Positions 1 to 64,000 of a stretch of 64,000 nt of DNA are shown piece by piece. The position numbers were made by a program, and so were the translations under genes. Positions within the stretch are counted from its first letter, which is position 1. Each line of letters starts with the position of its first letter. Under the pieces are notes generated by a model. That model worked only from the letters and a program-made list of their open reading frames with translations, was not told where the DNA came from and made no database searches. The stretch spans positions 7,916 to 71,915 of the forward strand of contig JBBDOX010000007.1 in the NCBI GenBank assembly GCA_040876835.1, in the 5' to 3' direction. Origin of the DNA: Candidatus Anderseniibacteriota bacterium. GTDB lineage: Bacteria > Patescibacteriota > Andersenbacteria > UBA10190.

Positions 1-950
1 ACATTGCTACGGCTGTAAGTGGAGCACAGTCTGTTCTTGTGGCCGCCCACGCTCGACCTGATGGAGATGCACTGGGATCCACCCTCGCTCTTTTCCATAC
101 TCTTTCAGAACAAGGCAAGCAAGTGACGATGTATATCCCTGACCCGGCTCCGGACTTTTTTGCTTTCCTGCCTAGTATTGAGCAGATCACTCACGTTAAA
201 CCAGACACTAGTGCTTTTGATGTGTTTTTTATTGTGGACTGCACCTCGGCTGCCAGGGCCCAGCTAGCAGAAGAGGTGGCAGCTCACCCGAATGTAATCA
301 ACATTGATCATCATCGCGGCAACGCCGAAGAGGGCATTATTAATCTCATCGTACCGGAAGCTGCTGCTACCACGTATATTCTCTTCGAACTGTTTCAGTC
401 TCTTGGATGGCCAATTAACAAGGATGTAGCCACAAGTCTGCTGACAGGCATATTCACAGACACGGGCTCCTTCATGCACGACTCGGTCACTCCTGACTTA
501 CTAGAAATTGCCGCCTTCCTGATGAAAAAAGGGGCTCGCTTATCTCACATCGCTCACGAAACATATCAGAAAAAGGAGCTTCCTGGTCTTAAGATCTGGG
601 GACGGGTACTGTCGGGCATTACTATTGATTCTAAAACAGAAACAGCTGTTTCTGTTGTTACCCAGCAAGATCTTAAAGAATGCAACGCTACAATAGATGA
701 CTTGGAAGGAGTCGTGAGTATGATCAATACGCTTCCCGATACCAAACTCGCTATGCTGCTTGTGCAGCTGGGACCAGGAATGATCAAGGGCAGCTTGCGA
801 TCGGAGCCCCACAAGGGAGTGGACGTCAGCAAGCTTGCCAAACGCCTCGGGGGAGGCGGGCACACCCTAGCCGCTGGATTTGAGATTGAAGGGGACATAG
901 TTCGCGAAAATGATACGTGGCGCGTTATCCCTCCGGCATCAACATCATGA
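1..950 (+). CDS. DHH-family phosphoesterase (NrnA-like oligoribonuclease/pAp phosphatase), truncated at the 5' end by the window edge
   Basis: The reading frame is open from position 3 ('IATAVSGAQSVLVAAHARPDGDALGS...'). It carries the DHH motif 'NIDHHRGN' and the DHHA1 motif 'GGGGHTLAAG'. The first ATG/GTG of the ORF track at 39 is internal to the domain. Confidence 0.8.
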   Translation, partial: IATAVSGAQSVLVAAHARPDGDALGSTLALFHTLSEQGKQVTMYIPDPAPDFFAFLPSIEQITHVKPDTSAFDVFFIVDCTSAARAQLAEEVAAHPNVINIDHHRGNAEEGIINLIVPEAAATTYILFELFQSLGWPINKDVATSLLTGIFTDTGSFMHDSVTPDLLEIAAFLMKKGARLSHIAHETYQKKELPGLKIWGRVLSGITIDSKTETAVSVVTQQDLKECNATIDDLEGVVSMINTLPDTKLAMLLVQLGPGMIKGSLRSEPHKGVDVSKLAKRLGGGGHTLAAGFEIEGDIVRENDTWRVIPPASTS

Positions 951-1750
951 GCACAGTACGATTTCTTGTTTTCGGAGACGTGATGGGACGTCTGGGACGT
1001 GCTGGTATTACCCGGATATTGCCGGCATTGCGTGAAGAGCACCATCCTGATGCTATTATCATCAACATTGAAAACATGGCTCACGGTAAAGGAGTCTCGC
1101 CAAGCACTCTCCAGGAAGCGCTGACATGGAAGGCTGATGTATACACGACAGGAGACCACGCCTGGGATTACAAAACAGCTGATGAGCTGCTGAATGACTC
1201 CAGGACCCCCATGATTCGTCCCGCCAATTACTCTGATAATTTTTCAGGGCGGGGGTATCACATATTTTCAATGGGCTTGGTTACGGTTGCTGTCATGCAA
1301 CTTCAGGGACAGGTTTTCATGAAGACGGAACCTGCTAATCCTTTTCGTGATCTTGATCGCTTGCTTAAAATTCCAGCAATCGCTGCCGCGGATATTCGTC
1401 TGCTCGACTTTCATGCCGAGGCCACCAGCGAAAAACGAGGTATGGGCTGGCATGGAGACGGGCGAATATCGGCGATGTGGGGAACTCACACACATATCCC
1501 CACAGCCGATGCTCAGATCCTGCCGGAAGGAACAGGCTATATCTCCGACGTTGGTATGAATGGTGCCTATTATTCAATTATTGGAATGGCACCCGACGGG
1601 CCACTATATCGCTTCCGTACTGATCACAAAGCCCGTCTAGAGCCCCCCAATGAGGGGCCAATTGAGATTAATGCTGTACGCTTTGATATTGATCCGACCA
1701 ATAGTAAAACAACTGACATTGCGTTTATTCGAAAAATCCTGAATGATTAA
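947..1750 (+). CDS. YmdB-like metallophosphoesterase (TIGR00282 family; 2',3'-cyclic nucleotide phosphodiesterase-like)
   Basis: The N-terminus 'MSTVRFLVFGDVMGRLGR...' and 'GDHAWD' are typical of YmdB. The ATG at 947 overlaps the upstream stop in an ATGA arrangement. The ORF track start at 917 is a longer alternative. Confidence 0.75.
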   Translation: MSTVRFLVFGDVMGRLGRAGITRILPALREEHHPDAIIINIENMAHGKGVSPSTLQEALTWKADVYTTGDHAWDYKTADELLNDSRTPMIRPANYSDNFSGRGYHIFSMGLVTVAVMQLQGQVFMKTEPANPFRDLDRLLKIPAIAAADIRLLDFHAEATSEKRGMGWHGDGRISAMWGTHTHIPTADAQILPEGTGYISDVGMNGAYYSIIGMAPDGPLYRFRTDHKARLEPPNEGPIEINAVRFDIDPTNSKTTDIAFIRKILND

Positions 1751-1795
1751 GAAGAAGTTTAGACGTTTATAAAGCCAATTGGAGGTGAACCATCT

Positions 1796-2074
1796 ATGTT
1801 AAACAAACAATCCCTGATTGACCGCGTTACAGATATTACCCGCCTGCCGCGCAAACATGTTGAAGAGGTTATCAATGCTTTTCTCGACCTCGTTATCGAA
1901 AAATTATCGATGGACCAAAAAATTAACTTGTCAGGATTTGGTATTTTTGAAGTAAAAGTCCGCAAAGGACGGCGGGGGGTTAACCCTCGAAATCCCGATG
2001 AAGAGATTCGTGTTCCTGATGTGCGAGTAGCCAAGTTCCGCGCTGGAAAAACTCTAAAAGAAGCAGTTAAATAA
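1796..2074 (+). CDS. hup: HU-family histone-like DNA-binding protein
   Basis: The 92 aa product 'MLNKQSLIDRV...GFGIFEVKVRKGRRGVNPRNPDEEIRVPDVRVAKFRAGKTLKEAV' matches the HU/IHF fold signature. The RBS is 'ggaggtgaacc'. Confidence 0.9.
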   Translation: MLNKQSLIDRVTDITRLPRKHVEEVINAFLDLVIEKLSMDQKINLSGFGIFEVKVRKGRRGVNPRNPDEEIRVPDVRVAKFRAGKTLKEAVK

Positions 2075-2100
2075 TTGCTTGACTTTATAGCCTGAAATTG

Positions 2101-2127
2101 ATTAACTGGCACAATCAGTTAATTTTT
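2101..2127 (+). terminator. Rho-independent terminator after the HU gene
   Basis: An 8 bp stem 'attaactg'/'cagttaat' with loop 'gcacaat' is followed by 'ttttt'. Confidence 0.55.
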
Positions 2128-2198
2128 CGGGGCGTCGTATACCGGTAGTACGCATGGTTTGGGACCATGTAGATTGGGTTCGATTCCCAACGCCCCGA
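2128..2198 (+). tRNA. tRNA-Pro (anticodon TGG)
   Basis: Hand-folded cloverleaf. The acceptor is cggggcg/cgccccg and the anticodon stem is catgg/ccatg. The loop 'tttggga' gives anticodon TGG with G37. The T-arm is ttggg-ttcgatt-cccaa. CCA is not encoded. Confidence 0.6.
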
Positions 2199-2227
2199 CA
2201 CATATTGTAGTGGTATACTTAAAGTAG

Positions 2228-2596
2228 ATGAATTCCACTGGCACCCTCGTCATACTACTGCTTGTCTTTTTGACAGCCATCCTTATTGCCCTTATTCGGG
2301 CTGAAGGTGGACTGCAGCCTACATTAGAGCGTGCTGCGGAGTTTAATATCCCAACACCCAAGCCTCGGCCTTCAACTTCACCTACTTCCAGTAGTGCTAA
2401 CCCGTTCACTTCTGGTAATTCGCGGTTTAGTCAGGGTCGGTGTACTACAGATACAGAATGCCGCCCCAGCGGTTGTGGTGGGGAAGTGTGTACGAGCACA
2501 GGAGATGTCATAACAACATGCGAATACAGTGATTCCTTTCCTGACGCTCAAGGACTGTCCTGTGGGTGTGTTAATACTGTTTGTGGGTGGAAATAG
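2228..2596 (+). CDS. Small secreted cysteine-rich protein (hypothetical)
   Basis: An N-terminal hydrophobic signal/anchor is followed by a Pro/Ser linker. The C-terminal module 'CTTDTECRPSGCGGEVCTSTGDVITTCEY...GLSCGCVNTVCGW' carries about 10 Cys. Confidence 0.45.
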   Translation: MNSTGTLVILLLVFLTAILIALIRAEGGLQPTLERAAEFNIPTPKPRPSTSPTSSSANPFTSGNSRFSQGRCTTDTECRPSGCGGEVCTSTGDVITTCEYSDSFPDAQGLSCGCVNTVCGWK

Positions 2597-2613
2597 GACG
2601 GGGAAGTAGTTTG

Positions 2614-2684
2614 AGCGAGTGAGGGGAATCGAACCCCTGGCATCAGCTTGGAAAGCTGAGGTATTACCATTATACGACACTCGC
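2614..2684 (-). tRNA. tRNA-Gly (anticodon TCC)
   Basis: Reverse-complement cloverleaf. The acceptor is gcgagtg/cactcgc, the D-stem gtat/atac, and the anticodon stem tcagc/gctga. The loop 'tttccaa' gives anticodon TCC. The T-arm is agggg-ttcgatt-cccct. Confidence 0.6.
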
Positions 2685-2730
2685 GTAGTATATCTTGTTT
2701 ACGGCAAATATTTCGGAGCGTCAACCTCTC

Positions 2731-2759
2731 TTGGGCTCTGGTTCTAGCATGATATAATA
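2731..2759 (+). promoter_or_regulatory. Sigma70-like promoter (TTGGGC-17 nt-TATAAT) for the downstream membrane-protein gene
   Basis: -35 'ttgggc' is at 2731-2736 and -10 'tataat' at 2754-2759, with a 17 nt spacer. Confidence 0.4.
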
Positions 2760-2764
2760 GTGAA

Positions 2765-3184
2765 ATGAAATACGGCCGATACGGATGGTCACATCTGTTT
2801 ATGAGCTGGGGGTTAGGAATAGTTTTTTTATGGATTGGTTTCGACATGCTGCGTCATCCAGAGTCCTGGATTGGTTTCCTGCCTCAGCGTATTCCTTTTG
2901 ATCTCTCCCGAGAAACCGCCCTGCAGATAAATGGAATTATGGATGCAGCTCTTGGTGCCCTTCTCATTCTGCGCTGGTGGCAGAAAATCGTCGCTATTAT
3001 TGCTGCTGGTCACCTGATTGGTGTTGTAGCATATAACGGTATTGATGCTGTTTTGATTCGAGACATCGGATTACTTGGTACAGCCATTGCGCTACTGCTC
3101 TGGCCAACCAAGTATCGCAAGCGCCGGTTTTCCAGAATCTTTACACGGTCCAGCAGATCGTCCGATGAGGGTGATACTGAATAA
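2765..3184 (+). CDS. Small integral membrane protein (hypothetical)
   Basis: The 139 aa product has several hydrophobic helices ('WGLGIVFLWIGF', 'ALGALLILRWW', 'LLGTAIALLLWP'). Confidence 0.45.
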   Translation: MKYGRYGWSHLFMSWGLGIVFLWIGFDMLRHPESWIGFLPQRIPFDLSRETALQINGIMDAALGALLILRWWQKIVAIIAAGHLIGVVAYNGIDAVLIRDIGLLGTAIALLLWPTKYRKRRFSRIFTRSSRSSDEGDTE

Positions 3185-3206
3185 CATAAAATATCTTTCA
3201 AGCCAG

Positions 3207-3238
3207 TAAAACAGCTCACAATACCGTGAGCTGTTTTT
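3207..3238. terminator. Bidirectional rho-independent terminator between convergent genes
   Basis: A perfect 11 bp stem 'aaacagctcac'/'gtgagctgttt' with loop 'aatacc' is flanked by an A-run upstream and a T-run downstream. Confidence 0.6.
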
Positions 3239-3257
3239 ACCTCTAACTTTCTAGACC

Positions 3258-4397
3258 TTAGAACACTGCCATTGGATTTGTCGGCTTGCCGTTACGTCGT
3301 ACTTCAAAGTGAACGTGGGGTCCAGTAGATCGTCCGGTTGAACCCATCTTTCCGATGGCATCCCCACTCGAGACTTTTTGACCCTTAGCTACATAGAATG
3401 CATCCAAGTGAGCGTAGTAGGTGGTAAGACCACCGCCGTGATTGATAATGATAAGATTGCCATATCCACCGAGCCAGCCACGGAATTCCACCACTCCACC
3501 CTGAGAGGCAAAGACTGACGGGCGAGAACGGTTATCAATATCAATACCGGTGTGACCGCCACGGAAGTACTGCGAGATGTGCTTGCTTGTTGTTGGCCAG
3601 ACCCATCCGCCGCCGGGAGATACCGGAGCCGGTTCTGGTGTGGGGCCTGATTCTTCTTCGCGGGCAATGCGAGTATTTCCAGAGACCACCGCAGGGGCGG
3701 AGCGTTGTTCAACATACCCATCAGGTACTATCAGTTTTTGACCAATCGAAAGACGTGATCCGTCTCCCAGGTTGTTGTAGGTTAGAACATCCGCAGCCTT
3801 AGCATCGTATTTGTTTGCAATACCCAACACCGTATCTCCGGAGGTAACCGTATGCAGTACCCCTGTCGTAGGCAGAATTGTTATATGGTCTCCAGCCTTA
3901 ATAACAGTCTTGCTATTAAGTCCGTTGGCCCATAGGACTGTATTAACACTGACATCAAACTTGGCGGCAATTCCGGCAATGGTATCGTCTTCCTGAACAG
4001 TATACACATGCGGCTTGCCGGGGGTAGAGGGGCGAGGATCACCTGCATCTCCACTGTCCTCACTCCCAGGCTCTGGGACTACCGGTTGCAGAGGCGCTAC
4101 CACGGCGTTACCACCTAGGGTTTGAGCAAATGTGACTTCAGGGTCATCAAAGGTAATGAGGTTAACGTCCGAGGCATCCACGACTGCTAAACGAGCACCG
4201 CCTGTACCCGGAGCATCAGTTTGGGCATAGGCGGAAGGATCGAGAGGGCCTTCAGTAATCTCTTCGCCGGAAATAAGAGAGTAGAGAAGTGAGCTACGAT
4301 CAATGGTAGTAGTTTGCTGACTTTGCCAGACAACGGCCGTCATTAAACCAAAAAAGGCAGCATGGACAGCTGACTTTTTCGTAAGTCCACCCCGCAC
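3258..4397 (-). CDS. LysM-domain M23 (LytM-type) peptidoglycan endopeptidase
   Basis: Two LysM motifs are present ('GDTIAGIAAKFDVSVNTVLWANGL' and 'GDTVLGIANKYDAKAADVLTYNNL'). The C-terminal M23 motifs are 'HTGIDI', 'GNLIIINHGGGLTTYYAHL' and 'GSTGRSTGPHVHFEV'. Confidence 0.85.
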   Translation of the reverse strand: MRGGLTKKSAVHAAFFGLMTAVVWQSQQTTTIDRSSLLYSLISGEEITEGPLDPSAYAQTDAPGTGGARLAVVDASDVNLITFDDPEVTFAQTLGGNAVVAPLQPVVPEPGSEDSGDAGDPRPSTPGKPHVYTVQEDDTIAGIAAKFDVSVNTVLWANGLNSKTVIKAGDHITILPTTGVLHTVTSGDTVLGIANKYDAKAADVLTYNNLGDGSRLSIGQKLIVPDGYVEQRSAPAVVSGNTRIAREEESGPTPEPAPVSPGGGWVWPTTSKHISQYFRGGHTGIDIDNRSRPSVFASQGGVVEFRGWLGGYGNLIIINHGGGLTTYYAHLDAFYVAKGQKVSSGDAIGKMGSTGRSTGPHVHFEVRRNGKPTNPMAVF

Positions 4398-4617
4398 CCG
4401 AGCAGCAATCTTGGTTGAAGAAGACTGCGCACGGTCCTTCCCATGCAGGTCATTGATATAGTTGCGGCGAAGCGAAGAAGTGAATCTACGCTTTAGTTGT
4501 CGCTTTGGTAAAATATATGGATTCCTTCGTCGAGATACGGCCCCCCTCTAAAGCCTTTCAAATCGCGCGTATCTACTGACAAAATGAGTATGTTTGTGTT
4601 GAATCCTTGTTTATATT

Positions 4618-4635
4618 TGTCAGGTTGCCCTGACA
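4618..4635. promoter_or_regulatory. Palindrome TGTCAGG-N4-CCTGACA in the divergent promoter region upstream of the UvrD/PcrA helicase gene
   Basis: 'tgtcaggttgccctgaca' is a perfect 7 bp inverted repeat. A second inverted repeat 'ctgacaaa' (4576-4583) / 'tttgtcag' (4616-4623) overlaps it. A TTGACA -35-like hexamer is at 4682-4687 and an exact DnaA box 'tgtggataa' at 4763-4771. Confidence 0.35.
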
Positions 4636-4793
4636 CTTATGACAAGAAGGCATTGTAGGCGACTACCGGGTGGGGTCAACATTGACATTATGCCACTTTA
4701 TTGTGAATTATGGCACATTTTGCCCTCTGCGGGTAAACACCCCTATATATTGATATTTTTCGTGTGGATAACCATTTCGAGTATACTTAGGGG

Positions 4794-6926
4794 ATGCAAA
4801 ATCCCCTTCATGGCCTCAACGAGCAGCAGCAGCAAGTCGTACAGGCCACCCACGGGCCACTGTTAGTACTAGCGGGCGCGGGATCAGGAAAAACCAAAGC
4901 CTTAACCCACCGGATCGCCTATTTACTAACCCAGGGTATCGCTGCCCCTCACCAGATTGCTGCCGTTACGTTTACTAATAAGGCGGCCAAGGAAATGAAG
5001 GAGCGCATAGGCAGACTCCTGCCATCCTCTGATTTATTACCTTCAGCTGTCAGCACCTTTCACAGCCTGGGAGTTAAGCTACTCCGGGAACAAGTAATTT
5101 ATACAGCCCGTGCAAAAGCCTTTACCATCATGGACAGCTCAGACAGTGAGAAGATTGTCCGCACGACCCTCAAGGAGCAAAATATCAGTTTACGCGACGT
5201 AAGCCCGCGCACCATGCGACAGCGTATCTCCACTGCTAAGAACGCAGGGCAGACTCCGCAGCATATTCTCACGCACGCTGAGAATCCATCCGACGAATTA
5301 CTAGGTCGATCGTTTGCCCGCTATGAAGAGCTGCTGGCTAAAAGTAATGCATACGATTTTGACGATCTATTACTGGAACCGGTTCGTCTCCTGGATCAGC
5401 ATCCGGAGGTTCGAGCGATGTATCAAGCCCGCTGGCGCTTTTTATCAGTCGATGAGTATCAGGATACAAACCCTATCCAGGATCGCTTACTGCGCCTACT
5501 GCTTGGTTCGGAGCAAAACATCTGCGTCGTAGGCGACGACTATCAGGCAATCTACTCTTGGCGAGGTGCTAATGTTGATCACATTCTGCGATTTGAGCAG
5601 CATTACCCCAACTGTCAGGTTATATACCTAACCCAGAATTACCGATCCACTCCTCAAATTCTGGAAGCGGCCAACGTCGTCATTGCCCATAATACGGAGC
5701 AAAAGCACAAGGAGTTATGGACGACAAATAAAACAGGTAACTCAGTACAATTAAATACTCTGGCATCCGACCGACAGGAAGCAGGCTGGGTGCGAGAACA
5801 AATCCAGGACCACGTACGCGAGGGAGGCCAGCTACGCGATTGTGCCATCTTGTATCGCACCAACGCTCAATCCCGTCTTTTTGAAGAAGAGTTTTTAACT
5901 CACCGGATGCCTTACACTATTGTTGGTGGATTCCGCTTCTATGATCGACGAGAAATTAAAGATGCCTTAGCTTTTCTTTATGCTTGGATAAATCCTTCAG
6001 CGCGACTGCCTCTCGAGCGCATCGCCAGCGCCCTATTGCAACGCATTGGACCTAAAACGATTGATCGATGGGAAAACGCAGCCCAGCAACAGGGCATTCC
6101 TCTGCGAACGTACATACTGCAGGAAGCAACCACAAAGCCGCAGCTCCGAGCGCTGGCCAAGGCCTTTCGGCAAGCTGAAGGAAAAGAGTATGAACATGTT
6201 TCAGATCTTTTACGTGACCTCCTAATCACAAGTGGGTATATAGATAGCCTAAAATCCGACCCCGAGGGAGAGGAGCGTGAACAGAATATCGAGGAACTAT
6301 ACACCGTCGCGTCAGCATATACCGATCTGGAAACCTTTCTGGAAGACGTCGCTCTCTTAAGTGACCTGGACACCATGGAGGAGTCTTCTGATCGCGTGAC
6401 CTGTATGACCCTCCACGCCTCCAAAGGCCTGGAGTTTCCAGTGGTATTTGTGGTCGGTCTGGAAGAAGGTCTACTGCCACACATTAATAGCTTTGACTCC
6501 CAGGCTTCAATGGAAGAAGAGCGCCGCCTGCTGTACGTGGGGATGACGCGCGCCCGACAGAAGCTAATGATTACTCACGCTGCCCAACGCTACCGCGCTG
6601 GAGAGATGACTCCCCAACTGCCTTCACGCTTTTTGGACCACTTACCCGAACAGGTTGAGCGCATCTCACACTCGTCGGCGCTATCTGGTCTTGCTTTTGA
6701 TAATGATGCGAGTGATGACCTTCATTCGTTCCTCCTACAAGCGACCCCCGCAGTGGTAACAAGCGGGGAACCCGTGATGACTCACGTAAGCGCGGGTGAA
6801 TTTGTAAACCATCCTCAGTTCGGTCGGGGAGTAGTGATTGACACAACTGGCCAATATATTACCTGCGTGTTCGAACGACATGGCGTAAAACAGGTAGAAA
6901 GCTCAACGGTTGCTCCCCCTCTGTGA
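4794..6926 (+). CDS. uvrD: UvrD/PcrA-family ATP-dependent DNA helicase
   Basis: The Walker A motif is 'GAGSGKTKALTHRIAYLL'. Other helicase motifs include 'DEYQDTNP', 'VVGDDYQAIYSWRGA', 'QNYRST' and 'VTCMTLHASKGLEFPVVFVVG'. The UvrD-type C-terminal tail is 'GEFVNHPQFGRGVV'. Confidence 0.9.
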   Translation: MQNPLHGLNEQQQQVVQATHGPLLVLAGAGSGKTKALTHRIAYLLTQGIAAPHQIAAVTFTNKAAKEMKERIGRLLPSSDLLPSAVSTFHSLGVKLLREQVIYTARAKAFTIMDSSDSEKIVRTTLKEQNISLRDVSPRTMRQRISTAKNAGQTPQHILTHAENPSDELLGRSFARYEELLAKSNAYDFDDLLLEPVRLLDQHPEVRAMYQARWRFLSVDEYQDTNPIQDRLLRLLLGSEQNICVVGDDYQAIYSWRGANVDHILRFEQHYPNCQVIYLTQNYRSTPQILEAANVVIAHNTEQKHKELWTTNKTGNSVQLNTLASDRQEAGWVREQIQDHVREGGQLRDCAILYRTNAQSRLFEEEFLTHRMPYTIVGGFRFYDRREIKDALAFLYAWINPSARLPLERIASALLQRIGPKTIDRWENAAQQQGIPLRTYILQEATTKPQLRALAKAFRQAEGKEYEHVSDLLRDLLITSGYIDSLKSDPEGEEREQNIEELYTVASAYTDLETFLEDVALLSDLDTMEESSDRVTCMTLHASKGLEFPVVFVVGLEEGLLPHINSFDSQASMEEERRLLYVGMTRARQKLMITHAAQRYRAGEMTPQLPSRFLDHLPEQVERISHSSALSGLAFDNDASDDLHSFLLQATPAVVTSGEPVMTHVSAGEFVNHPQFGRGVVIDTTGQYITCVFERHGVKQVESSTVAPPL

Positions 6927-7765
6927 TCCCGCGCTTATCCGACATCACGCAACTTCGAGATTTTCTGGATCATCACAACATATCCCCTTCAAAGTCGATG
7001 GGACAGAATTTTCTCGTATCCGAAGAAGTAGTTGAAAGTATCGTAGAGGTAGCCCAAACGGGACCTCGCACCGTCACCGAGCTCGGCTCAGGGGTTGGTG
7101 TGCTCACTCAGGCCCTTGTTGAAAGCGGTTTTATGCTTCGAGCGATTGAAAAAGACGATGAATTTGCAGCCCTGTTGCCCTCGGTTATCTCTCCCAAAAA
7201 ACGTTCCAAGCTCACAGTTATTCATGAAGACTTAAAGGACGTTTCCTGGTCCCACGAAGAGCCCTATCAACTGATCGGAAATATTCCCTATAACCTGTCA
7301 GGATATATTTTCCGAATGCTTACTCAACTTGAACCTGCTCCAGTGCAGGCGATGCTGTTAGTTCAAAAAGAGGTAGGGCAGAGAGCTGTTGCCATACCGC
7401 CTGACATGAACCTTTTGAGTCTGGCAATTTCTCTGTGGGGGACCGCTCAGAAAGTGCTTAACGTCCCACCGAACTGTTTCTGGCCTCAACCCACCATTCA
7501 CTCGCAAATACTTCTTTTAGCTCCGCACACTCCGCCGTATCTTCCGGTAGAAAAACGAGAAGCAACTATGGGTATTGCCCGAGTATTCTTCCAGCAAAAA
7601 CGAAAACAAATCGGCGGAACTTTAAAGCGAGCACTGCACGCCCCGGACACCCTGCTATTACAAATAGAATCAGCCGGTATTTCACTTGATAGCCGGCCGC
7701 AGGAGCTCTCTGCTGAACAGTGGTACACTATATCAAAGCTATGCAAAAACGCTGGATTAGGCTGA
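6923..7765 (+). CDS. rsmA: 16S rRNA (adenine1518/1519-N6)-dimethyltransferase RsmA/KsgA
   Basis: 'MGQNFLVSEEVVESIVE' and the SAM-binding 'ELGSGVGVLTQAL' are present, with 'IGNIPYNLS'. The start overlaps the uvrD stop by 4 nt. Confidence 0.9.
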   Translation: MIPRLSDITQLRDFLDHHNISPSKSMGQNFLVSEEVVESIVEVAQTGPRTVTELGSGVGVLTQALVESGFMLRAIEKDDEFAALLPSVISPKKRSKLTVIHEDLKDVSWSHEEPYQLIGNIPYNLSGYIFRMLTQLEPAPVQAMLLVQKEVGQRAVAIPPDMNLLSLAISLWGTAQKVLNVPPNCFWPQPTIHSQILLLAPHTPPYLPVEKREATMGIARVFFQQKRKQIGGTLKRALHAPDTLLLQIESAGISLDSRPQELSAEQWYTISKLCKNAGLG

Positions 7766-9147
7766 TCATCATCGCCCTCCTTGTGCTGCTAACGACCCTT
7801 GGGGCATGGTGGTTTTTTAGTCGTTCATCAGATATACCTGATGAAGATGGCTTATCTTTTTTTCAGTTTCCTACACCCGGGGATCGAACTGACCCTTTCG
7901 AACAAGAAGAAAGCCCCACAGCCGACGATACATCTAGCTCAGACACGCAGCCTCCACAATCTACGGACAACATCGCGGTAACCGTGCGCTATCAACGAGG
8001 GGACTCGTTTTCCTTGAGCATTACTGAGGCTACCTACAGCCCAAATCAACCAACAATTGCCCAGTACACCCCTCCAGGCGATAGCCCTTATTCTCAAGTT
8101 CAACTCCTTGATGCCAGCGGATCTGTTATTTCAGAGTACCGATTCGCTATTTCCACCCGCGGAATATTAGAAGGGCCCAATATTCAACATCAAACACTTG
8201 ATCTTCCCGAGAGCACTGCGTATCTCATTCTCCCTTCACCCCAGAAACAGGCGACCCATGTACGAATTATGGGCGCCAACGGGCAAGAGTTTGATAGGCA
8301 GGCGCTACCGGACATACCCATTACTAGTCTGCCTAACAATCCTTTGGCTTGGCTACGTCAGCTCGTTCCTGCAAATGTTTGGGCTCAATCAGGTTCTGAC
8401 AGCCGTTTCACTATTGTCGTTATTAACGAAACTACCGTATCGCCCAGCTCAGTGGATCCTGTCATAGTCGTCACAAGAGGCATCCTCGGTATTGATCCCT
8501 GGCGAATGTTCGCGGGGCAAGTCGACGTGGTACCGATCTATAACCAAAGTACGCTCCTGGGCTGCAATGTTGGATCGGGACAACCAATTTCATGTAAAGA
8601 CGATGCGCATGTAATGAAAACAGTCGCCAAGGAAGTTCCAGATTGGGACGCTATCCTAGTGGTAACTAACCTCGATTGCAACGACTGCGGGTACGTAGGT
8701 GAGACCTTCCCGCCAATTGCTGTGGTTGGAACTGCGGCTACTGTAAACTTAATAGTTCATGAGCTGGGACACGCCATTGGCAAATTACTGGACGAGTACT
8801 TATATCAACATGCCGATTTTCCAGACCAGCAGCCCCGCTACACCGGACCAAATTGTTTTAAAACTATTGATGAATGTCGCGCGGCTCTTGAGCCCTACCT
8901 AGGAGATCCACATGGAGAGTGCGCCGCTGGCTGTAACGGGGGCTCTAATGTAACCTTCCGTCCCGCCACCCGCATCATGCACAACACATTTATCCCGTTG
9001 GTGTTTGGTCCAGTTGAGCGATGTATTATGGGCAAAGCGATTGCCAAGGGTATTGGTCGAACATATGAGTGTACCCCTCAAACTTCGCCCGTACCTGATC
9101 CTACTCCCACCAACACCCCTGGAACATATTGGGGATGGTATCGGTAA
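7741..9147 (+). CDS. Membrane-anchored secreted zinc metallopeptidase (HExxH), hypothetical
   Basis: The N-terminal TM anchor is 'WIRLIIIALLVLLTTLGAWWFF'. The C-terminal region carries 'VNLIVHELGHAIGKLLDEYLY' plus several Cys. The start could be ATG 7741 or GTG 7720. Confidence 0.5.
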   Translation: MQKRWIRLIIIALLVLLTTLGAWWFFSRSSDIPDEDGLSFFQFPTPGDRTDPFEQEESPTADDTSSSDTQPPQSTDNIAVTVRYQRGDSFSLSITEATYSPNQPTIAQYTPPGDSPYSQVQLLDASGSVISEYRFAISTRGILEGPNIQHQTLDLPESTAYLILPSPQKQATHVRIMGANGQEFDRQALPDIPITSLPNNPLAWLRQLVPANVWAQSGSDSRFTIVVINETTVSPSSVDPVIVVTRGILGIDPWRMFAGQVDVVPIYNQSTLLGCNVGSGQPISCKDDAHVMKTVAKEVPDWDAILVVTNLDCNDCGYVGETFPPIAVVGTAATVNLIVHELGHAIGKLLDEYLYQHADFPDQQPRYTGPNCFKTIDECRAALEPYLGDPHGECAAGCNGGSNVTFRPATRIMHNTFIPLVFGPVERCIMGKAIAKGIGRTYECTPQTSPVPDPTPTNTPGTYWGWYR

Positions 9148-9171
9148 AGATGTGATATATTAAGAGGTAAT

Positions 9172-10122
9172 ATGTCTCGACGAGTTATAATCATCCTTCT
9201 CGGCATCCTAATCTTGGGAGTTATAGGCGGTACTATCTATCTGGTTGTGCAGCGCTTGAGCGACCCAGGGGAGTCAACTATAGCAACACCGGGATCTGGT
9301 TCACTTCAGGAATCTGGTAGTGGCAGCCAGCAGATTGTTGATCCGACCGGAGATGATGACAACGACGGGCTTACAAACGCAGATGAAGCCCTGTGGGGCA
9401 CCGCCCGGACTAATCCCGACACTGACGGAGATGGATTCCTAGACGGGGATGAGGTGGCGGCCAATCACAATCCAACCATCGCGGGACCCAACGATATTCT
9501 CCCGCCTGATTTTCAGTTAGGTAAAGATATTAACCCCATTGAAGGCACCCCCGATGAGCCCCTCGCCGTTGCACAATTCTTCGTGAATAACCTAGACCTT
9601 TCAGGACCAAAGGAAAATGTAACTGAAGCTTATCAAAGAGCTTACCCGCCGGATCAGCGAACTCCCGAGACATTAAAACAATATGTAAATGAGCAACCGA
9701 TTGTGACTCAGCTACCCGCAGCAACCAGTAATGCCCTGCGACTGGTTAACACCCCCCTCCAACAAACCACCTACCTCTCTACTGCCGATGAAACAGTATC
9801 CTTCTTTTCGAACCAACCGCTTTTTCAATCAGTCATTAACGACCTATTCGGTAAAAATAATACTTCAAGCGTAGAAGGGCTAGCACTAATGGCCCGGATT
9901 CAGCAGGAAGCTCTCATCACGACGGCTGTTCCCCCTGAAGCAGAGAACCTTCACCGCCTCCTGCTGGGATATACCGAACTGTTGGCAGCCACGTTTGATC
10001 AAATGGCCCAATACAACACTGACCGGGTACGGGCTGTGCTGGCAATACGCCAGTGGGAGCAAGCAGATGCTCGATATATCCCTCTCATAAATCAAGAATT
10101 CGATCGCCTGAATACACGTTAA
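9172..10122 (+). CDS. Membrane-anchored protein with thrombospondin-type-3/dockerin-like Ca-binding Asp repeats (paralog A)
   Basis: The N-terminal TM is 'VIIILLGILILGVIGGTIYLVV'. The repeats are 'DPTGDDDNDGLTNADEALWGTARTNPDTDGDGFLDGDEVAANHNPTIAGPND'. The N-terminal half is strikingly similar to the ORF at 12333-13211. Confidence 0.55.
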   Translation: MSRRVIIILLGILILGVIGGTIYLVVQRLSDPGESTIATPGSGSLQESGSGSQQIVDPTGDDDNDGLTNADEALWGTARTNPDTDGDGFLDGDEVAANHNPTIAGPNDILPPDFQLGKDINPIEGTPDEPLAVAQFFVNNLDLSGPKENVTEAYQRAYPPDQRTPETLKQYVNEQPIVTQLPAATSNALRLVNTPLQQTTYLSTADETVSFFSNQPLFQSVINDLFGKNNTSSVEGLALMARIQQEALITTAVPPEAENLHRLLLGYTELLAATFDQMAQYNTDRVRAVLAIRQWEQADARYIPLINQEFDRLNTR

Positions 10123-10131
10123 GGTAATGCG

Positions 10132-11382
10132 ATGATGCCGTATAAGTCATTCCTAGGCATTCTGCTTCTTCTCTCGGGCGCAGCGTTTGCTTACGCAGCT
10201 GATACGGCTACTATACCGCTACCAACCAACACGCACTATGACGCATACATAAGTGCCCGGATTTACGAGAATCCGTTTTCCACTGACCCCACTCAAAGAG
10301 GTCAGGGGCAGGTCAAAGCTGAAACTGATGAGCTTCCCGACGTCAGTATTTTTATCATAAACAAGGATACCTGTTTTGAATCTGCCGGAGACCGGCTATC
10401 ATATCGCATCCTGCTACGCAACAATACGGATTTTCCGGCCAGTCAGTTGTTTTTAACTGATATCTTTCCCGCTTCCGCTCGTGTCATCGAATCTGTACCG
10501 ATCGCGCTTAATCCTCCCGGAACAAATCGTCTGGAATGGAATCAACGAGACAGCGTGCTTCCTCCCCGCGGATTCCTGGAATACTTTTTCACCCTTGAAA
10601 CGGGCAGCACAGCTCCTGAATTTACCAACCAGGCCGAAATAGAGTATGTCACAAATTCCTTAAAGCGCGCCTCGACTACTCATAAAATCATTAATACGTG
10701 CGGAGTACCGGATGTTCCGACTCAACCGCTTCCCAATAAACTTGCAGCCATTGTCTGTGATCGAGCAGAATCGCTATGTGTAAACTTTTTTCCTGAGCTG
10801 GGGGCAAATTTCAAGAAAGCCCAAGATCCAATTAATCAAGCCCGGATTTGCTCGCAGCAACAATATCGTGATTCTGAGCTATGTGTACAAAATCTTCCTA
10901 CCCTAGGGGCGCGCTTTAATGAAGCCAAGCCGGTGATTAAACCCGGAGAGTGTCGAGTGCAAGAAGATCTCCAGCACGAATTTGATCCTCTTGCTATCGG
11001 ACCGCCGGTCGAAAGCACGATCTGCGAATCAAATGGGTATCCTGCCTCTGTGTTAGCTTCTGCTCCTGAGCCGATTAAGGCTACCCGTAACGAAATTCGA
11101 CTACCTGATACCAGCGTTCTTGCGCCTGGTGAAAATACAGTAATTAACGAAGCACTAACGCGCGGATCCGCCTGTTCTGGCGCACCCGGCGACCCGTACT
11201 GGGCCTTTGATTGCTCCTGTAGCTGTAACGACCTTCTGTTTGTGCCGGGGGGACGGTCCGAGGGACGTATTCTAAATTGTCAGCTCATCAAACAAATTAA
11301 TCGAGGAGATATCTATACTACTCAACTCGAGTGCCTGGCTGACATTCGTCATAACCAGGCTCCAACACGAACAAACTTATAA
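10132..11382 (+). CDS. Secreted protein with a DUF11-like beta-sandwich region and a Cys-rich C-terminal tail (hypothetical surface protein)
   Basis: The signal peptide is 'MMPYKSFLGILLLLSGAAFAYA'. 'SYRILLRNNTDFPASQLFLTDIFPASARVIESVP' resembles the DUF11 conserved repeat. The C-terminus has many Cys ('CSGAPGDPYWAFDCSCSCNDL'). Confidence 0.45.
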   Translation: MMPYKSFLGILLLLSGAAFAYAADTATIPLPTNTHYDAYISARIYENPFSTDPTQRGQGQVKAETDELPDVSIFIINKDTCFESAGDRLSYRILLRNNTDFPASQLFLTDIFPASARVIESVPIALNPPGTNRLEWNQRDSVLPPRGFLEYFFTLETGSTAPEFTNQAEIEYVTNSLKRASTTHKIINTCGVPDVPTQPLPNKLAAIVCDRAESLCVNFFPELGANFKKAQDPINQARICSQQQYRDSELCVQNLPTLGARFNEAKPVIKPGECRVQEDLQHEFDPLAIGPPVESTICESNGYPASVLASAPEPIKATRNEIRLPDTSVLAPGENTVINEALTRGSACSGAPGDPYWAFDCSCSCNDLLFVPGGRSEGRILNCQLIKQINRGDIYTTQLECLADIRHNQAPTRTNL

Positions 11383-11387
11383 CGTAA

Positions 11388-11412
11388 GAAAAAACCGCAT
11401 CCAAGAATGCGG
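11388..11412. terminator. Hairpin terminator shared by the convergent genes at 10132-11382 (+) and 11445-12200 (-)
   Basis: A-run 11388-11394, stem 'ccgcat'/'atgcgg', loop 'ccaaga'. On the minus strand the hairpin is followed by 'ttttttctt'. Confidence 0.5.
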
Positions 11413-11444
11413 GTGTGCGCTGCTGTGCTTCCTCTAAGGATGAG

Positions 11445-12200
11445 TCAGCGTCGCTGCGCGGTGCGAGCTACCTGGGTGAACTGCTTATTGGCCGGATCGA
11501 ATCCCACCATCACAGCCACCCGAGCCGGGCCTCGCACTTGTCCACTAAGCGTCGTCAGGCGAAGAGCAACGGTGCCGTCCTTGCCCTCCTCCCACTGAGG
11601 CACGCCCAACAGCAGCGCACCTCCCAAGTAGGGGATTTCGTCCCATTCCTGCTTGGTAGGTGAAAAGGCCAGAATGCCTCGAAACGCCGTGAGCTCTCCC
11701 ATGGGCTCGATGACAGCGAAGTAGTATTCCTGTCCCTCGATTGGCCGCAAGTACATCACCCCGCCCCGCCGACTCGAATTCTCCTTCAGGACGTAGGCAA
11801 GGTCCGAGATCTCAGTGGCGGGTTCGTAGTGGTAGGCGTTAACGCCCGTCACCACGTAGATGCGCGAACCCGACACGAACACTGCTCGCACGGGATCCGG
11901 AAAGCCCCTCAGCTGCCGCCCACCGGGCATCTTCATCAGCTCATGAAGCTGGAGCGGAGCCCGAGCCTGCCGACCAAAACCTGAGCTAGTGCGCAGTTTG
12001 GCCAGATTTTCTGCCTGTTCGCGCTCGGTTTCGGCGCGACCACCCCACGCGCGGATGAGGGTGCAAGTTCCCAGGCTGGTCTTGATCTCGGTGGCCTGAA
12101 ACTTTCCTTCAGCAGGAACGTCGGGCACCTCCGCCAGCAGGGGAACAGAGCAACACAGAAAAAGCGCTGCCGCCAGCACGATTGCAACGAGGATCTTCAT
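11445..12200 (-). CDS. Putative secreted lipoprotein encoded by a compositionally foreign gene (GC roughly 60%, high GC3)
   Basis: A 251 aa ORF with signal peptide 'MKILVAIVLAAALFLCCS' (lipobox-like LFLC). Codons are dominated by ctg/gcc/ggc/atc, whereas the window background is about 48% GC. The RBS 'ggaga' lies 5 nt upstream of the ATG. Confidence 0.55.
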   Translation of the reverse strand: MKILVAIVLAAALFLCCSVPLLAEVPDVPAEGKFQATEIKTSLGTCTLIRAWGGRAETEREQAENLAKLRTSSGFGRQARAPLQLHELMKMPGGRQLRGFPDPVRAVFVSGSRIYVVTGVNAYHYEPATEISDLAYVLKENSSRRGGVMYLRPIEGQEYYFAVIEPMGELTAFRGILAFSPTKQEWDEIPYLGGALLLGVPQWEEGKDGTVALRLTTLSGQVRGPARVAVMVGFDPANKQFTQVARTAQRR

Positions 12201-12282
12201 TGCGTTCTCCAGGTTTCCAAAGGAACAGGAGCCCTCGTGGCTTAATTACGCCCATCCTTTCTTCTCTCTACTATATAACATA

Positions 12283-12300
12283 TCTCCTGTCAACAGGAGA
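12283..12300. promoter_or_regulatory. 18 bp perfect palindrome TCTCCTGTCAACAGGAGA overlapping the promoter of paralog B
   Basis: Perfect dyad symmetry lies about 33 bp upstream of the start at 12333, next to the -10-like 'tatataac'. Confidence 0.4.
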
Positions 12301-12332
12301 AGCAATAGAATATCTCATGGTATGATTCATGA

Positions 12333-13211
12333 ATGAGCACTGCGAACGCTTTAGGAGTGAAGGTTGCCCTTATTACTACGATTGTCGTCCTGGCTATCTT
12401 TGGGATATTTATAGGAGCAAAAAAGCTGTTCTTTACTCCCGTGGAAGAACCAACTTTACCGTCAGTAAATTCTCCTGCAATTGAAGCTGAAGATCGGGAT
12501 AAAGACGGCCTCCCTGACCTCATTGAAAATATCTATAAATCAGACCCGGATAACCCCGACACTGACGGGGATGGTACATTAGATGGAGACGAGATCGCTC
12601 TTCAACGGGATCCGACACTACCCGGCCCGAACGACCAGTTTTCGGTTGATTTCATTACTCAATCAGGCATTTATTCTGATACTTTCACTTCTCGGTATCT
12701 TCAAACTCTCCCTCCGGATGTCTCTCGCCAAAGTATTTTAGATAAAAACCAAGTGGCCGCTTTCGTAGAAGCGAATAAAGGTATCCTCCTGCCGGACGTG
12801 GCTGTCACGATTGTTCCCGGGGAGGGGAAAGAAGTTGTTCAAGCCTACCTGGAAGCGATTTCTGCCACCCATAATACCGCTATAGTGCCTATCACCAGCA
12901 CCGACATTGATACAGCATTTCGACAGCACTACACATTAAATAATCCTGCTCCCTTAGAGGGAATTATCGCGCAACTTGAACAAAACGTAGGGACACTCGA
13001 GAACGTTGCTGCCCCCAGTGAGGTAGAGGAGCTGCATATTCAGCTTGTTTCAGCCTCTCAGGCCCTGCTTAACAACTCACAGCTTCTTCAAGGTATTCAC
13101 GAAGACTTTGTTGGTGGACTCATTGGAGCCCGTAATATAGAGGAGCTTGGTGCCGTATTCCAAGCTACAGCTGAAAAGATTATTGCTCTCGAACAACAGT
13201 ACGAGCTATAG
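12333..13211 (+). CDS. Membrane-anchored protein with thrombospondin-type-3/dockerin-like Ca-binding Asp repeats (paralog B)
   Basis: The TM is 'VALITTIVVLAIFGIFIGA'. The repeats are 'DRDKDGLPDLIENIYKSDPDNPDTDGDGTLDGDEIALQRDPTLPGPND', parallel to paralog A. Confidence 0.55.
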   Translation: MSTANALGVKVALITTIVVLAIFGIFIGAKKLFFTPVEEPTLPSVNSPAIEAEDRDKDGLPDLIENIYKSDPDNPDTDGDGTLDGDEIALQRDPTLPGPNDQFSVDFITQSGIYSDTFTSRYLQTLPPDVSRQSILDKNQVAAFVEANKGILLPDVAVTIVPGEGKEVVQAYLEAISATHNTAIVPITSTDIDTAFRQHYTLNNPAPLEGIIAQLEQNVGTLENVAAPSEVEELHIQLVSASQALLNNSQLLQGIHEDFVGGLIGARNIEELGAVFQATAEKIIALEQQYEL

Positions 13212-13231
13212 ATATATCTCGCGAGGAGAGT

Positions 13232-14629
13232 GTGATATACTATTTTCATATTAGAGGTCGTATGCAAAGCTATTTTCTGACTAGGGGAAACTCTTTTTTA
13301 GTAGGCATTCTTTTTTGCCTCATAGCATTTTTAGTTCCCCGAGCTGCTTTCGCCGACCCTCACGCTCTGTTCTACACCACCGTAGGGCAACAACAACTCT
13401 TCTTTAATACCCTGGCGGCTCTGGATCAGGCTGATTATGTCGAGCCAAATACTAACAGGCAGGAGCTAGTGCAACAACGGACTGCTACCGGATTCAGTGA
13501 AACGTCTGATCCGTCCATCACTGCCACACATACTGATCTGGCAAGTATTTTGACGCGCAGCATTACACTTGAAGGACAGGATCTCTGGACAGCATATATC
13601 CAATACCAGTTCGCCCTCGAGGATTTTCGACGAGATAACACGAGTGCGCTTGTAACATTGTTTTGTGAACGCGGTTTAGGAGTACTTGGCTGTAAACAGG
13701 GAGAAGAGAAGAATCCAAAGAATGCACAGTTGCGATTGGAGGCAGCATACAACAGTAATCCGTTGGCCGAGGAAGAATATAGACGTGACGCCGGCAATGC
13801 CGCTCTAGCTTCGGGTACGGCTGCCGATCAAGCTGACAGACGGGAGATTCTAAAAGGAAGCCCGGTAAATCCTAACGTATACAGACCATATAGCCCTGAT
13901 ATTGCCCAGTTGCGGAGCACTGCAAACACTTCCGAAAAAGCGGCGGCTGTTGATCGTCTCGTCGCGTCGGCAACTAGCTCTGATGGGAGCGTTTCAACAC
14001 TTTTTAAGGGCTTAGAGATTAATGGGGGTAGGGCATCTCTACCGCCGGGAGCTTCTTTAGACGCATACATGAGTAAAATGTCTGCCGCCATTAGCGCCCC
14101 CGCTCAAATTGACAACATTCGAGACCGAGCTGAGGCTAAGGCTAAAACTGTAAATGAAGAAGTCAATGTCGATGGAGCCTTAGCTGATGTCAGACCTAAG
14201 TTAAATGTTTACAGAGGAACAATCGGTACGATTGACAAGCAAATTGTCAGCCCGGCCTGGAACAAAAAGGCGGAAGGTGAGCAAGCAGTTGCAGCTGCCG
14301 CTGTCACAGAAACCAACTCTATTTATACTGATCCAAACACTGGCGCCGCAAGAGATCAGCGTCTTGTCAAGGAGGGTGAGCGCAGTGGTGTTGCCGGAGC
14401 TACCACGGATAAAACAATAGCAACGGGACAGGTATTAGCCGCTACCGACTTTCCCGACCCTACTCCTCAACCAAGAACACCCATAAATGACCCCGCTGCC
14501 TTTTTCCACGAAGTACCGATAAAACGTTTTTACTCTCTAAACCGAGGCGGAAATCAACGGGGGGGCTGCCAGTGTTCCCTTGATGGAATTGTTAGTGGTT
14601 TCGGGAACGATATTCTTAACAATCCGTGA
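13232..14629 (+). CDS. Secreted/surface protein, hypothetical (first gene of the T4SS-like locus)
   Basis: A 465 aa product with N-terminal signal/TM 'FLVGILFCLIAFLVPRAAFA' and a C-terminal 'GGCQCSLDG' motif. The ATG at 13262 with RBS 'agagg' is an alternative start. Confidence 0.45.
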   Translation: MIYYFHIRGRMQSYFLTRGNSFLVGILFCLIAFLVPRAAFADPHALFYTTVGQQQLFFNTLAALDQADYVEPNTNRQELVQQRTATGFSETSDPSITATHTDLASILTRSITLEGQDLWTAYIQYQFALEDFRRDNTSALVTLFCERGLGVLGCKQGEEKNPKNAQLRLEAAYNSNPLAEEEYRRDAGNAALASGTAADQADRREILKGSPVNPNVYRPYSPDIAQLRSTANTSEKAAAVDRLVASATSSDGSVSTLFKGLEINGGRASLPPGASLDAYMSKMSAAISAPAQIDNIRDRAEAKAKTVNEEVNVDGALADVRPKLNVYRGTIGTIDKQIVSPAWNKKAEGEQAVAAAAVTETNSIYTDPNTGAARDQRLVKEGERSGVAGATTDKTIATGQVLAATDFPDPTPQPRTPINDPAAFFHEVPIKRFYSLNRGGNQRGGCQCSLDGIVSGFGNDILNNP

Positions 14630-16794
14630 TGAGTAGCTCTTTTCTCAAACTCTCAGGAGTAGGCATAGGAACTTTTCTGATACTCGTACTGCCGCTGTAC
14701 GCTGATGCACAAGCAGTGCAAAGAACAAGAGTGGGGGACCTAGAAGCCCCTTTGGAGCTCGGAACAATCACTGGTCAACAGTTGAAAGATAAAGGATGTG
14801 TAGTCAAGGACCGGATTGATGTTGAGGGCGCCTCAACCGCTATAGATCTGGTTGATAGGCCTGTTGGTTGGAGATATGTGTACCCTGCGGATATCAGTGA
14901 CTATATCGACGATAGCATAGGAATTGACTTCGAGCATCCTGTTTTCTTTTTCTGTGAACCAGGGGTAGTAAGTAAAGACCTTGCTCCAGACGAAGACGCG
15001 GATGATGGTTGGTTGGGCGAAAAAACTCTTGTTCGCTGGGCAATAATGGAGATAGCTCGAGCTGTTGCCCAAGTTGGTTTATGGGTCCTGGCTTTAGGGG
15101 GCGCTCTTTTGGGCTGGTCTCTAGGTATTAGAAATTACGCCAGCAGCGATATTGTGCAAAATGGCTGGCCTTTTGTTCAAGGCATTGCGAACCTTGGATT
15201 TATTGTTGCCTTATTGGCTATTGCCCTTCTTATGACCTTGCGCATTGAAGTGGGTGGTGGGGTAAAGAGGTTGCTGCCACGCCTATTTATCGCAGCTCTC
15301 CTTATTAACTTTAGTCTTCTGTTTGGAGAAATCATTATTGATAGTACTCGTCTGCTAATGGCAATCATGATGAGGGCGATCACGGGCAGTAGAGGAGTGA
15401 CGTTTGTAAACTTAGGTACAGAGATTGTTCGAGGATCCGACCTTCTTAATGAATTATTTCACATTGGCACTGCTGGCCCCATCCCAGGATTTGCTTGGAA
15501 AGAAACAGTTGCCACTAATGATCAGAATGTGTTGCGTAGCATTCAAGCTGCAATTCTGGTCTGGGCTGTGGCTATTTCCGTTTTCTTTATTGCAGCCGCT
15601 TTAATAGTTCGCTTTATTATTCTTCTCATTTTACTGATCGCCTCTCCGGCCGCTTACTTAGGCATGGCGATTCCAGGAGCTAAACAGTTAACGGACAAAT
15701 GGTGGTCAAACTTTCTTAAGTGGGCCTTCTTCGGACCAATTTCTTTATTCTTCCTCCTTCTTCTTATTCGCACCACGAACTCTAGTATCGTATCAACGGG
15801 GGTAAAACCGGGCGCGCTTGAAGGGGGAATCATTCCGATTATATTCACAGTAGTAATGTCCGTTATTGCAGTTATAGGAGGATTTCAACTAGGCGGCGTG
15901 GGAAGTGCTGCGACTATGAATGCTATTAAAAAAGGTACCGGGAAGATGGGTCGCGGAGCATATATTGCCACGGGTGCCAGGGGTGGGGTGCGGCAAGTTC
16001 GCGACTTTAGTCGTGAACTAAAGAGCGATGTGGCGAAATCAGCTCGCTCCGGAAAGATGTTTGGTGAGGGCAGGGGCCAAGCAGCTCGTAGTTCCGCTTC
16101 CTGGGTAGCTCGCTTTGTTGCCGGTCCAAAACGTAATGCGGATGGCACACTCGCGAAGGGTGAAACATCTATGGGTACACGCGCGGGTAGCGCAATTGCA
16201 CGACGACTTCCAAGCGGCGCCGGGGATAGGGAATCTATTGCTGCAGCAAGAAAAATAGTCAGCAACAAGAGCAGTCGATCAAATCTACGAGAGGCGACCC
16301 GAACCGAAGAAGCTGCTAAGAAAGCTGAGGCAAGTGGTGATACGGCTGGGGCTCAATCTCTGAGAGATCAAGCTCAAGTTCATCGTGATGCAGGGTTAGG
16401 CGCCCTCTTGAAGCAAGCTGGTCTTGATCGCAATAATCCAGCTGATCAGGGCAAGATCATTGCAAAACTTTCAGACAGCAACTTTATCTTGAATGTACCG
16501 CCCGAGGCCTTAAAAGGCTTTATGGAACACGGCACCGATGGGGAGAAAAATGCTGTTGGAGCCGCCCTGGCTACAGCGGATATGTCTGCTGTGACGCCAA
16601 ATAAACGTAAGGAGGTAATTAAAGCTGTTGTTGACTCCGGCAACACGCAAATTCTGAAGACTGTAGTTAACAATGTTGATTTTGTTGAGCATATGGGTGG
16701 AAGCGATAAAGCAAAAGTCTTCCAGCTGGACGACCAAGCACTGACAACACGTCTTGTACGAACTATGCGTACTGCGGAGCAAAGAAAAAAATAG
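14626..16794 (+). CDS. VirB6/TrbL-like polytopic membrane protein (T4SS channel component candidate) with a long basic disordered C-terminal tail
   Basis: A signal peptide is followed by at least 6 hydrophobic helices (for example 'GLWVLALGGALLGWSLGI', 'LGFIVALLAIALLMTLRI', 'LFIAALLINFSLLFGEIIIDSTRLLMAIMM'). The last 300 aa or so are rich in K/R/A/G. Gene order matches PrgH-PrgI-PrgJ of Gram-positive T4SSs. Confidence 0.5.
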   Translation: MMSSSFLKLSGVGIGTFLILVLPLYADAQAVQRTRVGDLEAPLELGTITGQQLKDKGCVVKDRIDVEGASTAIDLVDRPVGWRYVYPADISDYIDDSIGIDFEHPVFFFCEPGVVSKDLAPDEDADDGWLGEKTLVRWAIMEIARAVAQVGLWVLALGGALLGWSLGIRNYASSDIVQNGWPFVQGIANLGFIVALLAIALLMTLRIEVGGGVKRLLPRLFIAALLINFSLLFGEIIIDSTRLLMAIMMRAITGSRGVTFVNLGTEIVRGSDLLNELFHIGTAGPIPGFAWKETVATNDQNVLRSIQAAILVWAVAISVFFIAAALIVRFIILLILLIASPAAYLGMAIPGAKQLTDKWWSNFLKWAFFGPISLFFLLLLIRTTNSSIVSTGVKPGALEGGIIPIIFTVVMSVIAVIGGFQLGGVGSAATMNAIKKGTGKMGRGAYIATGARGGVRQVRDFSRELKSDVAKSARSGKMFGEGRGQAARSSASWVARFVAGPKRNADGTLAKGETSMGTRAGSAIARRLPSGAGDRESIAAARKIVSNKSSRSNLREATRTEEAAKKAEASGDTAGAQSLRDQAQVHRDAGLGALLKQAGLDRNNPADQGKIIAKLSDSNFILNVPPEALKGFMEHGTDGEKNAVGAALATADMSAVTPNKRKEVIKAVVDSGNTQILKTVVNNVDFVEHMGGSDKAKVFQLDDQALTTRLVRTMRTAEQRKK

Positions 16795-16797
16795 CCT

Positions 16798-17259
16798 ATG
16801 CTTTTACCTCAGGATCCATACCTTAGTACTCCCGCCGGCTCCATCGCGATAATGACAGATGAAGCGCGAGAAGGAGCGTACATAGAAAAATTGCACGGGC
16901 TCCCTCCGCAATCGTTTGAACTTGCAACTTCGATGAAAACTGGAGCGTTTATACGCGGCGTGGTGAAGCAGTTCAATATTCCCGTTGAACGTTCTCCATT
17001 TGTTGCATTTGCTGTCTTACAAATTCTGGTGAAGGAAAGATCCTTAGCTGGATTGGCGCCCACCCTCTCTTCCACTGCCAACTTCCCACAGCAAATTTCG
17101 CAGCAAGTTGCTCGGGAAATTGAACGGGAGCTGTTTTCATTAATTGGATCGGAGTTATCTCAATCGTCAAACACCCAACAGCGCAACCCCCAAGTTAACC
17201 TGAACAATGTTTTGGATCTTAAACAAGCTCCTCCCAAACCTCCAGAAGTTCCTCGCTAG
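16798..17259 (+). CDS. Hypothetical protein inside the T4SS-like operon
   Basis: A 153 aa ORF tightly packed between the VirB6-like and PrgI-like genes. No recognisable motif. Confidence 0.4.
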   Translation: MLLPQDPYLSTPAGSIAIMTDEAREGAYIEKLHGLPPQSFELATSMKTGAFIRGVVKQFNIPVERSPFVAFAVLQILVKERSLAGLAPTLSSTANFPQQISQQVAREIERELFSLIGSELSQSSNTQQRNPQVNLNNVLDLKQAPPKPPEVPR

Positions 17260-17268
17260 AAGCAAGGC

Positions 17269-17721
17269 ATGCGCTTTCAAGTACCACAATTCGTATATGT
17301 TGAGGACAAGGTTATAGGACCTTTTACTCTGAAGCAGTTTTTTATGTACATCGGGGCAGCGATGGTGCTTGTCCCTGTATACATTTTCTCCGACCTGTCT
17401 CTCTTTATTACGGTTGCAATTCCGGTGGCCGGCACCGCTGCGGCATTTGCTCACTTTAAGATTAACAACAAAAGCCTGTTTACCGTCATCACGAATGCCC
17501 TGGGATACTACACATCTTCACCGGTTTATGTATGGCAACGTACGAATAAACTGCAGCCTTTGAAAATCACCGACCCGGCGTGGGATGAGATAGCCACCGC
17601 TAGCCAGCTGGGGGAAAAAGCATCCCCCCTAGCCGCACAATTGAGGGCCCTGGAGACGTCAGGTAACGTCGTTAATAGCGATGACGTTGCAGATGCGCTG
17701 GATCCGGAAGCAACCCCATAA
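17269..17721 (+). CDS. PrgI/VirB3-like small membrane protein
   Basis: The N-terminus 'MRFQVPQFVYVEDKVIGPFTLKQFFMYIGAAMVLVPVYIF' matches the PrgI-family pattern: a conserved VP...D.IfGplTlrQ segment followed by 2 TM helices. It sits immediately upstream of VirB4. Confidence 0.55.
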   Translation: MRFQVPQFVYVEDKVIGPFTLKQFFMYIGAAMVLVPVYIFSDLSLFITVAIPVAGTAAAFAHFKINNKSLFTVITNALGYYTSSPVYVWQRTNKLQPLKITDPAWDEIATASQLGEKASPLAAQLRALETSGNVVNSDDVADALDPEATP

Positions 17722-17745
17722 GCCATGCTATACTAGTCAGACGCT

Positions 17746-18441
17746 ATGGTAGAAGATATGAAGAGCAAGGAAAAGAAAGGAAAGCCGGCTCAGGACTTGG
17801 TGCGGATTTCCGAAATCCGGGAGGGGGTTGTTATCCTCTCAGATGCTGGCATGAGAGCTATTCTCCTAGTTTCATCGGTTAACTTTGCCCTCAAGTCCGA
17901 AGACGAGCAGAATGCCATCATCTATGCGTACCAGGAATTTATTAATTCCCTGGATTTTCCCATCCAGATCAGTATTTCTTCCCGTAAAATGGACATCACC
18001 CCATACCTAGAAGAAGTAAAGCACAAACGAGATACCCAGAAAAATGAACTATTGCGTCTGCAAATGAACGAATACATAGACTTCGTAGGAGGATTAGTAG
18101 AGAACAGCAATATCATGTCAAAAACATTCTTTGTTACGATTTCGTTCTCGGTAGTGCAAAACAAGAAAGAAAACTTTCTAGGCCGTATATTTAAAGGAGT
18201 TAAAAGCGCTACCGGGAAGCACACGTTTAACGACCAGGAATTCGAACATGCCCGTAATCAACTTTTTCAACGAGTAGAGCAGGTAGCTGTAGGCTTGCGT
18301 GGTATTGGACTGCGTGTTGTGCCTTTACAAACCCAGGAACTACTGGAACTTTTTTACAATATGTATAACCCCTCCACTTCTCGCAACCAGCGTCTGCGCG
18401 GTCTGGGAGAGCTTCACATCCAGGAAACCAGTTCCAGCTAG
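17746..18441 (+). CDS. VirB4/TraE-like conjugation ATPase, N-terminal domain fragment (split gene)
   Basis: 'LVRISEIREGVVILSDAGMRAILLVSSVNFALKSEDEQNAIIYAYQEFINSLDFPIQISISSRKMDITPYL' matches the N-terminal domain of Gram-positive VirB4 proteins (PrgJ/TcpF/Orf16 type). It ends at a TAG 20 nt before the next ATG, which is in a different frame. Confidence 0.6.
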   Translation: MVEDMKSKEKKGKPAQDLVRISEIREGVVILSDAGMRAILLVSSVNFALKSEDEQNAIIYAYQEFINSLDFPIQISISSRKMDITPYLEEVKHKRDTQKNELLRLQMNEYIDFVGGLVENSNIMSKTFFVTISFSVVQNKKENFLGRIFKGVKSATGKHTFNDQEFEHARNQLFQRVEQVAVGLRGIGLRVVPLQTQELLELFYNMYNPSTSRNQRLRGLGELHIQETSSS

Positions 18442-18463
18442 TGTGGTGTGCTATTATTAGCTC

Positions 18464-20299
18464 ATGGGGATTTTTCAAGATACATTCGCTTTCCTGCGCG
18501 GCTCTAAAAAGAAGGGGCAGCAAACAGAGGCAGAGGAGGATGCAACGCTCAAAAATTACAACGAGGGCGTAGCTTCTGTGCGGGACATTATTGCTCCCGC
18601 CGGATTTAAGGTAAACCCCAAGTCCATTGAAATTGACGGAAAGTATGCGTCAACGCTGTTTGTAATAACATACCCGCGCTACCTCGACACCAACTGGTTC
18701 TCTCCAATTGTAAACTTTGACATTGAATTTGACGTAGGGATGTTTATTTACCCTCAGGACTCCGCCGCTATTTTAAAACAGCTGAGAAAGCAGGTTACCC
18801 GGGTATCGGCTTCTCTTTCTATGCAGGCGGAGGGAGGCAAGGTCCGTGATCCCCAACTGGAAACTGCCTATCAGGACATTGAAGAGCTGCGGGATCGCCT
18901 CGTGCAGGGGACGGAGCGTTTTTACCAGTACGGGCTATACATAACGCTGTACGCGAATTCAGAAATAGAGCTAGAACAAACCGTCTCTCAAGTGGAAGTT
19001 TTACTTGAAGGGCGCCTGGTGTATGCAAAGCCAGCTCTCTTTCAAGCCCTGCAAGGATTCACCTCCACATTGCCTTTAGGTCACGACCGTCTAGGAGTTT
19101 CAACAAACATGAATACTTCGCCGCTTTCTACGACGTTTCCTTTTGTCAGCTCAGACCTTACCAGCAACAGCGGGGTTCTGTATGGTATTAACCTTCATAA
19201 TAACAGCCTGGTGCTCTTTGATCGGTTCAGCTTAGAAAATGCCAACATGGTTATTTTTGCTAAATCTGGTGCGGGTAAAAGCTACACCGTGAAACTTGAG
19301 ATTTTGCGTAGTCTAATGTTCGGCACTGAGGTAATCGTCATTGATCCAGAGCAGGAGTATAAATATTTGTCGGAGGCGGTAGGTGGCAGTTACCTGCGTA
19401 TTGCTATCGCGTCTGATCACCGCATCAATCCTTTCGATTTACCAGAGCTTGGGGAAGATGAAAACCCTGAGGCAGTATTAAGGGAGAATATAACCCGTTT
19501 AATCGGACTTGTTTCCTTGATGGCCAACGGCGTGTCTCCCGAAGAAGAATCGCTCGTGGATAAAGCGCTATGGGAATCTTACGCTATTAAAGATATTACT
19601 CCCGGTGCCCGATGGGCAAAGCCGGAGGTGCCGACCTTACAGGATTTTTACAATATCCTGCGCGACATGCAGGGGGGACAGAGTATTGCTTTACGTATCC
19701 AGCGGTATGTGGAAGGAACATTCGCCGGCGTATTTAACCGCCCTACGAATATTGACCTGGATAACCAGCTCATTGTCTTTAACATTCGGGACATGGAAGA
19801 AGAGCTGCGACCGATCGCCATGTATGTGGTACTTGGATTTATCTGGAATCGGGTGCGCAGCCAGCTTAAGCGACGCATTCTGGCCGTGGATGAGGCCTGG
19901 ATCATGATGCAAAACGAAGAGTCAGCCAAGTTTTTGTTTTCGATGGCCAAGCGAGCTCGCAAATATTACCTGGGGGTTACCACAATCACTCAGGACATTA
20001 CGGACTTTTTAGGCTCCAAATATGGCAAGCCTATTGTCACCAACTCTTCAATTCAGCTACTTCTTCGTCAGTCACCGGCGGCTATCGATCTTCTTTCGGA
20101 GGTATTTTACTTAACTGACCATGAGAAGTTTCGTCTACTTGAAAGCGACGTGGGAGAAGGTATCTTCTTTGCCGGACTCAAGCACGTAGCAATTAAAGTG
20201 GTTGCCAGTTACGCTGAAGATCAGGTGATTACCTCTGATCCGCAGCAAATTCTAGCTATTGAAGCAGCTAAAAAAGAATTAGCGCAGATAGAAACCTAG
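18464..20299 (+). CDS. VirB4/TrbE/CagE-like T4SS ATPase, central and C-terminal ATPase domains
   Basis: Walker A is 'MVIFAKSGAGKSYTVK' and Walker B 'ILAVDEAW'. 'IDGKYASTLFVITYPRYLDTNWFSPIVNFDIEFDVGMFIYPQD' is typical of the VirB4 middle domain. Confidence 0.8.
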   Translation: MGIFQDTFAFLRGSKKKGQQTEAEEDATLKNYNEGVASVRDIIAPAGFKVNPKSIEIDGKYASTLFVITYPRYLDTNWFSPIVNFDIEFDVGMFIYPQDSAAILKQLRKQVTRVSASLSMQAEGGKVRDPQLETAYQDIEELRDRLVQGTERFYQYGLYITLYANSEIELEQTVSQVEVLLEGRLVYAKPALFQALQGFTSTLPLGHDRLGVSTNMNTSPLSTTFPFVSSDLTSNSGVLYGINLHNNSLVLFDRFSLENANMVIFAKSGAGKSYTVKLEILRSLMFGTEVIVIDPEQEYKYLSEAVGGSYLRIAIASDHRINPFDLPELGEDENPEAVLRENITRLIGLVSLMANGVSPEEESLVDKALWESYAIKDITPGARWAKPEVPTLQDFYNILRDMQGGQSIALRIQRYVEGTFAGVFNRPTNIDLDNQLIVFNIRDMEEELRPIAMYVVLGFIWNRVRSQLKRRILAVDEAWIMMQNEESAKFLFSMAKRARKYYLGVTTITQDITDFLGSKYGKPIVTNSSIQLLLRQSPAAIDLLSEVFYLTDHEKFRLLESDVGEGIFFAGLKHVAIKVVASYAEDQVITSDPQQILAIEAAKKELAQIET

Positions 20300-20305
20300 G
20301 CTCTT

Positions 20306-20701
20306 ATGGCTCTCGGACAAGAACAAGTAAATAAGGCGGAACTAAGCAAGGGTCAAAACTCTCGAGGCGGCTCTTCTCATCACCTCAGTCCAAAGACGTC
20401 CGGAATGGCCGGCAATAACCCCAAAGATAGGCTCGCCTTGGCGCGCAATATACAGCAACAACCTGTTGTAGAAGCTAAGGCAGCAGCGGGAAAATGGGCA
20501 GGCCGAGCACTGGGAGCGTACCTTCTTCCCGGAGTAGGCGGCCTCCCCGGGGGTATGATCGGTGAAAAAGTGGGGCGAATGAGCACTCCAAAACAAATTC
20601 TTCTCTTCGGGTTACTGGGAGTATACGCGCTTATACAACCTCTTATACCAATAGTAATTCTCCTTATCATGGTCGTTCTTATTGTCTCCTCTATTGCATG
20701 A
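20306..20701 (+). CDS. Small C-terminally anchored membrane protein (hypothetical T4SS accessory)
   Basis: A hydrophilic N-terminus is followed by the C-terminal TM 'ILLFGLLGVYALIQPLIPIVILLIMVVLIVSSIA'. It overlaps the next gene by 4 nt. Confidence 0.4.
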   Translation: MALGQEQVNKAELSKGQNSRGGSSHHLSPKTSGMAGNNPKDRLALARNIQQQPVVEAKAAAGKWAGRALGAYLLPGVGGLPGGMIGEKVGRMSTPKQILLFGLLGVYALIQPLIPIVILLIMVVLIVSSIA

Positions 20702-21135
20702 GCTTCCGTAACATCACATTATTTTTCGCATTCCTTTCCCTGCTGGGCAGTACTTTCTTTGGAGCAGGTCAGTACGCGCTCGCTCAAGCACCTTGCCCTC
20801 CCGGTTCTTTGTACGGATGTCTGGAAGCGCCTCTGCCTGGCCAAAAAAGCACTAACATTGATGATTTGGTACGAGCAAATTCGCCCTTGCTGACGTATAT
20901 AGATATAGTCGTTAAATTTGTTATTGCCATCATCGTGGTGATCAGCGTTATCTCTGTTATCGCCGGCGGGTTTGTGTATATGACAGCCGGGGGAGATGCC
21001 AGCAAAGTCGCTCTCGCGAAAACTATAATACTGTCTGCTTTGGGAGGATTAGCCCTCGCTCTCTTGTCATGGGTTCTCCTTAATACAATCAGTCCTCAGT
21101 TTGCCTCACAGCTCCGTGATCCGACCGCTCCGTAG
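20698..21135 (+). CDS. VirB2/TrbC-like pilin candidate
   Basis: A signal peptide 'MSFRNITLFFAFLSLLGSTFFGAGQYALA' is followed by two hydrophobic segments ('IVVKFVIAIIVVISVISVIAGGFVYM', 'IILSALGGLALALLSWVLL'), the architecture of conjugative pilins. It is the last gene of the locus. Confidence 0.4.
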   Translation: MSFRNITLFFAFLSLLGSTFFGAGQYALAQAPCPPGSLYGCLEAPLPGQKSTNIDDLVRANSPLLTYIDIVVKFVIAIIVVISVISVIAGGFVYMTAGGDASKVALAKTIILSALGGLALALLSWVLLNTISPQFASQLRDPTAP

Positions 21136-22294
21136 GTCTCCTAACTAAAAAGCCTATTAACATCCACCACAAAATGGCGAGATCGTTTTTCCAGTAGACA
21201 GTATCAACCAGTCCCAGCAGGAGTATTGCTATCAAAGCCAAGCAAATAGCAGTTTGATTTTTCCAGGATTTTCTTACAACTACTGCTGCCAGGGTTGCGA
21301 AGCTTAGCAGTCCAGTTAGCCCAAGGTTGAGCCAGAAAGATAGCACCCAGTTGTGGGGATCGCGAAAGACAAACTCCGGCAGCGGCTCGCTTAGTAAGAC
21401 TCCGCTGTGAAAAGAGGAGAATCGTTCATGAAGGTGTTGTTGGTAGGCAGGCTCAAAGGTGCCCAACCCGATACCAAGCAGGGGGTGTTCTGTAACGATT
21501 TCCCAGGAAATGCTCCACAGCTGCAGCCGCACAGCAGCGCTACTATCCAGCTGGAACAAATACGATATTTTATCCTGCAGGAGAATGCCGCTCCCTAGAA
21601 GTGTGAGTATACCTGCCGCTATCAGTCCGCGTCTGGCTGTTAAGGAAACAACTTTCGGAAAAAACAACATGCCAAGCACGAAGGTAAACACCACCGCAAT
21701 AATTGCGCCTACTGTTTGAGCAGCAAGCAGGGCAGCCGCCATAATTGCGCTCGCGGTCCACAACGCGCCCGGACGTATCCCTTGCAGCGCCCTCCAGGTT
21801 GCCATAGTAAGGATAGGAGCAATATACAGCGCAAGAGAGTTGGGTACGTCATACACACTTCTGACCCGATCCAGCGAGTCCAGCTGAGTCAGCCCGATCA
21901 GTGCAACTGCGGTGCCGGAAATAACCAGCGCGTTTACTATAACCGCCTGCCGGCTGTTCTGGGTAAAGACCATCCAGCCATACAGGACAGGCAAAATAAT
22001 CCAGCCTTTTAAAATCCCCAGACTAGTCTCCAGGTGAGGGGAGATAAGTGTCGATAGAGCAGCCGAGAGCACCAAAACGAGGACCAGTATTTTTACTTCC
22101 CACACCAATCCCTGCGTTGCTCTTCTCCAGCTTGTTCGGATTCCATGATCTATCGCTCCCGTCGCGAACGTAGCAATAATAAGCACTTCAAGAACATTCG
22201 TGGGGATACCAGCTACAGAAAACCGCCATAGGTAGGCCGGCAACAGCACCGCCGTCGCAGTCAGCAGAAAAATGTGTAACTTACCGACGGTCAT
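21089..22294 (-). CDS. O-antigen ligase/polymerase-like (Wzy_C family) membrane protein
   Basis: A polytopic protein with 'LGIGLGTFEPAYQQHLHERF...HNWVLSFWLNLGLTGL'. Its 3' end overlaps the convergent VirB2-like gene by 47 nt. Confidence 0.5.
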   Translation of the reverse strand: MTVGKLHIFLLTATAVLLPAYLWRFSVAGIPTNVLEVLIIATFATGAIDHGIRTSWRRATQGLVWEVKILVLVLVLSAALSTLISPHLETSLGILKGWIILPVLYGWMVFTQNSRQAVIVNALVISGTAVALIGLTQLDSLDRVRSVYDVPNSLALYIAPILTMATWRALQGIRPGALWTASAIMAAALLAAQTVGAIIAVVFTFVLGMLFFPKVVSLTARRGLIAAGILTLLGSGILLQDKISYLFQLDSSAAVRLQLWSISWEIVTEHPLLGIGLGTFEPAYQQHLHERFSSFHSGVLLSEPLPEFVFRDPHNWVLSFWLNLGLTGLLSFATLAAVVVRKSWKNQTAICLALIAILLLGLVDTVYWKNDLAILWWMLIGFLVRRPTERSDHGAVRQTED

Positions 22295-23642
22295 AAGGCT
22301 GCATTGAGATTGTCACGATAGCGACAAGAATAACCAAAAGGTGGGCATATAGAAAACTATTTACAAACTGCGAGTGGATAAACAAACCAGCCAGAGCCAG
22401 AACCCCTGCTCCTGCCTGCAAATCCAAGCCCTTAACTGCTTTTCTTCCTAACCATATACCAGCTGCTATCCAGGGCCAGGCAAAAAGAAGGACGCCAATT
22501 AAACCCGTCGTAGCCCATAGCGTCAACCAGCTGTTGTCAGCCCCCGCTCGGGAGTGAAGCGAGAACTGCCCGATAAGGCCTGCATCCACGGCAGCAAACT
22601 GATACGCATTGTAACCCACGCCTACAAGCGCATTCGGCTGAATGATGTGACTCCAAGCCAATGCGAGCGAATCAGTGCGAAGGGTGACTGTGGGATCATA
22701 CTGCACAAACCCTGCCAGACGATCCCCCAATAGCCCCGCAGCTAAAGCTCCCCACACTACGCACATGCCAATAATCCCCACCAAGCGCAGGAGACGGGCA
22801 TGATCACTGCGTATCCGTGCTGCCATTTTCCAGGTGATGTACGGCACAGCGATCGCAAAAATACCCAGGAAAGCTACCAGGCTGCTGCGGGACTGAGTTA
22901 AGGCAATCGCAAGTATTTGTAACACGACTAGTGATGTATACCCCGAGCGCCACAAGACATTTTTTTTCACCGTGCTCCACTGTGCTAATACCCACGGTAG
23001 AGCGACTACCAAAAACGCACCGATAAAGTTGGGATCGAGCCAGGTAGAAACTAGTCGTCGCTGATGGGGATCCCAGCCATATTGCGATAGAAAAGATAAG
23101 TCAGAAAGTAGTATTACCTGTACGATCCCCAGCATTACTAGTCCCGCTACAGTAAAAAACAGCCCGTGCCGTATAGTCGTTCGGTTTATCGGATCAAGCA
23201 TTAAAATAGCCAGGGCAGGGAAGAGCAGAAGGTATGCACTGGTGCGCACCCAGTATAGTCCGGCAATAACGAGCTGGTGCGACTCTAAAGAAAACGCATG
23301 TATAACTAGCGTGAACAAGCTCCAGCCAATGAACGGAAGAACCAGCCAGGCTAGCTGAGCTCCCTTTTGCTGAAAAGGATCCGCAAAACGATTTTTGTAC
23401 CGACGCCAAGATACCACTCCAGCTATAATCGTAAATCCAACCGCCAGATCGCTCGCAAGCAGCCCTCCGCCCTGACCGGCGACCTGAATACGTATCAGCT
23501 GACCCGCTACCACTGAACCAAACAGAAGCCACAGAGCTAGTCGAGGCAGCATCACACTCCACCAGGCAGCCGCAAGCAGCCCTATTGCACCCGAGAGGAG
23601 AACAAGCGGTAGATTTGTCGCAGCAAGCGATGCAAGAGCCAT
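22281..23642 (-). CDS. O-antigen ligase/polymerase-like (Wzy_C family) membrane protein
   Basis: 'LTQSRSSLVAFLG' and 'HSRAGADNSWLTLWATTGLIG' resemble Wzy_C motifs. At least 10 TM helices. Confidence 0.55.
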   Translation of the reverse strand: MALASLAATNLPLVLLSGAIGLLAAAWWSVMLPRLALWLLFGSVVAGQLIRIQVAGQGGGLLASDLAVGFTIIAGVVSWRRYKNRFADPFQQKGAQLAWLVLPFIGWSLFTLVIHAFSLESHQLVIAGLYWVRTSAYLLLFPALAILMLDPINRTTIRHGLFFTVAGLVMLGIVQVILLSDLSFLSQYGWDPHQRRLVSTWLDPNFIGAFLVVALPWVLAQWSTVKKNVLWRSGYTSLVVLQILAIALTQSRSSLVAFLGIFAIAVPYITWKMAARIRSDHARLLRLVGIIGMCVVWGALAAGLLGDRLAGFVQYDPTVTLRTDSLALAWSHIIQPNALVGVGYNAYQFAAVDAGLIGQFSLHSRAGADNSWLTLWATTGLIGVLLFAWPWIAAGIWLGRKAVKGLDLQAGAGVLALAGLFIHSQFVNSFLYAHLLVILVAIVTISMQPYDRR

Positions 23643-24358
23643 ATAGATGTAGCGTAGTGTTTTCGGAAGTATCTGTCAGCTGACTGGTCGTAGAGGTACG
23701 TCTTGCGTCCTATATCCGTCAGACTCATTCCCCGCCGGTGAGTGACCGCGACCAGGGGATAGAGTGTAATACTTTTGCCTTTGGCATGAATTCGCCGGCA
23801 CAGGTCAACATCTTCCCAGTAGAGGAAAAACGTTTCATCAAACCCCCCAACTGCTCGGAATTGCCCAGTATCAACCAGCATGGCCCCTCCCGACACCCAG
23901 CCCACCTGTAACGGTACCGCATCGTCAATAGGCGCCTTACTAATACGACGCCCAAATAGGGACAAGAGCGAAACGGCATCTCCATAAGAACCTTTTTCAG
24001 GGTGGCCCTCAGTATCTTGAAGCCTAAATCCCAACACGGCGACGCTGGCGTGACTGCTAATATATTGCACTGCCTGGTGAATGCTTCCGCTCGCAAGGAA
24101 AGCGTCTGGGTTTAGGAAAATAATATATGGCTTGTCCAGACACTTACTGCCGACATTTGCAGCAGCACCAAATCCTCTGTTCTGATCAAGAGTAACAACC
24201 TGTACAGGGAATTCCCGCACGATATCCAATGTGCTATCAACTGACGCACTGTCCACAACACAAATACTCTGAATTTTCTGGGCCAGCAGAGAGCGAATAC
24301 AATCGGCGATTGTATCTTCGCTGTTATGCGTTACAACAACCGCTCCTACGGCATTCAT
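23582..24358 (-). CDS. Family 2 glycosyltransferase
   Basis: 'MNAVGAVVVTHNSEDTIADCIRSLLAQ' and 'YIIFLNPDA' are present. The ATG at 24358 overlaps the upstream stop as ATGA. The ORF track start at 24409 is a longer alternative. Confidence 0.7.
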   Translation of the reverse strand: MNAVGAVVVTHNSEDTIADCIRSLLAQKIQSICVVDSASVDSTLDIVREFPVQVVTLDQNRGFGAAANVGSKCLDKPYIIFLNPDAFLASGSIHQAVQYISSHASVAVLGFRLQDTEGHPEKGSYGDAVSLLSLFGRRISKAPIDDAVPLQVGWVSGGAMLVDTGQFRAVGGFDETFFLYWEDVDLCRRIHAKGKSITLYPLVAVTHRRGMSLTDIGRKTYLYDQSADRYFRKHYATSIWLLHRLLRQIYRLFSSRVQ

Positions 24359-25173
24359 AGTGAAATTCGACCCATATGATTCTTGCGACTGTCCCGCAAG
24401 GCCCGCCAAACTACGTCCTTTCTGGATACAAAGCGGTGATAGATGAATCTACCCCAGTTAAGCACCTGCCAATATCCTCCCCATGCACCACTTTCCCATG
24501 TCAGCGCCCGAGCTCCATTACGGGCCAGGTAGTACAGTTGGGAAGAAGTAAGATCCTTTCGCATATCATTGTGCTTCACTACGACTTGCGGCAAAGACAC
24601 CAACTGAACTCCCTGCGCAGATAACCGCCAACTCCACGCCACATCTTCCCAATACAAGAAATAGCTAACCGGCAGTCGAGCACGAGTAAATACGTCGAAG
24701 GTTGTGGCAAACAACGACCCGTGAATATACGGCTTTCGATACCAGGCGGCGCGGGTTCTATCTTCGATATGTGCCCGTCCAGAAAACATGTTGACCGAGC
24801 CGCTGCGGGCACCAACAAGAAGGGGAGTTGTCGCGTCCTTAAACATTGCATATATTTTCTCCAATACATCGATTCCCACTTCAGCGTCGTTGTTCATACA
24901 CACCACCACGTCGTCGGGCTGGGCTCCACGTGCTGCCAAAAAGCTCACCCCCACTAAAATACCACCGCTATACCCCGTGTTTGCTGCGGGACGGATAATC
25001 GTTACGGAGTCGCTGATAGCAGAGAGCCTTAAGGGCACATCCGCATGATCCACTATCACTACCGCGTCTGGCAGGCGCCTGCTTCTCATAAGAGCAGATA
25101 GCGCCTGCTGAGTAGGGGTGGCGCTTCCATAATGGACAAGAATGACAAAAATCTTTGGTATTTGTGGAATCAT
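24355..25173 (-). CDS. Family 2 glycosyltransferase
   Basis: 'MIPQIPKIFVILVHYGSATPTQQALSAL' and 'VVVCMNNDAEV' are present. The internal ATG at 25173 is the preferred start. Confidence 0.65.
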   Translation of the reverse strand: MIPQIPKIFVILVHYGSATPTQQALSALMRSRRLPDAVVIVDHADVPLRLSAISDSVTIIRPAANTGYSGGILVGVSFLAARGAQPDDVVVCMNNDAEVGIDVLEKIYAMFKDATTPLLVGARSGSVNMFSGRAHIEDRTRAAWYRKPYIHGSLFATTFDVFTRARLPVSYFLYWEDVAWSWRLSAQGVQLVSLPQVVVKHNDMRKDLTSSQLYYLARNGARALTWESGAWGGYWQVLNWGRFIYHRFVSRKDVVWRALRDSRKNHMGRISL

Positions 25174-25242
25174 TGTGGATAAGTATGTGGAAAAGCGTAG
25201 GTAATATGTGCACAAAACGTCCTTAAACCATTTTTCTGCTCT

Positions 25243-26190
25243 TTATACAGCATCATTCGAACGATTGAGGATTTTCTTTTCTCCGGTATACCAACCCACC
25301 CAGAATTCAGCAGCTGTAGCGTAGAGAAATAGCCGAGGCAGACTGTATATACCCCCTAGTACTGTAACAGTCTTCCACGCTATCCACCTGATTCCAAGGT
25401 ACTGATACACGAGCGTTTTCAGGCGCCGTAAAGTGGTAGGAGGGGGCAAAAGCGCTATATGAGGATACCGACGCTGATATATAGTTGCTCCCTGACCAAC
25501 CTCATACTGCCGCCGCTGAATGGCGGGGGCAGTATATGCATGGCGATGCAGTCCCACCGCCTTATGAAGAACAGCAAGAGTGAGACCGCGAGGAGCCAAC
25601 ATGCGCCCCAGGTCTAAATCCTCCCAGCCATAGCGAGTATATATGGTTGGAAACTCCTGGCCACGCAGGGCTCTCCGTTTTATAGAAAGGTGAGAACCAT
25701 AAAAAAAGTGCGCCGAGTCTGCCTGATATATACCCAGTAGTGCATCAAAGTTATTTTGTGGGCCACCATGCACCATCCACTCCATTAAAGGTGTGGGCTT
25801 AAGGCGCGGATCCCACACAACCATACCAAGAGCAGCGTTCATTTCATCCGGAAACTTGGTATGAAAGCAGCCGTGCTCTTTGAGCGCGCCGGCACGCAGT
25901 ATAATGTCCGCTCCTAAGAAGATCACTATATCCGCGTCAGAAACTGCCAAGCCCCGATTCCGGGCTCCGGCGCCGCCGATGTGCTGTCCGGTTACAACAA
26001 CAGGCTCCCGCCAAGGAGAAGACCACGCAAGCGCATGTACGACAGACTGCGGACTAGTGCGTGAACCATCATCAGACACAATTACCCGGGGCTGCCACCC
26101 TTCATTAATAACTTGGTCGCGCAACGCCGCTAATGTATGCGACAAAACACCTTCGCTATTGTAGGTAGGGATGATAATGTCGATCTTCAT
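25243..26190 (-). CDS. Family 2 glycosyltransferase
   Basis: 'MKIDIIIPTYNSEGVLSHTLAALRDQ' and 'VIVSDDGS' are present. It overlaps the flippase gene by 4 nt. Confidence 0.75.
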   Translation of the reverse strand: MKIDIIIPTYNSEGVLSHTLAALRDQVINEGWQPRVIVSDDGSRTSPQSVVHALAWSSPWREPVVVTGQHIGGAGARNRGLAVSDADIVIFLGADIILRAGALKEHGCFHTKFPDEMNAALGMVVWDPRLKPTPLMEWMVHGGPQNNFDALLGIYQADSAHFFYGSHLSIKRRALRGQEFPTIYTRYGWEDLDLGRMLAPRGLTLAVLHKAVGLHRHAYTAPAIQRRQYEVGQGATIYQRRYPHIALLPPPTTLRRLKTLVYQYLGIRWIAWKTVTVLGGIYSLPRLFLYATAAEFWVGWYTGEKKILNRSNDAV

Positions 26191-27635
26191 ATGATGTGCT
26201 TTTTTTGTAGCAATAAAGACATGCTCCGCGGATCAAGAGTCCTGACAAAAACCGCAATTGCCACGTATAGCACAGCTAACACACAGAGCCGCACAAGAAT
26301 GTGCCAGGTGTCCGATAGTAACAGGGCAACACCGCCAGATACAGCCGCTATTGCTAGTGAGCTAATAATTACTATAACGGGTACTCGAAAGCGTATTTCC
26401 TTCCACACTAGCCACCCGGCGGTAAGCGTTGCCGCCCCTTCAGTGACTAGCGTTGTCCAGGCAGCCGCTATTGCTCCATACAAAGGAACAAAGATCAGAT
26501 TAGCCGCTACGTTTCCTGCTACCAGTGCCGCATACAGTAAAAGGAGCTGCTTTTGTTTGTGGAGAGATACTAACGCAAAACCAAATATGTTACCGACGAA
26601 CATGAATGCCAGCGCCCCGGCAAGAATTTGGACAATGGGAGCGGCGGCAGCAAACTCAACACCTGATAAAAATATGAGGATATCTGAGGCAAAAATCGCC
26701 AGCGATCCGGCGGCTAAAACTCCAACTATAACCATAAAACGCAGCGCCTGCTCCAGTAAACGCTGCACCACCGAGTAGGCCTGACGAGAGTAGAGCACAG
26801 CCAGCTGTGGTAATAAGAGACCACCGAACATTGCGGGAAAGAAGAGTCCGCTTTCTATAATGCGGTAAGCTAGGCCATACAACCCCACCTCATCCGATGA
26901 ACGAAATAAGGAAATAATTACAATATCAGTTCTGAAGTAGATAACATTAAGAACCAACAGTAAACCTAACGGCCAAGAGGATTTAAGTAATACCCACCAG
27001 CGAGCCGGGGAGACCTGGAAGCGCCAGGGCTGTATTGCTGGCACTAATAGCACATGCACCCCGTACGCAACTACCGCACCAGCTAAGAATGCTCCAGCCA
27101 TATATAGCACTGCCGTGGTCGCAGATACAGACGAGATCGGTACCTGCCTTACAATCAAAAATACAATGCCAAACTGTAATAATCGCCCTATTACATCTCC
27201 AAACGTTGCCTTCCATACCTCTTTGTACTTCTGATATACCCCCATTAGCAGCTGGCTAAACGATTGAGCTACTAGCCCTAGCGCAATGATGACAAACACG
27301 GGAAGCAGGGCACGGTATTGTGGAAGCAGTGTAATAACAACTGCGGCTGTGCCTATCCATGCAACCAGCAAAGCTGCACGCAGAGACGATATTATCCCAA
27401 ACAACTCCTGCTCTTTCTTTTCCTGCTCAGCGATATCGCGAGTCAAAGTGAGATATAGCCCAAAGTCGGCGGCAATCTGTACCATCGTTCCCACCGAAAG
27501 CAGGAGAGCGTATGAGCCATACCCAGCCGCTCCTAAATACCTGGTTACCAGTGCGGTGGTGGCTATACCTAAAACGATCGTACCGATACGGCCAGCACCC
27601 GAAATAAGCGTGTTAGAAAAAATAGATTGCGCCAT
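26187..27635 (-). CDS. Wzx-type polysaccharide/oligosaccharide flippase (MOP superfamily)
   Basis: A 482 aa polytopic protein. The N-terminus is 'MAQSIFSNTLISGAGRIGTIVLGIATTALVTRYLGAAGYGSYALLLS'. Confidence 0.7.
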   Translation of the reverse strand: MAQSIFSNTLISGAGRIGTIVLGIATTALVTRYLGAAGYGSYALLLSVGTMVQIAADFGLYLTLTRDIAEQEKKEQELFGIISSLRAALLVAWIGTAAVVITLLPQYRALLPVFVIIALGLVAQSFSQLLMGVYQKYKEVWKATFGDVIGRLLQFGIVFLIVRQVPISSVSATTAVLYMAGAFLAGAVVAYGVHVLLVPAIQPWRFQVSPARWWVLLKSSWPLGLLLVLNVIYFRTDIVIISLFRSSDEVGLYGLAYRIIESGLFFPAMFGGLLLPQLAVLYSRQAYSVVQRLLEQALRFMVIVGVLAAGSLAIFASDILIFLSGVEFAAAAPIVQILAGALAFMFVGNIFGFALVSLHKQKQLLLLYAALVAGNVAANLIFVPLYGAIAAAWTTLVTEGAATLTAGWLVWKEIRFRVPVIVIISSLAIAAVSGGVALLLSDTWHILVRLCVLAVLYVAIAVFVRTLDPRSMSLLLQKKHII

Positions 27636-27667
27636 GAAAATGGGGCGAGACGTTGCCCCTGTCTGGA

Positions 27668-28210
27668 CTAGAGAAAAACAGGACGAACAACGACTCGCCG
27701 ATTTGGTTCTTCGCCAAGGCTTTCTGTCTGAATATCTTTGTGCCGCGCCAAAGCCGTGTGAACCGAACGTCGGTCAGAAGCAGACATAGGTTGTAGAACA
27801 ACGGTTCTACCCGTTCGCACCGCCTTACGAGCTACTTCTTCAGCCAAGCCCAGCAGACTTCTTTCTCGTCGGGCCCGGTATCCGTTCACATCAACCGATA
27901 CGCGCAATCCAGCAGGAAGCTGCTTGCGCAATACACACCGCATAGTGTGCTGTAAAGCATTTAGGTGAGCTCCTTGAGTACCAATAAGCATTCTGCCGGC
28001 TTCTCCCGCCTCAATAGCAATTTGAAGGGCCTCATCTTCACCATATTGACAGCTAACCTGAACATCTTCGAAGCCCATAATCTCAAGCACTCGGCGGACA
28101 TGCTCAGCAAGCAAAAGCACTGCTGGCTGGTCAAATGTCACGCCCTGCTGAGTGTGCTGTGCGGTTTCCATACTGTGAATGCTACGCAGGATCGACCCAA
28201 ATGGCAACAT
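27668..28210 (-). CDS. jag: Jag/KhpB-like RNA-binding protein (KH plus R3H domains)
   Basis: The R3H motif is 'VVLQPMSASDRRSVHTALARHKDIQTESLGEEPNRRVVVRP'. It sits in the conserved yidC-jag position. Confidence 0.8.
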   Translation of the reverse strand: MLPFGSILRSIHSMETAQHTQQGVTFDQPAVLLLAEHVRRVLEIMGFEDVQVSCQYGEDEALQIAIEAGEAGRMLIGTQGAHLNALQHTMRCVLRKQLPAGLRVSVDVNGYRARRERSLLGLAEEVARKAVRTGRTVVLQPMSASDRRSVHTALARHKDIQTESLGEEPNRRVVVRPVFL

Positions 28211-28237
28211 TTGTGCCCCGGCACTTAAAATTGTGCC

Positions 28238-28996
28238 CTACACAGCCGGCGGATTACCTTCAAGGTGAAGAGTACGCTTGAGAATATATTGCTGTACCAT
28301 TCCGAATATAGTAGAAGTAGCCCAGTACAGCGCCAAAGCTCCAGGTAGTTGGAGGGAAATAAAGATAGTCATTACGGGAAAGATATACATCATATTTTTT
28401 TGCATTGAGGCCATCATTGCTGCCGCGTCTTCGTTTGCCCCCGGTTGGGCGCCGACTGGAGGAGTGGGACTCAACCATTTCATCTGAGTAAACTGCGCTA
28501 CTGCAGCCACGACTCCTAAAAGCAAACTTGGTTCGTCTAAGGCTAATCCAAAAAACATTGTCTGGATGACAGTCGGCTCTGAGACAAAGCCGTACAAAAA
28601 GTGAAATGTATCTGGAGAAAGTCCGGTCAAGAAAACACGGTACAGAGCAATTAGTATAGGAAGTTGAATTAAGAGCGGCAGACAACCACTAGCGGGGTTA
28701 ATGCCTGCCTCCCGGTAAAGGCGCATGGTTTCCTCGGCCTGCTTAGCCTTATCATCTTTGTGTTTTTCCTTGATCTTCACTAGGTCTTTTTTAACTCCAT
28801 CCATTTTCCCCTGATTCGCTCGCATCTGCCGCGCATGATGAAGGGAAGAGGGTAGTAGGACTAAACGAACCAAAAAGGTCACTGCAATGATTGCGAAACC
28901 TATGCTGTGCCCAGGAAGAACATTCGTAATCCCCACCAGCAAGTTAAGCAGGGGGCGGTAGAGAACTTCGGTATAAAGAAAACTAAATGGGTTCAT
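28238..28996 (-). CDS. yidC: Membrane protein insertase YidC (short form)
   Basis: 'GFAIIAVTFLVRLVLLPSSL', 'MRLYREAGINPASGCLPLLIQLPILIALY' and 'ALALYWATSTIFGMVQQYI' are present. Confidence 0.9.
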   Translation of the reverse strand: MNPFSFLYTEVLYRPLLNLLVGITNVLPGHSIGFAIIAVTFLVRLVLLPSSLHHARQMRANQGKMDGVKKDLVKIKEKHKDDKAKQAEETMRLYREAGINPASGCLPLLIQLPILIALYRVFLTGLSPDTFHFLYGFVSEPTVIQTMFFGLALDEPSLLLGVVAAVAQFTQMKWLSPTPPVGAQPGANEDAAAMMASMQKNMMYIFPVMTIFISLQLPGALALYWATSTIFGMVQQYILKRTLHLEGNPPAV

Positions 28997-28999
28997 ATA

Positions 29000-29248
29000 T
29001 TAATGCCTAGGAACAGGATCGTGCCCACCAGCAGCAAAGGGATGACACCTACCGATTCGCTTAACCACCATACCAATTCCACGCCAGCCGTACTGCTCAA
29101 TAGCCTGAGTGGCATACTGTGAGCAAGTAGGTGTAAACCTACACACCGGCCCCAAGGCAGACCGAAGCAGCCCATGGTCAGGGGAAACCGTCTTTTGATA
29201 GATACGAATAACGAAAACAAGAATTGTTACAAAGCGAGAGTGAGTCAT
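29000..29248 (-). CDS. yidD: Membrane protein insertion efficiency factor YidD
   Basis: '[15 protein letters not shown]...[19 protein letters not shown]' is present. Confidence 0.8.
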
Positions 29249-29255
29249 GTGTCCT

Positions 29256-29582
29256 CTATTGTAGTTTGCTTACGGCTGAGATGATAGCCTGCTTCAAGAT
29301 TGTATAAGATTCAACAGTCTTTGCAGGAGGGAGGGCTACCGCCACAATATCAACCGGGGTCGAAAAAGAAGGAGCCACCTCCCGCAGTATTTCCCGCAGC
29401 TGACGCTGTATTCGATGGCGCTGAACTGCCAACCTGGATACTTTCTTTCCCACAACACAAGCCATGCGCAGGTTCTTACTGGGTTGAATATATATTAAAG
29501 CATAAGGTGTGCGAGCTTTTTTCCCATGCCGGATAACCGCCAGTACATCGTCTTTGTGGCGGAGGCGCCCTATGCGAGCCAT
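29256..29582 (-). CDS. rnpA: RNase P protein component RnpA
   Basis: '[30 protein letters not shown]...[26 protein letters not shown]' is present. Confidence 0.85.
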
Positions 29583-29586
29583 ACCT

Positions 29587-29733
29587 TTATTGTACCGGGG
29601 TCAGCCGAGCACGACCCCGCTGTCGACGCCGAGCAAGAACACCTGCGCTCTTCCTTTTTCGAGCCAAAAAACCAAGACGCCGCGCTCTGCGCCGCTTACT
29701 TGGTTGATACGTACGTTTTGTTCTATGGGCCAT
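29587..29733 (-). CDS. rpmH: 50S ribosomal protein L34
   Basis: Hand-translated 48 aa ORF absent from the ORF track: 'MAHRTKRTYQPSKRRRARRLGFLARKRKSAGVLARRRQRGRARLTPVQ'. It lies directly upstream of rnpA. Confidence 0.85.
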   Translation of the reverse strand: MAHRTKRTYQPSKRRRARRLGFLARKRKSAGVLARRRQRGRARLTPVQ

Positions 29734-29824
29734 ACATCAAAAAGCTAATGCAATGCCATTGATGATGCCCTAAAAACACCTTTCCCGTCAAGCGCCTCTC
29801 CTGCCAGTAGTATCTCCCTCTCTT

Positions 29825-29891
29825 TATCAACACCTTATCAACATGTTATCCACATTTTGCACAACCCACCCCGTGCACACTTGTGGATAAC
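29825..29891. promoter_or_regulatory. DnaA-box cluster upstream of dnaA (oriC / dnaA autoregulatory region)
   Basis: TTATCAACA is at 29825-29833 and 29836-29844. An exact TTATCCACA is at 29847-29855, and an exact inverted box TGTGGATAA at 29883-29891. Confidence 0.6.
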
Positions 29892-29950
29892 TATGATATG
29901 ATCACTTGTGCGTTAGGTTTCTGTTTGTATTTAGTGCTCTCACGTACCCC

Positions 29951-31363
29951 ATGAAGACAGATCAGCTATGGAAAGCAGCCTTAGGTCAACTCGAGCTTCG
30001 TGTAAGCCAGGGAAATTTTCTGACGTGGTTTCGCAATACTAAAATCAAGGAGCGCAAAAAACAAACCGTTGTTATTGAAACCGACAACCCCTTTGCATAC
30101 GAGTGGCTATCAAAGAAGTACCGGCCCATTATTTTGGAAGTTCTTCAAAAGATTGATACTTCGGTTACTGGAATTGAGTTTTCAGTTCCGTCCCAAGCTC
30201 ACGGAAAACGGACGGCTCGTAAAAATCTGCGGGTTATTGCCCAAAAACAACGAGTAACTCAACCTCCTGTCGCTTCCGCCCCTCAAGCAGTCTCCATCCA
30301 CACATCTATACCACGAGCATCTTTTGCCTCACACCAATCGCCAATTCCTTTTAACCCTAAAAACACCTTTGAAAATTTTGTTGTTGGGCCAAGTAATGAG
30401 GTAGCCCATGCTGCCTGTCGTGCAGTCGTGGACAACCCAGGGGAAAGCTATAATCCATTATTTGTGTATGGCGGCGTAGGGTTAGGGAAGACCCACTTAT
30501 TACAGGCCGTTGGGAATGCCTTACTTAGTAAAAACCCCAACTTCAGGATCCTCTATGTTGCTTCCGAGAAATTTATGACGGAGTTTGTTGAAGCTCTTCG
30601 GCACAAAAAGATGCATGAATTTAAAAAAACATACCGAGATATTGATATGTTTATCATCGACGACGTCCAGTTTGTGGCCGGAAAAGACAAAATACAGGAA
30701 GAGCTTTTCCATACTTTTAACACCCTCCATAGTCAAAACAAGCAGGTAATACTAAGTAGCGACCGTCCTCCAGGAGCGATTTCTGCCCTCCAGGAGCGTC
30801 TTAGCTCACGCTTAGGGGCAGGGATGGTAGTGGATATTAAAAAACCGGATTACGAAACCCGTCTAGCCATCCTAGAGGAGAAGTTAAGTCGCCGCGGTGC
30901 TAGTATCGATTCTGAAGCCCTTTCTTTCCTTGCAAAAAATATCCAGAGCAACGTTCGAGAGTTAGAAGGAGCTTTAAACCGCGTTATTGGTCACAGCGAG
31001 GTCCATAACGAAAAGATAACTATTGATTTCGTGAAGCGTGTTCTTCACGACTTACTAGAACAGTCACAAAAGAAAACAATAAACACCCGGGAAATTATTG
31101 AAGCAGTGAGTTCGTACTACAACCTACCTCAAGAGGAAATTTGCGGGCAGCGTAGAAATAAAGAAATTGTTCGTCCTCGCCAAATCGCCATGTACCTCCT
31201 CCGCAAAGAAAGCTCAATGTCATTTCCATCAATTGGGGAATTCTTTGGAGGACGAGATCACACCACCGCCATGCACGCCTGTGAGAAGATTGAAAAACTC
31301 CTTGAACATGATGAAGAATTATCCCAGGAAATAAGTTTCTTAAAAGAACGATTGTACGCGTAG
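29951..31363 (+). CDS. dnaA: Chromosomal replication initiator DnaA
   Basis: The N-terminus is 'MKTDQLWKAALGQLE'. Walker A is 'GGVGLGKTHLLQAVGN', with 'IDDVQF'. The C-terminal DNA-binding motif is 'IAMYLLRKESSMSFPSIGEFFGGRDHTTAMHACEKI'. Confidence 0.95.
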   Translation: MKTDQLWKAALGQLELRVSQGNFLTWFRNTKIKERKKQTVVIETDNPFAYEWLSKKYRPIILEVLQKIDTSVTGIEFSVPSQAHGKRTARKNLRVIAQKQRVTQPPVASAPQAVSIHTSIPRASFASHQSPIPFNPKNTFENFVVGPSNEVAHAACRAVVDNPGESYNPLFVYGGVGLGKTHLLQAVGNALLSKNPNFRILYVASEKFMTEFVEALRHKKMHEFKKTYRDIDMFIIDDVQFVAGKDKIQEELFHTFNTLHSQNKQVILSSDRPPGAISALQERLSSRLGAGMVVDIKKPDYETRLAILEEKLSRRGASIDSEALSFLAKNIQSNVRELEGALNRVIGHSEVHNEKITIDFVKRVLHDLLEQSQKKTINTREIIEAVSSYYNLPQEEICGQRRNKEIVRPRQIAMYLLRKESSMSFPSIGEFFGGRDHTTAMHACEKIEKLLEHDEELSQEISFLKERLYA

Positions 31364-31623
31364 TGTGTGGATAGGGTGGGGGAAACCGTGAAAAACCTGT
31401 GCACTACATTACCACTTCTTAACACCCTTACAAGAATACCTAAAACACTGTGTATATACCCCCTACTTATCCTCACAATACCCACACCTCATCCTTATAA
31501 AGCGCACATGTTTTCCACCTTAATATATAACTACATAAGGAGAATAATAGTTAGATATCCCCAAAACATGCCTCACCAACAACTACAACAACAATCTTAT
31601 ATATATTGTTATTACTGTAACGT
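31364..31623. promoter_or_regulatory. dnaA-dnaN intergenic region: candidate DNA-unwinding element / second oriC module
   Basis: A 260 bp AT-rich stretch whose + strand is almost G-free (for example 'ccccctacttatcctcacaatacccacacctcatccttataaagc'). It contains degenerate DnaA boxes ('tgtggatag', 'ttttccacc'). The + strand turns G-rich immediately downstream in dnaN. Confidence 0.4.
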
Positions 31624-32724
31624 ATGAAGTTCACCTGTACACAGGAAAACCTTCTACGAGGATTATCGCGAGTGTCTCCTATTGCCGGGAGGGGTTCGCA
31701 GCTTCCTGTGTTGCAACACGTGTTACTTCAGGGAAAGGGAGGGGCGCTCCACTTAACGGCGACCGACTTAGAGGTGGGGGTACATACGGTTGTTGGTGGA
31801 AAGCTGGATGGGGAGGGCGCGTTTGCTGTGCCGGCGCGTGGGTTATTAGAGTATGTTCAGCAGCTTCCACGGAATAACCCGGTGGTTATAAGTGCTGAAG
31901 GTGGTGGTGTGGTGGTGAAAACTGAGGGATTTCGTGCAAGGTTTTCTAGTAGTGATGCGGAGGAGTTTCCTCTCTTACCTCAAGGTAGTGAAGATGACTC
32001 ATTTGAACTACCGGCAGATGTGCTATGTAACGCTTTAACACGCGTAGTGTTTGCTGCGGCACGTGAGGAGACGCGTCCGGAGATCCGTAGTGTGTTTATT
32101 AAAAGCGATGGAGGGCGCGTATATATTGCGGCAACTGATAGTTTTAGATTAGCAGAAGAAATTATTACCGTTGATAATCTTGAGGAGTTTTCTTTTCTCC
32201 TTCCTTTACCAGCTGCTCAGGAGCTAGCTCGTTTATTTACTGATCAGAAAGTGATCAAAGTATCTCCTCATGACAATCACGTACTGTTTTATGGGGATGA
32301 CATTGAGCTCTCTTCTCGCTTAGTCGATGGTCGATATCCGGATTATCAACAGATTATCCCAACCACTCATACTTCGAGTGTCACTGTAGCTAAGGATGAA
32401 TTAGTTCGCGCTCTTAAGACGCTTACTATTTTTCTTCCTCGCGATTCTCGTCGGGTGGAGTTGGAAGTAGCTCCTAAAACTGGAAAAATAGTGGCTCAAG
32501 TGGTGGGAAGTGAGGCTGGGCAAGGGGATGTGGTGCTTTCGGTGGATGGTGATGGAGAGGATGTCCAGGTGTTGGTGAATATTAACTACATCCTAGAAGG
32601 AGTACAGCATTTTTCGAGCGCGGATTGTGAAATTCAATTTTTAGGAGCGGTTGATCCAATTGTCTTTAGACCCAAGGGTGGTGACCAGTATCTTTATATT
32701 GTTATGCCTATTCAATCTCAATAA
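31624..32724 (+). CDS. dnaN: DNA polymerase III beta sliding clamp
   Basis: 'MKFTCTQENLLRGLSRVSPIAGRGSQLPVLQHVLL' and the three-domain length (366 aa) fit DnaN. Confidence 0.9.
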   Translation: MKFTCTQENLLRGLSRVSPIAGRGSQLPVLQHVLLQGKGGALHLTATDLEVGVHTVVGGKLDGEGAFAVPARGLLEYVQQLPRNNPVVISAEGGGVVVKTEGFRARFSSSDAEEFPLLPQGSEDDSFELPADVLCNALTRVVFAAAREETRPEIRSVFIKSDGGRVYIAATDSFRLAEEIITVDNLEEFSFLLPLPAAQELARLFTDQKVIKVSPHDNHVLFYGDDIELSSRLVDGRYPDYQQIIPTTHTSSVTVAKDELVRALKTLTIFLPRDSRRVELEVAPKTGKIVAQVVGSEAGQGDVVLSVDGDGEDVQVLVNINYILEGVQHFSSADCEIQFLGAVDPIVFRPKGGDQYLYIVMPIQSQ

Positions 32725-33869
32725 TGAATATTCAAGAACTCACAATTCATAATTTTCGTAATATTCGCGGAGCTCGAGAAATTGAATTTCCCCAAGCAAA
32801 CCTCCTTGTTGCAGCTGCGCCAAATGCCACTGGGAAGACGAACTTTCTTGAAGCGTTAATGGTGCTTCTGCGTGGAAAGTCATTCCGCGCTTCCCATGAA
32901 GAGTGTGTGAGTTGGGGTGAGGAGTACTTTTTAGTACGAGGAGTGGTTAGAAATGATGCTGAAATAAAAAACCTAGCAGTGCAGTATCATGTTCCAACTA
33001 AAAAACTGCGAATAGAAGAAGATGGTGAGCCGGTTTCTCCAGTAACGTTTTATAGTCAGTATCCAGTTATTTTGTTTTTACCGGAAGATACTTTTATTTT
33101 CTACCGTGGGCCTGCAGCCCGCAGAAATCTCTTAAACACCACCCTAGTATCGTCGTCTCAGTATTTATCAGCAGTAGTGCAGTATCAGCGGGCTCTGCGT
33201 CAGCGTAATAGTGCGCTCAAGGCAGCGCGAAAACGAGAAGATGTGTTGGTGTGGAGTGATGTTATGGTGGGGTATGCGCAGGAGGTGTGGCAAGGGAGAC
33301 AGGGGTTAATACAGTATCTAAATACTCACGTAAGTGATTTATATAACGCGCTTTTTGGTGAAGAGTATGCGTTTAATATAAAGCTAGTGAGTGGGGCTCC
33401 AGACATTACTACATACGCCACACTTCTAGCTGATTCATGGGAGTATGAACAGCGCTATAAATACACTCTATACGGCCCTCACCGCGACGATGTGGAGATT
33501 ACGGTTGATGGACGGGATGTGGCCTCGGTGTTATCTCGTGGACAAATGAGGAGCTTAGTTATTGCCCTGAAAGTTGCGGCTTTTGGGTATGTCCGTAAGA
33601 CGCTCAGTATTACACCTTTGCTATTATTTGACGAAGTGTTAAGTGAGCTCGATGAGAAGCGTCAGAGAACGCTCCTGACACACCTTCCTGAAGCGCAAAT
33701 CCTTCTTACCTGCACAGCTGTTCCTGACGGAATAAAAAACCAGGAGGGCGCACACGTGCTTGACCTACGAAGTATTATTGGCGAACCCGTGGAAACTGCT
33801 TCTCCTATACCAGAGCGTGTGGTGGTGGCTCAGGAAGAGGGAAGTGAAGTTATAGCTGTGCGCTCATGA
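32724..33869 (+). CDS. recF: DNA replication/repair protein RecF
   Basis: 'IHNFRNIRGAREIEF' and Walker A 'GKTNFLEAL' are present, with the signature 'LSRGQMRSLVIALKVA' and 'LLFDEVLSELD'. The start overlaps the dnaN stop (taATG). Confidence 0.9.
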   Translation: MNIQELTIHNFRNIRGAREIEFPQANLLVAAAPNATGKTNFLEALMVLLRGKSFRASHEECVSWGEEYFLVRGVVRNDAEIKNLAVQYHVPTKKLRIEEDGEPVSPVTFYSQYPVILFLPEDTFIFYRGPAARRNLLNTTLVSSSQYLSAVVQYQRALRQRNSALKAARKREDVLVWSDVMVGYAQEVWQGRQGLIQYLNTHVSDLYNALFGEEYAFNIKLVSGAPDITTYATLLADSWEYEQRYKYTLYGPHRDDVEITVDGRDVASVLSRGQMRSLVIALKVAAFGYVRKTLSITPLLLFDEVLSELDEKRQRTLLTHLPEAQILLTCTAVPDGIKNQEGAHVLDLRSIIGEPVETASPIPERVVVAQEEGSEVIAVRS

Positions 33870-34135
33870 CCCTCGAAGTTCTTTCGACAATTTTTTCTGA
33901 TAAAAAATCTCTCACTTGGCAGGATGAGGACATCCGTTTTTTTGTGGAAAGGCATATTGCTGAGCATATGAAGCAAATTGGAGCGTATTGTCAGGTTGTA
34001 AATGAATCAACGATCACGGTTCGAGTTCCTACTCCCGTGGCGTACCAGGAAGTCTCTTTAGGGATATATGATATACAAGAGGCAATAAAGCACGCATGTG
34101 GGCGTAGTTTTCACACTATTCGCGTAACCTTGTAG
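33866..34135 (+). CDS. DUF721-like small protein (DciA-like?) downstream of recF
   Basis: An 89 aa ORF in the conserved post-recF position: 'SLTWQDEDIRFFVERHIAEHMKQIGAYCQVVNESTITVRVPTPVAYQE'. Assignment is by position and rough pattern only. Confidence 0.45.
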   Translation: MTLEVLSTIFSDKKSLTWQDEDIRFFVERHIAEHMKQIGAYCQVVNESTITVRVPTPVAYQEVSLGIYDIQEAIKHACGRSFHTIRVTL

Positions 34136-34242
34136 GGTGATCGGGCGTGAGATTGCCACCACTGCTCTTGCGGGTGGTGATTTTATATGGTTAACTTTTG
34201 ATAATTTGCGAGTCATCTCGTTCTTTTCAAGGGAGTAGGGTC

Positions 34243-34548
34243 ATGCCGGCTGTGGACCAGGAAGTGTCCGTGGAGGATGTGGTGGAAGTGTTTAGGGGAT
34301 ACCCACCACGTACATCCATGACAGTGGAGGAGGCGTTGCAGGTTGTGTATGACGAGAGACGGACAGTGGAGTCGTACTCCGCTGGACTCACGCTGATCCT
34401 TACGGAAGGAGTCTCGAAAGAACAGCTGATCCACGGGTGCGCTCTTTTGAGGAGCGTGTTGGAGGGGTGGAAGGAGAACACCTCAGAAGAGGAAGACAGA
34501 CGGCGGTATAGCAGAGCCTTGGTCACACTTGAAAAGATGATGACATAA
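34243..34548 (+). CDS. Hypothetical small protein
   Basis: The ATG at 34243 is preceded by 'agggagtagggtc'. The product is about 101 aa and acidic. Confidence 0.4.
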   Translation: MPAVDQEVSVEDVVEVFRGYPPRTSMTVEEALQVVYDERRTVESYSAGLTLILTEGVSKEQLIHGCALLRSVLEGWKENTSEEEDRRRYSRALVTLEKMMT

Positions 34549-34552
34549 GGCT

Positions 34553-34586
34553 CTAACCGGAAACGTGCTCCGGTTTTTCTTTTTCC
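34553..34586. terminator. Rho-independent terminator between convergent genes
   Basis: Stem 'aaccgg'/'ccggtt' with a 9 nt loop, followed by 'tttttctttttc'. Confidence 0.6.
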
Positions 34587-34595
34587 GGACTCGAG

Positions 34596-37424
34596 CTATT
34601 TAATTGTTACAGTGTGGCGCTCTGATTCAGTGAAGTTACCAGTTTTATCGTACGCCACCGCGTATACAGTGTAAGTGCCTAGTCCGGGAGAATCTTGCCA
34701 GACAGCTTCGTATCGGTCAGGAGCAGTTGGTGCTTGAGTGTTGGTGCGGGCAATACGCTTGGTTCCAGGTTGACCTTCTTTGATGTACAGCATATCTACG
34801 AAATCAACCCCACTGCTATCTTTGGCAGTTACTTTTACAGTGTAGGGGAAGTTGGTCTCGGCTAAAGTGAGGTTGTTTTGAGGAGTGTGAATGGTGATTG
34901 TCGGGCTGGAGTCGTCCGGGTTGATAATGAAGGTGCGATGAGCCTGGCCGATGAAGTTGTTTTCGGTAATTGCCATAACAATAAGTGTTTTGCGGCCCGA
35001 GAAGTTCTTGTCAAAAGTGATTGTCGCACTATGGGTGCCATCTGGCCCCTTGCGAGCAATTTCTTGTCCATCCAAAACGAAGCGCACTTCCCGTAGGCGG
35101 TGAGGGGAGTCAATTTCCACTGTAACTTGTGTAGGGCTATCGCGCAGAACGGTGGTATTTGGTTCGATAATTTTAACTTTTGGTAACTCTTCTTCGCTAC
35201 CTACGTTACAGCTAGGTTCTGGTAGTGACCCAAAGTAAAGCGGCTCTTCTGCAACGTCTTTGTTCTTTTCATTATGTTTATCACGCCACTGAGCAATACC
35301 GGCCTCCCAGTTGTTGAACTGAGGGTCAGCCTCGGCTCGTGCTGGGGGGTCCCCTAAGGGATTAGTGCGTCGTACGTAGAAGAGGATGCTGTGTAGCTCC
35401 TTCAAGGTGCGGGGCTGACCTTGGGCGACTGGGCACTCGTTGGTATAGAGCGTATTCGTCTCGCTTACCCACTTGCCCTTTACTTCTCTAATTTGCCCTC
35501 GAAGAATACCGTGTGCCGTATCAGGAAGAGGTGCGGGTTTTGTAAACTGCTCGATGGGGGTGCCATCAAGGGCTCCTTTCATGAATGTATTCCAGAGAAA
35601 AGCTGCAGTGTTGCTTCCAGCTGCTCCCTTACCCATAGGGGAGTTATCGTTATTGCCTACCCATACACCGGCTGCTAGGGAGGGGGTAAATCCAATTGTC
35701 CAACCATCACGAGAGTCCTGAGTGGTGCCCGTCTTGGCGCCTACGGGGCGACTCCCGAGCTGGAGGAAGCTGCGAGTACCAAAGACGGCAGCGCGGGCAT
35801 TGTTATCCGATAATACGTCAGTTGTTAGGCGGGCTACTTGTGGATCTAGGACTTGAGTTCCCTGGGGTTGCTCCGCTGTTGCGTCAAATAGCACCTCTTT
35901 TGCATCTTCGACTTTTAACACAGCGCGGGCGGGATAGCGAGTTCCCTCTGCTGCAAAGACTCCATACGCAGATGTAATATCAACCAGCCGCACCTCTCCA
36001 CCACCCAATACTAATGACAGACCATATCGGTCGGGGTCGCTTAATGATGTCATTCCCATGCGCTGGGCCAGGTCAGTAGCGGTCCGCACCCCTACTAAGT
36101 ACAGTGCTTTGACTGCAGGGATGTTATACGAGTTTGCGAGAGCACTCCGCATGGTAACGGGGCCATGCTCAGCTAGGTCGTAGTTCTTGGGGATATATCC
36201 TTGACCAAAATCTGTTTCAGCATCTACGAGAATTGTTTCTGGAGCAAATCCTTTTTCGAATGCAGCGGCATATATGAAAGGTTTAATAGAAGACCCAGGG
36301 GAGCGATGACGGATAGACACGTTCACATTCCCATCAATGTCTTCATTGAAATAATCAATTGATCCGACCATGGCTAAGATATTACCGGTAACGGGGTGAA
36401 TGGCGACAAGAGAACTGTTAGATGCTCCCTGACTGACCAGGCGCTCCTGAGCGTTCTTTAGGGTGTCCTCGGCGACTGATTGTAGACGGGCGTCCAGGGT
36501 AGTTATAACTCTCAGGCCTCCTTGTTCCACTACTCGCTCCCCGTACTCTTCTTCGAGGAGTTCTTTAACATAAAAAACAAAATGAGGAGCCTCAATGTTT
36601 TCATGAGGAGGAGAGAATGTCAGTGTTTCACTTTTGGCCGCCTCCGCTTCTTCCTTGCTGACCATGTTTAGATCAGCCATGCGATTTAAGATGTGTTCTT
36701 GGCGAAACTTTAGATCTTCAAAGTGAGACCCGTAAGGGGAGTAATAGCTAGGTGCTTGAGGAAGAGCCGCTAGGATTGTTGCTTGAGCCAAGGATACATT
36801 TTTAGCCGAGGTTCCAAAAAATATTTGAGCAGCAGCTTCCACTCCGTACGCTCTGCTGCCGTAAGGAATAGCATTTAAATACATCTCTAGAATCTCGTCT
36901 TTTCCAAAGCGCTGTTCTAGCTCCAATGCCAAGACTGCCTCTTTCGCCTTGCGTCGGATAGTGCGCTCGGGAGTGAGGATGGAGTTTTTGATCAGCTGTT
37001 GGGTAATAGTTGATCCGCCCTGGACCCTTCGTCCGCTCAGGGGCTTCAGTATTACACCACGCAAGATGCCACCAAAATCGAGTCCGTGATGGGCGTAGAA
37101 TTGATCATCCTCGGCAGCGAGAGTGGCCTGGGTGATAAGGGGGGAGATTTCTCCAATAGAGGTATACGTGCGACGCGCTTCCCCAATCTCATAAAGAAGA
37201 TGAGTGCCAGTAGAGTCGTAAATTTTAGTTGATTCACCTATGCCAGTTTCCTGAATTTGCTGGGGATCGGGCAGGTCTCGGCTCCACCACAAAACCGTAC
37301 CGGCCATCACTAGAAAACCAGCCCCTGCTACTGCCAGAAGGCGTGGAATTATACGGCGGTTTAGAGTAGTGGAGCGTAGCTGATGCAGCCACGAACTCTG
37401 CCGCTTATAACGACGAGTAGCCAT
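34596..37424 (-). CDS. Class A penicillin-binding protein (PBP1A-type transglycosylase/transpeptidase) with a C-terminal Ig-like extension
   Basis: The GT51 motifs are 'EDDQFYAHHGLD' and 'GGSTITQQLIKN'. The transpeptidase motifs are 'SPGSSIKPF' and 'KTGTTQDSRDGW'. About 250 extra C-terminal residues are present. Confidence 0.9.
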   Translation of the reverse strand: MATRRYKRQSSWLHQLRSTTLNRRIIPRLLAVAGAGFLVMAGTVLWWSRDLPDPQQIQETGIGESTKIYDSTGTHLLYEIGEARRTYTSIGEISPLITQATLAAEDDQFYAHHGLDFGGILRGVILKPLSGRRVQGGSTITQQLIKNSILTPERTIRRKAKEAVLALELEQRFGKDEILEMYLNAIPYGSRAYGVEAAAQIFFGTSAKNVSLAQATILAALPQAPSYYSPYGSHFEDLKFRQEHILNRMADLNMVSKEEAEAAKSETLTFSPPHENIEAPHFVFYVKELLEEEYGERVVEQGGLRVITTLDARLQSVAEDTLKNAQERLVSQGASNSSLVAIHPVTGNILAMVGSIDYFNEDIDGNVNVSIRHRSPGSSIKPFIYAAAFEKGFAPETILVDAETDFGQGYIPKNYDLAEHGPVTMRSALANSYNIPAVKALYLVGVRTATDLAQRMGMTSLSDPDRYGLSLVLGGGEVRLVDITSAYGVFAAEGTRYPARAVLKVEDAKEVLFDATAEQPQGTQVLDPQVARLTTDVLSDNNARAAVFGTRSFLQLGSRPVGAKTGTTQDSRDGWTIGFTPSLAAGVWVGNNDNSPMGKGAAGSNTAAFLWNTFMKGALDGTPIEQFTKPAPLPDTAHGILRGQIREVKGKWVSETNTLYTNECPVAQGQPRTLKELHSILFYVRRTNPLGDPPARAEADPQFNNWEAGIAQWRDKHNEKNKDVAEEPLYFGSLPEPSCNVGSEEELPKVKIIEPNTTVLRDSPTQVTVEIDSPHRLREVRFVLDGQEIARKGPDGTHSATITFDKNFSGRKTLIVMAITENNFIGQAHRTFIINPDDSSPTITIHTPQNNLTLAETNFPYTVKVTAKDSSGVDFVDMLYIKEGQPGTKRIARTNTQAPTAPDRYEAVWQDSPGLGTYTVYAVAYDKTGNFTESERHTVTIK

Positions 37425-37486
37425 AGGAAATCAGGGAAGATACGTAAGAGAGTATATCATGGGGGGAGGGTCCCTGCCTGTCAATA

Positions 37487-38803
37487 CTATTTAATCGTCT
37501 TGTCACGCGGGGTTTTGGTAGGGTCTACAAGAAAGCCTTTGAGATCCCGACGACCCACAATCATGTCGTAGTTCATATGGGTGCGGTCTGCTAAAAATGC
37601 TTCAGTTTTTACCGGGCGATCGCGAATAACCATGTTAAGGTTAATGATTGGGCGGGTTTGTTCGCCCAAGGCTCCGCGGACGTCTTTGTGCTCCACGACA
37701 GGTTTGTCGAGCTTAAGTTTTTTAGCCAGGTTTTCATCAATAGTTGTTCGGTATGCGCCGGTATCGATCTTGGCCAGAATGGGATGCTGCGCTTGTTCAT
37801 TATCAAGAATAATGACTTCTTCTTCTATACCTAAAATAGTTCTGCCAGTCATGTCTTCTACTTCCTGTTCAAGCTCATTTCCAAAAAGATTCTTTGCTAA
37901 TCTAATTTTCTTCTCCAAACTGCTCATTTTCAAGTCTTCCACTCGGCGGAGACGGGATCGTAGTGGAGCTAGGTTGGCGTATTGAATATCCAGCCCCGGA
38001 CGAGCATTGATTTCTAGAACTAGTGGACCATCATCACGATCGATAGCAATATCTACCCCCACATAGTTCAGGTTAGAGGCGGCGGCGGTGCGTACGGCAA
38101 GGAGGAGAAGGTCGTTCCAGTGCGGAACGGTAATACCCGACAGGCTTAATCGCTTATGGGGCAGGGTATCTAGTAGGTGTCCATGCTGTACGGCTGTTGT
38201 TGTGATGCCTTGTGACAGATCAATGCCCACTCCAATGCCCCCAGCATGCAAGTTCGCTTTTCCGCCTGATTCCTCGGTGGGTAAACGCAACATAGCCATA
38301 ACCGGTACCTGATTGTACAGCAGAACGCGAACGTCGGGAACTCCCTTAACACTGTATTGTTTTAAGACAGCATCTACTTTAACGCGCTGTTCGAAAAAGG
38401 CGACATCTGGGATGTTCCCATTAGAAAAGTTTCCGTCGAGGATATCTATAATATGATTCCGGAGCTCGGGAATAAATACTTCTGTTTTGTCTGCTTTAAC
38501 CCAGTTTCCTTTTTTGTTTCGTCCAAAGATAACTATAATTCCACCGCCTCCAGAAGAGGAGTTTGGTTTTAGCACAAAGGAACCAGGAAGTTTGGTCCAA
38601 CGAAATTTCTTGAGTTCCTCACGAGTACGAATGACACCAAATAGCCGGGGAGTGGCCAGGCCGGCTTTTTGCAAAACTTTCTTGGTTTTTAATTTATTGT
38701 TAGCAAGGCGAATTGCCTCGGAAGAGTTTACCTTCGCAATATACTCGAGCATCCTTGCATTCATCCCAAGCACGTTTTTCCATTGCTTGCTTCGCAGAGC
38801 CAT
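37487..38803 (-). CDS. ATP-grasp (RimK-like peptide ligase) fused to a C-terminal retropepsin-like aspartic protease domain
   Basis: The N-terminal half has an ATP-grasp layout ('KLKTKKVLQKAGLATPRLFGV...'). The C-terminal approximately 120 aa carry 'ILAKIDTGAYRTTID', a DTGA aspartyl protease motif of the Zn_protease/PF05618 type. Confidence 0.65.
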   Translation of the reverse strand: MALRSKQWKNVLGMNARMLEYIAKVNSSEAIRLANNKLKTKKVLQKAGLATPRLFGVIRTREELKKFRWTKLPGSFVLKPNSSSGGGGIIVIFGRNKKGNWVKADKTEVFIPELRNHIIDILDGNFSNGNIPDVAFFEQRVKVDAVLKQYSVKGVPDVRVLLYNQVPVMAMLRLPTEESGGKANLHAGGIGVGIDLSQGITTTAVQHGHLLDTLPHKRLSLSGITVPHWNDLLLLAVRTAAASNLNYVGVDIAIDRDDGPLVLEINARPGLDIQYANLAPLRSRLRRVEDLKMSSLEKKIRLAKNLFGNELEQEVEDMTGRTILGIEEEVIILDNEQAQHPILAKIDTGAYRTTIDENLAKKLKLDKPVVEHKDVRGALGEQTRPIINLNMVIRDRPVKTEAFLADRTHMNYDMIVGRRDLKGFLVDPTKTPRDKTIK

Positions 38804-38818
38804 AAAAGAGAGTCGAAT

Positions 38819-40348
38819 TTACTGAACGTATCGCAGTAAGCGACGGAACCGAAAGTATTCTGTTAGGCGCAACCCACTCCATCGACCCAGAGCGATATTA
38901 ACAGGAATAGCCAGCAGGACAATCTCGGGGTAGGAGACAATAATCGAACGAACAATTTCCCAGCTTACAATGAAGTAAGAAGCAATAGACAGCCCCAGTG
39001 TCCAGGCGGTAATGGTGGCAGCACGTCGCGCACCGGATTTAAACTGCACGGCAATGAATTCTTCGGCCAAGAGCACAAGAATGAGAATAGGGAAAATGGA
39101 GAATGACAAGATGGCCGTGTTGTCGAGTGCTACTCCTAGGCCAAAGAGCATAAGAATCGCTACGCTGGCCATGGTGAGCACCAGAGCCATGCGAGGAAGG
39201 TATAAAAGATGAAGTTTGCGGAGCACTAGACGTGTTAAAGTTCCGGCTAGCAAGATAACAGAGAACATTACTAATCCATACTTAAGGCCTAGTACTAAAA
39301 AGCTAAGCGTCGTCATCGCGGGAGTGATAATACCAAAGGCCTTAATACCGATTACCTGTCGGGCAAAAGAAAGAATTGTTGCGATTACAGGCAAAATCAA
39401 GATGAGCGTGATGTTATTAACAGGCACTCCACGGTTAATAAGAAAGTTGATGCCAAATGATAGGAAGTTGGTAATGCCAATGTCAGTGATCGCGCGAGCA
39501 CTAAATGTGCCGAATAAACGGTGGGACAGCGGAGAGTCAAAGATGGCTCGCTCGGCTTCTTCGGAGCTGATGGGTTCTAGTAGTAGATCGATTGCTTGAG
39601 GGCGGGTGAGTAGTACGTAACTAGGATTCAGTTGGGTGAATGTGGATTGAGCAGAAGGGGCTAAAACACCAAAAGGGGTTTCAGATAGGATGACAACGCC
39701 TTTGCTCTCCATGTTGAGATCAGCAAAAGATAGCTCGCCCGCTTGGCGTATGTGCTGGGCAAATTTCGATAAAATAGTGGGCCCGACACTACCGGATGTC
39801 CATGTAGCAATAATTTCTGCTTTAGCTACAACATCACGGGCATCAACTAACTGGTTGGCAAGCTCTTCTTCCACCACAACCTCGGGGCCTCCCTTAGAGC
39901 GCAGTACTAATAATAGGAGATCGTTTCTAGCTGCCTGTTGACGCTTAAGCTCAACTTGATCCTCTGGAGCACTACCATCGGTCAGTAAAATCATAGTGTG
40001 TTCAAACACAGTAATTTCAGCAGTGTCTTCAGCTATACTTTGTTCAGTCCGAATTGTTACCTGGATAGTATAGTTACCAGGGTTTGCATAGGCATGAGTA
40101 ACTTTCTCTCCAGTACTGCGAATTCCATCCCCAAAACTCCAGACCACTTCACGAATAGCGTCTCCTTCGGGGATAAATGATCCGGTAATGTCAAAAGAGA
40201 CTGTTCGGCCAATAAGTACTTGATTGGTAGTAATTGTAGCGTTGGCGGTGGGACGGGGGCTCTCTTCGGGGGGCTCCTCCTGAGCTAGAGTAAGCCAAGG
40301 GGCGACTAATAAGACTAGAAGAAAAAGAAGTGATTTTATGGATATCAT
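38819..40348 (-). CDS. Secreted PKD-domain protein fused to a C-terminal polytopic membrane domain (7TM inactive-transglutaminase-like partner of the ATP-grasp/protease gene)
   Basis: A signal peptide is followed by the PKD motif 'VVWSFGDGIRSTGEKVTHAYANPGNYTIQVTI' and then about 7 hydrophobic helices. It is adjacent to and co-oriented with the ATP-grasp gene. The ATG at 40348 is preferred over the GTG at 40372. Confidence 0.5.
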   Translation of the reverse strand: MISIKSLLFLLVLLVAPWLTLAQEEPPEESPRPTANATITTNQVLIGRTVSFDITGSFIPEGDAIREVVWSFGDGIRSTGEKVTHAYANPGNYTIQVTIRTEQSIAEDTAEITVFEHTMILLTDGSAPEDQVELKRQQAARNDLLLLVLRSKGGPEVVVEEELANQLVDARDVVAKAEIIATWTSGSVGPTILSKFAQHIRQAGELSFADLNMESKGVVILSETPFGVLAPSAQSTFTQLNPSYVLLTRPQAIDLLLEPISSEEAERAIFDSPLSHRLFGTFSARAITDIGITNFLSFGINFLINRGVPVNNITLILILPVIATILSFARQVIGIKAFGIITPAMTTLSFLVLGLKYGLVMFSVILLAGTLTRLVLRKLHLLYLPRMALVLTMASVAILMLFGLGVALDNTAILSFSIFPILILVLLAEEFIAVQFKSGARRAATITAWTLGLSIASYFIVSWEIVRSIIVSYPEIVLLAIPVNIALGRWSGLRLTEYFRFRRLLRYVQ

Positions 40349-40359
40349 AGAGGGTGAGG

Positions 40360-40815
40360 TTAGACTACACACAAGGCGGCCGCAAGTGCATCTGCAGCAT
40401 CGTCTGGTTGGGGGATATCTGCAAGGTGAAGCTGTTGAGTGACAGCGGCCTGAATCTGCTCTTTACGAGCGGCCCCGTACCCCGTGATTCTCGATTTAAT
40501 TTGCAGTGGAGTCAGAGATTCTACAGTTATGTGATGCTTACGTAGAATATACACCAACACCCCTCGTGCTTGTGCTGTGATCATAGCGGTTTTGCTGTTA
40601 TTCCCAAAGTATACTCGTTCTACTACGGCTATATCAGGGTGAGTATCGTTAATAAGGTGTTCTAAGTCTTCTCCTAACATAAGTAGTCGGTCTTCGTCGC
40701 TTTGGTGTTTAGGGGTAGTAAGACAGCCACAGCGGACAAACAAATGCTGGCTGCTGGTGTTGATAACACCAAAGCCAGTGCGCGCAATACCTGGGTCTAA
40801 TCCTAAAACGATCAT
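40360..40815 (-). CDS. ruvC: Holliday junction resolvase RuvC
   Basis: 'MIVLGLDPGIARTGFGVI' and 'AVVERVYFGNNSKTAMITAQARGV...DAADALAAAL' are present. Confidence 0.9.
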   Translation of the reverse strand: MIVLGLDPGIARTGFGVINTSSQHLFVRCGCLTTPKHQSDEDRLLMLGEDLEHLINDTHPDIAVVERVYFGNNSKTAMITAQARGVLVYILRKHHITVESLTPLQIKSRITGYGAARKEQIQAAVTQQLHLADIPQPDDAADALAAALCVV

Positions 40816-40860
40816 GCGGATAGTATATCAATACTCGGACATCAACGGCAGCACGTTTTG

Positions 40861-41373
40861 TCAGGCAGCGTCGGTGTGAATTTCTTCTACGTCCTCTAGC
40901 TCCTCTAAGGCAGCAAGAAAAGCACCCAACGCGGCAGTGTCGGTAGGTGAAAGTGAAACAGGAAATTGAGGGGAAAGATCGTGAGTGAATTTCCAGCGAA
41001 CGCTGTTGGGCCCTCCAAGTTCGAAACCATGCATTTTAAATATGGTCCGAATTTGTCCTACGGCTCGGTTGGGGTTATCGGTTCTGGTGTTAATTAGAAT
41101 ACCTACCCCACCCGGCCCAAAACCCTCGTATACAATCTCAGCAAGATTGCTATTGTCTCTTTCTCGTAAAAGTCGATCAATATTACTTTGAGGCATGTTT
41201 GCTTTCTTGGCCCGTTCAATAGCATCGCGTAAAGCAGCATTCTTGGTAGGATCGCGCTCCTGTCTGGCGGCAACTTTAACATCACGAGCCAGGCGGCCAA
41301 ATGCCTTACTTTTCTTTTGGTCATTTACGGCTTTTTGGTGGCGAATTTTATGCCACTTTGAATGTCCAGACAT
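40861..41373 (-). CDS. YebC/PmpR-family DNA-binding protein (short, 170 aa)
   Basis: 'MSGHSKWHKIRHQKAVNDQKKSKAFGRLARDVKVAARQ' is present. It is shorter than the usual 240 aa or so. Confidence 0.75.
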   Translation of the reverse strand: MSGHSKWHKIRHQKAVNDQKKSKAFGRLARDVKVAARQERDPTKNAALRDAIERAKKANMPQSNIDRLLRERDNSNLAEIVYEGFGPGGVGILINTRTDNPNRAVGQIRTIFKMHGFELGGPNSVRWKFTHDLSPQFPVSLSPTDTAALGAFLAALEELEDVEEIHTDAA

Positions 41374-41383
41374 GAGTGTTGGT

Positions 41384-42064
41384 TTATAGGCGAAGAATAT
41401 CGAGTTTACGAGCGACTATTTGAAGGTTAGACATAAGCGGTTCGTGACCAAGGGCGACAATGCCATACAGTGGTCCTTGAATAGTAGTATTACTGATACT
41501 GCAATTTGTCGTTTGGCTATAAACACCCACATTCCCATTAGAAATAATACTATCGTGGACTTCAGCCGCACTCCCTGACAAGCACGAGATCGCTGGGTCG
41601 CCATGCTTAAGCAGGGTATATTCGATTGTAGCCTTTCCTCCTGAAGCAATTTCAATACCATTCCAGGTTTGGTTGTCAGGATGGGATTCATTGGACACAA
41701 ATCGTATTCTTCGGGTAGGGGTTCCAATGGCCACCAGCGTACCTTCTACGACGAGCTTACTATGTTCATGAAAAGCGATAGTGGTTCCGGCGGGAATGGT
41801 TAGGTTTGAATTAGGGGGAATGATGACAGTGCCGGCTATGGCAATGACCTTTTGAGAAGAATCTATGACGGTGTTATTTGTAATACGGGAAGGTAGATAT
41901 TGGGCAGTGGGAAAGAGGGGTGTGTGACGATTTGGCTCAGTAACAAAGCTTGGATGAGCTAAACGCTCAGTCCAGGTAGTTGCCTCTATTTTTTCGAATA
42001 GGAGAATAAACGGCACTATTAAAAGCGCAATAGTAGCAATAATTGTAGGAGTCTGAAATTGCAT
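41384..42064 (-). CDS. Membrane-anchored protein with right-handed beta-helix-like repeats (hypothetical)
   Basis: An N-terminal TM is followed by repeats rich in N/T/I/G ('IIPPNSNLTIPAGTTIAFHEHSKLVVEGT', 'ISNGNVGVYSQTTNCSISNTTIQG'). Confidence 0.4.
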   Translation of the reverse strand: MQFQTPTIIATIALLIVPFILLFEKIEATTWTERLAHPSFVTEPNRHTPLFPTAQYLPSRITNNTVIDSSQKVIAIAGTVIIPPNSNLTIPAGTTIAFHEHSKLVVEGTLVAIGTPTRRIRFVSNESHPDNQTWNGIEIASGGKATIEYTLLKHGDPAISCLSGSAAEVHDSIISNGNVGVYSQTTNCSISNTTIQGPLYGIVALGHEPLMSNLQIVARKLDILRL

Positions 42065-42426
42065 GTGACCACTATACCAAAAATCCCCTCACAAAGCTGT
42101 AGGCGTGAGAAAGGCAAAGACCGAGGAGCGGGGTAGTCGTGAAACCGCCTCGTCCGATCTGGGTCAATACCCCACAAAAGCAACGCCTACAGTTCTGTAA
42201 GGGAACAGAACACTATATATGTTCTGGAGCCATTGGTCAATGTGATTGTCGGAGGAGGATATAGAAGTAGTCCGCAAGGGGTTGCTTGGGTGTTTATTTC
42301 TTTGAGTAAAACTCTTGCTATATAAGCAGTTATAGCGCATCTCGAAGGTGTTAATCGGTATCGCTGTAGAGAGAAACTCTTCTGTTTTACTTTCTGCTTT
42401 TCGTTTTTCGTTTTACTATAAAAGGT

Positions 42427-43455
42427 ATGGCTATTGAGGAAGCAAAGACCTCTATCGTGGCTCCTTCTGTGATTCCGGAGGATGAGTCGCTTGATGCTAC
42501 CCTGCGTCCACAGCGTTTGTTTGATTTCATTGGTCAGCGTCAAATGAAACAAAGCTTGTCAGTATTCTTAAAGGCAGCACAACAGCGAGGTGAATCTCTC
42601 GAGCATGTCCTATTGGCTGGTCCTCCTGGTTTGGGCAAAACAAGTTTGGCCCATATTATAGCTCGAGAGCTGGGAACAAACATTCGAATCACAGCGGGTC
42701 CCGTATTAACTAAAGTGGCTGATCTAGCGGCAATCTTAACAAATCTTCAAGAGGGAGATGTGCTTTTTATAGATGAGATTCATCGTTTAGGTCGCACTAT
42801 TGAAGAAGTTCTCTACCCGGCAATGGAGAGTTTTGCCTTAGATCTTGTGGTTGGGCAGGGGCCTGGTGCCAAGACGCTACGCATCGATCTTCCACAGTTT
42901 ACTTTAGTGGGAGCTACAACAAGAGTGGGTATGTTAGGATCGCCCTTGCGTGACCGCTTTGGCATGACATACCGATTTACGTTTTATGAAGAAGAAGAGA
43001 TGAAGCAGATTGTGAACAGATCTGCTCGGCTGCTTAAATTAGAAATTGATGATTACTCCTTAACTGAAATTGCTCGCCGATGCCGACGAACTCCTCGTAT
43101 TGCTAATCGACTATTGAAACGGGTGCGGGACTATGCGCAGGTTCATGGCCACGATGTGGTTATTAAGGACGTAGTAAACGAAACACTAGACTTGTTAGAA
43201 GTGGACCGTTTAGGCCTAGATGCTGCCGATCGACGAATACTGCAAGTAATGGCTGATAAATTCAATGGTGGACCCGTAGGCTTACAAACACTAGCGGCCA
43301 TAAGCGCTGAGGAGGAGCGTACTCTAGAAGAAGTCATTGAACCGTTTTTGCTTCAGATGGGTCTCATTGAGCGTACGCCTCGAGGGCGTGAGGTAACTCG
43401 GGCAGGCTTTGACCACCTAGGGGCTATAGAGCACGAGCGCATGGAGGCGGAGTAG
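42427..43455 (+). CDS. ruvB: Holliday junction branch-migration helicase RuvB
   Basis: Walker A '[18 protein letters not shown]' and 'LFIDEIHRL' are present, with '[20 protein letters not shown]'. Confidence 0.95.
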
Positions 43456-43463
43456 GTATACGT

Positions 43464-43988
43464 ATGAAAGGAAAATACCTGACAGCAGCCAACGGTGTGA
43501 CGATTTTCCGTTTAGTGCTGTTTCTGCTTTTCTTGATCTATCTTTACCTTCAACAGCCTATTGTGGCTGGTGCTCTTCTCCTCGCTGCCTGGGGACTGGA
43601 TGCCATTGATGGGTTTGTAGCTCGAATATTTCATCAACAGAGCGATATAGGATCATGGCTTGATAAAACTATTGATCGGGCGGTTATTGGATTGGGTGTG
43701 CTAGCCTTAATTGCTGGTGGATACATACCACCCAAGGCACTTCTTCTATTAACAAAAGATATTGGCTTATTTCCTTTATTTACGATTCAGCCGCCAGGTG
43801 CTTGGTGGGTCCAGGGGTTGGGGTGGACTGGCAAAGGAATGACCTTTCTACAAGGAATAGGAATACTATGGCTGCTTCTGGATCTGCGGTATGCAAACTA
43901 TTTATTGGGAATCGTGGCAGTAGCAGGGGGTGCAGTTGCTGTTTGGCACTTAAATTGCGTGGTTCGCAAGTATGAACAAAGGAACTAA
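43464..43988 (+). CDS. CDP-alcohol phosphatidyltransferase family protein
   Basis: The motif 'DAIDGFVARIFHQQSDIGSWLDKTIDR' fits D-x2-DG-x2-AR...G-x3-D-x3-D. A polytopic protein. Confidence 0.6.
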   Translation: MKGKYLTAANGVTIFRLVLFLLFLIYLYLQQPIVAGALLLAAWGLDAIDGFVARIFHQQSDIGSWLDKTIDRAVIGLGVLALIAGGYIPPKALLLLTKDIGLFPLFTIQPPGAWWVQGLGWTGKGMTFLQGIGILWLLLDLRYANYLLGIVAVAGGAVAVWHLNCVVRKYEQRN

Positions 43989-46431
43989 ACACCTTATCGC
44001 CCTCTGTGGAAAACATGTGGATGGATTGTGGAAATCTGGAGATAACGGTTATGGACTAAGTATTTTAGGGTTTCTGGGAGCACTCCTGGTGGTCTTGTTC
44101 ACACCTAGTGTGTTGACGGCCGAAGGTGAGGGTGGGGTGATTATATCTGAAATAATGTGGGCCGGAGGGGAATATGTTGAGATATATAATAATAGTCAGG
44201 TCGCGGTGAGCCTGAAGGGTTGGAAAATTACTCGCCAGAAAAACGAGAGTGAGGAGGAAAAAACGGTTGCTCAGCTTACTTCTGACCGTATAGTGCAGCC
44301 TGGTGCCTTCTTTCTGTTGCAGGAAGTAGGGGCAACAACAGTTTCTCCAGACGAGGAACGTTCTTCTATAACACTTGTGGATACGGGAGAAGTGCTGCGT
44401 TTATATACCAAAGATGGAGTACTAGTTGATATAGCGGGGCGGTTTGAAAGTGAAGGAAGTTGGTTTGCGGGAGTGAATACTAGTGGCGGAGTATCGATGG
44501 AAAGAGTCTTATATGACGCCGATGGTGAAATAGCTGAAAGTTGGATTGATTCCCTGGGAGTTGGTGGAGGAAGGCAAGGCACGCCTGCTGAAGCCTCAAT
44601 TCAAATTACTCCCTCTCCTCCCTCCATATCCCCGTCTTCTGCGCCCTCGAGTGCGCCGGTAGCATCGCCTAGCGTTATTCCTACCCCTTATTTATCTACA
44701 GTCATTGTGAACGAGTTTCTTCCAGACCCGACGGGGGATGATACTTTGGGTGAGTTTATTGAGCTGAAAAACACTGGAACGGCTGCTGCTAACCTTGATG
44801 GCTGGCAACTGGACGATGAAGAGGGCGGCAGCCTGCCATACGGCATCCCTACAGGAACATTGATTCCAGCTGGGGAGACTATGCTGTTCATGCGCCCAGA
44901 TACAAAAATTTCCTTGAACAATGATGGTGATCAAGTGAGGTTTTTGTCTCCAGATGGAGTACTTCAGTCGAGCGTTGCTTACGATGACGCAACGTCAGGG
45001 TATGCGTATGCATACGACACCCAAACAAAAACCTACCGACAAACCACAACCCCTACTCCAGGATCGGAAAACGTCTTTACTATTCCCCCCGTACCCACTC
45101 CAAAAATTAGTAGCACTGAGAACGCTACTGGCACAGAAGAAGAGGAGGAAGTCGGTCAGTTGTCTGATGCAATTGTGATTAGCGAGGTGTTGCCCAACCC
45201 TATTGGGTCTGACACGGAAGGAGAGTTTATAGAACTCTATAACTCTGGTTCAAGTGAAATAAATCTTGTCGGATGGAGACTTGATGATGTACTGGATGGT
45301 GGAAGTATCCCATATCGTATTCCGGTTGGTACAAGGATTGGAGGCGGTAAGTTTTTAGTGTTTGAGCGAGCACAGACAAAACTAGCGCTTAACAATAGCA
45401 ATGAAACTGTCCATCTTCTTGACCCTGCTGGGACAGTAAAATCTCTAGTCTCGTTTACGGATTCGATCGCCGAAGGTGTGTCGCTAGCTCGCGCGATGGA
45501 TGGTTCTTATGTGCTGACAACTACCGTTACAAAAGGAGCTGATAACCTCATCACTGCACCAGGGAGTCTACTATTTGGAGCTGTGGGAGGGGTAAGCAGA
45601 AGGGTGCTTAGTATAGAGCAATCTAGGCAGATGCCCCAAGGTTCAATAGTGAATTTGGAAGGAGTTGTGAGTGCTGCGCCAGGAATCTTAGGAAAGGGAA
45701 TTGTCTATCTGTCCGGGTCGGGAATACAGCTGTATCTAGGAAAAGGGGAGTGGCCCCTTGTAGAGCTAGGAGAGCGGATTCGTGTTACTGGCAAGCTCTC
45801 GTCAATTGCAGGCGAAGCGCGTATTCTTGTTTCTGCTGTAAGCGACGTAGAGCGAATAAGTACTGATGAACCACCTGAACCTCATATTGTAAAAACCAGT
45901 GACATACGCGAGGAACTCGAAGGGTTTTTAGTTGAAGTTCAAGGATTGATAACGCGTTCTAGCGGATCAACTTTTTATATTGACGATGGTAGTGGCGAGG
46001 CACGGATTACTGTTAAAGATTCAACAGGAATAAAAAAGCCTCGTACTTCCAAAGGGATGGCAGTGCGGATAACCGGAATAGTTTCACAAACCGCTGGTGG
46101 GTACCGGATCCTCCCTCGTTTCCAGGGCGACTTGGTTATAGGAGGCGGAGTTGTATCTTCTACAAAAGTAACAACCCGATCTTCTTCTGCGTCTGCTCCT
46201 GCGGATTTATCAGCCGAATCTACTGCTGATCCTATCAATGTATTTGAAGCGGGGGATGTTTCGTATGCAGTGGAATGGGCACAAGGGGGCGGAGCAGCGA
46301 CAAAGTCAAAGCAGAACATATTTGTTGTTTTTGGAGTTGGCGCCGCTTTATTTCAGGCTGCAGGTGCTGCCGCCGCAGGAGAGCCATTGCTAAGGAGCCG
46401 CAGGCTTGCTACAAAAGAACAATGGCAGTAG
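43972..46431 (+). CDS. Lamin-tail-domain (LTD) repeat surface protein
   Basis: An N-terminal TM is followed by three LTD-like modules ('VIISEIMWAGGEYVEIYN...LKGWKI', 'VIVNEFLPDPTGDDTLGEFIELKNTGTAAANLDGWQLDD', 'IVISEVLPNPIGSDTEGEFIELYNSGSSEINLVGWRLDD'). The C-terminus has a hydrophobic tail. Confidence 0.6.
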   Translation: MNKGTKHLIALCGKHVDGLWKSGDNGYGLSILGFLGALLVVLFTPSVLTAEGEGGVIISEIMWAGGEYVEIYNNSQVAVSLKGWKITRQKNESEEEKTVAQLTSDRIVQPGAFFLLQEVGATTVSPDEERSSITLVDTGEVLRLYTKDGVLVDIAGRFESEGSWFAGVNTSGGVSMERVLYDADGEIAESWIDSLGVGGGRQGTPAEASIQITPSPPSISPSSAPSSAPVASPSVIPTPYLSTVIVNEFLPDPTGDDTLGEFIELKNTGTAAANLDGWQLDDEEGGSLPYGIPTGTLIPAGETMLFMRPDTKISLNNDGDQVRFLSPDGVLQSSVAYDDATSGYAYAYDTQTKTYRQTTTPTPGSENVFTIPPVPTPKISSTENATGTEEEEEVGQLSDAIVISEVLPNPIGSDTEGEFIELYNSGSSEINLVGWRLDDVLDGGSIPYRIPVGTRIGGGKFLVFERAQTKLALNNSNETVHLLDPAGTVKSLVSFTDSIAEGVSLARAMDGSYVLTTTVTKGADNLITAPGSLLFGAVGGVSRRVLSIEQSRQMPQGSIVNLEGVVSAAPGILGKGIVYLSGSGIQLYLGKGEWPLVELGERIRVTGKLSSIAGEARILVSAVSDVERISTDEPPEPHIVKTSDIREELEGFLVEVQGLITRSSGSTFYIDDGSGEARITVKDSTGIKKPRTSKGMAVRITGIVSQTAGGYRILPRFQGDLVIGGGVVSSTKVTTRSSSASAPADLSAESTADPINVFEAGDVSYAVEWAQGGGAATKSKQNIFVVFGVGAALFQAAGAAAAGEPLLRSRRLATKEQWQ

Positions 46432-47456
46432 CAAATACATCAGTTGAGGGCGCTCGAGTAGTAGTATTGGGTGGAGGAAACGGAACCTCCCGTTTACTGC
46501 AAGGGCTTATGCCTTTATTAGAGGAGGGGCAAATTGCTTCGCTTCATGCGTTAGTGCAAATGGCTGACGACGGAGGATCAACTGGCAGGCTGCGAGAACA
46601 ATATGAAGTAGGGGCGATGGGAGATTTATCTAAGTGTATGCTGGCTTTATCGGGCTTACGTGGAGATATCCGAGGAGAAAAATTCCTAAAAGCCCTTGAA
46701 TATAGGTTTTCAGATGGGGATTTCAAAGGGCATACCTTGCGCAATGCGTTGTTGGCAGCGCTTGAACTGACAAGCGATCTCGATAGTGCAATCGCTACAT
46801 TTGCCCGTGTATTGCAGATCCCCAAATATGCAGGCGTGGTTCCCACCACTCTGGTACCGTTAACGCAACAGGTGAAACGAGGGCAGGAAGTACTTGGCGA
46901 AGGCGAGCATTTTATTGCCCATAACGTTGATATGCAGAAACAAGGCGAGCAGCCAGGGGATGTTAAGGCAGCTTTTAAAGAAAAGGATATCTCACTTAAT
47001 CCCCGAGCTAGGAACGTTTTATCGAATGCCACACACATTATCGTAGCTCCCGGTCATACCTACGGCACGATTCTGCCGGCCTTGGCGTCACTACAAATAG
47101 ATTCCAATTTTGCCTTTAAAGAGTTGCAGGCTCATATTCTGGTTGTAATGACGCTTTTGACAACCCCTAGACAGACTGAGGACTGGAGTGGAGAAGATTT
47201 TGTAACGGTGTATGAGGAGTGTTTAGGACGACCAGTCGATACAGTTATTGCCAATACTGGGCGTGCAAGCGTAAGTATGGTGGAAGGACAGGAGTGGGTG
47301 ACTTTTGAAGAGCAGACACATCCTTACCAGCTAATCAAGGCAGATTTAGTTGATACAGAACGACAGGTATCTCCGGCAGGGGACATGGTACCGCGCGCCA
47401 TTGTTATTCACGATGCAGCCAAGATCCAACAAATTCTTACCCCTCTTCTAATTTAA
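46422..47456 (+). CDS. YvcK/UPF0052 (CofD-like) family protein
   Basis: 'ARVVVLGGGNGTSRLLQGL' and 'MADDGGSTGRLRE' are present. The ATG at 46422 overlaps the end of the LTD gene. Confidence 0.75.
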   Translation: MAVANTSVEGARVVVLGGGNGTSRLLQGLMPLLEEGQIASLHALVQMADDGGSTGRLREQYEVGAMGDLSKCMLALSGLRGDIRGEKFLKALEYRFSDGDFKGHTLRNALLAALELTSDLDSAIATFARVLQIPKYAGVVPTTLVPLTQQVKRGQEVLGEGEHFIAHNVDMQKQGEQPGDVKAAFKEKDISLNPRARNVLSNATHIIVAPGHTYGTILPALASLQIDSNFAFKELQAHILVVMTLLTTPRQTEDWSGEDFVTVYEECLGRPVDTVIANTGRASVSMVEGQEWVTFEEQTHPYQLIKADLVDTERQVSPAGDMVPRAIVIHDAAKIQQILTPLLI

Positions 47457-47497
47457 ATACACTCACAGATTACCGATCATGTGTCATACTAAGGAGC

Positions 47498-49177
47498 ATG
47501 GTTGTGAATTCCAATACAGGTGAAGATATAGGCGAAGAGTTGTCGGCACGTCTACACCGACTAGAATATGAACAGCAGGAAAGGCTTGCTCAGCATCGAG
47601 CTGAGCAAGCTCAGTTGCCGTACCTTAGCCTGGTAATATTTCCTATCAATTCTGAGGTAGTGGAGATGATACCTAAATCACAGGCTGAGGCTGCTGGAGC
47701 AGTACTGTTTTATAAGCAAGGACAGGATATTCGTTTGGGGGTTGTGAATCCAGGAACGGCGGCCGTAGAAGAGATAGTGCAGTATTTAACCCAGCGCTTT
47801 GGTATTCCTCCTCAGCTATATGTTATATCTCATCGCAGTTTAATAAGTGTTTTGGCGCGGTACCGTCGTGAGCACGAGGAGGAAGTAGTGCCACAGGGCG
47901 AAGTTCGAATTGCTCAGGAGGAAGTTGCAGCCTTCGAAGAAGTGCTACAGAATTTGGAGGATCTCGGTCGCCGGATTACATCTTTGCCACCAACGGAAAT
48001 TCTTAACACGATCGTTGTTGGGGCTGTCAAAGTAGGAGCGTCTGATATCCATATTGAACCCCATGAGAAAGATGCACGCTTGAGGTTTCGTATTGATGGA
48101 GTGCTGCAGGACGTGACTTCATTCGATCGCGAGGGATGGTCGCTGCTCTTGTCGCGTGTAAAGGTCCTTGCCCAGCTTAAACTCAATGTGCGTGACGTGC
48201 CCCAGGATGGCAGTTTTGTACTGCGCGTGGCGGAAGAAGTGTATGACATGCGCTTGTCGGTGCTCCCCGGTGGATATGGTGAAAACATCGTGGTTCGAGT
48301 CTTGGATCGGAAAAGTCAGGCAGTTCGAATAACCGATTTAGGAATGAAAGATCGTGATTTTAATTTAGTTAAACAAGAGCTTAGAAAAGTAAACGGAATG
48401 ATACTAGTGACTGGTCCTACGGGGTCAGGGAAAACGACAACCCTAGCTTCATTTATATCCGAGGTTAACAAGCCCGAACTGAAGGTCATTACTTTAGAGG
48501 ATCCAATTGAGTATCGCTTGGCGGGAGTAGAGCAGACGCAGATTGACGTGGATGCCGGCTATACATTTGCCAAGGGCCTACGATCTATTTTGCGTCAAGA
48601 TCCTGACATTATCATGATTGGGGAGATGCGCGACACAGAGACGGCGGAAACAGCTGTTCACGCTGCCTTAACCGGACATTTGGTTTTCTCCACTTTGCAT
48701 ACCAACAACGCAGCAGGTGCTATCCCGCGTCTGGTTGATATTGGGATTAAGCCGTTTGTATTGGGGCCAGCTCTTAATATGGTTATTGCCCAACGCTTGG
48801 TGCGAGTAGTGTGCTTACAGTGTGCACAAGAGTATGTTCCCGGTAATGACGAACGAGAAAGCATCCGAAATGTTATGCGGGGAATACGGAAAGATATCTT
48901 CGACCCAGCAGTCCTTGATAACAAGACCCTGACTTTTAAAAAGGCCGTGGGCTGTGCAGCTTGCGGTAAGACAGGGTATAAAGGCCGAAAAGGTGTATTC
49001 GAAATTTTCTCTATTGAAGGCAGTATGGAGGAACTAGTACTCCAAGGCGCTGATGCTGGGCATATTCAGGAAGAGGCGCTTAAGCAGGGTATGACAACTA
49101 TTGCTCAGGATGGATACTTAAAAGTTATTGAGCATATCACTACTACTGAAGAAGTCGCACGTATTTCAGAAGAATAA
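47498..49177 (+). CDS. GspE/PilB-family secretion ATPase (type IV pilus assembly ATPase-like)
   Basis: Walker A 'VTGPTGSGKTTTLASFI', 'ITLEDPIEY', 'ILRQDPDIIMIGEMRD' and the tetracysteine motif 'CLQC...CAAC' are present. Confidence 0.85.
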   Translation: MVVNSNTGEDIGEELSARLHRLEYEQQERLAQHRAEQAQLPYLSLVIFPINSEVVEMIPKSQAEAAGAVLFYKQGQDIRLGVVNPGTAAVEEIVQYLTQRFGIPPQLYVISHRSLISVLARYRREHEEEVVPQGEVRIAQEEVAAFEEVLQNLEDLGRRITSLPPTEILNTIVVGAVKVGASDIHIEPHEKDARLRFRIDGVLQDVTSFDREGWSLLLSRVKVLAQLKLNVRDVPQDGSFVLRVAEEVYDMRLSVLPGGYGENIVVRVLDRKSQAVRITDLGMKDRDFNLVKQELRKVNGMILVTGPTGSGKTTTLASFISEVNKPELKVITLEDPIEYRLAGVEQTQIDVDAGYTFAKGLRSILRQDPDIIMIGEMRDTETAETAVHAALTGHLVFSTLHTNNAAGAIPRLVDIGIKPFVLGPALNMVIAQRLVRVVCLQCAQEYVPGNDERESIRNVMRGIRKDIFDPAVLDNKTLTFKKAVGCAACGKTGYKGRKGVFEIFSIEGSMEELVLQGADAGHIQEEALKQGMTTIAQDGYLKVIEHITTTEEVARISEE

Positions 49178-49182
49178 AAAAG

Positions 49183-49203
49183 AGATCGCGGGTTGCGCGA
49201 TCT
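49183..49203 (-). terminator. Rho-independent terminator (minus-strand orientation)
   Basis: Stem 'agatcgcg'/'cgcgatct' with loop 'ggttg'. The plus-strand A-run at 49176-49182 becomes a T-run after the hairpin on the minus strand. Confidence 0.5.
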
Positions 49204-49218
49204 GGGTGGGTGAGAGGA

Positions 49219-49365
49219 TTATCGAGCAGGTTCAGCAGGAACCAGCACCTTTTCGTGCTTCTCCTTATCGAACTCCGGGCCTCCCTCGGCAGTCATTCTG
49301 CCCTTCGCCTCTTCCTCTGCCCTCTGCTCCTCTTCTTGAGTGTTGTGGCTAGTATGGTCGCGCAC
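49219..49365 (-). CDS. Small acidic protein (hypothetical, about 49 aa)
   Basis: A GTG start is preceded by a strong SD 'aaggagg' 8 nt upstream. The product is 'VRDHTSHNTQEEEQRAEEEAKGRMTAEGGPEFDKEKHEKVLVPAEPAR'. A terminator follows 16 nt downstream. The ORF track shows the longer version 49219-49407. Confidence 0.3.
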   Translation of the reverse strand: MRDHTSHNTQEEEQRAEEEAKGRMTAEGGPEFDKEKHEKVLVPAEPAR

Positions 49366-49437
49366 GGCGCACCTCCTTGTACTGAAAGGACGTAAGCAGA
49401 ATATCACTATAAATCAGCCCGCTTGGACTCTGCAAGC

Positions 49438-50583
49438 TTACGGCAGGATTGATCGAACTCGTCCTAGTGTTATTTGTTCTGCCTCGTTCAGGGATGCTGC
49501 CTGCAGAGTGAAAGTTAAAGCCCCGTTTTCCTTTTGGGCCTCGAGTTGTTCCTGAATCTCTCGCTTTCTCTTGATGAGTCCTTTACCAACCAAGACATAC
49601 ACCCGATACGCACCCGGATCAGTTTCGTGGAGTAAAAAGGCGACGTTGTAGCCCGAAATATTATTAGTTAGCTCATGCATTGCCTCGGGGATATGTTCGG
49701 GGGTAGCGCCGCTCTCCTGGAAATCAGTTGAACGTAACAGGCTCCAGAAGAGTTTTCCGTGTTCGTCGTGTCGCAGGCGAGCGTATAGGCGGCCGGTGAG
49801 TTTTAATAAGTAAAGAGGCTTAGTTTTGACCAGGTTTTGAATCACGGTTTCCTTGTCAGCCTCCTGTTCCATCAATTTAGCGGCTATTTCAAATGCATGC
49901 GGGTTGGTTGACGGTTTTTGAAACGATTCGGTAGCTCCAACAATTCCTGCATACAGCGCAGTAGCAATATTCCCTCCAATGGTGACCTCAGGCATCTCGG
50001 TAACGAGCTCGTAGACAATTTCTGCTATAGAAGAGCGAGTGATATCGATTAGGTTGACCATCCCAAAGTGCTCATTATCAGCGCGATGGTCAATATTGAT
50101 GACAGGGATGTTGTAGAAAAAATCTGCGTGATTAGTAAAAAGATCCCCCAACGTTTCTAAATCTGAGGCTCCGCATATAACAACTGCGTCGTATGCCATC
50201 TGCCGTACGTGGACTTCAATGTCGTCCTTATTTAAAACAGAGCCGGCAGGTAGGGTGAGGTGCAGGCGAAGCCCTCCTGTGAGAGTTTCGGTACGAGTAT
50301 CGGCAATGAGTTCCGGTCCGGCAATGTCTAAGACAATTTCTGGAGTGATATTAGGCTGTGTTTGAACCTGAGAAGATCCTGGAAGGAACTGGAGGTGTGC
50401 GGGGACGTGGGAAGAGCTAACGGCGTCTATGGTGCCTTTGTGGGACTCCAGCAAGGCAAGATAAAGAGCAACCATGGAGGAAAAAGCGTCTGTCGTAGGT
50501 TTCTCTGGGACCAGGAGTAGAACGCTTGTGGCTTTCTGGAGAACATGAATTGCTTGTTGAGTTTCGGCCAAGGCCATGGGCAA
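49438..50583 (-). CDS. DHH/DHHA1-family phosphoesterase (second NrnA-like paralog)
   Basis: 'VVICGASDLE' and 'INIDHRADNEHFG' form a DHH-type motif with R in place of the second H. The C-terminal region is DHHA1-like. Confidence 0.7.
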   Translation of the reverse strand: MPMALAETQQAIHVLQKATSVLLLVPEKPTTDAFSSMVALYLALLESHKGTIDAVSSSHVPAHLQFLPGSSQVQTQPNITPEIVLDIAGPELIADTRTETLTGGLRLHLTLPAGSVLNKDDIEVHVRQMAYDAVVICGASDLETLGDLFTNHADFFYNIPVINIDHRADNEHFGMVNLIDITRSSIAEIVYELVTEMPEVTIGGNIATALYAGIVGATESFQKPSTNPHAFEIAAKLMEQEADKETVIQNLVKTKPLYLLKLTGRLYARLRHDEHGKLFWSLLRSTDFQESGATPEHIPEAMHELTNNISGYNVAFLLHETDPGAYRVYVLVGKGLIKRKREIQEQLEAQKENGALTFTLQAASLNEAEQITLGRVRSILP

Positions 50584-50682
50584 ACGTTATTATATGTGAA
50601 AATCTAACCATTCTATCGCCTGGAGAAAGGAAAAGAAAGTGTGAATATGTGGACAAGAGCGGAAAGCGACAGCAGGCACTAG

Positions 50683-51135
50683 TTATGTGACCTGTTTGAA
50701 GCCAAATTTGCTATAGAATGCTGGCAACTGCCCATTATTTTTATCTGGATCGCAATTGAGAATTACCCACTCTATCTGCTGAATTTTGGCTTCCGTCATG
50801 ATGCGATTCATAATGGCAGATCCAACGCCTTTCCCTTGTTTAGCGGGGTCAGTCATGACGTATTCTATAAGCCACTTACGGCCGACTTCTATCACAAAAG
50901 CTGATGCAATGTAGTGCCCATCTTCGTTTGTTGCTACTGCAAACCAGGTCGCGTGTTGTACGACGCGCTGGTATTTTCCGTGAGTGTTAAATGATTGCCA
51001 TAATACACTGTCGTGTACTTTCACGAGTTCTTCTTGTTGCCAGAAATCTACAGCTGATAGCCATTGCATCTGAGTCGACAATGGTTGCTTGGTGTACTGA
51101 CTAGGATTTGCCACCATTAAAATATCTTGAGACAT
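50683..51135 (-). CDS. GNAT-family N-acetyltransferase
   Basis: 'IEYVMTDPAKQGKGVGSAIMNRIMTEA' is the acetyl-CoA binding motif (Q/R-x-x-G-x-G/A). Confidence 0.7.
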   Translation of the reverse strand: MSQDILMVANPSQYTKQPLSTQMQWLSAVDFWQQEELVKVHDSVLWQSFNTHGKYQRVVQHATWFAVATNEDGHYIASAFVIEVGRKWLIEYVMTDPAKQGKGVGSAIMNRIMTEAKIQQIEWVILNCDPDKNNGQLPAFYSKFGFKQVT

Positions 51136-51140
51136 ATTCT

Positions 51141-51839
51141 TTAGTTTAATCTTCGGTAACTTTTTGTTTCCTTCAATTCTTCTACAACGTGAGCTGCTGC
51201 ACCAACCATTCGAGAAATCACAAAAAGCGCCTTTCCGTAAGCGGGATCAAGCTTAACTTCTAGCATGCCAGCGGCCATAGCTCCATCCACGTTAAGGGGG
51301 AGTTTTTTGCCTTTCTTCTCTCTAAACTGCTCCTCAATTTTGTAGGCTTTTTCAAAGAAGAGACAAGAGAATCCAAGTGCTTGCGCTTTGCTGTATAAAG
51401 CGGTTGCTCGAGGATCTTCCTCTTTATAAACTTTATGCCCTAGTCCTGGAATAATTTGTTTCTGTTCCAATCGTTCAGCCACAATTTCCTCAGCCGACTT
51501 ATCATTGGCGATCATTCTAGCAGCGGCTTCAATAGCGCCGCCGTGTTTTTCACCAACGGTCAGAGCACTAGCTGCCAAGGCAACATTCATAGCATTACCT
51601 GTGCTGGTCACAACCCGTGGTACAAAAATCGATGGAGCTTCAATACCATGCTCTACTGTAGCAATCATCATTGCTTCAAGGAGCATTTTCTCGTTCTGTG
51701 TTGGTAAATCTTCTCGCCATAGCAAAAACAGCGTGTCAGTAAGTGAATGCTGCTTGATGAGATCAACTATTCGATGTCCACGAATACTATGCTGGCCATC
51801 CTCGTTACTGCTAATAGAAGTTTCAATATCGAGTGTCAT
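51141..51839 (-). CDS. Citrate-synthase-family small protein (citryl-CoA lyase-like)
   Basis: 'PGLGHKVYKEEDPRA', 'LNVDGAMAAG' and 'ALFVISRMVGAAAHVVEE' match the citrate synthase C-terminal catalytic region. It overlaps the SucD-like gene by 4 nt. Confidence 0.6.
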   Translation of the reverse strand: MTLDIETSISSNEDGQHSIRGHRIVDLIKQHSLTDTLFLLWREDLPTQNEKMLLEAMMIATVEHGIEAPSIFVPRVVTSTGNAMNVALAASALTVGEKHGGAIEAAARMIANDKSAEEIVAERLEQKQIIPGLGHKVYKEEDPRATALYSKAQALGFSCLFFEKAYKIEEQFREKKGKKLPLNVDGAMAAGMLEVKLDPAYGKALFVISRMVGAAAHVVEELKETKSYRRLN

Positions 51840-52735
51840 AAAACCTTTTTTAATAATACAGGAATATCTTCAGGGGTTGTGGCGATTTGAACGCCAGCTT
51901 TCTTGAGAGCATTAATCTTGGATTTGGCGGATCCTTTCCCTTTGCTTACGATGGCACCGGCGTGGCCAAGTACCGTGCCTTGAGGAAGGCTACGAGAAAA
52001 ATCCCCGGCGATTAAGGCAACTATGGGTTTGGTAATTTCTTTTTTTAGGATGGCGTCAGCTAGTTCTTCTTCGTAGGTTCCTCCAACCTCTCCAAATACA
52101 ACTATGGCTTTAGTTTGGCTATCCTTCTCGAACAGATGGGCACAGTCCACAAAAGTTGTTCCTAGTAATACGTCACCTCCGATTCCGATGGCAGTACTTT
52201 GACCGAGACCGGCGGCGGTAATGATACGAGAAAGTTCCGCAGTCATACCACCGCTTTTAGAGATAATCCCGATTGCTCCTTTCTTAAATACGCGATCCAC
52301 GAGCTCAGAGGCACCTATGGCTCCAATTTTAGCTTTGGCTGGGGATATAATCCCAACCGAACTTGGACCTACTACCCGTACATTTCGTTCTTTGCCCAAA
52401 GCAATAACTTTAGCCACGTCAGCTACGGGGATTTTTTCGGTGAGTATATTTACCAAAGGAATGTCGTTCCAGATTGCTTCCATGGCAGCATCCGCTGCAA
52501 ATTGAGCGGGGACAGCAACTAGGCTGGTGTTAACAGTTGGATGGTAGTGAAGCGCCTCTTTAATAGAATTATAAACCGGAATTCCATGTTTGGTCTTTTG
52601 CCCTCCCTTGCCTGGAGTTACACCCGCAACAACGGCAGTTTTGTAGTGCAGCATCTCAGATGCGGCACGGGATCCTTCATGGCCGGTAATGCCTTGAATC
52701 AAAGAAATGGTATTTTGGTCGACAAGAATACTCAT
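51836..52735 (-). CDS. Succinyl-CoA synthetase alpha-subunit-like CoA-binding protein (SucD / citryl-CoA synthetase small subunit-like)
   Basis: 'IQGITGHEGSRAA', 'GVTPGKGG', 'GIISKSGGMTAE', 'GQSTAIGIGGD' and the phospho-His loop 'LGHAGAIV' are present. Confidence 0.85.
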   Translation of the reverse strand: MSILVDQNTISLIQGITGHEGSRAASEMLHYKTAVVAGVTPGKGGQKTKHGIPVYNSIKEALHYHPTVNTSLVAVPAQFAADAAMEAIWNDIPLVNILTEKIPVADVAKVIALGKERNVRVVGPSSVGIISPAKAKIGAIGASELVDRVFKKGAIGIISKSGGMTAELSRIITAAGLGQSTAIGIGGDVLLGTTFVDCAHLFEKDSQTKAIVVFGEVGGTYEEELADAILKKEITKPIVALIAGDFSRSLPQGTVLGHAGAIVSKGKGSAKSKINALKKAGVQIATTPEDIPVLLKKVL

Positions 52736-52737
52736 AG

Positions 52738-53805
52738 TTATTTCTTATGATAGGCAAGTTTAACAATAGTGGCAGCAGATTCACTCATGGGTGTATCAGG
52801 GCCAAATAGATGAAAATCAAAACCCTCTTTTTTGGCTACTTCTTCTAACATGGCAAAGGCTTCTTTCTGACGTGGTCCGTCACGACGAATAACGATAGGG
52901 TATAGAGGCTTTGGTTTGACTGAGCGAAGACCCTCTACAAACCCCAACAATGTCTCATAAATATCAGTGAAATTTGCCGTACCCCCCACTACCCAGCAAC
53001 CCTTCAGGTTAGGCTGGCTTAATACTTGTTTTGTTAGAGCACGAACTACACCAGACTTTGGGTTGCCAGAGTATTCAACATAATTAGCTGGTTTGCCACC
53101 TACTTTCATCAGCGCATCAAGATTAATCATAGAGGCTCCGCCTCCGGAAGCTAGAACGGCAATATCACCCCCGAGCTCTACGTATGGACGTGCTTCAGGG
53201 GTAACTACGTGATCATCAAGGACGATCTTGGCGTCTCCGGCAACGAAACTACCATCTTGAAGTTCAAAAAGAGGGTTTATTTCTACCAGCAGAGCTTTTT
53301 CAGAAATAAAGAGCCTCCACATGTTTTGTAGAATGGTGATTAGCGTTGGGTTTGGAGCAAGGTCGGCTGCTATTAAAGCCTGGCGAGCAAGAAAATCAGG
53401 TAGACCAACAAATATGTTCAGAGTGGTTAGCTGTGCCTTTGCTGTGCCACTTCCTCCTTTTGCATTTATTGCCAGGACGGGACTGCGAGTACTGGTATCA
53501 TAACTTAGACTCATATATCGTTCTGCTTTGGCTGTAACTGCCTGCTCCACCAAGAGGACTTGGGGAGTATGCCCATCGATAGGGGTATTCCAGATTTTCT
53601 GGGCCGCTGAAGCAAAATCAGCTTTCTTTTGCACTAATTTGATACCTCCTTTACGTCCTCGATCACCCACTGGAACTTGAGATTTAATAATGGCCGGAAC
53701 GGCAATAGGACAGCTTTTGGTTCGAGGTGTAATAAGTTTCCTCTTAGGAATAGGGATACTGTATTTAACGAATAATGCTTTTCCTTCGTGTTCTAGTAGG
53801 TTCAT
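52738..53805 (-). CDS. Succinyl-CoA synthetase beta-subunit-like ATP-grasp protein (SucC / citryl-CoA synthetase large subunit-like)
   Basis: 'MNLLEHEGKALFVKYSIPIP' is present, with an ATP-grasp N-terminus and a CoA-ligase C-terminal half. The 355 aa length is slightly short for SucC. Confidence 0.75.
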   Translation of the reverse strand: MNLLEHEGKALFVKYSIPIPKRKLITPRTKSCPIAVPAIIKSQVPVGDRGRKGGIKLVQKKADFASAAQKIWNTPIDGHTPQVLLVEQAVTAKAERYMSLSYDTSTRSPVLAINAKGGSGTAKAQLTTLNIFVGLPDFLARQALIAADLAPNPTLITILQNMWRLFISEKALLVEINPLFELQDGSFVAGDAKIVLDDHVVTPEARPYVELGGDIAVLASGGGASMINLDALMKVGGKPANYVEYSGNPKSGVVRALTKQVLSQPNLKGCWVVGGTANFTDIYETLLGFVEGLRSVKPKPLYPIVIRRDGPRQKEAFAMLEEVAKKEGFDFHLFGPDTPMSESAATIVKLAYHKK

Positions 53806-53819
53806 AGAAGGTCTTTACC

Positions 53820-55678
53820 TTACTCTACGGTAACGGATTTTGCCAAATTTCGCGGTTTGTCTACGTCGCAACCTCGCAAGATAGCCATGTGGTAGGCCAG
53901 GAGCTGTAAGGGAATTACAGTTAGTAAAGGTTGAAGAAAGTCATCAACGTGGGGGATTGAAATAATGTCATCAGCTTTCTTGGCAATCTGAGTATCTCCT
54001 TCACTAGCAATAGCGATAACTGGGCCCTTGCGGGCTTTTATCTCTTCTAAGTTATTCATCACCTTATCGTAGAGTGCACTCTTGGGGTTGATGACAACGC
54101 TAGGCGTATCTTCGTCTACTAGAGCAATGGGGCCATGCTTCATTTCTGCGGCAGGATAACCTTCAGCATGAATGTAGCTCACCTCTTTAAGCTTTAGGGC
54201 GCCTTCGAGAGCAACAGGAAAGTTGTAACCCCGACCAAGGTAGAGCATGTTGTGAACATCTTTGTACTTGAGAGCAATAGCCTTGATCTGCTCCTCGGTT
54301 TGTAAAGTTTTTTCTACAAGGGCAGGTATTTGCTCAAGTTTCTTGATCATTTTTGCACCCTCTGTGGCTGACAGGTTGTGTAAGCGGCCAAAATATATTC
54401 CTAGGAGAATCAAAATAGTCAGTTGGGAAGTGAACGCCTTAGTTGATGCCACTCCAATTTCAGGTCCTGCATGCAGATATATACCGCCCGTAGCCTCGCG
54501 AGCGATTGTACTACCCACAACGTTAACAATGCCCAGGGTAGGAATTTCTTTCCCTTTAAATTCTTGGAGAGCGGCTAGGGTATCAGCTGTTTCCCCTGAT
54601 TGGCTGATGCAGAAAAACAATGTGTTGTCCTCAATGGGGGAGTTGCGATATCGAAGCTCGCTGGCGTATTCAACCTCGACGGGTAGGCGGGAAAATTCCT
54701 CCAATAGGTATTCGCCAAAGAGGGCGGAATGCCAGCTGGTGCCACAGGCAGTAAAAATAACGCGCTTTATCTCGGCGAGCTCCTTTGAGTCCAAGTTTAA
54801 TCCGCCAAAACGGGCAGAGTCTCTGGTTTCGTTAACATGTCCTCGCATGGCATTGCGAATTGTCTGAGTCTGCTCGTGTATTTCTTTGTGCATGTAATGC
54901 TCAAAATCTCCTTTAGAGACGTCGTCAGGGGACCAAGTAATATCCTGGATGTTTGGCGTGACTGCGCCTCCCTTGAGCTGCCGGATGGTAAGGGAGGATG
55001 GGGTGGCAACCGCCACCTCTCCGTCTTTTAGGTAGACAACCTTGTTTGTATAGGGCAGGAGGGCGCTAGGGTCACTGGCGATATAGTGCTCCTCAAGACC
55101 TATTCCCAGTACCAGTGGACTACCCAACTTAGCACTAATGATGGTGTCGGGATGCTTGCTGTGCAGCACGGCGATACCGTAAGCCCCGGTAAGTTGTTTG
55201 ACGGCTGTCTCTACTGCTAGGACGAACAGTTCATCGAAGGGCGTGTTGTGTGCGCTTAGACGACCATACTCTTGGGCAATGAGGTGGGCAATGACTTCGG
55301 TGTCAGTGTCGCTTCGGAAGGTTATGCCAGCCTTTTTAAGATTTTCTCGCAGTTCATCATAGTTTTCGATTACTCCGTTATGAACAACAGCTACTTCATT
55401 ATTTAGGCTGACGTGGGGATGGGCATTAATGTCATTTGCGGGCCCGTGAGTAGCCCAGCGGGTATGGCTAATACCGCATGTGCCAGCTAAGCCAGTGCCC
55501 TGCAGTGCTGTTTCAAGGTCTGCTACACGGCCAGCCTTTTTACTTACCTGGATTGTTTGATTCTGAATGGTAGCGATTCCAGCACTGTCATATCCTCTAT
55601 ATTCAAGCTGCTTTAAGCCGGCCAGTAGTATGGGCTGCGCCTGTTTATGACCAACGTATCCAACGATACCGCACATAG
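53820..55678 (-). CDS. glmS: Glutamine--fructose-6-phosphate aminotransferase GlmS
   Basis: The N-terminal nucleophile is 'MCGIVGYVGHK', followed by two SIS domains. The C-terminus is '...KPRNLAKSVTVE'. The internal ATG at 55676-55678 is the true start. Confidence 0.95.
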
Positions 55679-55730
55679 ATATATAAGTATGTTGCTTGTC
55701 GCGCCTATCTGCTAGCCTTAGGCTTAACGT

Positions 55731-56513
55731 ATGGAATTCATTGATATCATCATCCTCGGTCTTGTACAAGGATTAACCGAATTTCTTCCGGTTAGCTCAA
55801 GCGGACACTTGATCTTAACTCGCAATCTCTTTGGTATATCCGACATATCTGGCAATGCTATTGATGCCTTCTTACACTTAGGCACCTTATGCGCAGTTCT
55901 TGTCTACTACTGGAAAACCTGGCGAGAGCTTTTTGCGGGGGCTTTATCATCTGACGGAAGACAGCAGAAGGATATGTTAGGAAAACTGGCATTGGCGACT
56001 GTTCCGGCAGCGATTCTGGGATATTTTCTTCAGGGTTGGATTGAGGATTTTCTTCGTGATCCCCGATATGTAGCGGTGGCTTTGCTGGTAACAGCTAGTA
56101 TTTTGTTTATAGCTGATAGATATGCCAAACATGTTTCGGAAAAGAAAGAACCAAGTTACAAAGATGCACTTTTGATAGGCTTAGCGCAGGTGGCGGCTCT
56201 CTTACCGGGAATTTCTCGTTCCGGGGTAACAATGGCAGCTGGCCGCGGACGAGGGCTTTCTCGGCAAGAAGCGGCTCGATTTTCTTTCCTTATGTCGGCT
56301 CCTATTATTGCCGGGGCAGGGTTAACCAGTGTTGCAGATTTAGTTTCTGCAGCAACAATACCGGCTCCTGAGCTAATAGTAGGGTTTATTGCTTCATTCC
56401 TTGCAGGACTTCTGGCCATTTTTGGGATCTTTAAGATTTTGGAGAAATCTTCTTTTACACCATTTATAATCTACCTAGTGGCTGCTTCTGTGTTACTGTT
56501 TTTAACTTTGTAA
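55731..56513 (+). CDS. uppP: Undecaprenyl-diphosphate phosphatase UppP/BacA
   Basis: 'GLVQGLTEFLPVSSSGHLIL' and 'SRSGVTMAAG' are present. Confidence 0.9.
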   Translation: MEFIDIIILGLVQGLTEFLPVSSSGHLILTRNLFGISDISGNAIDAFLHLGTLCAVLVYYWKTWRELFAGALSSDGRQQKDMLGKLALATVPAAILGYFLQGWIEDFLRDPRYVAVALLVTASILFIADRYAKHVSEKKEPSYKDALLIGLAQVAALLPGISRSGVTMAAGRGRGLSRQEAARFSFLMSAPIIAGAGLTSVADLVSAATIPAPELIVGFIASFLAGLLAIFGIFKILEKSSFTPFIIYLVAASVLLFLTL

Positions 56514-56514
56514 T

Positions 56515-56979
56515 ATGGAGAATCTGGAAGGAGAAATAGTATTGCCTGATCTACAAGCACTGGAGATGATCGCAATTCGTTTAGCAGAACAGCTTACTGG
56601 AGGTGATGTAGTGTTGCTTAAGGGGGAGCTAGGGGCAGGGAAAACAACGTTTACTCAAATGCTGGCTCACGCTCTGGGGGCGCAGGAGAGGGTGCCCTCT
56701 CCTACGTTTACTATAGAGGCTCGGTATCCACTTTCAGGAGCACAGGCCCAAGAATTAGTGCATATTGATCTTTACCGGCTATCGTCTTTGCAGGGCGGTA
56801 GTGAGGACACATTGCACTTTCAGGAATTGTTTGATGGTAGTAGGGAGCAAGGACGAATAGTTGTAGTTGAATGGGCAGAGCGTCTAGGCTCTACTGCACC
56901 ACCTTCGTTCTGGGAGCTTCAATTCAAGCATGGGTCGTCAGGGAACTCTCGAACCGTTATTGTTACTCATCATGTCTAA
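56515..56979 (+). CDS. tsaE: tRNA t6A37 biosynthesis ATPase TsaE
   Basis: 'GDVVLLKGELGAGKTTFTQ' and 'HIDLYRL' are present. Confidence 0.8.
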   Translation: MENLEGEIVLPDLQALEMIAIRLAEQLTGGDVVLLKGELGAGKTTFTQMLAHALGAQERVPSPTFTIEARYPLSGAQAQELVHIDLYRLSSLQGGSEDTLHFQELFDGSREQGRIVVVEWAERLGSTAPPSFWELQFKHGSSGNSRTVIVTHHV

Positions 56980-59698
56980 GCGACAAAAACTAGCACTTAT
57001 TGACGCTAACGCCCTCATCCACCGGGCTTATCACGCGTTGCCGCCCATGAGTACCTCTGACGGCACACCAACTAACGCCGTATATGGATTTACGACGATG
57101 TTGTTAAAGATGTTTGCAACCATTAAACCTACACATATCGTGGCGGCATTTGACGTGAAGGGGCCTACCTTTAGAAAAGAGGCATATGCAAAGTATAAGG
57201 CTCATCGCAAAGCTACCCCCGATGATCTCGTTGAGCAGTTTGCGTTAGTGAAAGAAGTGTTGAAGGCATTTAACATTCCTATGATAGAAAAACAGGGTTT
57301 TGAGGCAGACGACGTTATTGGAACTCTTGTTGAAGAAGTAAATGGTAATGTTCAAAAAATAATTGTGACCGGAGATATGGATACGCTTCAGCTTATTGAT
57401 GATGATACGTCCGTGTTTACTCTTAAGCGCGGTTTAACCGATACGGTATTGTATGACGCTCGGATGGTACAGGAGAAGTTCGGATTTAGCCCGGAGTACG
57501 TTGTCGACTACAAAGGATTGCGAGGCGATCCGTCAGATAATATTCCGGGCGTGGCCGGAGTTGGTGACAAAACAGCGCGAGAGCTTATCATCCAGTTTGG
57601 GTCAATCGAAGAGGTTTACAAGCACCTTGATGAGGTATCTCCCCGAGTAAAATCTCGCCTGGAAGGAGGTAAGAAAGAAGCTCTACTTAGCAAAGAGCTG
57701 GCTACGATTCGTAGGGATGTACCGATACAATTTTCTCTCGCAGACGCTGAAGCTGAGGATTTCAATCCGGAAGCTGTGCGTGACGTATTTGTAAAAATGA
57801 ACTTTAATAGTTTACTTAATCGTTTGCCTAGCGGAGCTTCCAGCATTCAACCAACCCTTTTTACCAACAACAGTAATGCACTAGCAACAAATGCTAACCT
57901 GCCAGAACATTATTACCTAGTGCAGAGTGCGAAAGGTAAAAAAGATTTACAGGTGTTGTTACGCAAGCAAACCTTAATTGCGTTTGATACCGAGACAGAT
58001 CAGCTTGGCCCGCGTCAACACCCTATCTTAGGGATGAGTTTTGCTATTCGAGACGATAAGAAAAATATTACTGCCTGGTACGTTCCGGTGACTCCTGCTG
58101 AACTCGAAGAGTGGCGAGATATTTTAGAGAGTCCAAAGATTAAAAAAACTGGCCATAATCTTAAGTATGACTACGAGGTCTTGCTGCAGACTGGTATCTT
58201 AATGGAGGGTATCGAATTTGATTCAATGATTGCCGCTTATTTACTTAACCCGGGAGCTCGGCAGTTCGGTATGGATGCTTTAGCGATTCAGGAGCTGTCG
58301 TATCATCCGATTCCCCTTACGGACCTGATCGGCTCCGGCGCACAGCAAAAGAGGCTGTCGGAAGTGTCTGTGCCAGAGCTAGCCCGGTACGCTTGTGAGG
58401 ATGCGGATATTTCTCTTCAATTATACGAAACGTTCGCACCACGTATTGAAAAAGAAGGTCTTAAAAGAGTGTTTGTGGAGCTTGAATTGCCCCTAATACC
58501 TATTTTGGCGCGGATAGAAAACAACGGTATTAGTGTAGATACAACAATATTGAGCAAGTTGAACATAAAAGTTACCCATAGACTTCAACAACTTGAGAAG
58601 AGCATTTGGAAAGAGGCGGGAGAAGAGTTCAACATCAATTCGACTCAGCAGTTGAGGGTGATCTTATTCGAGAGGCTGCAGTTACCGACTGACGATATTA
58701 AGCGAACCCAAACTGGATATTCCACAGCTGCCTCGGAACTGGAGAAGCTTCATGGCAAGCATCCAATCATTATATTATTGGAAGAGTACCGTGAGCTGAG
58801 CAAGCTCAAAAACACCTACATTGATACCTTGCCAACATTGGTTGATCCTGAGACGAGTCGCATTTATGCTTCATTCAATCAAACCGTTGCTGCAACGGGC
58901 CGTCTCAGTTCTTCTGATCCGAATCTGCAGAATATTCCGGTTCGCACCGAGATGGGACAGGAAATCCGCAAAGCGTTTGTGGCTGAGAAGGGAAATGTTT
59001 TAGTAAAAGCTGATTACTCACAAATAGAGCTGCGGTTGGCTGCTCATATGTCCCGAGATGAAAAAATGATGGGTGTGTTTCGAGCGGGTAAAGATATTCA
59101 CAGTGCTACTGCAGCGTGGGTGTATGGAATTGATATCGATAGCGTGACATCTAGTCAGCGGCGGGAAGCTAAGACTTTGAATTTTGGAGTTTTATATGGA
59201 ATGGGACCGCAAAGCTTTGCGCGGGCAGCAGGGATCAGTGTCGAGGAAGCGCGATCATTTATTGGCCGCTATAGAAAGCAATATGCAGGACTGGCTGGAT
59301 ACATCGAAGAGACTATTGAATTTGCTCGGGAACATGAAGAGGTAAGTACGCTTTTCGGACGCAAGCGATATCTTCCCGAAATCCACTCTCGTGCTCCGGC
59401 GATCGCAGCTCAAGCGGAACGAATGGCATTTAATTTTCCATTACAAGGAACAGCCGCAGATCTTCTGAAAAAGGCAATGATTGAGTTGCATAATTTCATT
59501 CAACATAAATACCCTGATGCCCGAATGGTATTAACGGTACATGATGAATTGGTGTGTGAAGTTTCAAAAGAAGATGCACAAGAATTTGCACAGGAAATGA
59601 AACATATTATGGAGCAGGTGATTACGTTAGATGTCCCAATTGTGGTAGATGTAGCGCTGGGAGGAAACTGGCAGGATGTGGAAGAATTAAAATTATAA
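56972..59698 (+). CDS. polA: DNA polymerase I
   Basis: The 5'-3' exonuclease N-terminus is 'LALIDANALIHRAYHALP'. The polymerase motifs are 'DYSQIELRLAAHMS', 'RREAKTLNFGVLYGMG' and 'VHDELVCEV'. The ATG at 56972 overlaps the tsaE end. Confidence 0.95.
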   Translation: MSKRQKLALIDANALIHRAYHALPPMSTSDGTPTNAVYGFTTMLLKMFATIKPTHIVAAFDVKGPTFRKEAYAKYKAHRKATPDDLVEQFALVKEVLKAFNIPMIEKQGFEADDVIGTLVEEVNGNVQKIIVTGDMDTLQLIDDDTSVFTLKRGLTDTVLYDARMVQEKFGFSPEYVVDYKGLRGDPSDNIPGVAGVGDKTARELIIQFGSIEEVYKHLDEVSPRVKSRLEGGKKEALLSKELATIRRDVPIQFSLADAEAEDFNPEAVRDVFVKMNFNSLLNRLPSGASSIQPTLFTNNSNALATNANLPEHYYLVQSAKGKKDLQVLLRKQTLIAFDTETDQLGPRQHPILGMSFAIRDDKKNITAWYVPVTPAELEEWRDILESPKIKKTGHNLKYDYEVLLQTGILMEGIEFDSMIAAYLLNPGARQFGMDALAIQELSYHPIPLTDLIGSGAQQKRLSEVSVPELARYACEDADISLQLYETFAPRIEKEGLKRVFVELELPLIPILARIENNGISVDTTILSKLNIKVTHRLQQLEKSIWKEAGEEFNINSTQQLRVILFERLQLPTDDIKRTQTGYSTAASELEKLHGKHPIIILLEEYRELSKLKNTYIDTLPTLVDPETSRIYASFNQTVAATGRLSSSDPNLQNIPVRTEMGQEIRKAFVAEKGNVLVKADYSQIELRLAAHMSRDEKMMGVFRAGKDIHSATAAWVYGIDIDSVTSSQRREAKTLNFGVLYGMGPQSFARAAGISVEEARSFIGRYRKQYAGLAGYIEETIEFAREHEEVSTLFGRKRYLPEIHSRAPAIAAQAERMAFNFPLQGTAADLLKKAMIELHNFIQHKYPDARMVLTVHDELVCEVSKEDAQEFAQEMKHIMEQVITLDVPIVVDVALGGNWQDVEELKL

Positions 59699-59959
59699 AG
59701 GGGTATACTAGAAAGATTGCTTGAGCGCGAACGCTGGGTAATCACCTGTTCGTTGCCTTGGTCAACTTGGGTAGTCGCGCGTAGCGGCTTCCAGGAAGAT
59801 CGCACTTTATCAGGAGTGCAGACATGTTGTCGACACTCGCGGGACGGTCCCGACGGAGCCATGGGAGGGAGGTGGTCACCCTTGTTGTCCACCGTTGATT
59901 CCCATACCAAGGAGATGCCTATCGAAGAGCCCATCTCGTGAGTAGTGCTTCTGTCACTA

Positions 59960-59983
59960 GGGGCATATCGCAAGATATGCCCC
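59960..59983 (+). terminator. Strong GNRA-capped hairpin (possible terminator / 3' end of a candidate ncRNA)
   Basis: A perfect 10 bp stem 'ggggcatatc'/'gatatgcccc' with GCAA tetraloop is followed by 'gcatttcatt'. Confidence 0.4.
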
Positions 59984-59988
59984 GCATT

Positions 59989-61065
59989 TCATTCGAACTG
60001 ATTTATGCACTCGTTGAAGGTACGAACTTGCTGATTATATTTTTCTGCAGCAGCCTGGGTGCCAGAATCGCTCATGCCGTACTGTTTTATAAGCTCATTG
60101 TATTGCTGCTTGAGAGAATTGAGTTGATCGTTGGCAGTCTGAGCCTCAGTTTGTTTTTCCTCTGCCTCTTGTAGTAGTACATTTCCCTCTGCATGTAGTC
60201 GTTCGCCTTCGTCCCAATAGGGTTGAGCTTGTTCGCGCGAACCAGTCTCCTGATAGATATTATTGCCTTTTTCGATGTTTTCATTCCCTTTTTTAATTTT
60301 TGAGTTTCCCTCCTTTGCTAAGAACTTTGTTTCTTCAATTAAATCTTCAACGATGATGGTTTGTTCGGTGATTTGAGTATCAAGATCAGATAGTTCCTGC
60401 TCGATTTGTCGGATTAAAAACTCTTTGTTCTCGAAGTTCTGCAAGAAGCTACTGTCTGGGCTGGGACATGCGGACAGGGGGGTTCCAAATGTTTGAACTG
60501 CCAACCAAGTAGTCCGTCCTTCAAATTCTCCTTTTTCAACCGCAATTCCAAGTTCACGAAAGTTGTTCGATAGGATATTGGCGCGATGGCCTGGACTATC
60601 CATCCAGGCTTGTACCAACGCTTCGTCTGAACTGAAGTTCCCTAGGGCCAGGTTTTCACCAACAGTGATGTATTCGTATTTCGCGGCTTCTACAACATCA
60701 GAAGGTCCTCGTCCGTCAGGAGAAATATGCTCAAAGTATTGTTGGTTAAACATATCTTCAAGTTTCAGCTGAGCTGCCTTATTAAGCGCGTTGTTACGCA
60801 GTAAAGGTGGAAGGCCGTTGCCTTGTCGTTGGCTGTTAGTGGCACTGAATACCCCATCTGTTGTAAGAATGCCAGCTGCTTCACTGCCTGAATGGCGAAG
60901 AGGCTCTGGGGTACTAAGAATTTTTTGCAAGGACTTAAGTTGCTCTGTGGGCAATGCTGAGGAAGGTATAACGAGTGGTGAAGCGTCAGACATATATAAA
61001 AGAATCCCAGCTGCTCCGAGGCAGAGGACAATAAGCGCGATGGGTAGTGTGTAACGACCGGTCAT
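59989..61065 (-). CDS. CAP/SCP (PR-1-like) domain secreted protein with a C-terminal coiled-coil region
   Basis: 'LVQAWMDSPGHRANIL' and 'GIAVEKGEFEGRTTWLAVQTFG' match the CAP domain. The last 150 aa or so are E/Q/K-rich heptads. It has an N-terminal TM/signal. Confidence 0.6.
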   Translation of the reverse strand: MTGRYTLPIALIVLCLGAAGILLYMSDASPLVIPSSALPTEQLKSLQKILSTPEPLRHSGSEAAGILTTDGVFSATNSQRQGNGLPPLLRNNALNKAAQLKLEDMFNQQYFEHISPDGRGPSDVVEAAKYEYITVGENLALGNFSSDEALVQAWMDSPGHRANILSNNFRELGIAVEKGEFEGRTTWLAVQTFGTPLSACPSPDSSFLQNFENKEFLIRQIEQELSDLDTQITEQTIIVEDLIEETKFLAKEGNSKIKKGNENIEKGNNIYQETGSREQAQPYWDEGERLHAEGNVLLQEAEEKQTEAQTANDQLNSLKQQYNELIKQYGMSDSGTQAAAEKYNQQVRTFNECINQFE

Positions 61066-61186
61066 AACATCTTGTGTAATAGTACCTTATATAGTTTCGT
61101 GATGAGCATGCTCGTCTGCACAAAATAAATAAAGAAAACTGTTTGGGCGTTGGGAGAAGACGCAGTTTCGACGTACAATATAAGGC

Positions 61187-61663
61187 ATGGCTCAATCCTT
61201 TGAACGCACGCCCCAGGAGCGCGAAACACTGATTTTCTCCCAGCCGGAACAGGCGCAGGAGTTCTCTGAGAGGGTGGCTGAGCGTATAACTACACCCACT
61301 GGCCAGCGATCTAAAAAAGAATCTTTAGCTCAAGAGTTGGCTGAGGAGTTTGATCGTCAGGGAGAAGGGGTGGGTAAGGTACTGCATCCGTGGGAACATA
61401 CTGCCGAAGAGCACCAGGAGGTCCAACAGCTTGTTAATGTCGCTTTTGAGAAAGATCTGCCAGCAGCCTTGAAGCTGGCTCGATCAAGCAATCATTACCC
61501 TCGAAACATCGATCTGTTGCATGATGTGTTAACGACCGAGATGTACGAGTTAGTCAGAGAGTCTCATCTTAACCACCAACCAACAGGCGTAGTGTGGCTT
61601 GTAACGGCAGTCTTGATTTTACTGGCAGGCGTTGGCGTTATTCTTTTTATCTTCATAAGTTGA
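61187..61663 (+). CDS. Hypothetical C-terminally anchored membrane protein preceding the coupling-protein gene
   Basis: A 158 aa acidic N-terminal region is followed by the C-terminal TM 'VVWLVTAVLILLAGVGVILFIFI'. Its stop lies 1 nt before the next ATG. Confidence 0.4.
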   Translation: MAQSFERTPQERETLIFSQPEQAQEFSERVAERITTPTGQRSKKESLAQELAEEFDRQGEGVGKVLHPWEHTAEEHQEVQQLVNVAFEKDLPAALKLARSSNHYPRNIDLLHDVLTTEMYELVRESHLNHQPTGVVWLVTAVLILLAGVGVILFIFIS

Positions 61664-61664
61664 T

Positions 61665-64000
61665 ATGTCTTTCTTAGGTTTGATTGTAGTTGTCGTTATA
61701 GTTGCCGGCGTCGCTGTGGCATTGTGGATGCTATGGAAGTTGATACTCGAGCAGGCGCGGCTGAGACGTACTCTTGATATACAAATGCTCCAAGTGCTTT
61801 TGCCGAAGGACTTGGACCCGCAAGAGCGAGAAGAGGGTTTAGGAGATCAAACCAAAGAACGAATTTCCGTGGCTGAGCAATTATTATCAACGCTCTCGCA
61901 CTTACCAACGCGCTTATGGGATCAGTTGCTCTATGGCCAGCCGATTATCGTGTTGGAAATTATTGCCCGCTCTGATGATAAAATTGTTTTTTATGCTGGG
62001 ACAGAGCGTCGTTACCTTGACCACCTGGAGAAGCAAATCTACGCTCACTATCCTGAATCGGAAGTAACACTTGCCTCTGATTTCACCATCTTTGAGCCCG
62101 GGGATACTATTTTAACAGGAGTGCTTCGTTTGGGTCGCAAGCAGCATTTACCGCTCGCTACCTACAAGGAACTAGAAGCTGATCCGATGCAGGCACTAAC
62201 GGGAGCATTGGCTAAAATTCGAGACGGAGATGCGGCAGTAATTCAACTTGTATTGCAGCCCGCGTCCAAACGGGCTAGTAAAAAAGCAGCTCTGGCTACT
62301 CGGCGGACTGTCCGGGGTCGACAATCAGATGTCGGAGGTAGAGGAGCTATTGGTTTGTTAACTGATCTTAAGACTGCTACTAAGAGTGCTCAGGAAAAAC
62401 AGGAGGCACGTCAGGAAAGCACGCAGCTAACTCAGCGTATGCAACAGCGGGTGGAGCTTGTTGAGCAGAAAATGGTACAGCAGCAGTTTAATGTCAATAT
62501 TCGTCTGGGAGTCTCTACTCGAGGTGCGGATGAAGCAGAGAGGGTATTTAATGCGATTGTGGGGGCATTTTCCCAATACGATTTACCGGATCTTAATATG
62601 CTGCGGCTTAAGCGCCCTACCCGTCCGTCCGGATTTCTGAGAGATCTTATCTTCCGTGTGCCACGCTCTGGAACAGCAAATGTCTTAAGTACAACAGAAA
62701 TTGCTTCCCTTTTTCACTTCCCGTTACCGACTACTGGTACGCCAAATATTTTGTGGCGTGGTGCGAAGATAGCGCCAGCTCCGCCTGACTTGCCAACTGC
62801 GGGTGTGCTGCTTGGGTATAACAAATATCGAGGAGTTGATCAGCCTGTATACCTAGCTGATGAAGATCGTCGCCGTCATCTGTATATGATTGGTCAAACA
62901 GGAACCGGCAAAACCACACTATTTCTGAATATGATTGTGCAAGACATTCAGGCTGGTCGGGGAGTGGGTGTGGTAGATCCTCATGGGGATCTGATCGAAG
63001 ACATCCTGCTTCATATTCCCCCCGAGCGTTTGAAAGACGTAGTGCTGTTTGATCCTCGTGATAAAGATAGGCCACTCGGATTTAACATTTTGGAGACTAA
63101 AGACGAGGGGCAAAAAGATCTAGTCGTTAATGAGGTGGTACAGATTCTGCAAAAACTGGCCGCCCGTCTCAATCCTGAATCGGTGGGACCTATGTTTGAA
63201 CACTACTTACGTAATGCGTTGTTAGCCTTGGTAGAAGACCCTAACGCAACCTTGATCGATATACCGCGGATGTTTGTAGATGAAGAGTTTCGGCAGTCAA
63301 TTATTAAGAAGAACACTAACCCGACTGTTCTGCAGTTTTGGGAAAAAGAATTTGCGCAATCACAACGGGGGCAAATGTCGGCTGATATGCTTAGCTACGT
63401 GATCAGTAAGTTAGGGCGGTTCATAAGCAATGAAACAGTGCGTAATCTGATTGGACAGGCTAAATCGTCCTTTGATGTCCGGACTGTAATGGATGAGCAG
63501 AAAATTTTGCTTTGTAACCTTTCGAAGGGAATATTAGGAGACATCAATTCAGACTTATTGGGATTTGTGTTGGTATCAAAAATTCAGATTGCTGCTTTAG
63601 GGCGGGCGAATATGCCGGAAGACCAGCGCAAGGATTTTTATCTGTATCTTGATGAGTTTCAGAACTTTACAACTGACAGCATCTCAACTATTTTATCCGA
63701 GGCGAGAAAATATAAGCTTAACTTGAACCTGGCCCATCAGTTTATTCAGCAACTTGAAGAAGGAATTAGAGATGCAGTGTTTGGCAACGTAGGAACGCTG
63801 GTCAGTTATCGTATTGGAGTTGATGATACGGAGTTTATGGCCAAGCAGTTTCAACCTGTCTTCAAAGAATATGACCTGCTTAATCTGAACCGGTTTACAG
63901 CAATTCTTCGCTTATTAGTCCACGGCACACCGCAGCGACCGTTCAGCTTAGCTGTTCCGGCACCCCCTATGAGCGGCGATACGCAAACACGGGAAGCGGT
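61665..64000 (+). CDS. VirD4/TraD/TraG-like type IV coupling protein ATPase (3' partial, runs off window)
   Basis: Hand-translated ORF absent from the track because it has no in-window stop. The N-terminal TM is 'MSFLGLIVVVVIVAGVAVALWMLW'. Walker A is 'MIGQTGTGKTTLFLNMI', followed by 'VVDPHGDLIEDIL' (TrwB_AAD_bind-like D-P-x-G-D). The Walker B region is 'FYLYLDEFQNF'. Confidence 0.65.
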   Translation, partial: MSFLGLIVVVVIVAGVAVALWMLWKLILEQARLRRTLDIQMLQVLLPKDLDPQEREEGLGDQTKERISVAEQLLSTLSHLPTRLWDQLLYGQPIIVLEIIARSDDKIVFYAGTERRYLDHLEKQIYAHYPESEVTLASDFTIFEPGDTILTGVLRLGRKQHLPLATYKELEADPMQALTGALAKIRDGDAAVIQLVLQPASKRASKKAALATRRTVRGRQSDVGGRGAIGLLTDLKTATKSAQEKQEARQESTQLTQRMQQRVELVEQKMVQQQFNVNIRLGVSTRGADEAERVFNAIVGAFSQYDLPDLNMLRLKRPTRPSGFLRDLIFRVPRSGTANVLSTTEIASLFHFPLPTTGTPNILWRGAKIAPAPPDLPTAGVLLGYNKYRGVDQPVYLADEDRRRHLYMIGQTGTGKTTLFLNMIVQDIQAGRGVGVVDPHGDLIEDILLHIPPERLKDVVLFDPRDKDRPLGFNILETKDEGQKDLVVNEVVQILQKLAARLNPESVGPMFEHYLRNALLALVEDPNATLIDIPRMFVDEEFRQSIIKKNTNPTVLQFWEKEFAQSQRGQMSADMLSYVISKLGRFISNETVRNLIGQAKSSFDVRTVMDEQKILLCNLSKGILGDINSDLLGFVLVSKIQIAALGRANMPEDQRKDFYLYLDEFQNFTTDSISTILSEARKYKLNLNLAHQFIQQLEEGIRDAVFGNVGTLVSYRIGVDDTEFMAKQFQPVFKEYDLLNLNRFTAILRLLVHGTPQRPFSLAVPAPPMSGDTQTREA

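Follow-up and report, generated by a model that had tools for sequence, protein, structure and literature searches.

A minus-strand gene encoding a 251-aa protein (HGC251) has very probably been acquired horizontally by an Andersenbacteria genome, as a self-contained monocistronic cassette inserted antisense between the genes g416 and TSP3b of a T4SS-like operon. Andersenbacteria are uncultured members of the Parcubacteria group (Patescibacteria/CPR), and the gene was found in a 64-kb stretch of DNA from this lineage, the whole of which is hereafter called the window. HGC251 exhibits a foreign nucleotide composition, is absent at the orthologous junction of related genomes, carries its own translation and termination signals, and is a near-orphan. 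Because neither a donor nor a close homologue was found, composition and phyletic pattern are the only grounds for inferring the horizontal transfer. An identical protein is deposited at NCBI as MEX0649552.1 (hypothetical protein WD200_00960, Candidatus Andersenbacteria bacterium), encoded on a 114-kb MAG contig. The features discussed throughout the text are listed in Table 1.

Table 1. Features in and around the HGC251 insert (positions are those of the 64-kb window, unless residues are given).
Feature	Position	Strand	Remarks
TSP3a	9172-10122	plus	TSP3-repeat protein, paralogue of TSP3b
g416	10132-11382	plus	Left flank; secreted DUF11-repeat-like surface protein
Intrinsic terminator of HGC251	11386-11412	minus	7-bp stem CCGCAUU...GAUGCGG (11412-11395), then UUUUUU
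HGC251 CDS	11445-12200	minus	Intact 251-aa ORF with ATG start; near-orphan, foreign composition
Predicted Sec-type signal peptide	HGC251 residues 1-23		Likely cleavage between LLA and EV; by inspection
HGC251 5' leader	12201-12256	minus	56 nt, GC 0.54
AT-rich divergent intergenic region HGC251/TSP3b	12257-12332		76 nt, GC 0.34; holds the inverted repeat and the TSP3b-proximal motif
Inverted repeat	12283-12300		TCTCCTGT-CA-ACAGGAGA; 8-nt arms, non-palindromic 2-nt spacer
Extended -10-like motif	12318-12326	plus	TGGTATGAT; ends 6 nt before the TSP3b ATG
TSP3b	12333-13211	plus	Right flank; membrane-anchored, bacterial thrombospondin-type-3 repeats
Conserved core of the Patescibacteria MPF-FATA-like T4SS operon	14626-20299	plus	Downstream of the insert
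Polytopic membrane protein, 722 aa	14626-16794	plus	T4SS core
PrgI/VirB3-like	17269-17721	plus	T4SS core; preceded by g153
TraC-like	17746-18441	plus	T4SS core
VirB4 ATPase	18464-20299	plus	T4SS core

The most pronounced feature of HGC251 is its composition. A previous inspection of the same DNA (hereafter, the sequence-only reading) had described a high-GC ORF with GC-biased third codon positions on a background of about 48% GC, and the computed values agreed with this description: the gene has a GC content of 0.610, with 0.667, 0.472, and 0.690 at the first, second, and third codon positions, respectively, in a window of GC 0.480. The 48 non-nested host genes of the same window have a mean GC of 0.479 and a mean GC3 of 0.443 (sd 0.048, maximum 0.542), against which HGC251 yields z values of 5.6 (GC) and 5.1 (GC3), and no other ORF of at least 150 aa in the 64-kb window exhibits a comparable composition. 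Synonymous codon use was shifted to CTG, ATC, GTG, and CGG, as observed for Leu (CTG in 53% vs. 19% in the host), Ile (ATC in 90% vs. 27%), and Val (GTG in 61% vs. 26%), and the codons TTA, CTA, ATA, AGA, and CGT do not occur in the gene. The shift had also been said to coincide with the CDS. A two-change-point likelihood model applied to positions 10400-13300 located the edges of the compositional island at 11409 and 12180 (2-log-unit support of 11388-11453 and 12134-12258, respectively; log-likelihood ratio 24.8), and the compositional step therefore matches the CDS to ~50 bp. As to the coding nature of this segment, the GC3 > GC1 > GC2 order is of the coding-frame type, only 18 out of 5,000 shuffled versions of this sequence contained a stop-free run as long as that of HGC251, and an end-to-end homologue exists (P0002, described below), on the basis of which HGC251 was counted as a real gene.

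HGC251 sits in the variable, surface-protein-encoding 5' part of a conserved, origin-proximal VirB4/PrgI T4SS-like operon. The order of the plus-strand genes is UvrD, RrnaAD, g475, TSP3a, g416, the HGC251 site, TSP3b, g465, the 722-aa polytopic membrane protein, g153, and the PrgI/VirB3-like, TraC-like, and VirB4 genes, and HGC251 is encoded on the strand opposite to this otherwise co-directional operon. The modules flanking the insert had been regarded as paralogous, which was corroborated by the alignment of TSP3a with TSP3b (26% identity, E = 8e-14). The genes dnaA, dnaN, and recF are located at 29.9-33.9 kb of the window, where the cumulative GC skew also reaches its minimum, placing HGC251 at ~18 kb from oriC. 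Both the repertoire of the locus (VirB4, PrgI/VirB3-like, TraC-like, and polytopic membrane components) and its distance of ~10-20 kb from dnaA resemble those of the MPF-FATA-like T4SS clusters of Patescibacteria, which are often located near dnaA (Quinonero-Coronel et al. 2025, PMC12102498), and in Ca. Southlakia, the one species examined, epibiotic growth required VirB4, VirB3, and VirB6 (PMC12102498). HGC251 itself departs from this likeness, as it does not belong to the conserved components: none of the 81 sister clusters contains it, and it exhibits no Pfam or NCBIfam homology to T4SS profiles (VirB2/3/4/6/8, TrsD, PrgI, and others). Judging from these sequence comparisons, the gene would at most be a lineage-specific accessory of the T4SS cluster.

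The occurrence of HGC251 in sister genomes, which the sequence-only reading had named as a check, was surveyed in 81 sister loci covering Andersenbacteria, Moranbacteria, and relatives, 80 of them obtained from a GTDB-wide VirB4 scan (93% to 58% VirB4 identity) and one, L083, via its g416 orthologue. No tblastn match to HGC251 was detected in the 80 loci at E <= 1e-5. A profile HMM combining HGC251 and P0002, run on 9,751 stop-to-stop ORFs of at least 60 aa (1.48 Mb, from the 81 sister loci and the window), retrieved the window gene only, with the next best hit at E = 0.066. The junction was empty in five loci, in which the g416-like and TSP3b-like genes are separated by spacers of 22 bp (L012), 25 bp (L029), 26 bp (L003), 44 bp (L017), and 94 bp (L083), whereas the g416/TSP3b spacer of the window spans 950 bp and contains HGC251 on the reverse strand. 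Three of these loci (L083, L012, and L029) share exactly the window's order of TSP3a, g416, and TSP3b, and can hence be used as empty sites. In the 15 closest loci, essentially all operon genes are tightly packed on one strand, apart from two genes inverted in L013 and two minus-strand ORFs that carry no annotation. The single-gene horizontal acquisition proposed by the sequence-only reading is thus sustained by the foreign composition, the empty junctions, and the absence from all 81 loci. The acquisition had further been called recent, of which the lineage-specific insertion stands, and the timing holds in a relative sense only, because the nearest comparators show considerable divergence here (32-55% aa identity for the flanking genes). 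These same values, set against the 92% identity of VirB4 to that of L003 (to which the surface-protein genes show the 32-55%), indicate that the surface repertoire of the locus evolves fast. Nucleotide alignment of the junctions with the sister loci was uninformative, and neither a g416 protein search nor a TSP3b metagenome scan for closer relatives gave anything above 39-47% identity; with no closer strain in the searched collections, the breakpoints cannot be fixed to the base.

These comparisons also bear on whether HGC251 could have resided in the T4SS locus since ancient times, with loss from every sampled relative and a high GC content maintained by selection. The CDS of P0002 (GC 0.52) is likewise richer in GC than its 5' flank (0.38), and the gene order in the region is plastic, as such a history would have it, but independent loss would be required in all 81 loci. 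The GC excess, moreover, is largest where codon changes are synonymous, at third positions (GC3 +0.25), a pattern not explained by selection on the protein, and both the orientation opposite to the operon and the SD-type initiation region, atypical of the host, argue against long residence. We therefore consider an ancient origin at this locus highly improbable.

A sharp compositional step in a MAG-derived sequence, around a gene that occurs once in all databases, may also arise from an assembly or binning chimera, i.e., from a high-GC segment of another organism spliced in by the assembler. A second assembly came out in favor of a genuine insertion: the Logan contig SRR27977662_123120 (24 kb), produced from a single run by an independent assembler, was 100% identical over 20,669 bp (window 1445-22113), a span that includes both junctions. 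A chimeric join would switch genomes, rather than resume the same syntenic operon after 0.9 kb at an intergenic spacer. What lies between the junctions is an entire gene, RBS and terminator included, that precisely fills an intergenic site, and the protein collection held no second copy on other contigs of the same sample. There is consequently very little to recommend a chimera as the source of this gene.

The insert is equipped with signals of its own. The terminator hairpin lacks a U-tract on the plus strand and accordingly serves HGC251 only, and a canonical Shine-Dalgarno GGAG (plus-strand 12207-12210) is located 6 nt upstream of the HGC251 ATG. In the host, by comparison, an SD-like 4-mer of any type precedes 13 of 49 genes. 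The flanks of the gene had been viewed as native, which was contradicted by the sister loci: as neither the terminator nor the SD leader has a counterpart in the 22-94 bp sister spacers, and the host mostly does without SD, both elements appear to have come in together with the gene, and the leader probably arrived with it. The promoter/RBS side (12201-12282) had been described as AT-rich, which is correct for the divergent region beginning at 12257 (GC 0.34) and incorrect for the leader itself (GC 0.54).

No canonical sigma-70 promoter was matched by a promoter scan of positions 11000-12700. A candidate -10 element of HGC251 would be TATAGT (minus strand, 12275-12270). The TTGACA contained in the nearby inverted repeat was tried as its -35 element and rejected, since it is located 12 nt from TATAGT, too close for a canonical promoter. 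This inverted repeat, previously reported as an 18-bp perfect palindrome, turned out to be an 8+2+8 repeat and a statistically unremarkable one, with 17 perfect 8-nt-arm repeats logged in the window (~11 of them distinct) vs. ~6 in shuffles; it does not recur as a motif elsewhere, and it is possibly an operator or a hairpin. The TSP3b-proximal element, in turn, belongs to a motif of the form TGnTAnnnT (extended -10-like) that was observed upstream of 11 of 49 genes vs. ~1.6 expected, a sevenfold enrichment. This motif often ends a few bases before start codons, and it is also present upstream of VirB4, TSP3a, and the TraC-like gene.

The vicinity of the insert was further inspected for traces of an integration mechanism. 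Flanking direct and inverted repeats (TSD, TIR) were found at chance level only, the best being the 6-bp TATAAC, for which 1.5 such matches are expected, and no integrase or transposase was seen among the profile-scanned ORFs around HGC251. There was likewise no indication of tRNA-linked integration or of an RNA gene at the insert, the tRNAs of the window being located at 2.1-2.7 kb, 9 kb away, and positions 10500-13500 containing no Rfam match at E <= 1. Cargo or a remnant of a mobile element (a miniature transposon, a phage moron, or an integron-like cassette), with mobility functions gone or located elsewhere, could nevertheless be envisaged. The compact promoter-RBS-gene-terminator architecture is moron-like, ORFan status is typical of the mobilome, and the sister operons contain further small genes that seem to be mobile, such as the identical PF05635 copies of L023. 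These points are to be weighed against the chance-level repeats, the lack of mobility genes among the scanned ORFs, and the absence of HGC251 matches in IMG/VR, INPHARED phages, PLSDB plasmids, and PHROGs (no significant match; best E = 0.042 over 29 residues). We deem such an origin unlikely, and it constitutes a mechanism for the horizontal acquisition of the cassette, not an alternative to it.

The search for relatives covered ~15 billion proteins in all, including a k-mer-indexed search of 5.8 billion that was run twice, and an exhaustive phmmer search of 1.84 billion representative proteins. The sole relative found was P0002, a metagenomic singleton of 249 aa, encoded on a 980-bp contig that offers no gene context, which aligns end to end with HGC251 at ~30% identity (E = 2e-4 database-wide and 6e-13 in pairwise BLASTP). 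The motifs LHE, PxGRxxRG, FRGI, PTKxEW, and WEExKDG are common to both proteins. No further homologues were found in JGI metagenome contigs. At permissive E-values, Pfam (E <= 10), PHROGs, and PADLOC, all run with HGC251 and P0002, and NCBIfam (E <= 0.1), run with HGC251 only, returned no significant match, and neither did a PDB profile search (best E = 0.48). The AlphaFold2 models of HGC251 were unusable, with pLDDT of 38 for the single sequence and 33 for the two-sequence alignment, and agreed solely on mixed beta strands and a few helices.

The results of these searches did not uphold the kind of donor considered in the sequence-only reading, a high-GC member of Actinobacteria or Proteobacteria: apart from P0002, at 30% identity and GC 0.52, the ~15 billion proteins contained no homologue from Actinobacteria, Proteobacteria, or any other sequenced genome or MAG. 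The companion idea of an epibiont of Actinobacteria comparable to Saccharibacteria does not fit the organism either, which belongs to Andersenbacteria, a lineage for which the literature gives no known host. A more specific version would have HGC251 captured from the organism's own high-GC host cell, with the T4SS or the competence machinery as a possible route. CPR bacteria are believed to live as epibionts, the gene is located in a locus essential for epibiotic growth in Ca. Southlakia (PMC12102498), and a donor GC of at least 60% would fit many Actinobacteria or Proteobacteria. Opposed to this are the missing donor homologue, the absence of a known host, and the 52% GC and AT-flanked contig of the sole relative. 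Sister CPR loci themselves reach a GC of 0.55, with single genes at GC 0.61 and GC3 0.78 (L023), which makes a CPR or CPR-phage donor equally possible. Capture from a host cell is, in our assessment, purely speculative and decidedly improbable.

The N-terminus of HGC251 was examined for export signals. It reads MKILVAIVLAAALFLCCSVPLLA, followed after the predicted cleavage site by EVPDVPAEG, and comprises a basic residue, a hydrophobic core, Pro at -4, and Ala at -1; by inspection, the layout is K2, then I3-L15, then P20-L-L-A23 ahead of Glu. The predicted mature protein would have ~228 aa, and the hydrophobic stretch of 21 residues could alternatively act as an uncleaved anchor. The protein had been described as a secreted, lipoprotein-like product on account of its 'LFLCCS' stretch. 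The secreted part of this claim is consistent with the predicted Sec-type signal peptide, whereas the lipoprotein part was rejected, since inspection of LFLCCS against the lipobox [LVI][ASTVI][GAS]C revealed violations at both Cys16 and Cys17. HGC251 resembles bacterial lipoproteins (Lgt/LspA substrates) in its N-terminal positive residue and in a hydrophobic segment containing these two Cys residues, and it differs from them in that -1 is Leu for Cys16 (with Phe at -2) and Cys for Cys17, in place of Gly, Ala, or Ser. No Cys occurs among the N-terminal 45 residues of P0002, which displays R2, a hydrophobic core, and a classical signal peptidase I site with cleavage between AHA and A. Given the violated lipobox in HGC251 and the lack of a signal-peptide Cys in P0002, the family looks like Sec/SPase I-exported proteins, not lipoproteins, as far as the two sequences indicate.

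The event was also placed in the context of other deviant genes in these loci. Among 1,055 ORFs of at least 150 aa from the sister loci and the window, 10 (~1%) have a GC3 at least 0.20 off the locus median, and other small, lineage-specific inserts are found in sister T4SS operons: in L023 a PF05635 gene present as two identical copies of 453 bp, in L083 a PF05635 gene on the minus strand and an additional gene of 235 aa, and in L025 an AAA_14/DUF4143 ATPase. In view of these frequencies and inserts, the acquisition of HGC251 is a fairly ordinary event. The PF05635 genes (23S rRNA-intervening-sequence proteins) of L023 and L083 are similar to HGC251 in being small, lineage-specific insertions between genes of the same operon, in some cases antisense and with a GC content that departs from the background. 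The families are, however, unrelated: PF05635 proteins are cytoplasmic four-helix bundles, whereas HGC251 bears a predicted signal peptide and, according to its low-confidence models, would contain mixed beta strands and a few helices. A closer parallel is offered by single-gene genomic islets and phage 'moron'-like ORFans, with which HGC251 shares the one-gene compositional island that relatives lack at the conserved syntenic junction, an RBS and an intrinsic terminator of its own, the opposite orientation, and the lack of a detectable function or family. It differs from them in having no detected phage, plasmid, or mobile-element context and no att or TSD repeats, and in its location inside a T4SS-like operon near oriC of a streamlined CPR genome. 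HGC251 is a clean example of a known phenomenon, the horizontally acquired ORFan islet.

Under the favored explanation, i.e., horizontal acquisition of a self-contained cassette, a segment of ~0.86-0.9 kb composed of terminator, CDS, and Shine-Dalgarno leader would have come from a donor with a GC content of roughly 60% or higher and would have inserted antisense into the short g416/TSP3b spacer, within the fast-evolving 5' part of the T4SS-like operon. HGC251 would then be transcribed from the AT-rich segment 12257-12310 and translated via its GGAG, and the product would presumably be exported by the Sec pathway and cleaved by signal peptidase I near Ala23. Outside the cytoplasm, it may act as an accessory surface protein or exoprotein beside the variable TSP3-repeat, DUF11-like, and M64-like proteins. 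TSP3b appears to keep its own host-type promoter-like motif at the start codon, and the insertion thus need not silence the downstream T4SS genes, which would stay expressed.

A more far-reaching proposal is that HGC251 is a host-interaction factor (an adhesin, effector, or immunity protein) that was either taken from a high-GC host of this Andersenbacteria lineage or is aimed at it, and that joined the variable surface module of the T4SS-like apparatus on which the epibiotic growth of CPR bacteria depends. We give this proposal very little credence. If it were true, the sequence and composition of HGC251 would be a molecular tracer of the CPR-host pairing, and the protein would found a new exported family.

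As a single ORFan with no identifiable donor, HGC251 is valued here as a candidate for follow-up and not as a discovery. Under the favored explanation of a horizontally acquired cassette, it represents a well-delimited case in which a CPR genome, normally seen as streamlined, took up and kept a foreign gene, inside a locus tied by the literature to epibiotic growth and with the signals of the downstream operon apparently intact. The 5' part of the T4SS-like operon is, in several lineages, a recurrent landing site for small accessory genes.

The order of the surface-protein genes in the window (7720-13211) and in the sister T4SS loci L003, L013, L017, L012, L029 and L083 varies by lineage. The arrangement TSP3a, g416, TSP3b, in which two paralogous TSP3-repeat protein genes flank the DUF11-repeat-like g416, is found in the window, L012, L029 and L083, and the arrangement g416, TSP3b, TSP3a in L003, L013 and L017. 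The window surface proteins have only 32-55% identity to those of L003, as against 92% for VirB4 by tblastn (93% in the table of related loci). This lineage-dependent order, together with the gap in identity, indicates that the surface-protein genes form a module that is hypervariable and undergoes rearrangement, located upstream of the conserved T4SS core. The 475-aa secreted protein of this module carries a zinc-metalloprotease-type HExxH motif (VHELGHAIG), and its weak match to Peptidase_M64 (E = 0.0035) did not pass the cut-off; it is possibly a surface protease.

Small inserts were also found in sister operons (see table). In L023, two PF05635 genes within one T4SS operon are 453 bp each and 100% identical to one another, with a GC of 0.45 against 0.55 for the locus, and seem to represent a small gene that is mobile or was duplicated recently. 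The forest-soil locus L083, whose gene order matches that of the window, bears a 10-nt inverted repeat (GTAATTCGTA/TACGAATTAC) in its empty g416/TSP3b spacer. Among L004-L082, many GTDB representative MAGs that group with Andersenbacteria or Moranbacteria by VirB4 and synteny carry the title 'uncultured Candidatus Saccharibacteria bacterium' or 'uncultured Bdellovibrionales bacterium', and these titles are probably automated mislabels.

Coordinates of features in the window and the sister T4SS loci
Feature	Location	Strand	Context
475-aa secreted protein	window 7720-9147		variable module
TraC-like gene, 231 aa	window 17746-18441		T4SS operon
TraC-like orthologue	L003 9282-9977		
TraC-like orthologue	L012 9165-9908		
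TraC-like orthologue	L066 1701-2396		
PF05635 (23S rRNA-intervening-sequence protein) gene, 138 aa, copy 1	L023:3597-4049		inside T4SS operon
PF05635 gene, 138 aa, copy 2	L023:8198-8650		inside same operon
PF05635 gene, 125 aa, single-gene insert	L083:15895-16272	minus	between PrgI-like and TraC-like genes
Extra unannotated gene, 235 aa	L083:10303-11010		after TSP3b
AAA_14/DUF4143 ATPase with HTH, 373 aa, insert	L025:8173-9294		between PrgI-like and TraC-like genes
TGnTAnnnT	window 9153-9161		upstream of TSP3a
TGnTAnnnT	window 12318-12326		upstream of TSP3b
TGnTAnnnT	window 18449-18457		upstream of VirB4
TGnTAnnnT			upstream of 40360-40815
TGnTAnnnT			upstream of 41384-42064

Between 28238 and 33869 of the window, yidC on the minus strand is followed by dnaA, dnaN and recF on the plus strand, and the cumulative GC-skew minimum coincides with a switch in gene orientation at ~29-30 kb, which makes this the likely oriC. 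On the plus strand, the T4SS operon (4.8-20.3 kb) runs towards this probable origin and would therefore be transcribed head-on to replication; the inserted high-GC gene HGC251, unlike the operon, would be co-directional with replication.

In the TraC-like gene and its orthologues, GC3 often exceeds that of most genes in the same operon, reaching 0.50 in the window against ~0.41-0.43 in several upstream genes, 0.56 against ~0.42 in L003, and 0.80 against a median of 0.57 in L066; codon bias linked to expression is a possible cause. Of the 49 window genes, 11 have an extended -10-like motif, TGnTAnnnT, in the 40 nt before the gene (~1.6 expected), and the motif often ends just 3-12 nt from the start codon. 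Any SD-like 4-mer was detected for only 13 of the 49. The closeness of this motif to the starts, combined with the scarcity of SD-like 4-mers, suggests that promoters in this Andersenbacteria genome sit close to their genes and that mRNAs are leaderless or have very short leaders.

Follow-up and report, generated by a model that had tools for sequence, protein, structure and literature searches.

Does a VirB4 gene that falls into two open reading frames in the genome of a Candidatus Anderseniibacteriota bacterium encode two working polypeptides, or is it a damaged or recoded version of one? The two frames, ORF1 and ORF2, lie in a 64,000-nucleotide stretch of contig JBBDOX010000007.1, referred to as the window (Table 1). 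A sequence-only reading of this DNA had placed them in different frames, and we confirm this together with its coordinates and lengths (ORF1 in frame 1, 17746 mod 3 = 1; ORF2 in frame 2). It had also proposed a combined VirB4 of about 840 aa, in agreement with the total of 842 aa and with the colinearity of the two parts with full-length VirB4. The closeness of the ORFs is likewise correct, but the spacer measures 22 nt and not the 20 nt given there. NCBI annotates the ORFs separately, as MEX0649558.1, which starts 4 codons downstream of the ORF1 ATG, and MEX0649559.1. The sequence-only reading listed a genuine two-polypeptide VirB4, a pseudogene or sequencing error, and a programmed frameshift without choosing among them. 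Our analysis bears out the first: ORF1 and ORF2 are very probably two separate functional genes of a chromosomal T4SS, together specifying a two-part VirB4.

Table 1. Features of the VirB4 region (positions in the window)
Feature	Position	Strand	Remarks
VirB6-like large polytopic membrane protein, 722 aa (tentative)	14626..16794	+	weak NCBIfam Mbov_0396 ICE transmembrane match, E 8e-3
PrgI-family (VirB3-like) small membrane protein, 150 aa	17269..17721	+	Pfam PrgI PF12666, E 1e-6
Extended -10-like box TGCTATACT	17726..17734	+	11 nt upstream of ORF1 ATG; putative promoter
ORF1, 231 aa	17746..18441	+	ATG start, stop TAG 18439-18441; TrsD-like stand-alone protein, putative detached N-terminal portion of VirB4 N-terminal domain
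Non-coding spacer ORF1/ORF2	18442..18463	+	22 nt
-10-like hexamer in TGCTATTAT	18449-18457	+	ends 6 nt ahead of ORF2 ATG
ORF2, 611 aa	18464..20299	+	ATG start; NCBI MEX0649559.1; VirB4 core (second half of N-terminal domain plus C-terminal ATPase domain)
Walker A AKSGAGKS	19259..19282	+	ORF2 residues 266-273, intact
Walker B ILAVDE	19877..19894	+	ORF2 residues 472-477, intact
VirB2-like T4SS pilin, 145 aa	20698..21135	+	Pfam T4SS_pilin E 2e-4; NCBIfam Mbov_0395 pilin-like E 1e-5

Adjacent ORFs in different frames, the second with no SD ahead of it, bear a superficial likeness to a frameshift, and the sequence-only reading had warned that the whole T4SS-like locus would be inactive if the gene were a pseudogene. 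The junction itself argues against a frameshift pseudogene or a sequencing or assembly error. Specifically, a TAG at 18458-18460 lies inside the spacer in frame with ORF2, one codon ahead of its ATG, so that each frame has its own stop (TAG 18439 and TAG 18458) and no single indel can fuse ORF1 with ORF2.

We compared the window with 80 loci drawn from GTDB species representatives of Andersenbacteria, Moranbacteria and their relatives. An ORF1 homologue is present in 78 of the 80 loci, the contigs of the remaining two ending too early, and the comparison of orthologues that had been suggested earlier found ORF1 and ORF2 to be separate genes in all 78 informative loci, with the break consistently at this site. 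The ORF1 homologue lies upstream on the strand of ORF2 in 77 loci, always with a terminal stop, and all three stop codons are in use at ORF1 ends. The split is kept down to amino-acid identities of about 45% for ORF1 and 58% for ORF2. Among database proteins, the best 120 homologues of ORF1 are all stand-alone proteins of 225-248 aa (63-100% identity), and the best 120 homologues of ORF2 are all 558-657 aa long (77-100% identity), with none near 840 aa; the split thus holds in 240 of the 240 closest database homologues. Conservation of the split extends over Andersenbacteria, Moranbacteria and related lineages. Apparent fusions in the junction table were rejected: in L048, the tblastn alignment had crossed a stop at 3872-3874 that is followed by an ATG at 3887, and the others are ATGA overlaps.

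The same junctions bear on a programmed ribosomal frameshift, or a bypass of the 22-nt gap, that would produce a single full-length VirB4. The close spacing of the ORFs, and nothing more, speaks for such a mechanism. A recoding signal of the dnaX or prfB type would need a conserved frame relationship, whereas among the 78 tabulated junctions (77 same-strand loci plus the window) relative frames 0, 1 and 2 occur in roughly equal numbers (22, 24 and 32, respectively), and the frame differs even in the closest relative, L001 (93% ORF2 identity), because its spacer is 23 nt long. Across the loci, the shortest spacer is -4 nt (an ATGA overlap) and the longest, 1389 nt, contains inserted genes. In particular, other ORFs lie between the ORF1 and ORF2 homologues in L014 and L002, while in L011 the PrgI and ORF1 pair alone is inverted, which places ORF1 on the opposite strand. 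Furthermore, TAG 18458 would halt any ribosome that shifted into the ORF2 frame ahead of 18439. Programmed frameshifting, with a vanishingly small probability and the least likely of the readings considered here, is excluded on three grounds: the variable relative frame, the intervening genes and the inverted locus.

Codon comparison with L001 shows that ORF1 and ORF2 are both under purifying selection. NG86 dN/dS was not computable, dS being saturated, and direct codon counts were used instead. ORF1 keeps the amino acid in 192 of 231 codons, 102 of which use a different codon; ORF2 keeps it in 567 of 611, with a different codon in 310. The amino-acid sequence of ORF1 evolves about twice as fast as that of ORF2 (dN 0.11 versus 0.05). 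In contrast, the genuinely broken VirB4 of L082 has lost residues 90-192, with homology resuming in another frame, whereas in the window Walker A and Walker B are intact and the break falls at a disordered, hypervariable linker and not within a domain. A pseudogene or error, of exceedingly low probability, is excluded because there are two stops in two frames, the split is conserved and selection is purifying. The T4SS locus shows no inactivating lesion, and the worry on that score was unfounded.

ORF2 belongs to the VirB4/TraC family by curated score (371 bits against NCBIfam NF045971, VirB4-like, CD1110 family; cut-off 325), by possession of both Walker motifs and by its T4SS gene cluster context. 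It also matches Pfam P-loop_TraG (86.6 bits, cut-off 25.8), AAA_10 and DUF87, as well as the VirB4 C-terminal domain of PDB 4AG5 (E 2e-43). The NF045971 alignment covers model positions 175-733 of 752, and since it starts near position 175, the complete N-terminal domain is absent from the ORF2 polypeptide, which is a VirB4 core and not a full-length VirB4. The missing N-terminus is matched by ORF1, which aligns with positions 2-124 of 752 in the CD1110 family model and with 95-235 of 894 in Mbov_0397. Against NCBIfam NF041427 (TrsD/TraD), ORF1 scores 23 bits (E 6e-5; residues 12-142 versus model 12-152 of 201), below membership at a cut-off of 200; since the homology is remote only, we call ORF1 TrsD-like and do not assign it to this NCBIfam subfamily. 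Precomputed annotation lists PF26593.2 for the 100%-identical proteins P0001 and P0002, for all 120 ORF1 homologues and for the fused proteins that bear the N-terminus; a direct Pfam search with ORF1 and P0369, probably in a copy without this model, gave no PF26593 match.

A profile of 45 ORF1 homologues detected no sequence-level relative in the PDB (best E 1.2, irrelevant). The predicted fold of ORF1 nevertheless matches R388 VirB4 TrwK (7O41/8RTD), a link made by fold comparison only, and structure prediction shows in this way that ORF1 has a VirB4-like fold. The PHROG match of ORF1 is to a family named 'terminase large subunit'.

Alignment also shows that fused relatives exist which are colinear with ORF1 followed by ORF2. 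In the fused Colwellbacteria VirB4 P0369 (797 aa), residues 9-211 correspond to ORF1 residues 16-211 and residues 226-791 to ORF2 residues 35-599, and Pfam TraC_F_IV spans the junction. The AF2 model of P0369, although of low confidence (pLDDT 61.7), is in gross terms colinear with TrwK from end to end. Of 120 homologues of P0369, 118 are 775-807 aa long, and fused TrsD-VirB4 forms dominate a Colwellbacteria clade; because this clade is large and conserved and has the same domain order, both parts can function within a single polypeptide. In large sister clades, Colwellbacteria for one, the fused form is retained. The window therefore resembles single-polypeptide VirB4 proteins (P0369, the CD1110 family, TrwK) in its colinear order and ATPase motifs, and differs from them in that the first ~210 structured residues form a polypeptide with its own stop and the remainder has its own start. 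The linker of P0369 comprises 14 residues, whereas in the window its place is taken by ~20 ORF1 tail residues, the 22-nt spacer and ~34 ORF2 head residues.

The arrangement is reminiscent of staphylococcal plasmid pSK41, in which trsC (PrgI-like, 135 aa), trsD (227 aa) and trsE (VirB4-like, 672 aa) follow one another in the order of PrgI (150 aa), ORF1 (231 aa) and ORF2 (611 aa). Like TrsD, ORF1 is a stand-alone protein of the ~200-230 aa class encoded between a PrgI/TrsC-like gene and a VirB4-like ATPase gene, and the trsD-trsE gap is 14 nt. ORF1 and TrsD appear to correspond from end to end (blastp covers residues 21-208 versus 40-216, E 5e-4). Residue 9 of ORF2 pairs with residue 4 of TrsE, so that ORF2 and TrsE share the same alignment start. 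Similarity is very low (19% identity for ORF1/TrsD, 26% for ORF2/TrsE), and hhalign of the 45-sequence ORF1 profile against TrsD gives a match that fits remote homology but is not strong (probability 51%, E 1.6e-4, 166 columns). The pSK41/pGO1 system (MPF_FATA subclass) is a plasmid conjugation machine with relaxase and coupling protein, whereas published Patescibacteria T4SSs mostly have no relaxase (PMC12102498).

These comparisons suggest that ORF1 represents about the first 200 residues of a canonical VirB4 and ORF2 the rest. The division, whether the gene was split or its parts were never fused, probably lies at a linker that is short, variable and disordered, at the same boundary as in pSK41 TrsD/TrsE. 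The two polypeptides would come together again in trans as a VirB4-like unit. The N-terminal domain of R388 VirB4 is enwrapped by VirB3 (PMC9259494); in the reassembled unit, ORF1 may accordingly provide the surface gripped by the PrgI/VirB3-like protein and so anchor the ATPase hexamer to the membrane channel.

Alternatively, the TrsD-like protein could have common ancestry with the VirB4 N-terminus and yet no longer belong to VirB4, being instead an independent T4SS accessory factor. It might then serve as an assembly chaperone, as a regulator, or as an adaptor for substrate or pilin, with ORF2 alone as the working ATPase. The inserted genes of L014 and L002 and the inversion in L011 show that ORF1 and ORF2 are separable, TrsD homologues of Gracilibacteria do not adjoin virB4 (PMC12102498), long low-complexity tails are present at the C-terminus of many ORF1 homologues, and the faster evolution of ORF1 also points this way. 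We consider this improbable: the clade of fused proteins sharing this domain order is large and conserved, ORF1 accompanies ORF2 in every informative locus, and the predicted ORF1 fold matches VirB4 itself.

The analysis shows that ORF2 starts independently. The sequence-only reading had seen no clear SD ahead of 18464, which is correct; SD-like sites are scarce in the window (12 of 53 ORFs), so that their absence here is typical of the genome and no warning sign. By a custom positional count, from which the -10-only and extended -10 signals derive, TANNNT ends 3-12 nt ahead of the start in 26 of 53 window ORFs, versus a background of 12% (p 8.5e-11), and the 6 nt between the ORF2 box and its ATG is the modal distance in the window. 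The box ahead of ORF1 is part of this enrichment. Scanning for complete sigma-70 promoters (-35 plus -10) gave no hit at either junction. Ahead of ORF2, the Andersenbacteria relatives have an ATGA overlap, TGnTAnnnT boxes or GGAGG, and a TGnTAnnnT box like that in the spacer of the window ends ~6-8 nt ahead of the ATG in most Andersenbacteria-type loci with a spacer. ORF2 is thus probably translated from its own start, on a transcript that would be leaderless, or nearly so, and driven by the -10-like box of the spacer, and in relatives its translation may be reached through ATGA translational coupling or an SD. A literature search on leaderless translation in CPR gave nothing relevant.

The surrounding genes are those of a T4SS, about 9 kb from dnaA on the chromosome. 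The PrgI gene immediately upstream of ORF1 scores 29.7 bits against PF12666 (cut-off 27), and in all 75 loci in which both were detected, a PrgI homologue precedes ORF1 on the same strand. We tentatively assign 14626..16794 to a VirB6-like T4SS component by profile match; 37 related loci have a homologue, which in L011, the only layout inspected, occupies the corresponding position. Both scores of the candidate pilin are under the curated cut-offs.

The two-gene arrangement of a TrsD-like gene and virB4 is an ordinary one that has already been published. Among T4SS components of Patescibacteria the most abundant is TrsD, a remote homologue of the VirB4 N-terminus, with 2,272 homologues detected by the MPF_FATA TrsD HMM (a CONJScan/MacSyFinder profile), of which 1,664 adjoin virB4 (Quinonero-Coronel et al. 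2025, PMC12102498). The same work lists the TrsD homologue of Ca. Southlakia epibionticum as essential; the T4SS locus of strain ML1 is an essential one (Wang et al. 2023, PMC10633639). The window matches these systems in its phylum-level lineage, chromosomal location and set of components (PrgI/VirB3-like, TrsD-like, VirB4, VirB6-like and VirB2-like pilin); nothing essential differs, and it is one more instance. A literature search on 'split VirB4' found nothing, and the main text of Guglielmini et al. 2014, the source cited for the TrsD homology, contains no mention of TrsD by name. Three points that a term search did not find in PMC12102498 are added here: the pSK41 TrsD/TrsE boundary falls at the same place as the junction, the fused TrsD-VirB4 form is dominant in a Colwellbacteria clade, and the predicted ORF1 fold matches R388 VirB4. 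In practical terms, a false alarm is removed, in that adjacent VirB4-like ORF pairs in Patescibacteria should not be flagged as pseudogenes. According to PMC12102498, TrsD has no assigned function, and we propose a testable role for it as the detached VirB3-binding part of VirB4.

It is conceivable, though we think it doubtful, that the split at the linker is adaptive and not neutral, allowing the stoichiometry or timing of ATPase docking to be set independently of the membrane platform. If so, the PrgI/VirB3-binding subdomain would be a separate unit, the ATPase core would here have its own leaderless promoter, and perhaps a subset of ATPase protomers would be tethered, compare the 'central' and 'outside' VirB4 subunits of R388. 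Such a regulatory layer would be specific to the essential non-conjugative T4SSs of Patescibacteria and to pGO1-type plasmids. The VirB3-VirB4 fusions of some conjugative systems (PMC12102498) represent the opposite direction, fusion rather than fission, whereas PrgI is a separate gene in the window; such fusions show that evolution can shift the boundaries separating VirB3, the VirB4 N-terminal domain and the ATPase.

The sequence-only reading had described a VirB4 divided between two adjacent ORFs in different frames. The coordinates, lengths, strand and frames of both ORF1, the TrsD-like detached N-terminal portion, and ORF2, the VirB4 core with the ATPase domain, are confirmed, while the spacer measures 22 nt rather than the 20 nt given there. 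A TAG at 18458–18460 closes the ORF2 frame one codon 5′ of the ORF2 ATG, and leaving the ORF1 frame before 18439 leads to that stop. Because a stop is present in each frame (18439 and 18458), no single indel, whether genuine or an artefact, can join the two ORFs. At NCBI, identical proteins are annotated as two genes with consecutive accessions (MEX0649558.1 and MEX0649559.1) in a Candidatus Andersenbacteria MAG.

Features of the T4SS locus and its surroundings in the window
Feature	Coordinates	Strand	Remarks
Large VirB6-like membrane protein	14626–16794		Weak match
Small ORF, T4SS cluster	16798–17259		153 aa; no family match; homologues in 18 related loci
PrgI/VirB3-like gene	17269–17721		T4SS neighbour
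ORF1 box, TGCTATACT	17726–17734
ORF1	17746–18441	+	Frame 1; 231 aa; stop TAG 18439–18441
ORF2 box, TGCTATTAT	18449–18457		Ends 6 nt before ATG
ORF2	18464–20299	+	Frame 2; 611 aa
Small ORF, T4SS cluster	20306–20701		131 aa; no family match; homologue in only 1 related locus
VirB2-like pilin	20698–21135		T4SS neighbour
Cell-envelope glycan cluster	21089–27635	−	Between T4SS locus and origin
Two Wzy_C/O-antigen-ligase-like proteins	21089–23642	−	Glycan cluster
Family-2 glycosyltransferase	25243–26190	−	Glycan cluster
Polysaccharide-biosynthesis/flippase protein	26187–27635	−	Glycan cluster
Chromosomal origin region	27668–32724
jag/R3H	27668–28210	−
yidC	28238–28996	−
rnpA	29256–29582	−
dnaA	29906–31363	+	TTG start; rnpA, yidC, jag adjoining
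dnaN	31624–32724	+

ORF1 matches the N-terminal end of full-length VirB4 models (positions 2–124 of 752 in the CD1110 family and 95–235 of 894 in Mbov_0397), and matches the stand-alone TrsD/TraD family weakly (23 bits; cut-off 200). ORF2 matches positions 175–733 of the CD1110 family model with a score of 371 bits (cut-off 325), contains P-loop_TraG, AAA_10 and DUF87 domains with Walker A (AKSGAGKS) and Walker B (ILAVDE) motifs, and matches the solved VirB4 ATPase domain 4AG5 at 2e-43. ORF1 residues 34–132 also match PHROG phrog_2666, labelled ‘terminase large subunit’ (E 1.3e-8), which may reflect an N-terminal module that P-loop translocases have in common, or a wrong label on a phage family.

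The split is conserved without exception among the sampled relatives. Every one of the best 120 database homologues of ORF1 (63–100% identity) is 225–248 aa long, and every one of the best 120 of ORF2 (77–100% identity) is 558–657 aa long. A scan with ORF2 of one genome per GTDB species yielded 80 loci (58–93% identity) from Andersenbacteria, Moranbacteria/Moraniibacteriota, Paceibacterota and others, 78 of them informative, as two contigs stop before the upstream region. A separate ORF1 homologue, as sought in the comparison of orthologous loci proposed earlier, is present in all 78, and lies upstream on the same strand in 77, with a stop codon at its end in each. Of the 78 junctions of these 77 loci and the window, 22 have relative frame 0, 24 frame 1 and 32 frame 2, the ORF1 stop is TAA, TGA or TAG at 32, 25 and 21 junctions, respectively, and the spacing extends up to 1389 nt, the closest being a 4-nt ATGA overlap, seen in 11 loci. 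Two ORFs intervene in locus L014 and one in L002, while in L011 the PrgI and ORF1 pair alone is inverted in an otherwise colinear locus and is therefore transcribed divergently from ORF2. In the closest relative, L001 (93% ORF2 identity), the spacer is 23 nt instead of 22 nt, and the relative frame thus differs from that of the window. The L011 segment (L011:2810–3953; JACPWO010000001.1, Andersenbacteria), a single MAG assembly, shows the two parts of VirB4 uncoupled in nature. Among the records of L002–L080, many ‘binchicken’ co-assembly MAGs with Andersenbacteria- or Moranbacteria-type loci bear the title ‘uncultured Candidatus Saccharibacteria’ or ‘uncultured Bdellovibrionales’, which looks like taxonomic mislabelling.

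Because the split is kept while frames, stops, spacers, inserts and orientation vary among relatives, three of the origins initially considered are excluded. A frameshift pseudogene is ruled out by a split common to 78 loci with freely differing junctions, a sequencing or assembly error by the lack of any single indel joining the ORFs and by relatives that are likewise split, and a programmed frameshift by the varying relative frames and spacers, the inserted ORFs and the L011 inversion. In the comparison with L001, the amino acid is unchanged at 192 of the 231 ORF1 codons, 102 of these 192 differing synonymously, and at 567 of the 611 ORF2 codons, with 310 synonymous differences; dN is 0.11 for ORF1 and 0.05 for ORF2, and dS is saturated. 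In contrast, a genuinely damaged gene from the fused-VirB4 clade (L082:1282–3458; CAYJCP010000001.1) has residues 1–89 in one frame, lacks residues 90–192, and resumes homology in another frame (193–796), a lesion that marks either a pseudogene or an error of co-assembly. The fourth origin, a genuine two-polypeptide VirB4, is borne out: ORF1 and ORF2 are shown to be two genes, conserved, under selection and separately initiated, which add up to one VirB4.

The earlier remark was that no clear Shine-Dalgarno-like (SD) site precedes 18464. SD-like sites are rare across the window: of its 53 ORFs with at least 120 aa, 12 have one, and the median duplex energy is −1.5 kcal/mol. A TANNNT box (−10-like, often TGn-extended) ends 3–12 nt 5′ of the start codon in 26 of the 53 (background 12%, p 8.5e-11), with a modal distance of 6 nt, a pattern that would be expected of leaderless or very short-leader mRNAs; a literature search for leaderless initiation in CPR brought up no paper. 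In Andersenbacteria-type loci, the ORF2 start shows one of three arrangements: an ATGA overlap with ORF1 (of the nine such overlaps in the closer loci, L001–L027, eight are Andersenbacteria-type), a TGnTAnnnT box ending ~6–8 nt before the ATG (L001, L007, L011, L014–L018 and L020–L022), or GGAGG (L027). The VirB4 of L011 retains a TGGTATGAT box 8 nt 5′ of its ATG. These arrangements give the same gene several ways of initiating independently, and protein conservation of ORF2 starts at the first residue (MGIFQDTF) in twelve loci. Three Andersenbacteria-type loci with neither an ATGA overlap nor a −10-like box (L002, L009 and L010) have a common ATCCTTCA motif just upstream of the VirB4 ATG.

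Fused forms locate the boundary. A search of 1.84 billion cluster representatives with ORF1 returned 2,335 matches, among the best 150 of which 148 are stand-alone (107–443 aa, many with low-complexity tails) and the other two are full-length (797 and 898 aa). The 797-aa protein, P0369 from Candidatus Colwellbacteria, belongs to a large fused clade (775–807 aa in 118 of its 120 best homologues). ORF1 residues 16–211 align with P0369 residues 9–211, and ORF2 residues 35–599 with 226–791. Since only 14 residues separate the two blocks, Pfam TraC_F_IV spans the junction point, and the tail of the predicted ORF1 model (221–231) is disordered, the boundary is a short, variable linker inside what Pfam takes to be a single N-terminal domain. 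Hypervariability of the linker region is seen among Moranbacteria-type loci (L044, L046, L047, L049, L052–L054, L065, L069, L072, L073 and L078). The VirB4 core is in some cases extended at its N-terminus by 140–260 aa, and 56 of 150 ORF1 representatives are 260–450 aa long; the two inspected, P0259 and P0303, have Pro/Ala/Gln/Glu-rich C-terminal tails of ~170–200 aa.

The two-gene VirB4 is an ordinary arrangement, already published. The staphylococcal conjugative plasmid pSK41 has the same gene order, trsC (PrgI-like), trsD (227 aa) and trsE (672 aa, VirB4-like). TrsE residue 4 aligns with ORF2 residue 9 (26% identity, E 1e-44), and TrsD aligns weakly with ORF1 end to end (19%, E 5e-4; profile E 1.6e-4, probability 51%), placing the TrsD/TrsE boundary, on these alignments, at the ORF1/ORF2 boundary. 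Quinonero-Coronel et al. (2025; PMC12102498) reported 2,272 TrsD homologues across 2,221 assemblies, with a VirB4 association for 1,664 of the homologues, and, following Wang et al. 2023 (PMC10633639), list the TrsD homologue of Ca. Southlakia epibionticum ML1 as essential. The passages of that paper retrieved by term search mention VirB3–VirB4 fusions only, none observed there, and hold nothing on fused TrsD–VirB4 forms.

We propose that the ORF1 and ORF2 products would reassemble into a VirB4-like protomer. ORF1 most likely supplies the PrgI/VirB3-binding module through which the ATPase core is tethered to the membrane channel, because the VirB4 N-terminal domain of R388 is wrapped by VirB3 (PMC9259494), PrgI lies directly upstream of ORF1 in 75 of 75 loci with both genes, and the two moved together in the L011 inversion. 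The main rival, an independent accessory role into which the TrsD-like protein would have drifted, is improbable.

Like published Patescibacteria T4SS loci, which are often near dnaA (PMC12102498), the T4SS genes of the window lie ~9 kb from dnaA. The cumulative GC-skew minimum falls at ~28–32 kb of the window.

Follow-up and report, generated by a model that had tools for sequence, protein, structure and literature searches.

The window (the whole 64 kb stretch of DNA that was analysed, from Candidatus Andersenbacteria) carries two adjacent, co-oriented genes on its minus strand. One encodes a 438-aa protein in which an ATP-grasp ligase is fused to a retropepsin-like peptidase (37487..38803; identified by ORF analysis and by Pfam and NCBIfam matches). 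The other lies directly upstream and encodes a membrane partner of 509 aa (38819..40348), read from an ATG start; a database protein of 509 aa, P0121, is 100% identical to it and spans the whole ATG-start query. A previous sequence-only reading of this DNA had given the gene the same coordinates, which were retained, and a product of 517 aa, which was not: that length would require the alternative GTG start at 40372, which overlaps ruvC.

On the 5' side, the pair is preceded on the same strand by ruvC (40360-40815) and yebC (40861-41373), both assigned by Pfam matches. Only 11 nt separate the ruvC stop codon from the ATG of the membrane partner. Downstream and co-oriented, a gene for a class A penicillin-binding protein, PBP1A, was found (34596..37424, minus strand; 942 aa; Transgly, Transpeptidase and Big_7 matches). 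It starts 62 nt past the fusion gene, and a promoter-like sequence, TTGACA-17-CATGAT, is located between the two at 37484-37456. No extra ATP-grasp, MATCAP, YdjC or Mur-ligase-like genes were detected in the 64 kb. A search of the window for rpsF gave no match, which is a weak negative. The sole acidic run found nearby is EEEEE in an LTD protein (43972-46431); it was considered as a genome-encoded poly-acidic substrate and rejected, being too short for RloA-type cleavage.

Domain structure of the two proteins

The ligase domain comprises residues 1-310 of the fusion protein (37874..38803, minus strand). It matched the Pfam family ATPgrasp_ST (PF14397) at residues 19-289 with an E-value of 1.4e-64, and RimK (PF08443) with 3e-12, in agreement with the ATP-grasp N-terminal half proposed earlier. 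The best NCBIfam family was TIGR02291, the RloC-type alpha-L-glutamate ligase-like proteins (267 bits against a cut-off of 314.2, E 1.8e-79, profile positions 9-313 of 317). True members of TIGR02291 score 394-440 bits and are 38-40% identical to the ligase of the fusion. Residues K79, E138, D251, E264 and N266, the ATP-grasp signature positions, are invariant in the alignment of the fusion protein (A3); their roles are assigned by analogy with ATP-grasp enzymes in general.

The ligase is followed by an acidic linker, LEQEVEDMTGR (residues 311-321; 37841..37873, minus strand), recognised from the sequence and alignment A3, and by a retropepsin-like aspartic peptidase domain (residues 322-432; 37508..37840, minus strand), assigned by PF05618 and PDB matches. 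The Zn_protease model PF05618 matched residues 354-430 with 40.3 bits (gathering score 27; E 3.6e-10), and weak Pfam matches to Asp_protease_2 and gag-asp_proteas were also obtained. The key residues are K345, D347-T-G-A350, R384, R407 and the motif G417-R-R-D. The motif KIDTGA at residues 345-350 is not a chance occurrence, since all 80 orthologous loci carry D[TS]GA and 75 of them K.DTGA; the protease domain read from this motif was thus borne out. In PDB matches, the domain aligned with Ddi1 and with two crystal structures of RloA, 9G58 and 9G59. The alignment with 9G58 equated K345, D347, R384 and R407 with K46, D48, R114 and R137 of RloA, and the spacing of 23 residues between R384 and R407 equals that between R114 and R137. 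Compared with RloA, the flap region lacks about 29 residues, which could change protease specificity.

The 438-aa protein contains no cysteine and no signal peptide and is, as judged from its sequence, cytoplasmic. As both activities reside in one polypeptide, the same location is predicted for the protease. The fusion, which the sequence-only reading had also recognised, was confirmed by the Pfam and NCBIfam matches. The database protein P0001, named from Candidatus Andersenbacteria, is 100% identical. The best 120 cluster representatives listed have 62-100% identity; all extend over the full length, and PF05618 is also recorded for nearly every one. An assembly or frameshift artefact was rejected as the source of the fusion because at least 120 clusters and 80 genomes retain it.

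The membrane partner begins with a signal peptide (residues 1-22, ...LTLAQ/EE; 40283..40348, minus strand), deduced from hydropathy and the structural model, with a predicted cleavage site. Hydropathy showed a signal peptide peak at residues 1-19 followed by seven TM helices; the AF2 model of the protein (pLDDT 82.7) has a helix at residues 2-15 and then a disordered stretch. An extracytoplasmic PKD domain follows (residues ~32-116; 40001..40255, minus strand), supported by an above-threshold Pfam match (PKD_4, residues 40-122, E 7e-16) and an Ig-like beta-sandwich fold. The C-terminal part is the 7TM_transglut bundle (residues 291-509; 38822..39478, minus strand; PF14402 and hydropathy), for which PF14402 matched residues 322-512 with 98.1 bits (gathering score 25, E 7e-28). 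The expectation of a co-oriented partner with a PKD domain and seven TM helices was therefore correct. The positive-inside rule indicated an N-out/C-in topology.

Between PKD domain and bundle, the sequence-only reading had expected an inactive, papain-like transglutaminase domain, and this expectation failed. The middle domain of about 175 aa (residues 117-290; 39479..40000, minus strand) was modelled by AF2 as an extracytoplasmic flavodoxin-like alpha/beta sandwich (pLDDT 91). The fold resembles those of receiver and PBP-I domains, and invariant residues sit where its strands end on the C-terminal side. The Pfam search gave no PF14400 or Transglut_core match to it at E<=1. When the partner was compared by hhalign with a transglutaminase-7TM-ATP-grasp protein, the 7TM part alone aligned; comparison of the bundle with the 7TM part of P0390 gave 99.4%. 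A search with the middle domain alone (alignment A2) against a set of 5.8 billion proteins returned three fragments only and missed known homologues, and so was uninformative. The folds of the middle domain and of the 7TM bundle were compared with the PDB; for the 7TM bundle, no PDB structural neighbour was present among the 60 best matches listed.

Conserved residues of the 7TM family gather on the cytoplasmic side. They include the C-terminal motif G-L-R-L-T-E-Y-x-R-F (residues 492-501), of which the form R-L-T-E-x-x-R-F is common to the non-CPR architectures P0353, P0375 and P0390. The C-terminus itself was considered as a glutamylation acceptor and rejected, the tails being basic and variable, with K as the commonest last residue. 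The best 120 clusters listed share the Pfam architecture of the partner, and every specifically named organism among them belongs to Andersenbacteria. The PKD and flavodoxin-like domains were probably gained in this group as a surface- or ligand-binding accessory.

Gene order and domain variants in related genomes

Relatives are encoded in at least 593 genome stretches. Gene order was counted in the 80 best loci, nearly all with CPR or Patescibacteria titles, and the common order is yebC-ruvC-7TM-fusion. The 7TM gene is located directly upstream of the fusion in 77 loci, so that the survey of co-occurrence proposed earlier confirmed the pairing; it is fused to the ligase in one locus, and two loci are cut off. 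RuvC was found upstream in 68/80 loci and YebC in 60/80, and in 52/80 the same strand carries PBP1A downstream, at a distance of 0-4.5 kb. In other CPR lineages, the gap between fusion and PBP1A contains further ATP-grasp genes (46 loci), a Mur-ligase-like gene, MATCAP and YdjC. Most 7TM partners in CPR loci are bare proteins of about 220 aa, without an ectodomain. In natural 7TM-ATP-grasp fusions, the ligase sits right behind the RLTEYxRF helix. The ligase/protease fusion is thus the standard form in the related loci, nearly all of them CPR, and is not peculiar to this genome.

The same two-domain core, with 40-44% identity, also occurs in fusions of about 800 aa that consist of ATP-grasp, a degenerate retropepsin domain and MATCAP (PF08014). 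These differ from the window protein by the extra metallocarboxypeptidase domain and the usual loss of DTG, which the window protein retains. Among 96 representatives with the retropepsin domain, DTG was missing from 37 of the 41 MATCAP-fused forms and present in 42 of the 55 two-domain forms (Fisher p = 3e-11). Because DTG is mostly lost where MATCAP is fused and mostly kept in the two-domain forms, the ligase seems, from these sequences, to need an accompanying peptidase.

Relation to characterised systems

A neighbourhood of ATP-grasp, pepsin-like peptidase and 7TM-inactive-transglutaminase genes was reportedly predicted by Iyer, Abhiman, Burroughs and Aravind in 2009 (Mol Biosyst 5:1636), from which PF14397, PF14402 and PF05618 are also said to originate. 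The Pfam and NCBIfam matches place the window pair in this triad, as the sequence-only reading had proposed. Gene set and the coupling of peptide ligation to a membrane protein are the same, but the window pair lacks the transglutaminase module, and ligase and peptidase are fused. The statement that the function of such systems is unknown and rests on computational prediction is outdated by work on RloABC (PMC12239564) and RimBK (PMC11957791). Full-text literature searches joining RimK with Patescibacteria, or using these Pfam/TIGRFAM identifiers, yielded nothing relevant.

Lormand et al., mBio 2025 (PMC12239564), examined the RloABC operon of Pseudomonas aeruginosa by genetics and by structural analysis. 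The operon is tied to survival of osmotic stress, to cell shape, to the formation of biofilms and to tolerance of beta-lactams. A triple rloA protease mutant is suppressed by deletion of rloB or rloC, which places ligase, 7TM protein and protease in one pathway (PMC12239564). In the published model, K46, D48, R114 and R137 of RloA bind poly-Glu; the exchanges R114A and R137A abolish function, and at least 8 Glu are required (PMC12239564). The window pair resembles this operon in its components, namely an ATP-grasp protein (RloC) whose counterpart in the window has TIGR02291 as its best, though sub-threshold, family match, a PF05618 retropepsin with DTGA (RloA) and a PF14402 7TM protein (RloB), and in the adjacent, co-oriented genes. 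By alignment, DTG(A) and the poly-Glu-binding K/R residues are present in the fusion as well.

The differences lie in the arrangement and in the host, which is a CPR bacterium. RloA is a separate, secreted protein with a signal peptide and a conserved disulfide, whereas ligase and protease form a single polypeptide in the window, with neither a signal peptide nor disulfide cysteines. RloB has an inactive transglutaminase domain; in its place, the window's partner has a PKD and a flavodoxin-like domain. RloA is periplasmic in Pseudomonas (PMC12239564) and the window's protease is predicted to be cytoplasmic, so the two systems may route their product differently. None of the three domains reaches its NCBIfam equivalog cut-off: the RloA1, RloA2 and RloA3 models gave 22-39 bits against the fusion (cut-offs 210-280), and the RloB model matched the partner only at profile positions 313-507, the 7TM part, with 72 bits against a cut-off of 900.

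RimB/RimK and the hybrid RimBK make and cleave poly-alpha-glutamate (Little et al., JBC 2025; PMC11957791). RimB boosts the poly-alpha-Glu synthesis of RimK and also cuts the product, and RimBK, which occurs mainly in Flavobacteriales and Rhodobacterales, is proteolytically active (PMC11957791). RimB requires at least 5 Glu, and RimBK from Desulfotalea showed no RpsF glutamylation. The likeness to the window pair consists in a cytoplasmic ATP-grasp ligase, for which glutamate is the predicted substrate in the window, paired with a retropepsin-like endopeptidase, RimB being cytoplasmic like the fusion, and in the existence of a natural fusion. In RimBK, however, the protease is N-terminal, whereas the ligase is N-terminal in the window's fusion, and RimBK has no 7TM partner. 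Family scores were low for both halves, with 62.3 bits for the ligase against RimK (TIGR00768, cut-off 143.4) and 19.3 bits for the peptidase against the RimB-type model NF052261 (cut-off 200). By domain content and alignment, the window pair is best described as a rearranged variant of RloABC that is related to RimB/RimK and RimBK.

Proposed function and alternatives

We propose that the pair is an Rlo/Rim-type amino-acid ligase and retropepsin module docked at the membrane, and assign to this explanation as a whole a probability of about 0.5. The analysis itself shows which domains are present, that the catalytic motifs are intact, how the partner is oriented in the membrane, and that the two genes are adjacent and conserved; glutamate specificity, dimerisation, docking and export are steps that we infer. 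Speaking against the proposal are the low family scores of the ligase, the RimBK of Desulfotalea that left RpsF unmodified, the periplasmic site of the Pseudomonas protease, the shorter flap and the lack of a PDB neighbour for the 7TM bundle among the 60 matches listed. The RloC-like ATP-grasp domain would catalyse ATP-dependent amino-acid ligation, with L-glutamate as the most likely substrate, a specificity that is extrapolated because the ligase scores 267 bits against 314 for TIGR02291 and 62 against 143 for RimK. The products would be short, acidic chains resembling poly-alpha-glutamate, either free or on an acceptor carboxylate. The retropepsin domains of two chains would pair to form a two-aspartate active site, and the dimer would cut the acidic chains, thereby limiting their length and permitting turnover. 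The fusion may dock on the 7TM partner, at its conserved cytoplasmic face, which is rich in arginine, and at its C-terminal helix G-L-R-L-T-E-Y-x-R-F; the partner would move the product across the membrane or link the enzyme to the envelope.

The downstream PBP1A gene suggests a modification of the envelope or peptidoglycan, in which a peptide of the wall or on a lipid carrier would be extended with amino acids by the docked ligase, in concert with the class A penicillin-binding protein. Possible acceptors are stem peptides and wall polymers of the kind of mycobacterial poly-L-glutamate/glutamine, with the protease editing the product. This reading, which we regard as rather unlikely, is consistent with the same-strand position of PBP1A in 52/80 loci and at 62 nt in the window, with the ATP-grasp (46 loci), Mur-ligase-like, MATCAP and YdjC genes in the gaps of other CPR lineages, with the extracellular PKD and alpha/beta domains, and with the cell-shape, beta-lactam and hypo-osmotic phenotypes of Pseudomonas rlo mutants (PMC12239564). 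The ruvC/yebC synteny is equally conserved, however, so the gene order may be inherited rather than functional. Moreover, the promoter-like site parts the fusion gene from PBP1A, the extra ligase genes are absent from the window, and the protease has kept its poly-Glu-binding residues. A signalling device, in which the PKD and flavodoxin-like ectodomain senses a cue and toggles the cytoplasmic ligase and protease without export, would fit the PBP-I/receiver-like, ligand-binding type of fold, the invariant residues at its strand ends and the cytoplasmic orientation of the best-conserved 7TM parts. It is improbable: most CPR partners, at about 220 aa, consist of the 7TM part only, and ectodomain sensing therefore cannot be the core function.

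Distinctly improbable is a modifier like RimK/RimB that glutamylates and de-glutamylates RpsF (S6) or another cytoplasmic protein, with the 7TM protein only as a tether or regulator. Both activities would be cytoplasmic as in RimK/RimB, hybrids such as RimBK are known and housekeeping genes adjoin the pair, but the RimK and RimB scores fall far below their cut-offs (62 against 143 and 19 against 200 bits), the ligase groups with enzymes of the RloC type, which have 7TM proteins as neighbours or fusion partners, a 7TM partner is all but obligate (78/80 loci), and no rpsF was found in the window, a weak negative. Highly improbable, finally, is self-processing, by which the retropepsin would free itself through cleavage of its own linker LEQEVEDMTGR as retroviral proteases do, or would serve as a substrate-binding module only. 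The acidic linker is placed just before the protease domain, and about half of the family has lost DTG but keeps the domain, so that a non-catalytic role exists elsewhere in the family. Yet this linker is not a poly-Glu run; RloA requires 8 or more Glu and RimB 5 or more. The clade of the window protein, moreover, strictly retains DTGA and the Arg residues.

Beyond the docked ligase/retropepsin module, a broader reading can be offered, which is rather unlikely. The pair might be an ancient, near-universal CPR housekeeping module, co-transcribed with ruvC and placed with the main peptidoglycan synthase, by which cells with few regulatory systems would make and meter an acidic peptide at the membrane to maintain envelope or osmotic homeostasis. 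Proteobacterial RloABC, with its secreted protease and transglutaminase ectodomain, might then be a derived version, and the Andersenbacteria ectodomain a surface receptor, not described before, that recognises the product or else a host or partner cell.

The CPR form represents a natural minimal system of a 7TM protein, bare in most lineages, and one polypeptide with two enzymes. Judging by this form, the core system can do without the transglutaminase ectodomain, and the protease need not be extracytoplasmic; the ligase would be placed directly behind the conserved cytoplasmic 7TM helix, on which it may dock. Together, these features reduce the number of possible mechanisms, and the CPR pair offers a simpler two-protein system for reconstitution. 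A family reported as proteobacterial (96% for RloB; PMC12239564) thus reaches the Patescibacteria, where it is found in a strongly conserved housekeeping and cell-wall neighbourhood.

Domains of the fusion protein and its membrane partner

The fusion gene (37487-38803, minus strand) encodes a 438-aa protein in which an ATP-grasp ligase (residues 1-310; Pfam ATPgrasp_ST, E 1.4e-64) is followed by a short acidic linker and a retropepsin-like domain (residues 322-432; PF05618, 40.3 bits, above the gathering score of 27). The top NCBIfam family for the ligase domain was TIGR02291 ('alpha-L-glutamate ligase-like'), which is represented by Pseudomonas RloC; the whole profile was matched with 267 bits, below the cut-off of 314 bits. 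True members of this family (394-440 bits) were 38-40% identical to the ligase domain. For RimK proper, 62 bits were obtained at a cut-off of 143. K79, E138, D251, E264 and N266 were invariant in the alignment of relatives.

The retropepsin-like domain could be aligned to crystal structures of RloA (9G58, 9G59) and also to Ddi1. Its intact motif K345-I-D347-T-G-A occupies the positions of RloA K46 and D48, and R384 and R407 were aligned, with the same 23-residue spacing, to RloA R114 and R137, which are required for poly-glutamate cleavage (PMC12239564). The flap region was approximately 29 residues shorter than in RloA. Neither a signal peptide nor cysteines were present in the 438-aa sequence, as in the cytoplasmic RimB and unlike the periplasmic RloA.

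The membrane partner (38819-40348, minus strand; 509 aa counted from the ATG) consists of a signal peptide (residues 1-22, by hydropathy and model), a PKD domain (residues ~32-116, Pfam), a middle domain (residues 117-290), and seven TM helices followed by a basic cytoplasmic tail. Based on the positive-inside rule, the PKD and middle domains are predicted to be extracellular and the C-terminal tail intracellular. An inactive transglutaminase had been proposed for the middle domain in the sequence-only reading; this was contradicted by family searches, predicted fold and hhalign. No transglutaminase family matched the middle domain in Pfam and NCBIfam searches of the membrane protein, and the RloB model covered only the 7TM part. 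The middle domain was modelled confidently (pLDDT 91, pTM 0.87) as a beta-alpha-beta three-layer sandwich. By hhalign against a protein comprising transglutaminase core, 7TM and ATP-grasp, the 7TM part alone was aligned (99.4%, E 1.5e-21). Judged from these searches and the model, the middle domain is not a transglutaminase. Its invariant residues D124, T184-x-G186, T224 and Q234 are located at the C-terminal ends of strands, the usual ligand-binding place in such folds.

Gene cluster and distribution

According to the ORFs of the window and Pfam, both genes belong to six co-oriented, closely packed minus-strand genes running from 42064 to 34596: a gene for a 226-aa protein without Pfam family (41384-42064), yebC (40861-41373), ruvC (40360-40815), the membrane protein gene, the fusion gene, and the gene of a class A PBP, PBP1A (34596-37424). 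The membrane protein gene is separated from ruvC by 11 nt and from the fusion gene by 15 nt. The 62-nt gap between fusion and PBP1A genes contains a promoter-like TTGACA-17-CATGAT (37456-37484, minus strand), so that PBP1A may have its own transcription besides. PBP1A is long (942 aa) and is extended at its C-terminus by ~250 aa, which include a Big_7 Ig-like domain. YebC comprises 170 aa, compared to ~240 aa in typical YebC, and looks C-terminally shortened, since only positions 2-55 of 160 were matched in the 'second and third domain' model of TACO1/YebC. The 226-aa protein has a hydrophobic N-terminal segment; homologues are encoded at the same place 5' of yebC in three of the nearest loci (L001, L003, L009) and directly 5' of ruvC in L002. 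The 819-aa product of 43972-46431 (plus strand) contains an EEEEE run besides its three Lamin-tail (LTD) domains; an LTD+PKD relative lies 5' of yebC in L011, and several other CPR loci have PKD-matching ORFs at that position.

Public proteins identical to the fusion and its partner were named Candidatus Andersenbacteria (CPR/Patescibacteria lineage). For each of the two proteins, conservation with unchanged architecture extended to at least 120 sequence clusters, and Andersenbacteria was the organism in every listed cluster with a specific organism name. Scanning of one genome per species resulted in at least 600 matching stretches, at least 593 of them encoding a relative; the 80 best of these loci were used for counting. 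Most had CPR titles (Andersen-, Moran-, Kerfeld-, Kuenen-, Falkow-, Portnoy-, Woese- and Paceibacteria), and many others were titled 'Saccharibacteria', also CPR. Some (L025, L026, L033, L034, L038, L040, L053, L055 and others) were titled 'uncultured Bdellovibrionales', 'Micavibrio', 'Gammaproteobacteria' or 'Pacearchaeota archaeon'; these showed the typical CPR order yebC-ruvC-7TM-fusion-PBP1A and are probably mislabelled CPR genome bins.

The 7TM gene was located directly upstream of the fusion gene in 77/80 loci and was fused to the ligase in one; two loci were cut off upstream. Upstream ruvC and yebC were found in 68 and 60 of the 80 loci, respectively, and PBP1A downstream on the same strand within 4.5 kb in 52. 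Most lineages have a bare 7TM protein (~220 aa) as partner. At least six of the nine loci nearest the window (L001-L005, L009) had the form with PKD domain, middle domain and 7TM, and the remaining three were cut off upstream; this form was also seen in one locus each of Kerfeld-, Kuenen- and Falkowbacteria. In L038 the middle domain was present and PKD was not detected. The gap between fusion and PBP1A genes contained further ATP-grasp genes in 46 other loci, a second ATP-grasp type in 17, MATCAP (a metallopeptidase domain) in 10, YdjC in six, and a Mur-ligase-like gene. Many non-Andersenbacteria CPR loci among L010-L080 had one or two extra ATP-grasp genes there, and some added MATCAP/DUF1704, YdjC or the Mur-ligase-like gene; by gene content, this looks like a larger peptide-building cluster. 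None of these extra genes was found within the 64-kb window.

Relation to Rlo and Rim systems

In Pseudomonas, RloA is a secreted retropepsin cutting runs of at least eight Glu, RloB an inactive transglutaminase-7TM protein, and RloC an ATP-grasp protein; defects of a triple protease mutant were suppressed by rloB or rloC deletion, and RloB was reported to be 96% proteobacterial (PMC12239564). RimB shortens the poly-Glu tails of RpsF and also stimulates RimK to make poly-alpha-Glu, and the Desulfotalea RimB-RimK hybrid, with N-terminal protease, is an active protease (PMC11957791). With Rlo the window pair has its components in common, with Rim its cytoplasmic ligase-protease logic. It is a variant and not a strict-sense member of RloABC or RimBK because its domain order is reversed relative to the hybrid, its protease is cytoplasmic whereas that of Rlo is secreted, its partner lacks the transglutaminase domain of RloB, its ectodomain is new, and host lineage and genomic context differ.

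In 7TM-ligase fusions, the ligase directly follows the family-wide C-terminal motif G-L-R-L-T-E-Y-x-R-F, and further conserved 7TM residues (R330, R373, Y383-L-P-R386, E429, Q435) are on the cytoplasmic side; these features support docking of the ligase on the cytoplasmic face of the 7TM protein. The 7TM C-termini are unlikely glutamylation acceptors, since they are basic and variable. One database protein, P0375 (657 aa), has the order retropepsin, 7TM, ATP-grasp; with an N-out/C-in bundle its protease would be outside and its ligase inside, matching the Pseudomonas topology within a single polypeptide.

Proposed function and the role of the peptidase

We propose, with a probability of roughly 0.5, that the cytoplasmic ligase, docked at the membrane, builds acidic poly-alpha-Glu-like chains, that dimerised retropepsin domains would trim them, and that the 7TM partner would dock the enzyme and either export the product or couple the enzyme to the envelope. 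Domain identities, intact motifs, topology, gene adjacency and conservation were observed in this analysis, and from them substrate, dimerisation, docking and export were inferred. Modification of peptidoglycan or wall peptides jointly with PBP1A was considered unlikely. Signalling alone appears less probable still, closely followed by RimK-like modification of ribosomal protein S6. Self-processing or a non-catalytic role of the protease domain, in which the catalytic motif and both arginines are retained, was regarded as the least probable alternative.

The architectures of the 150 best 50%-identity representatives (P0241-P0390) comprised ligase and protease (53), ligase, protease and MATCAP (about 41), ligase alone (44), 7TM and ligase (5), and protease, 7TM and ligase (1). 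DTG was lost in 37/41 proteins with a fused MATCAP metallopeptidase vs 13/55 without it (Fisher p = 3e-11). The retropepsin domain apparently persists as a pseudo-protease where another peptidase is present. As loss of DTG tracks the fused MATCAP, the pattern suggests that the ligase needs some peptidase activity alongside; in the clade of the window, the retropepsin domain is that activity.
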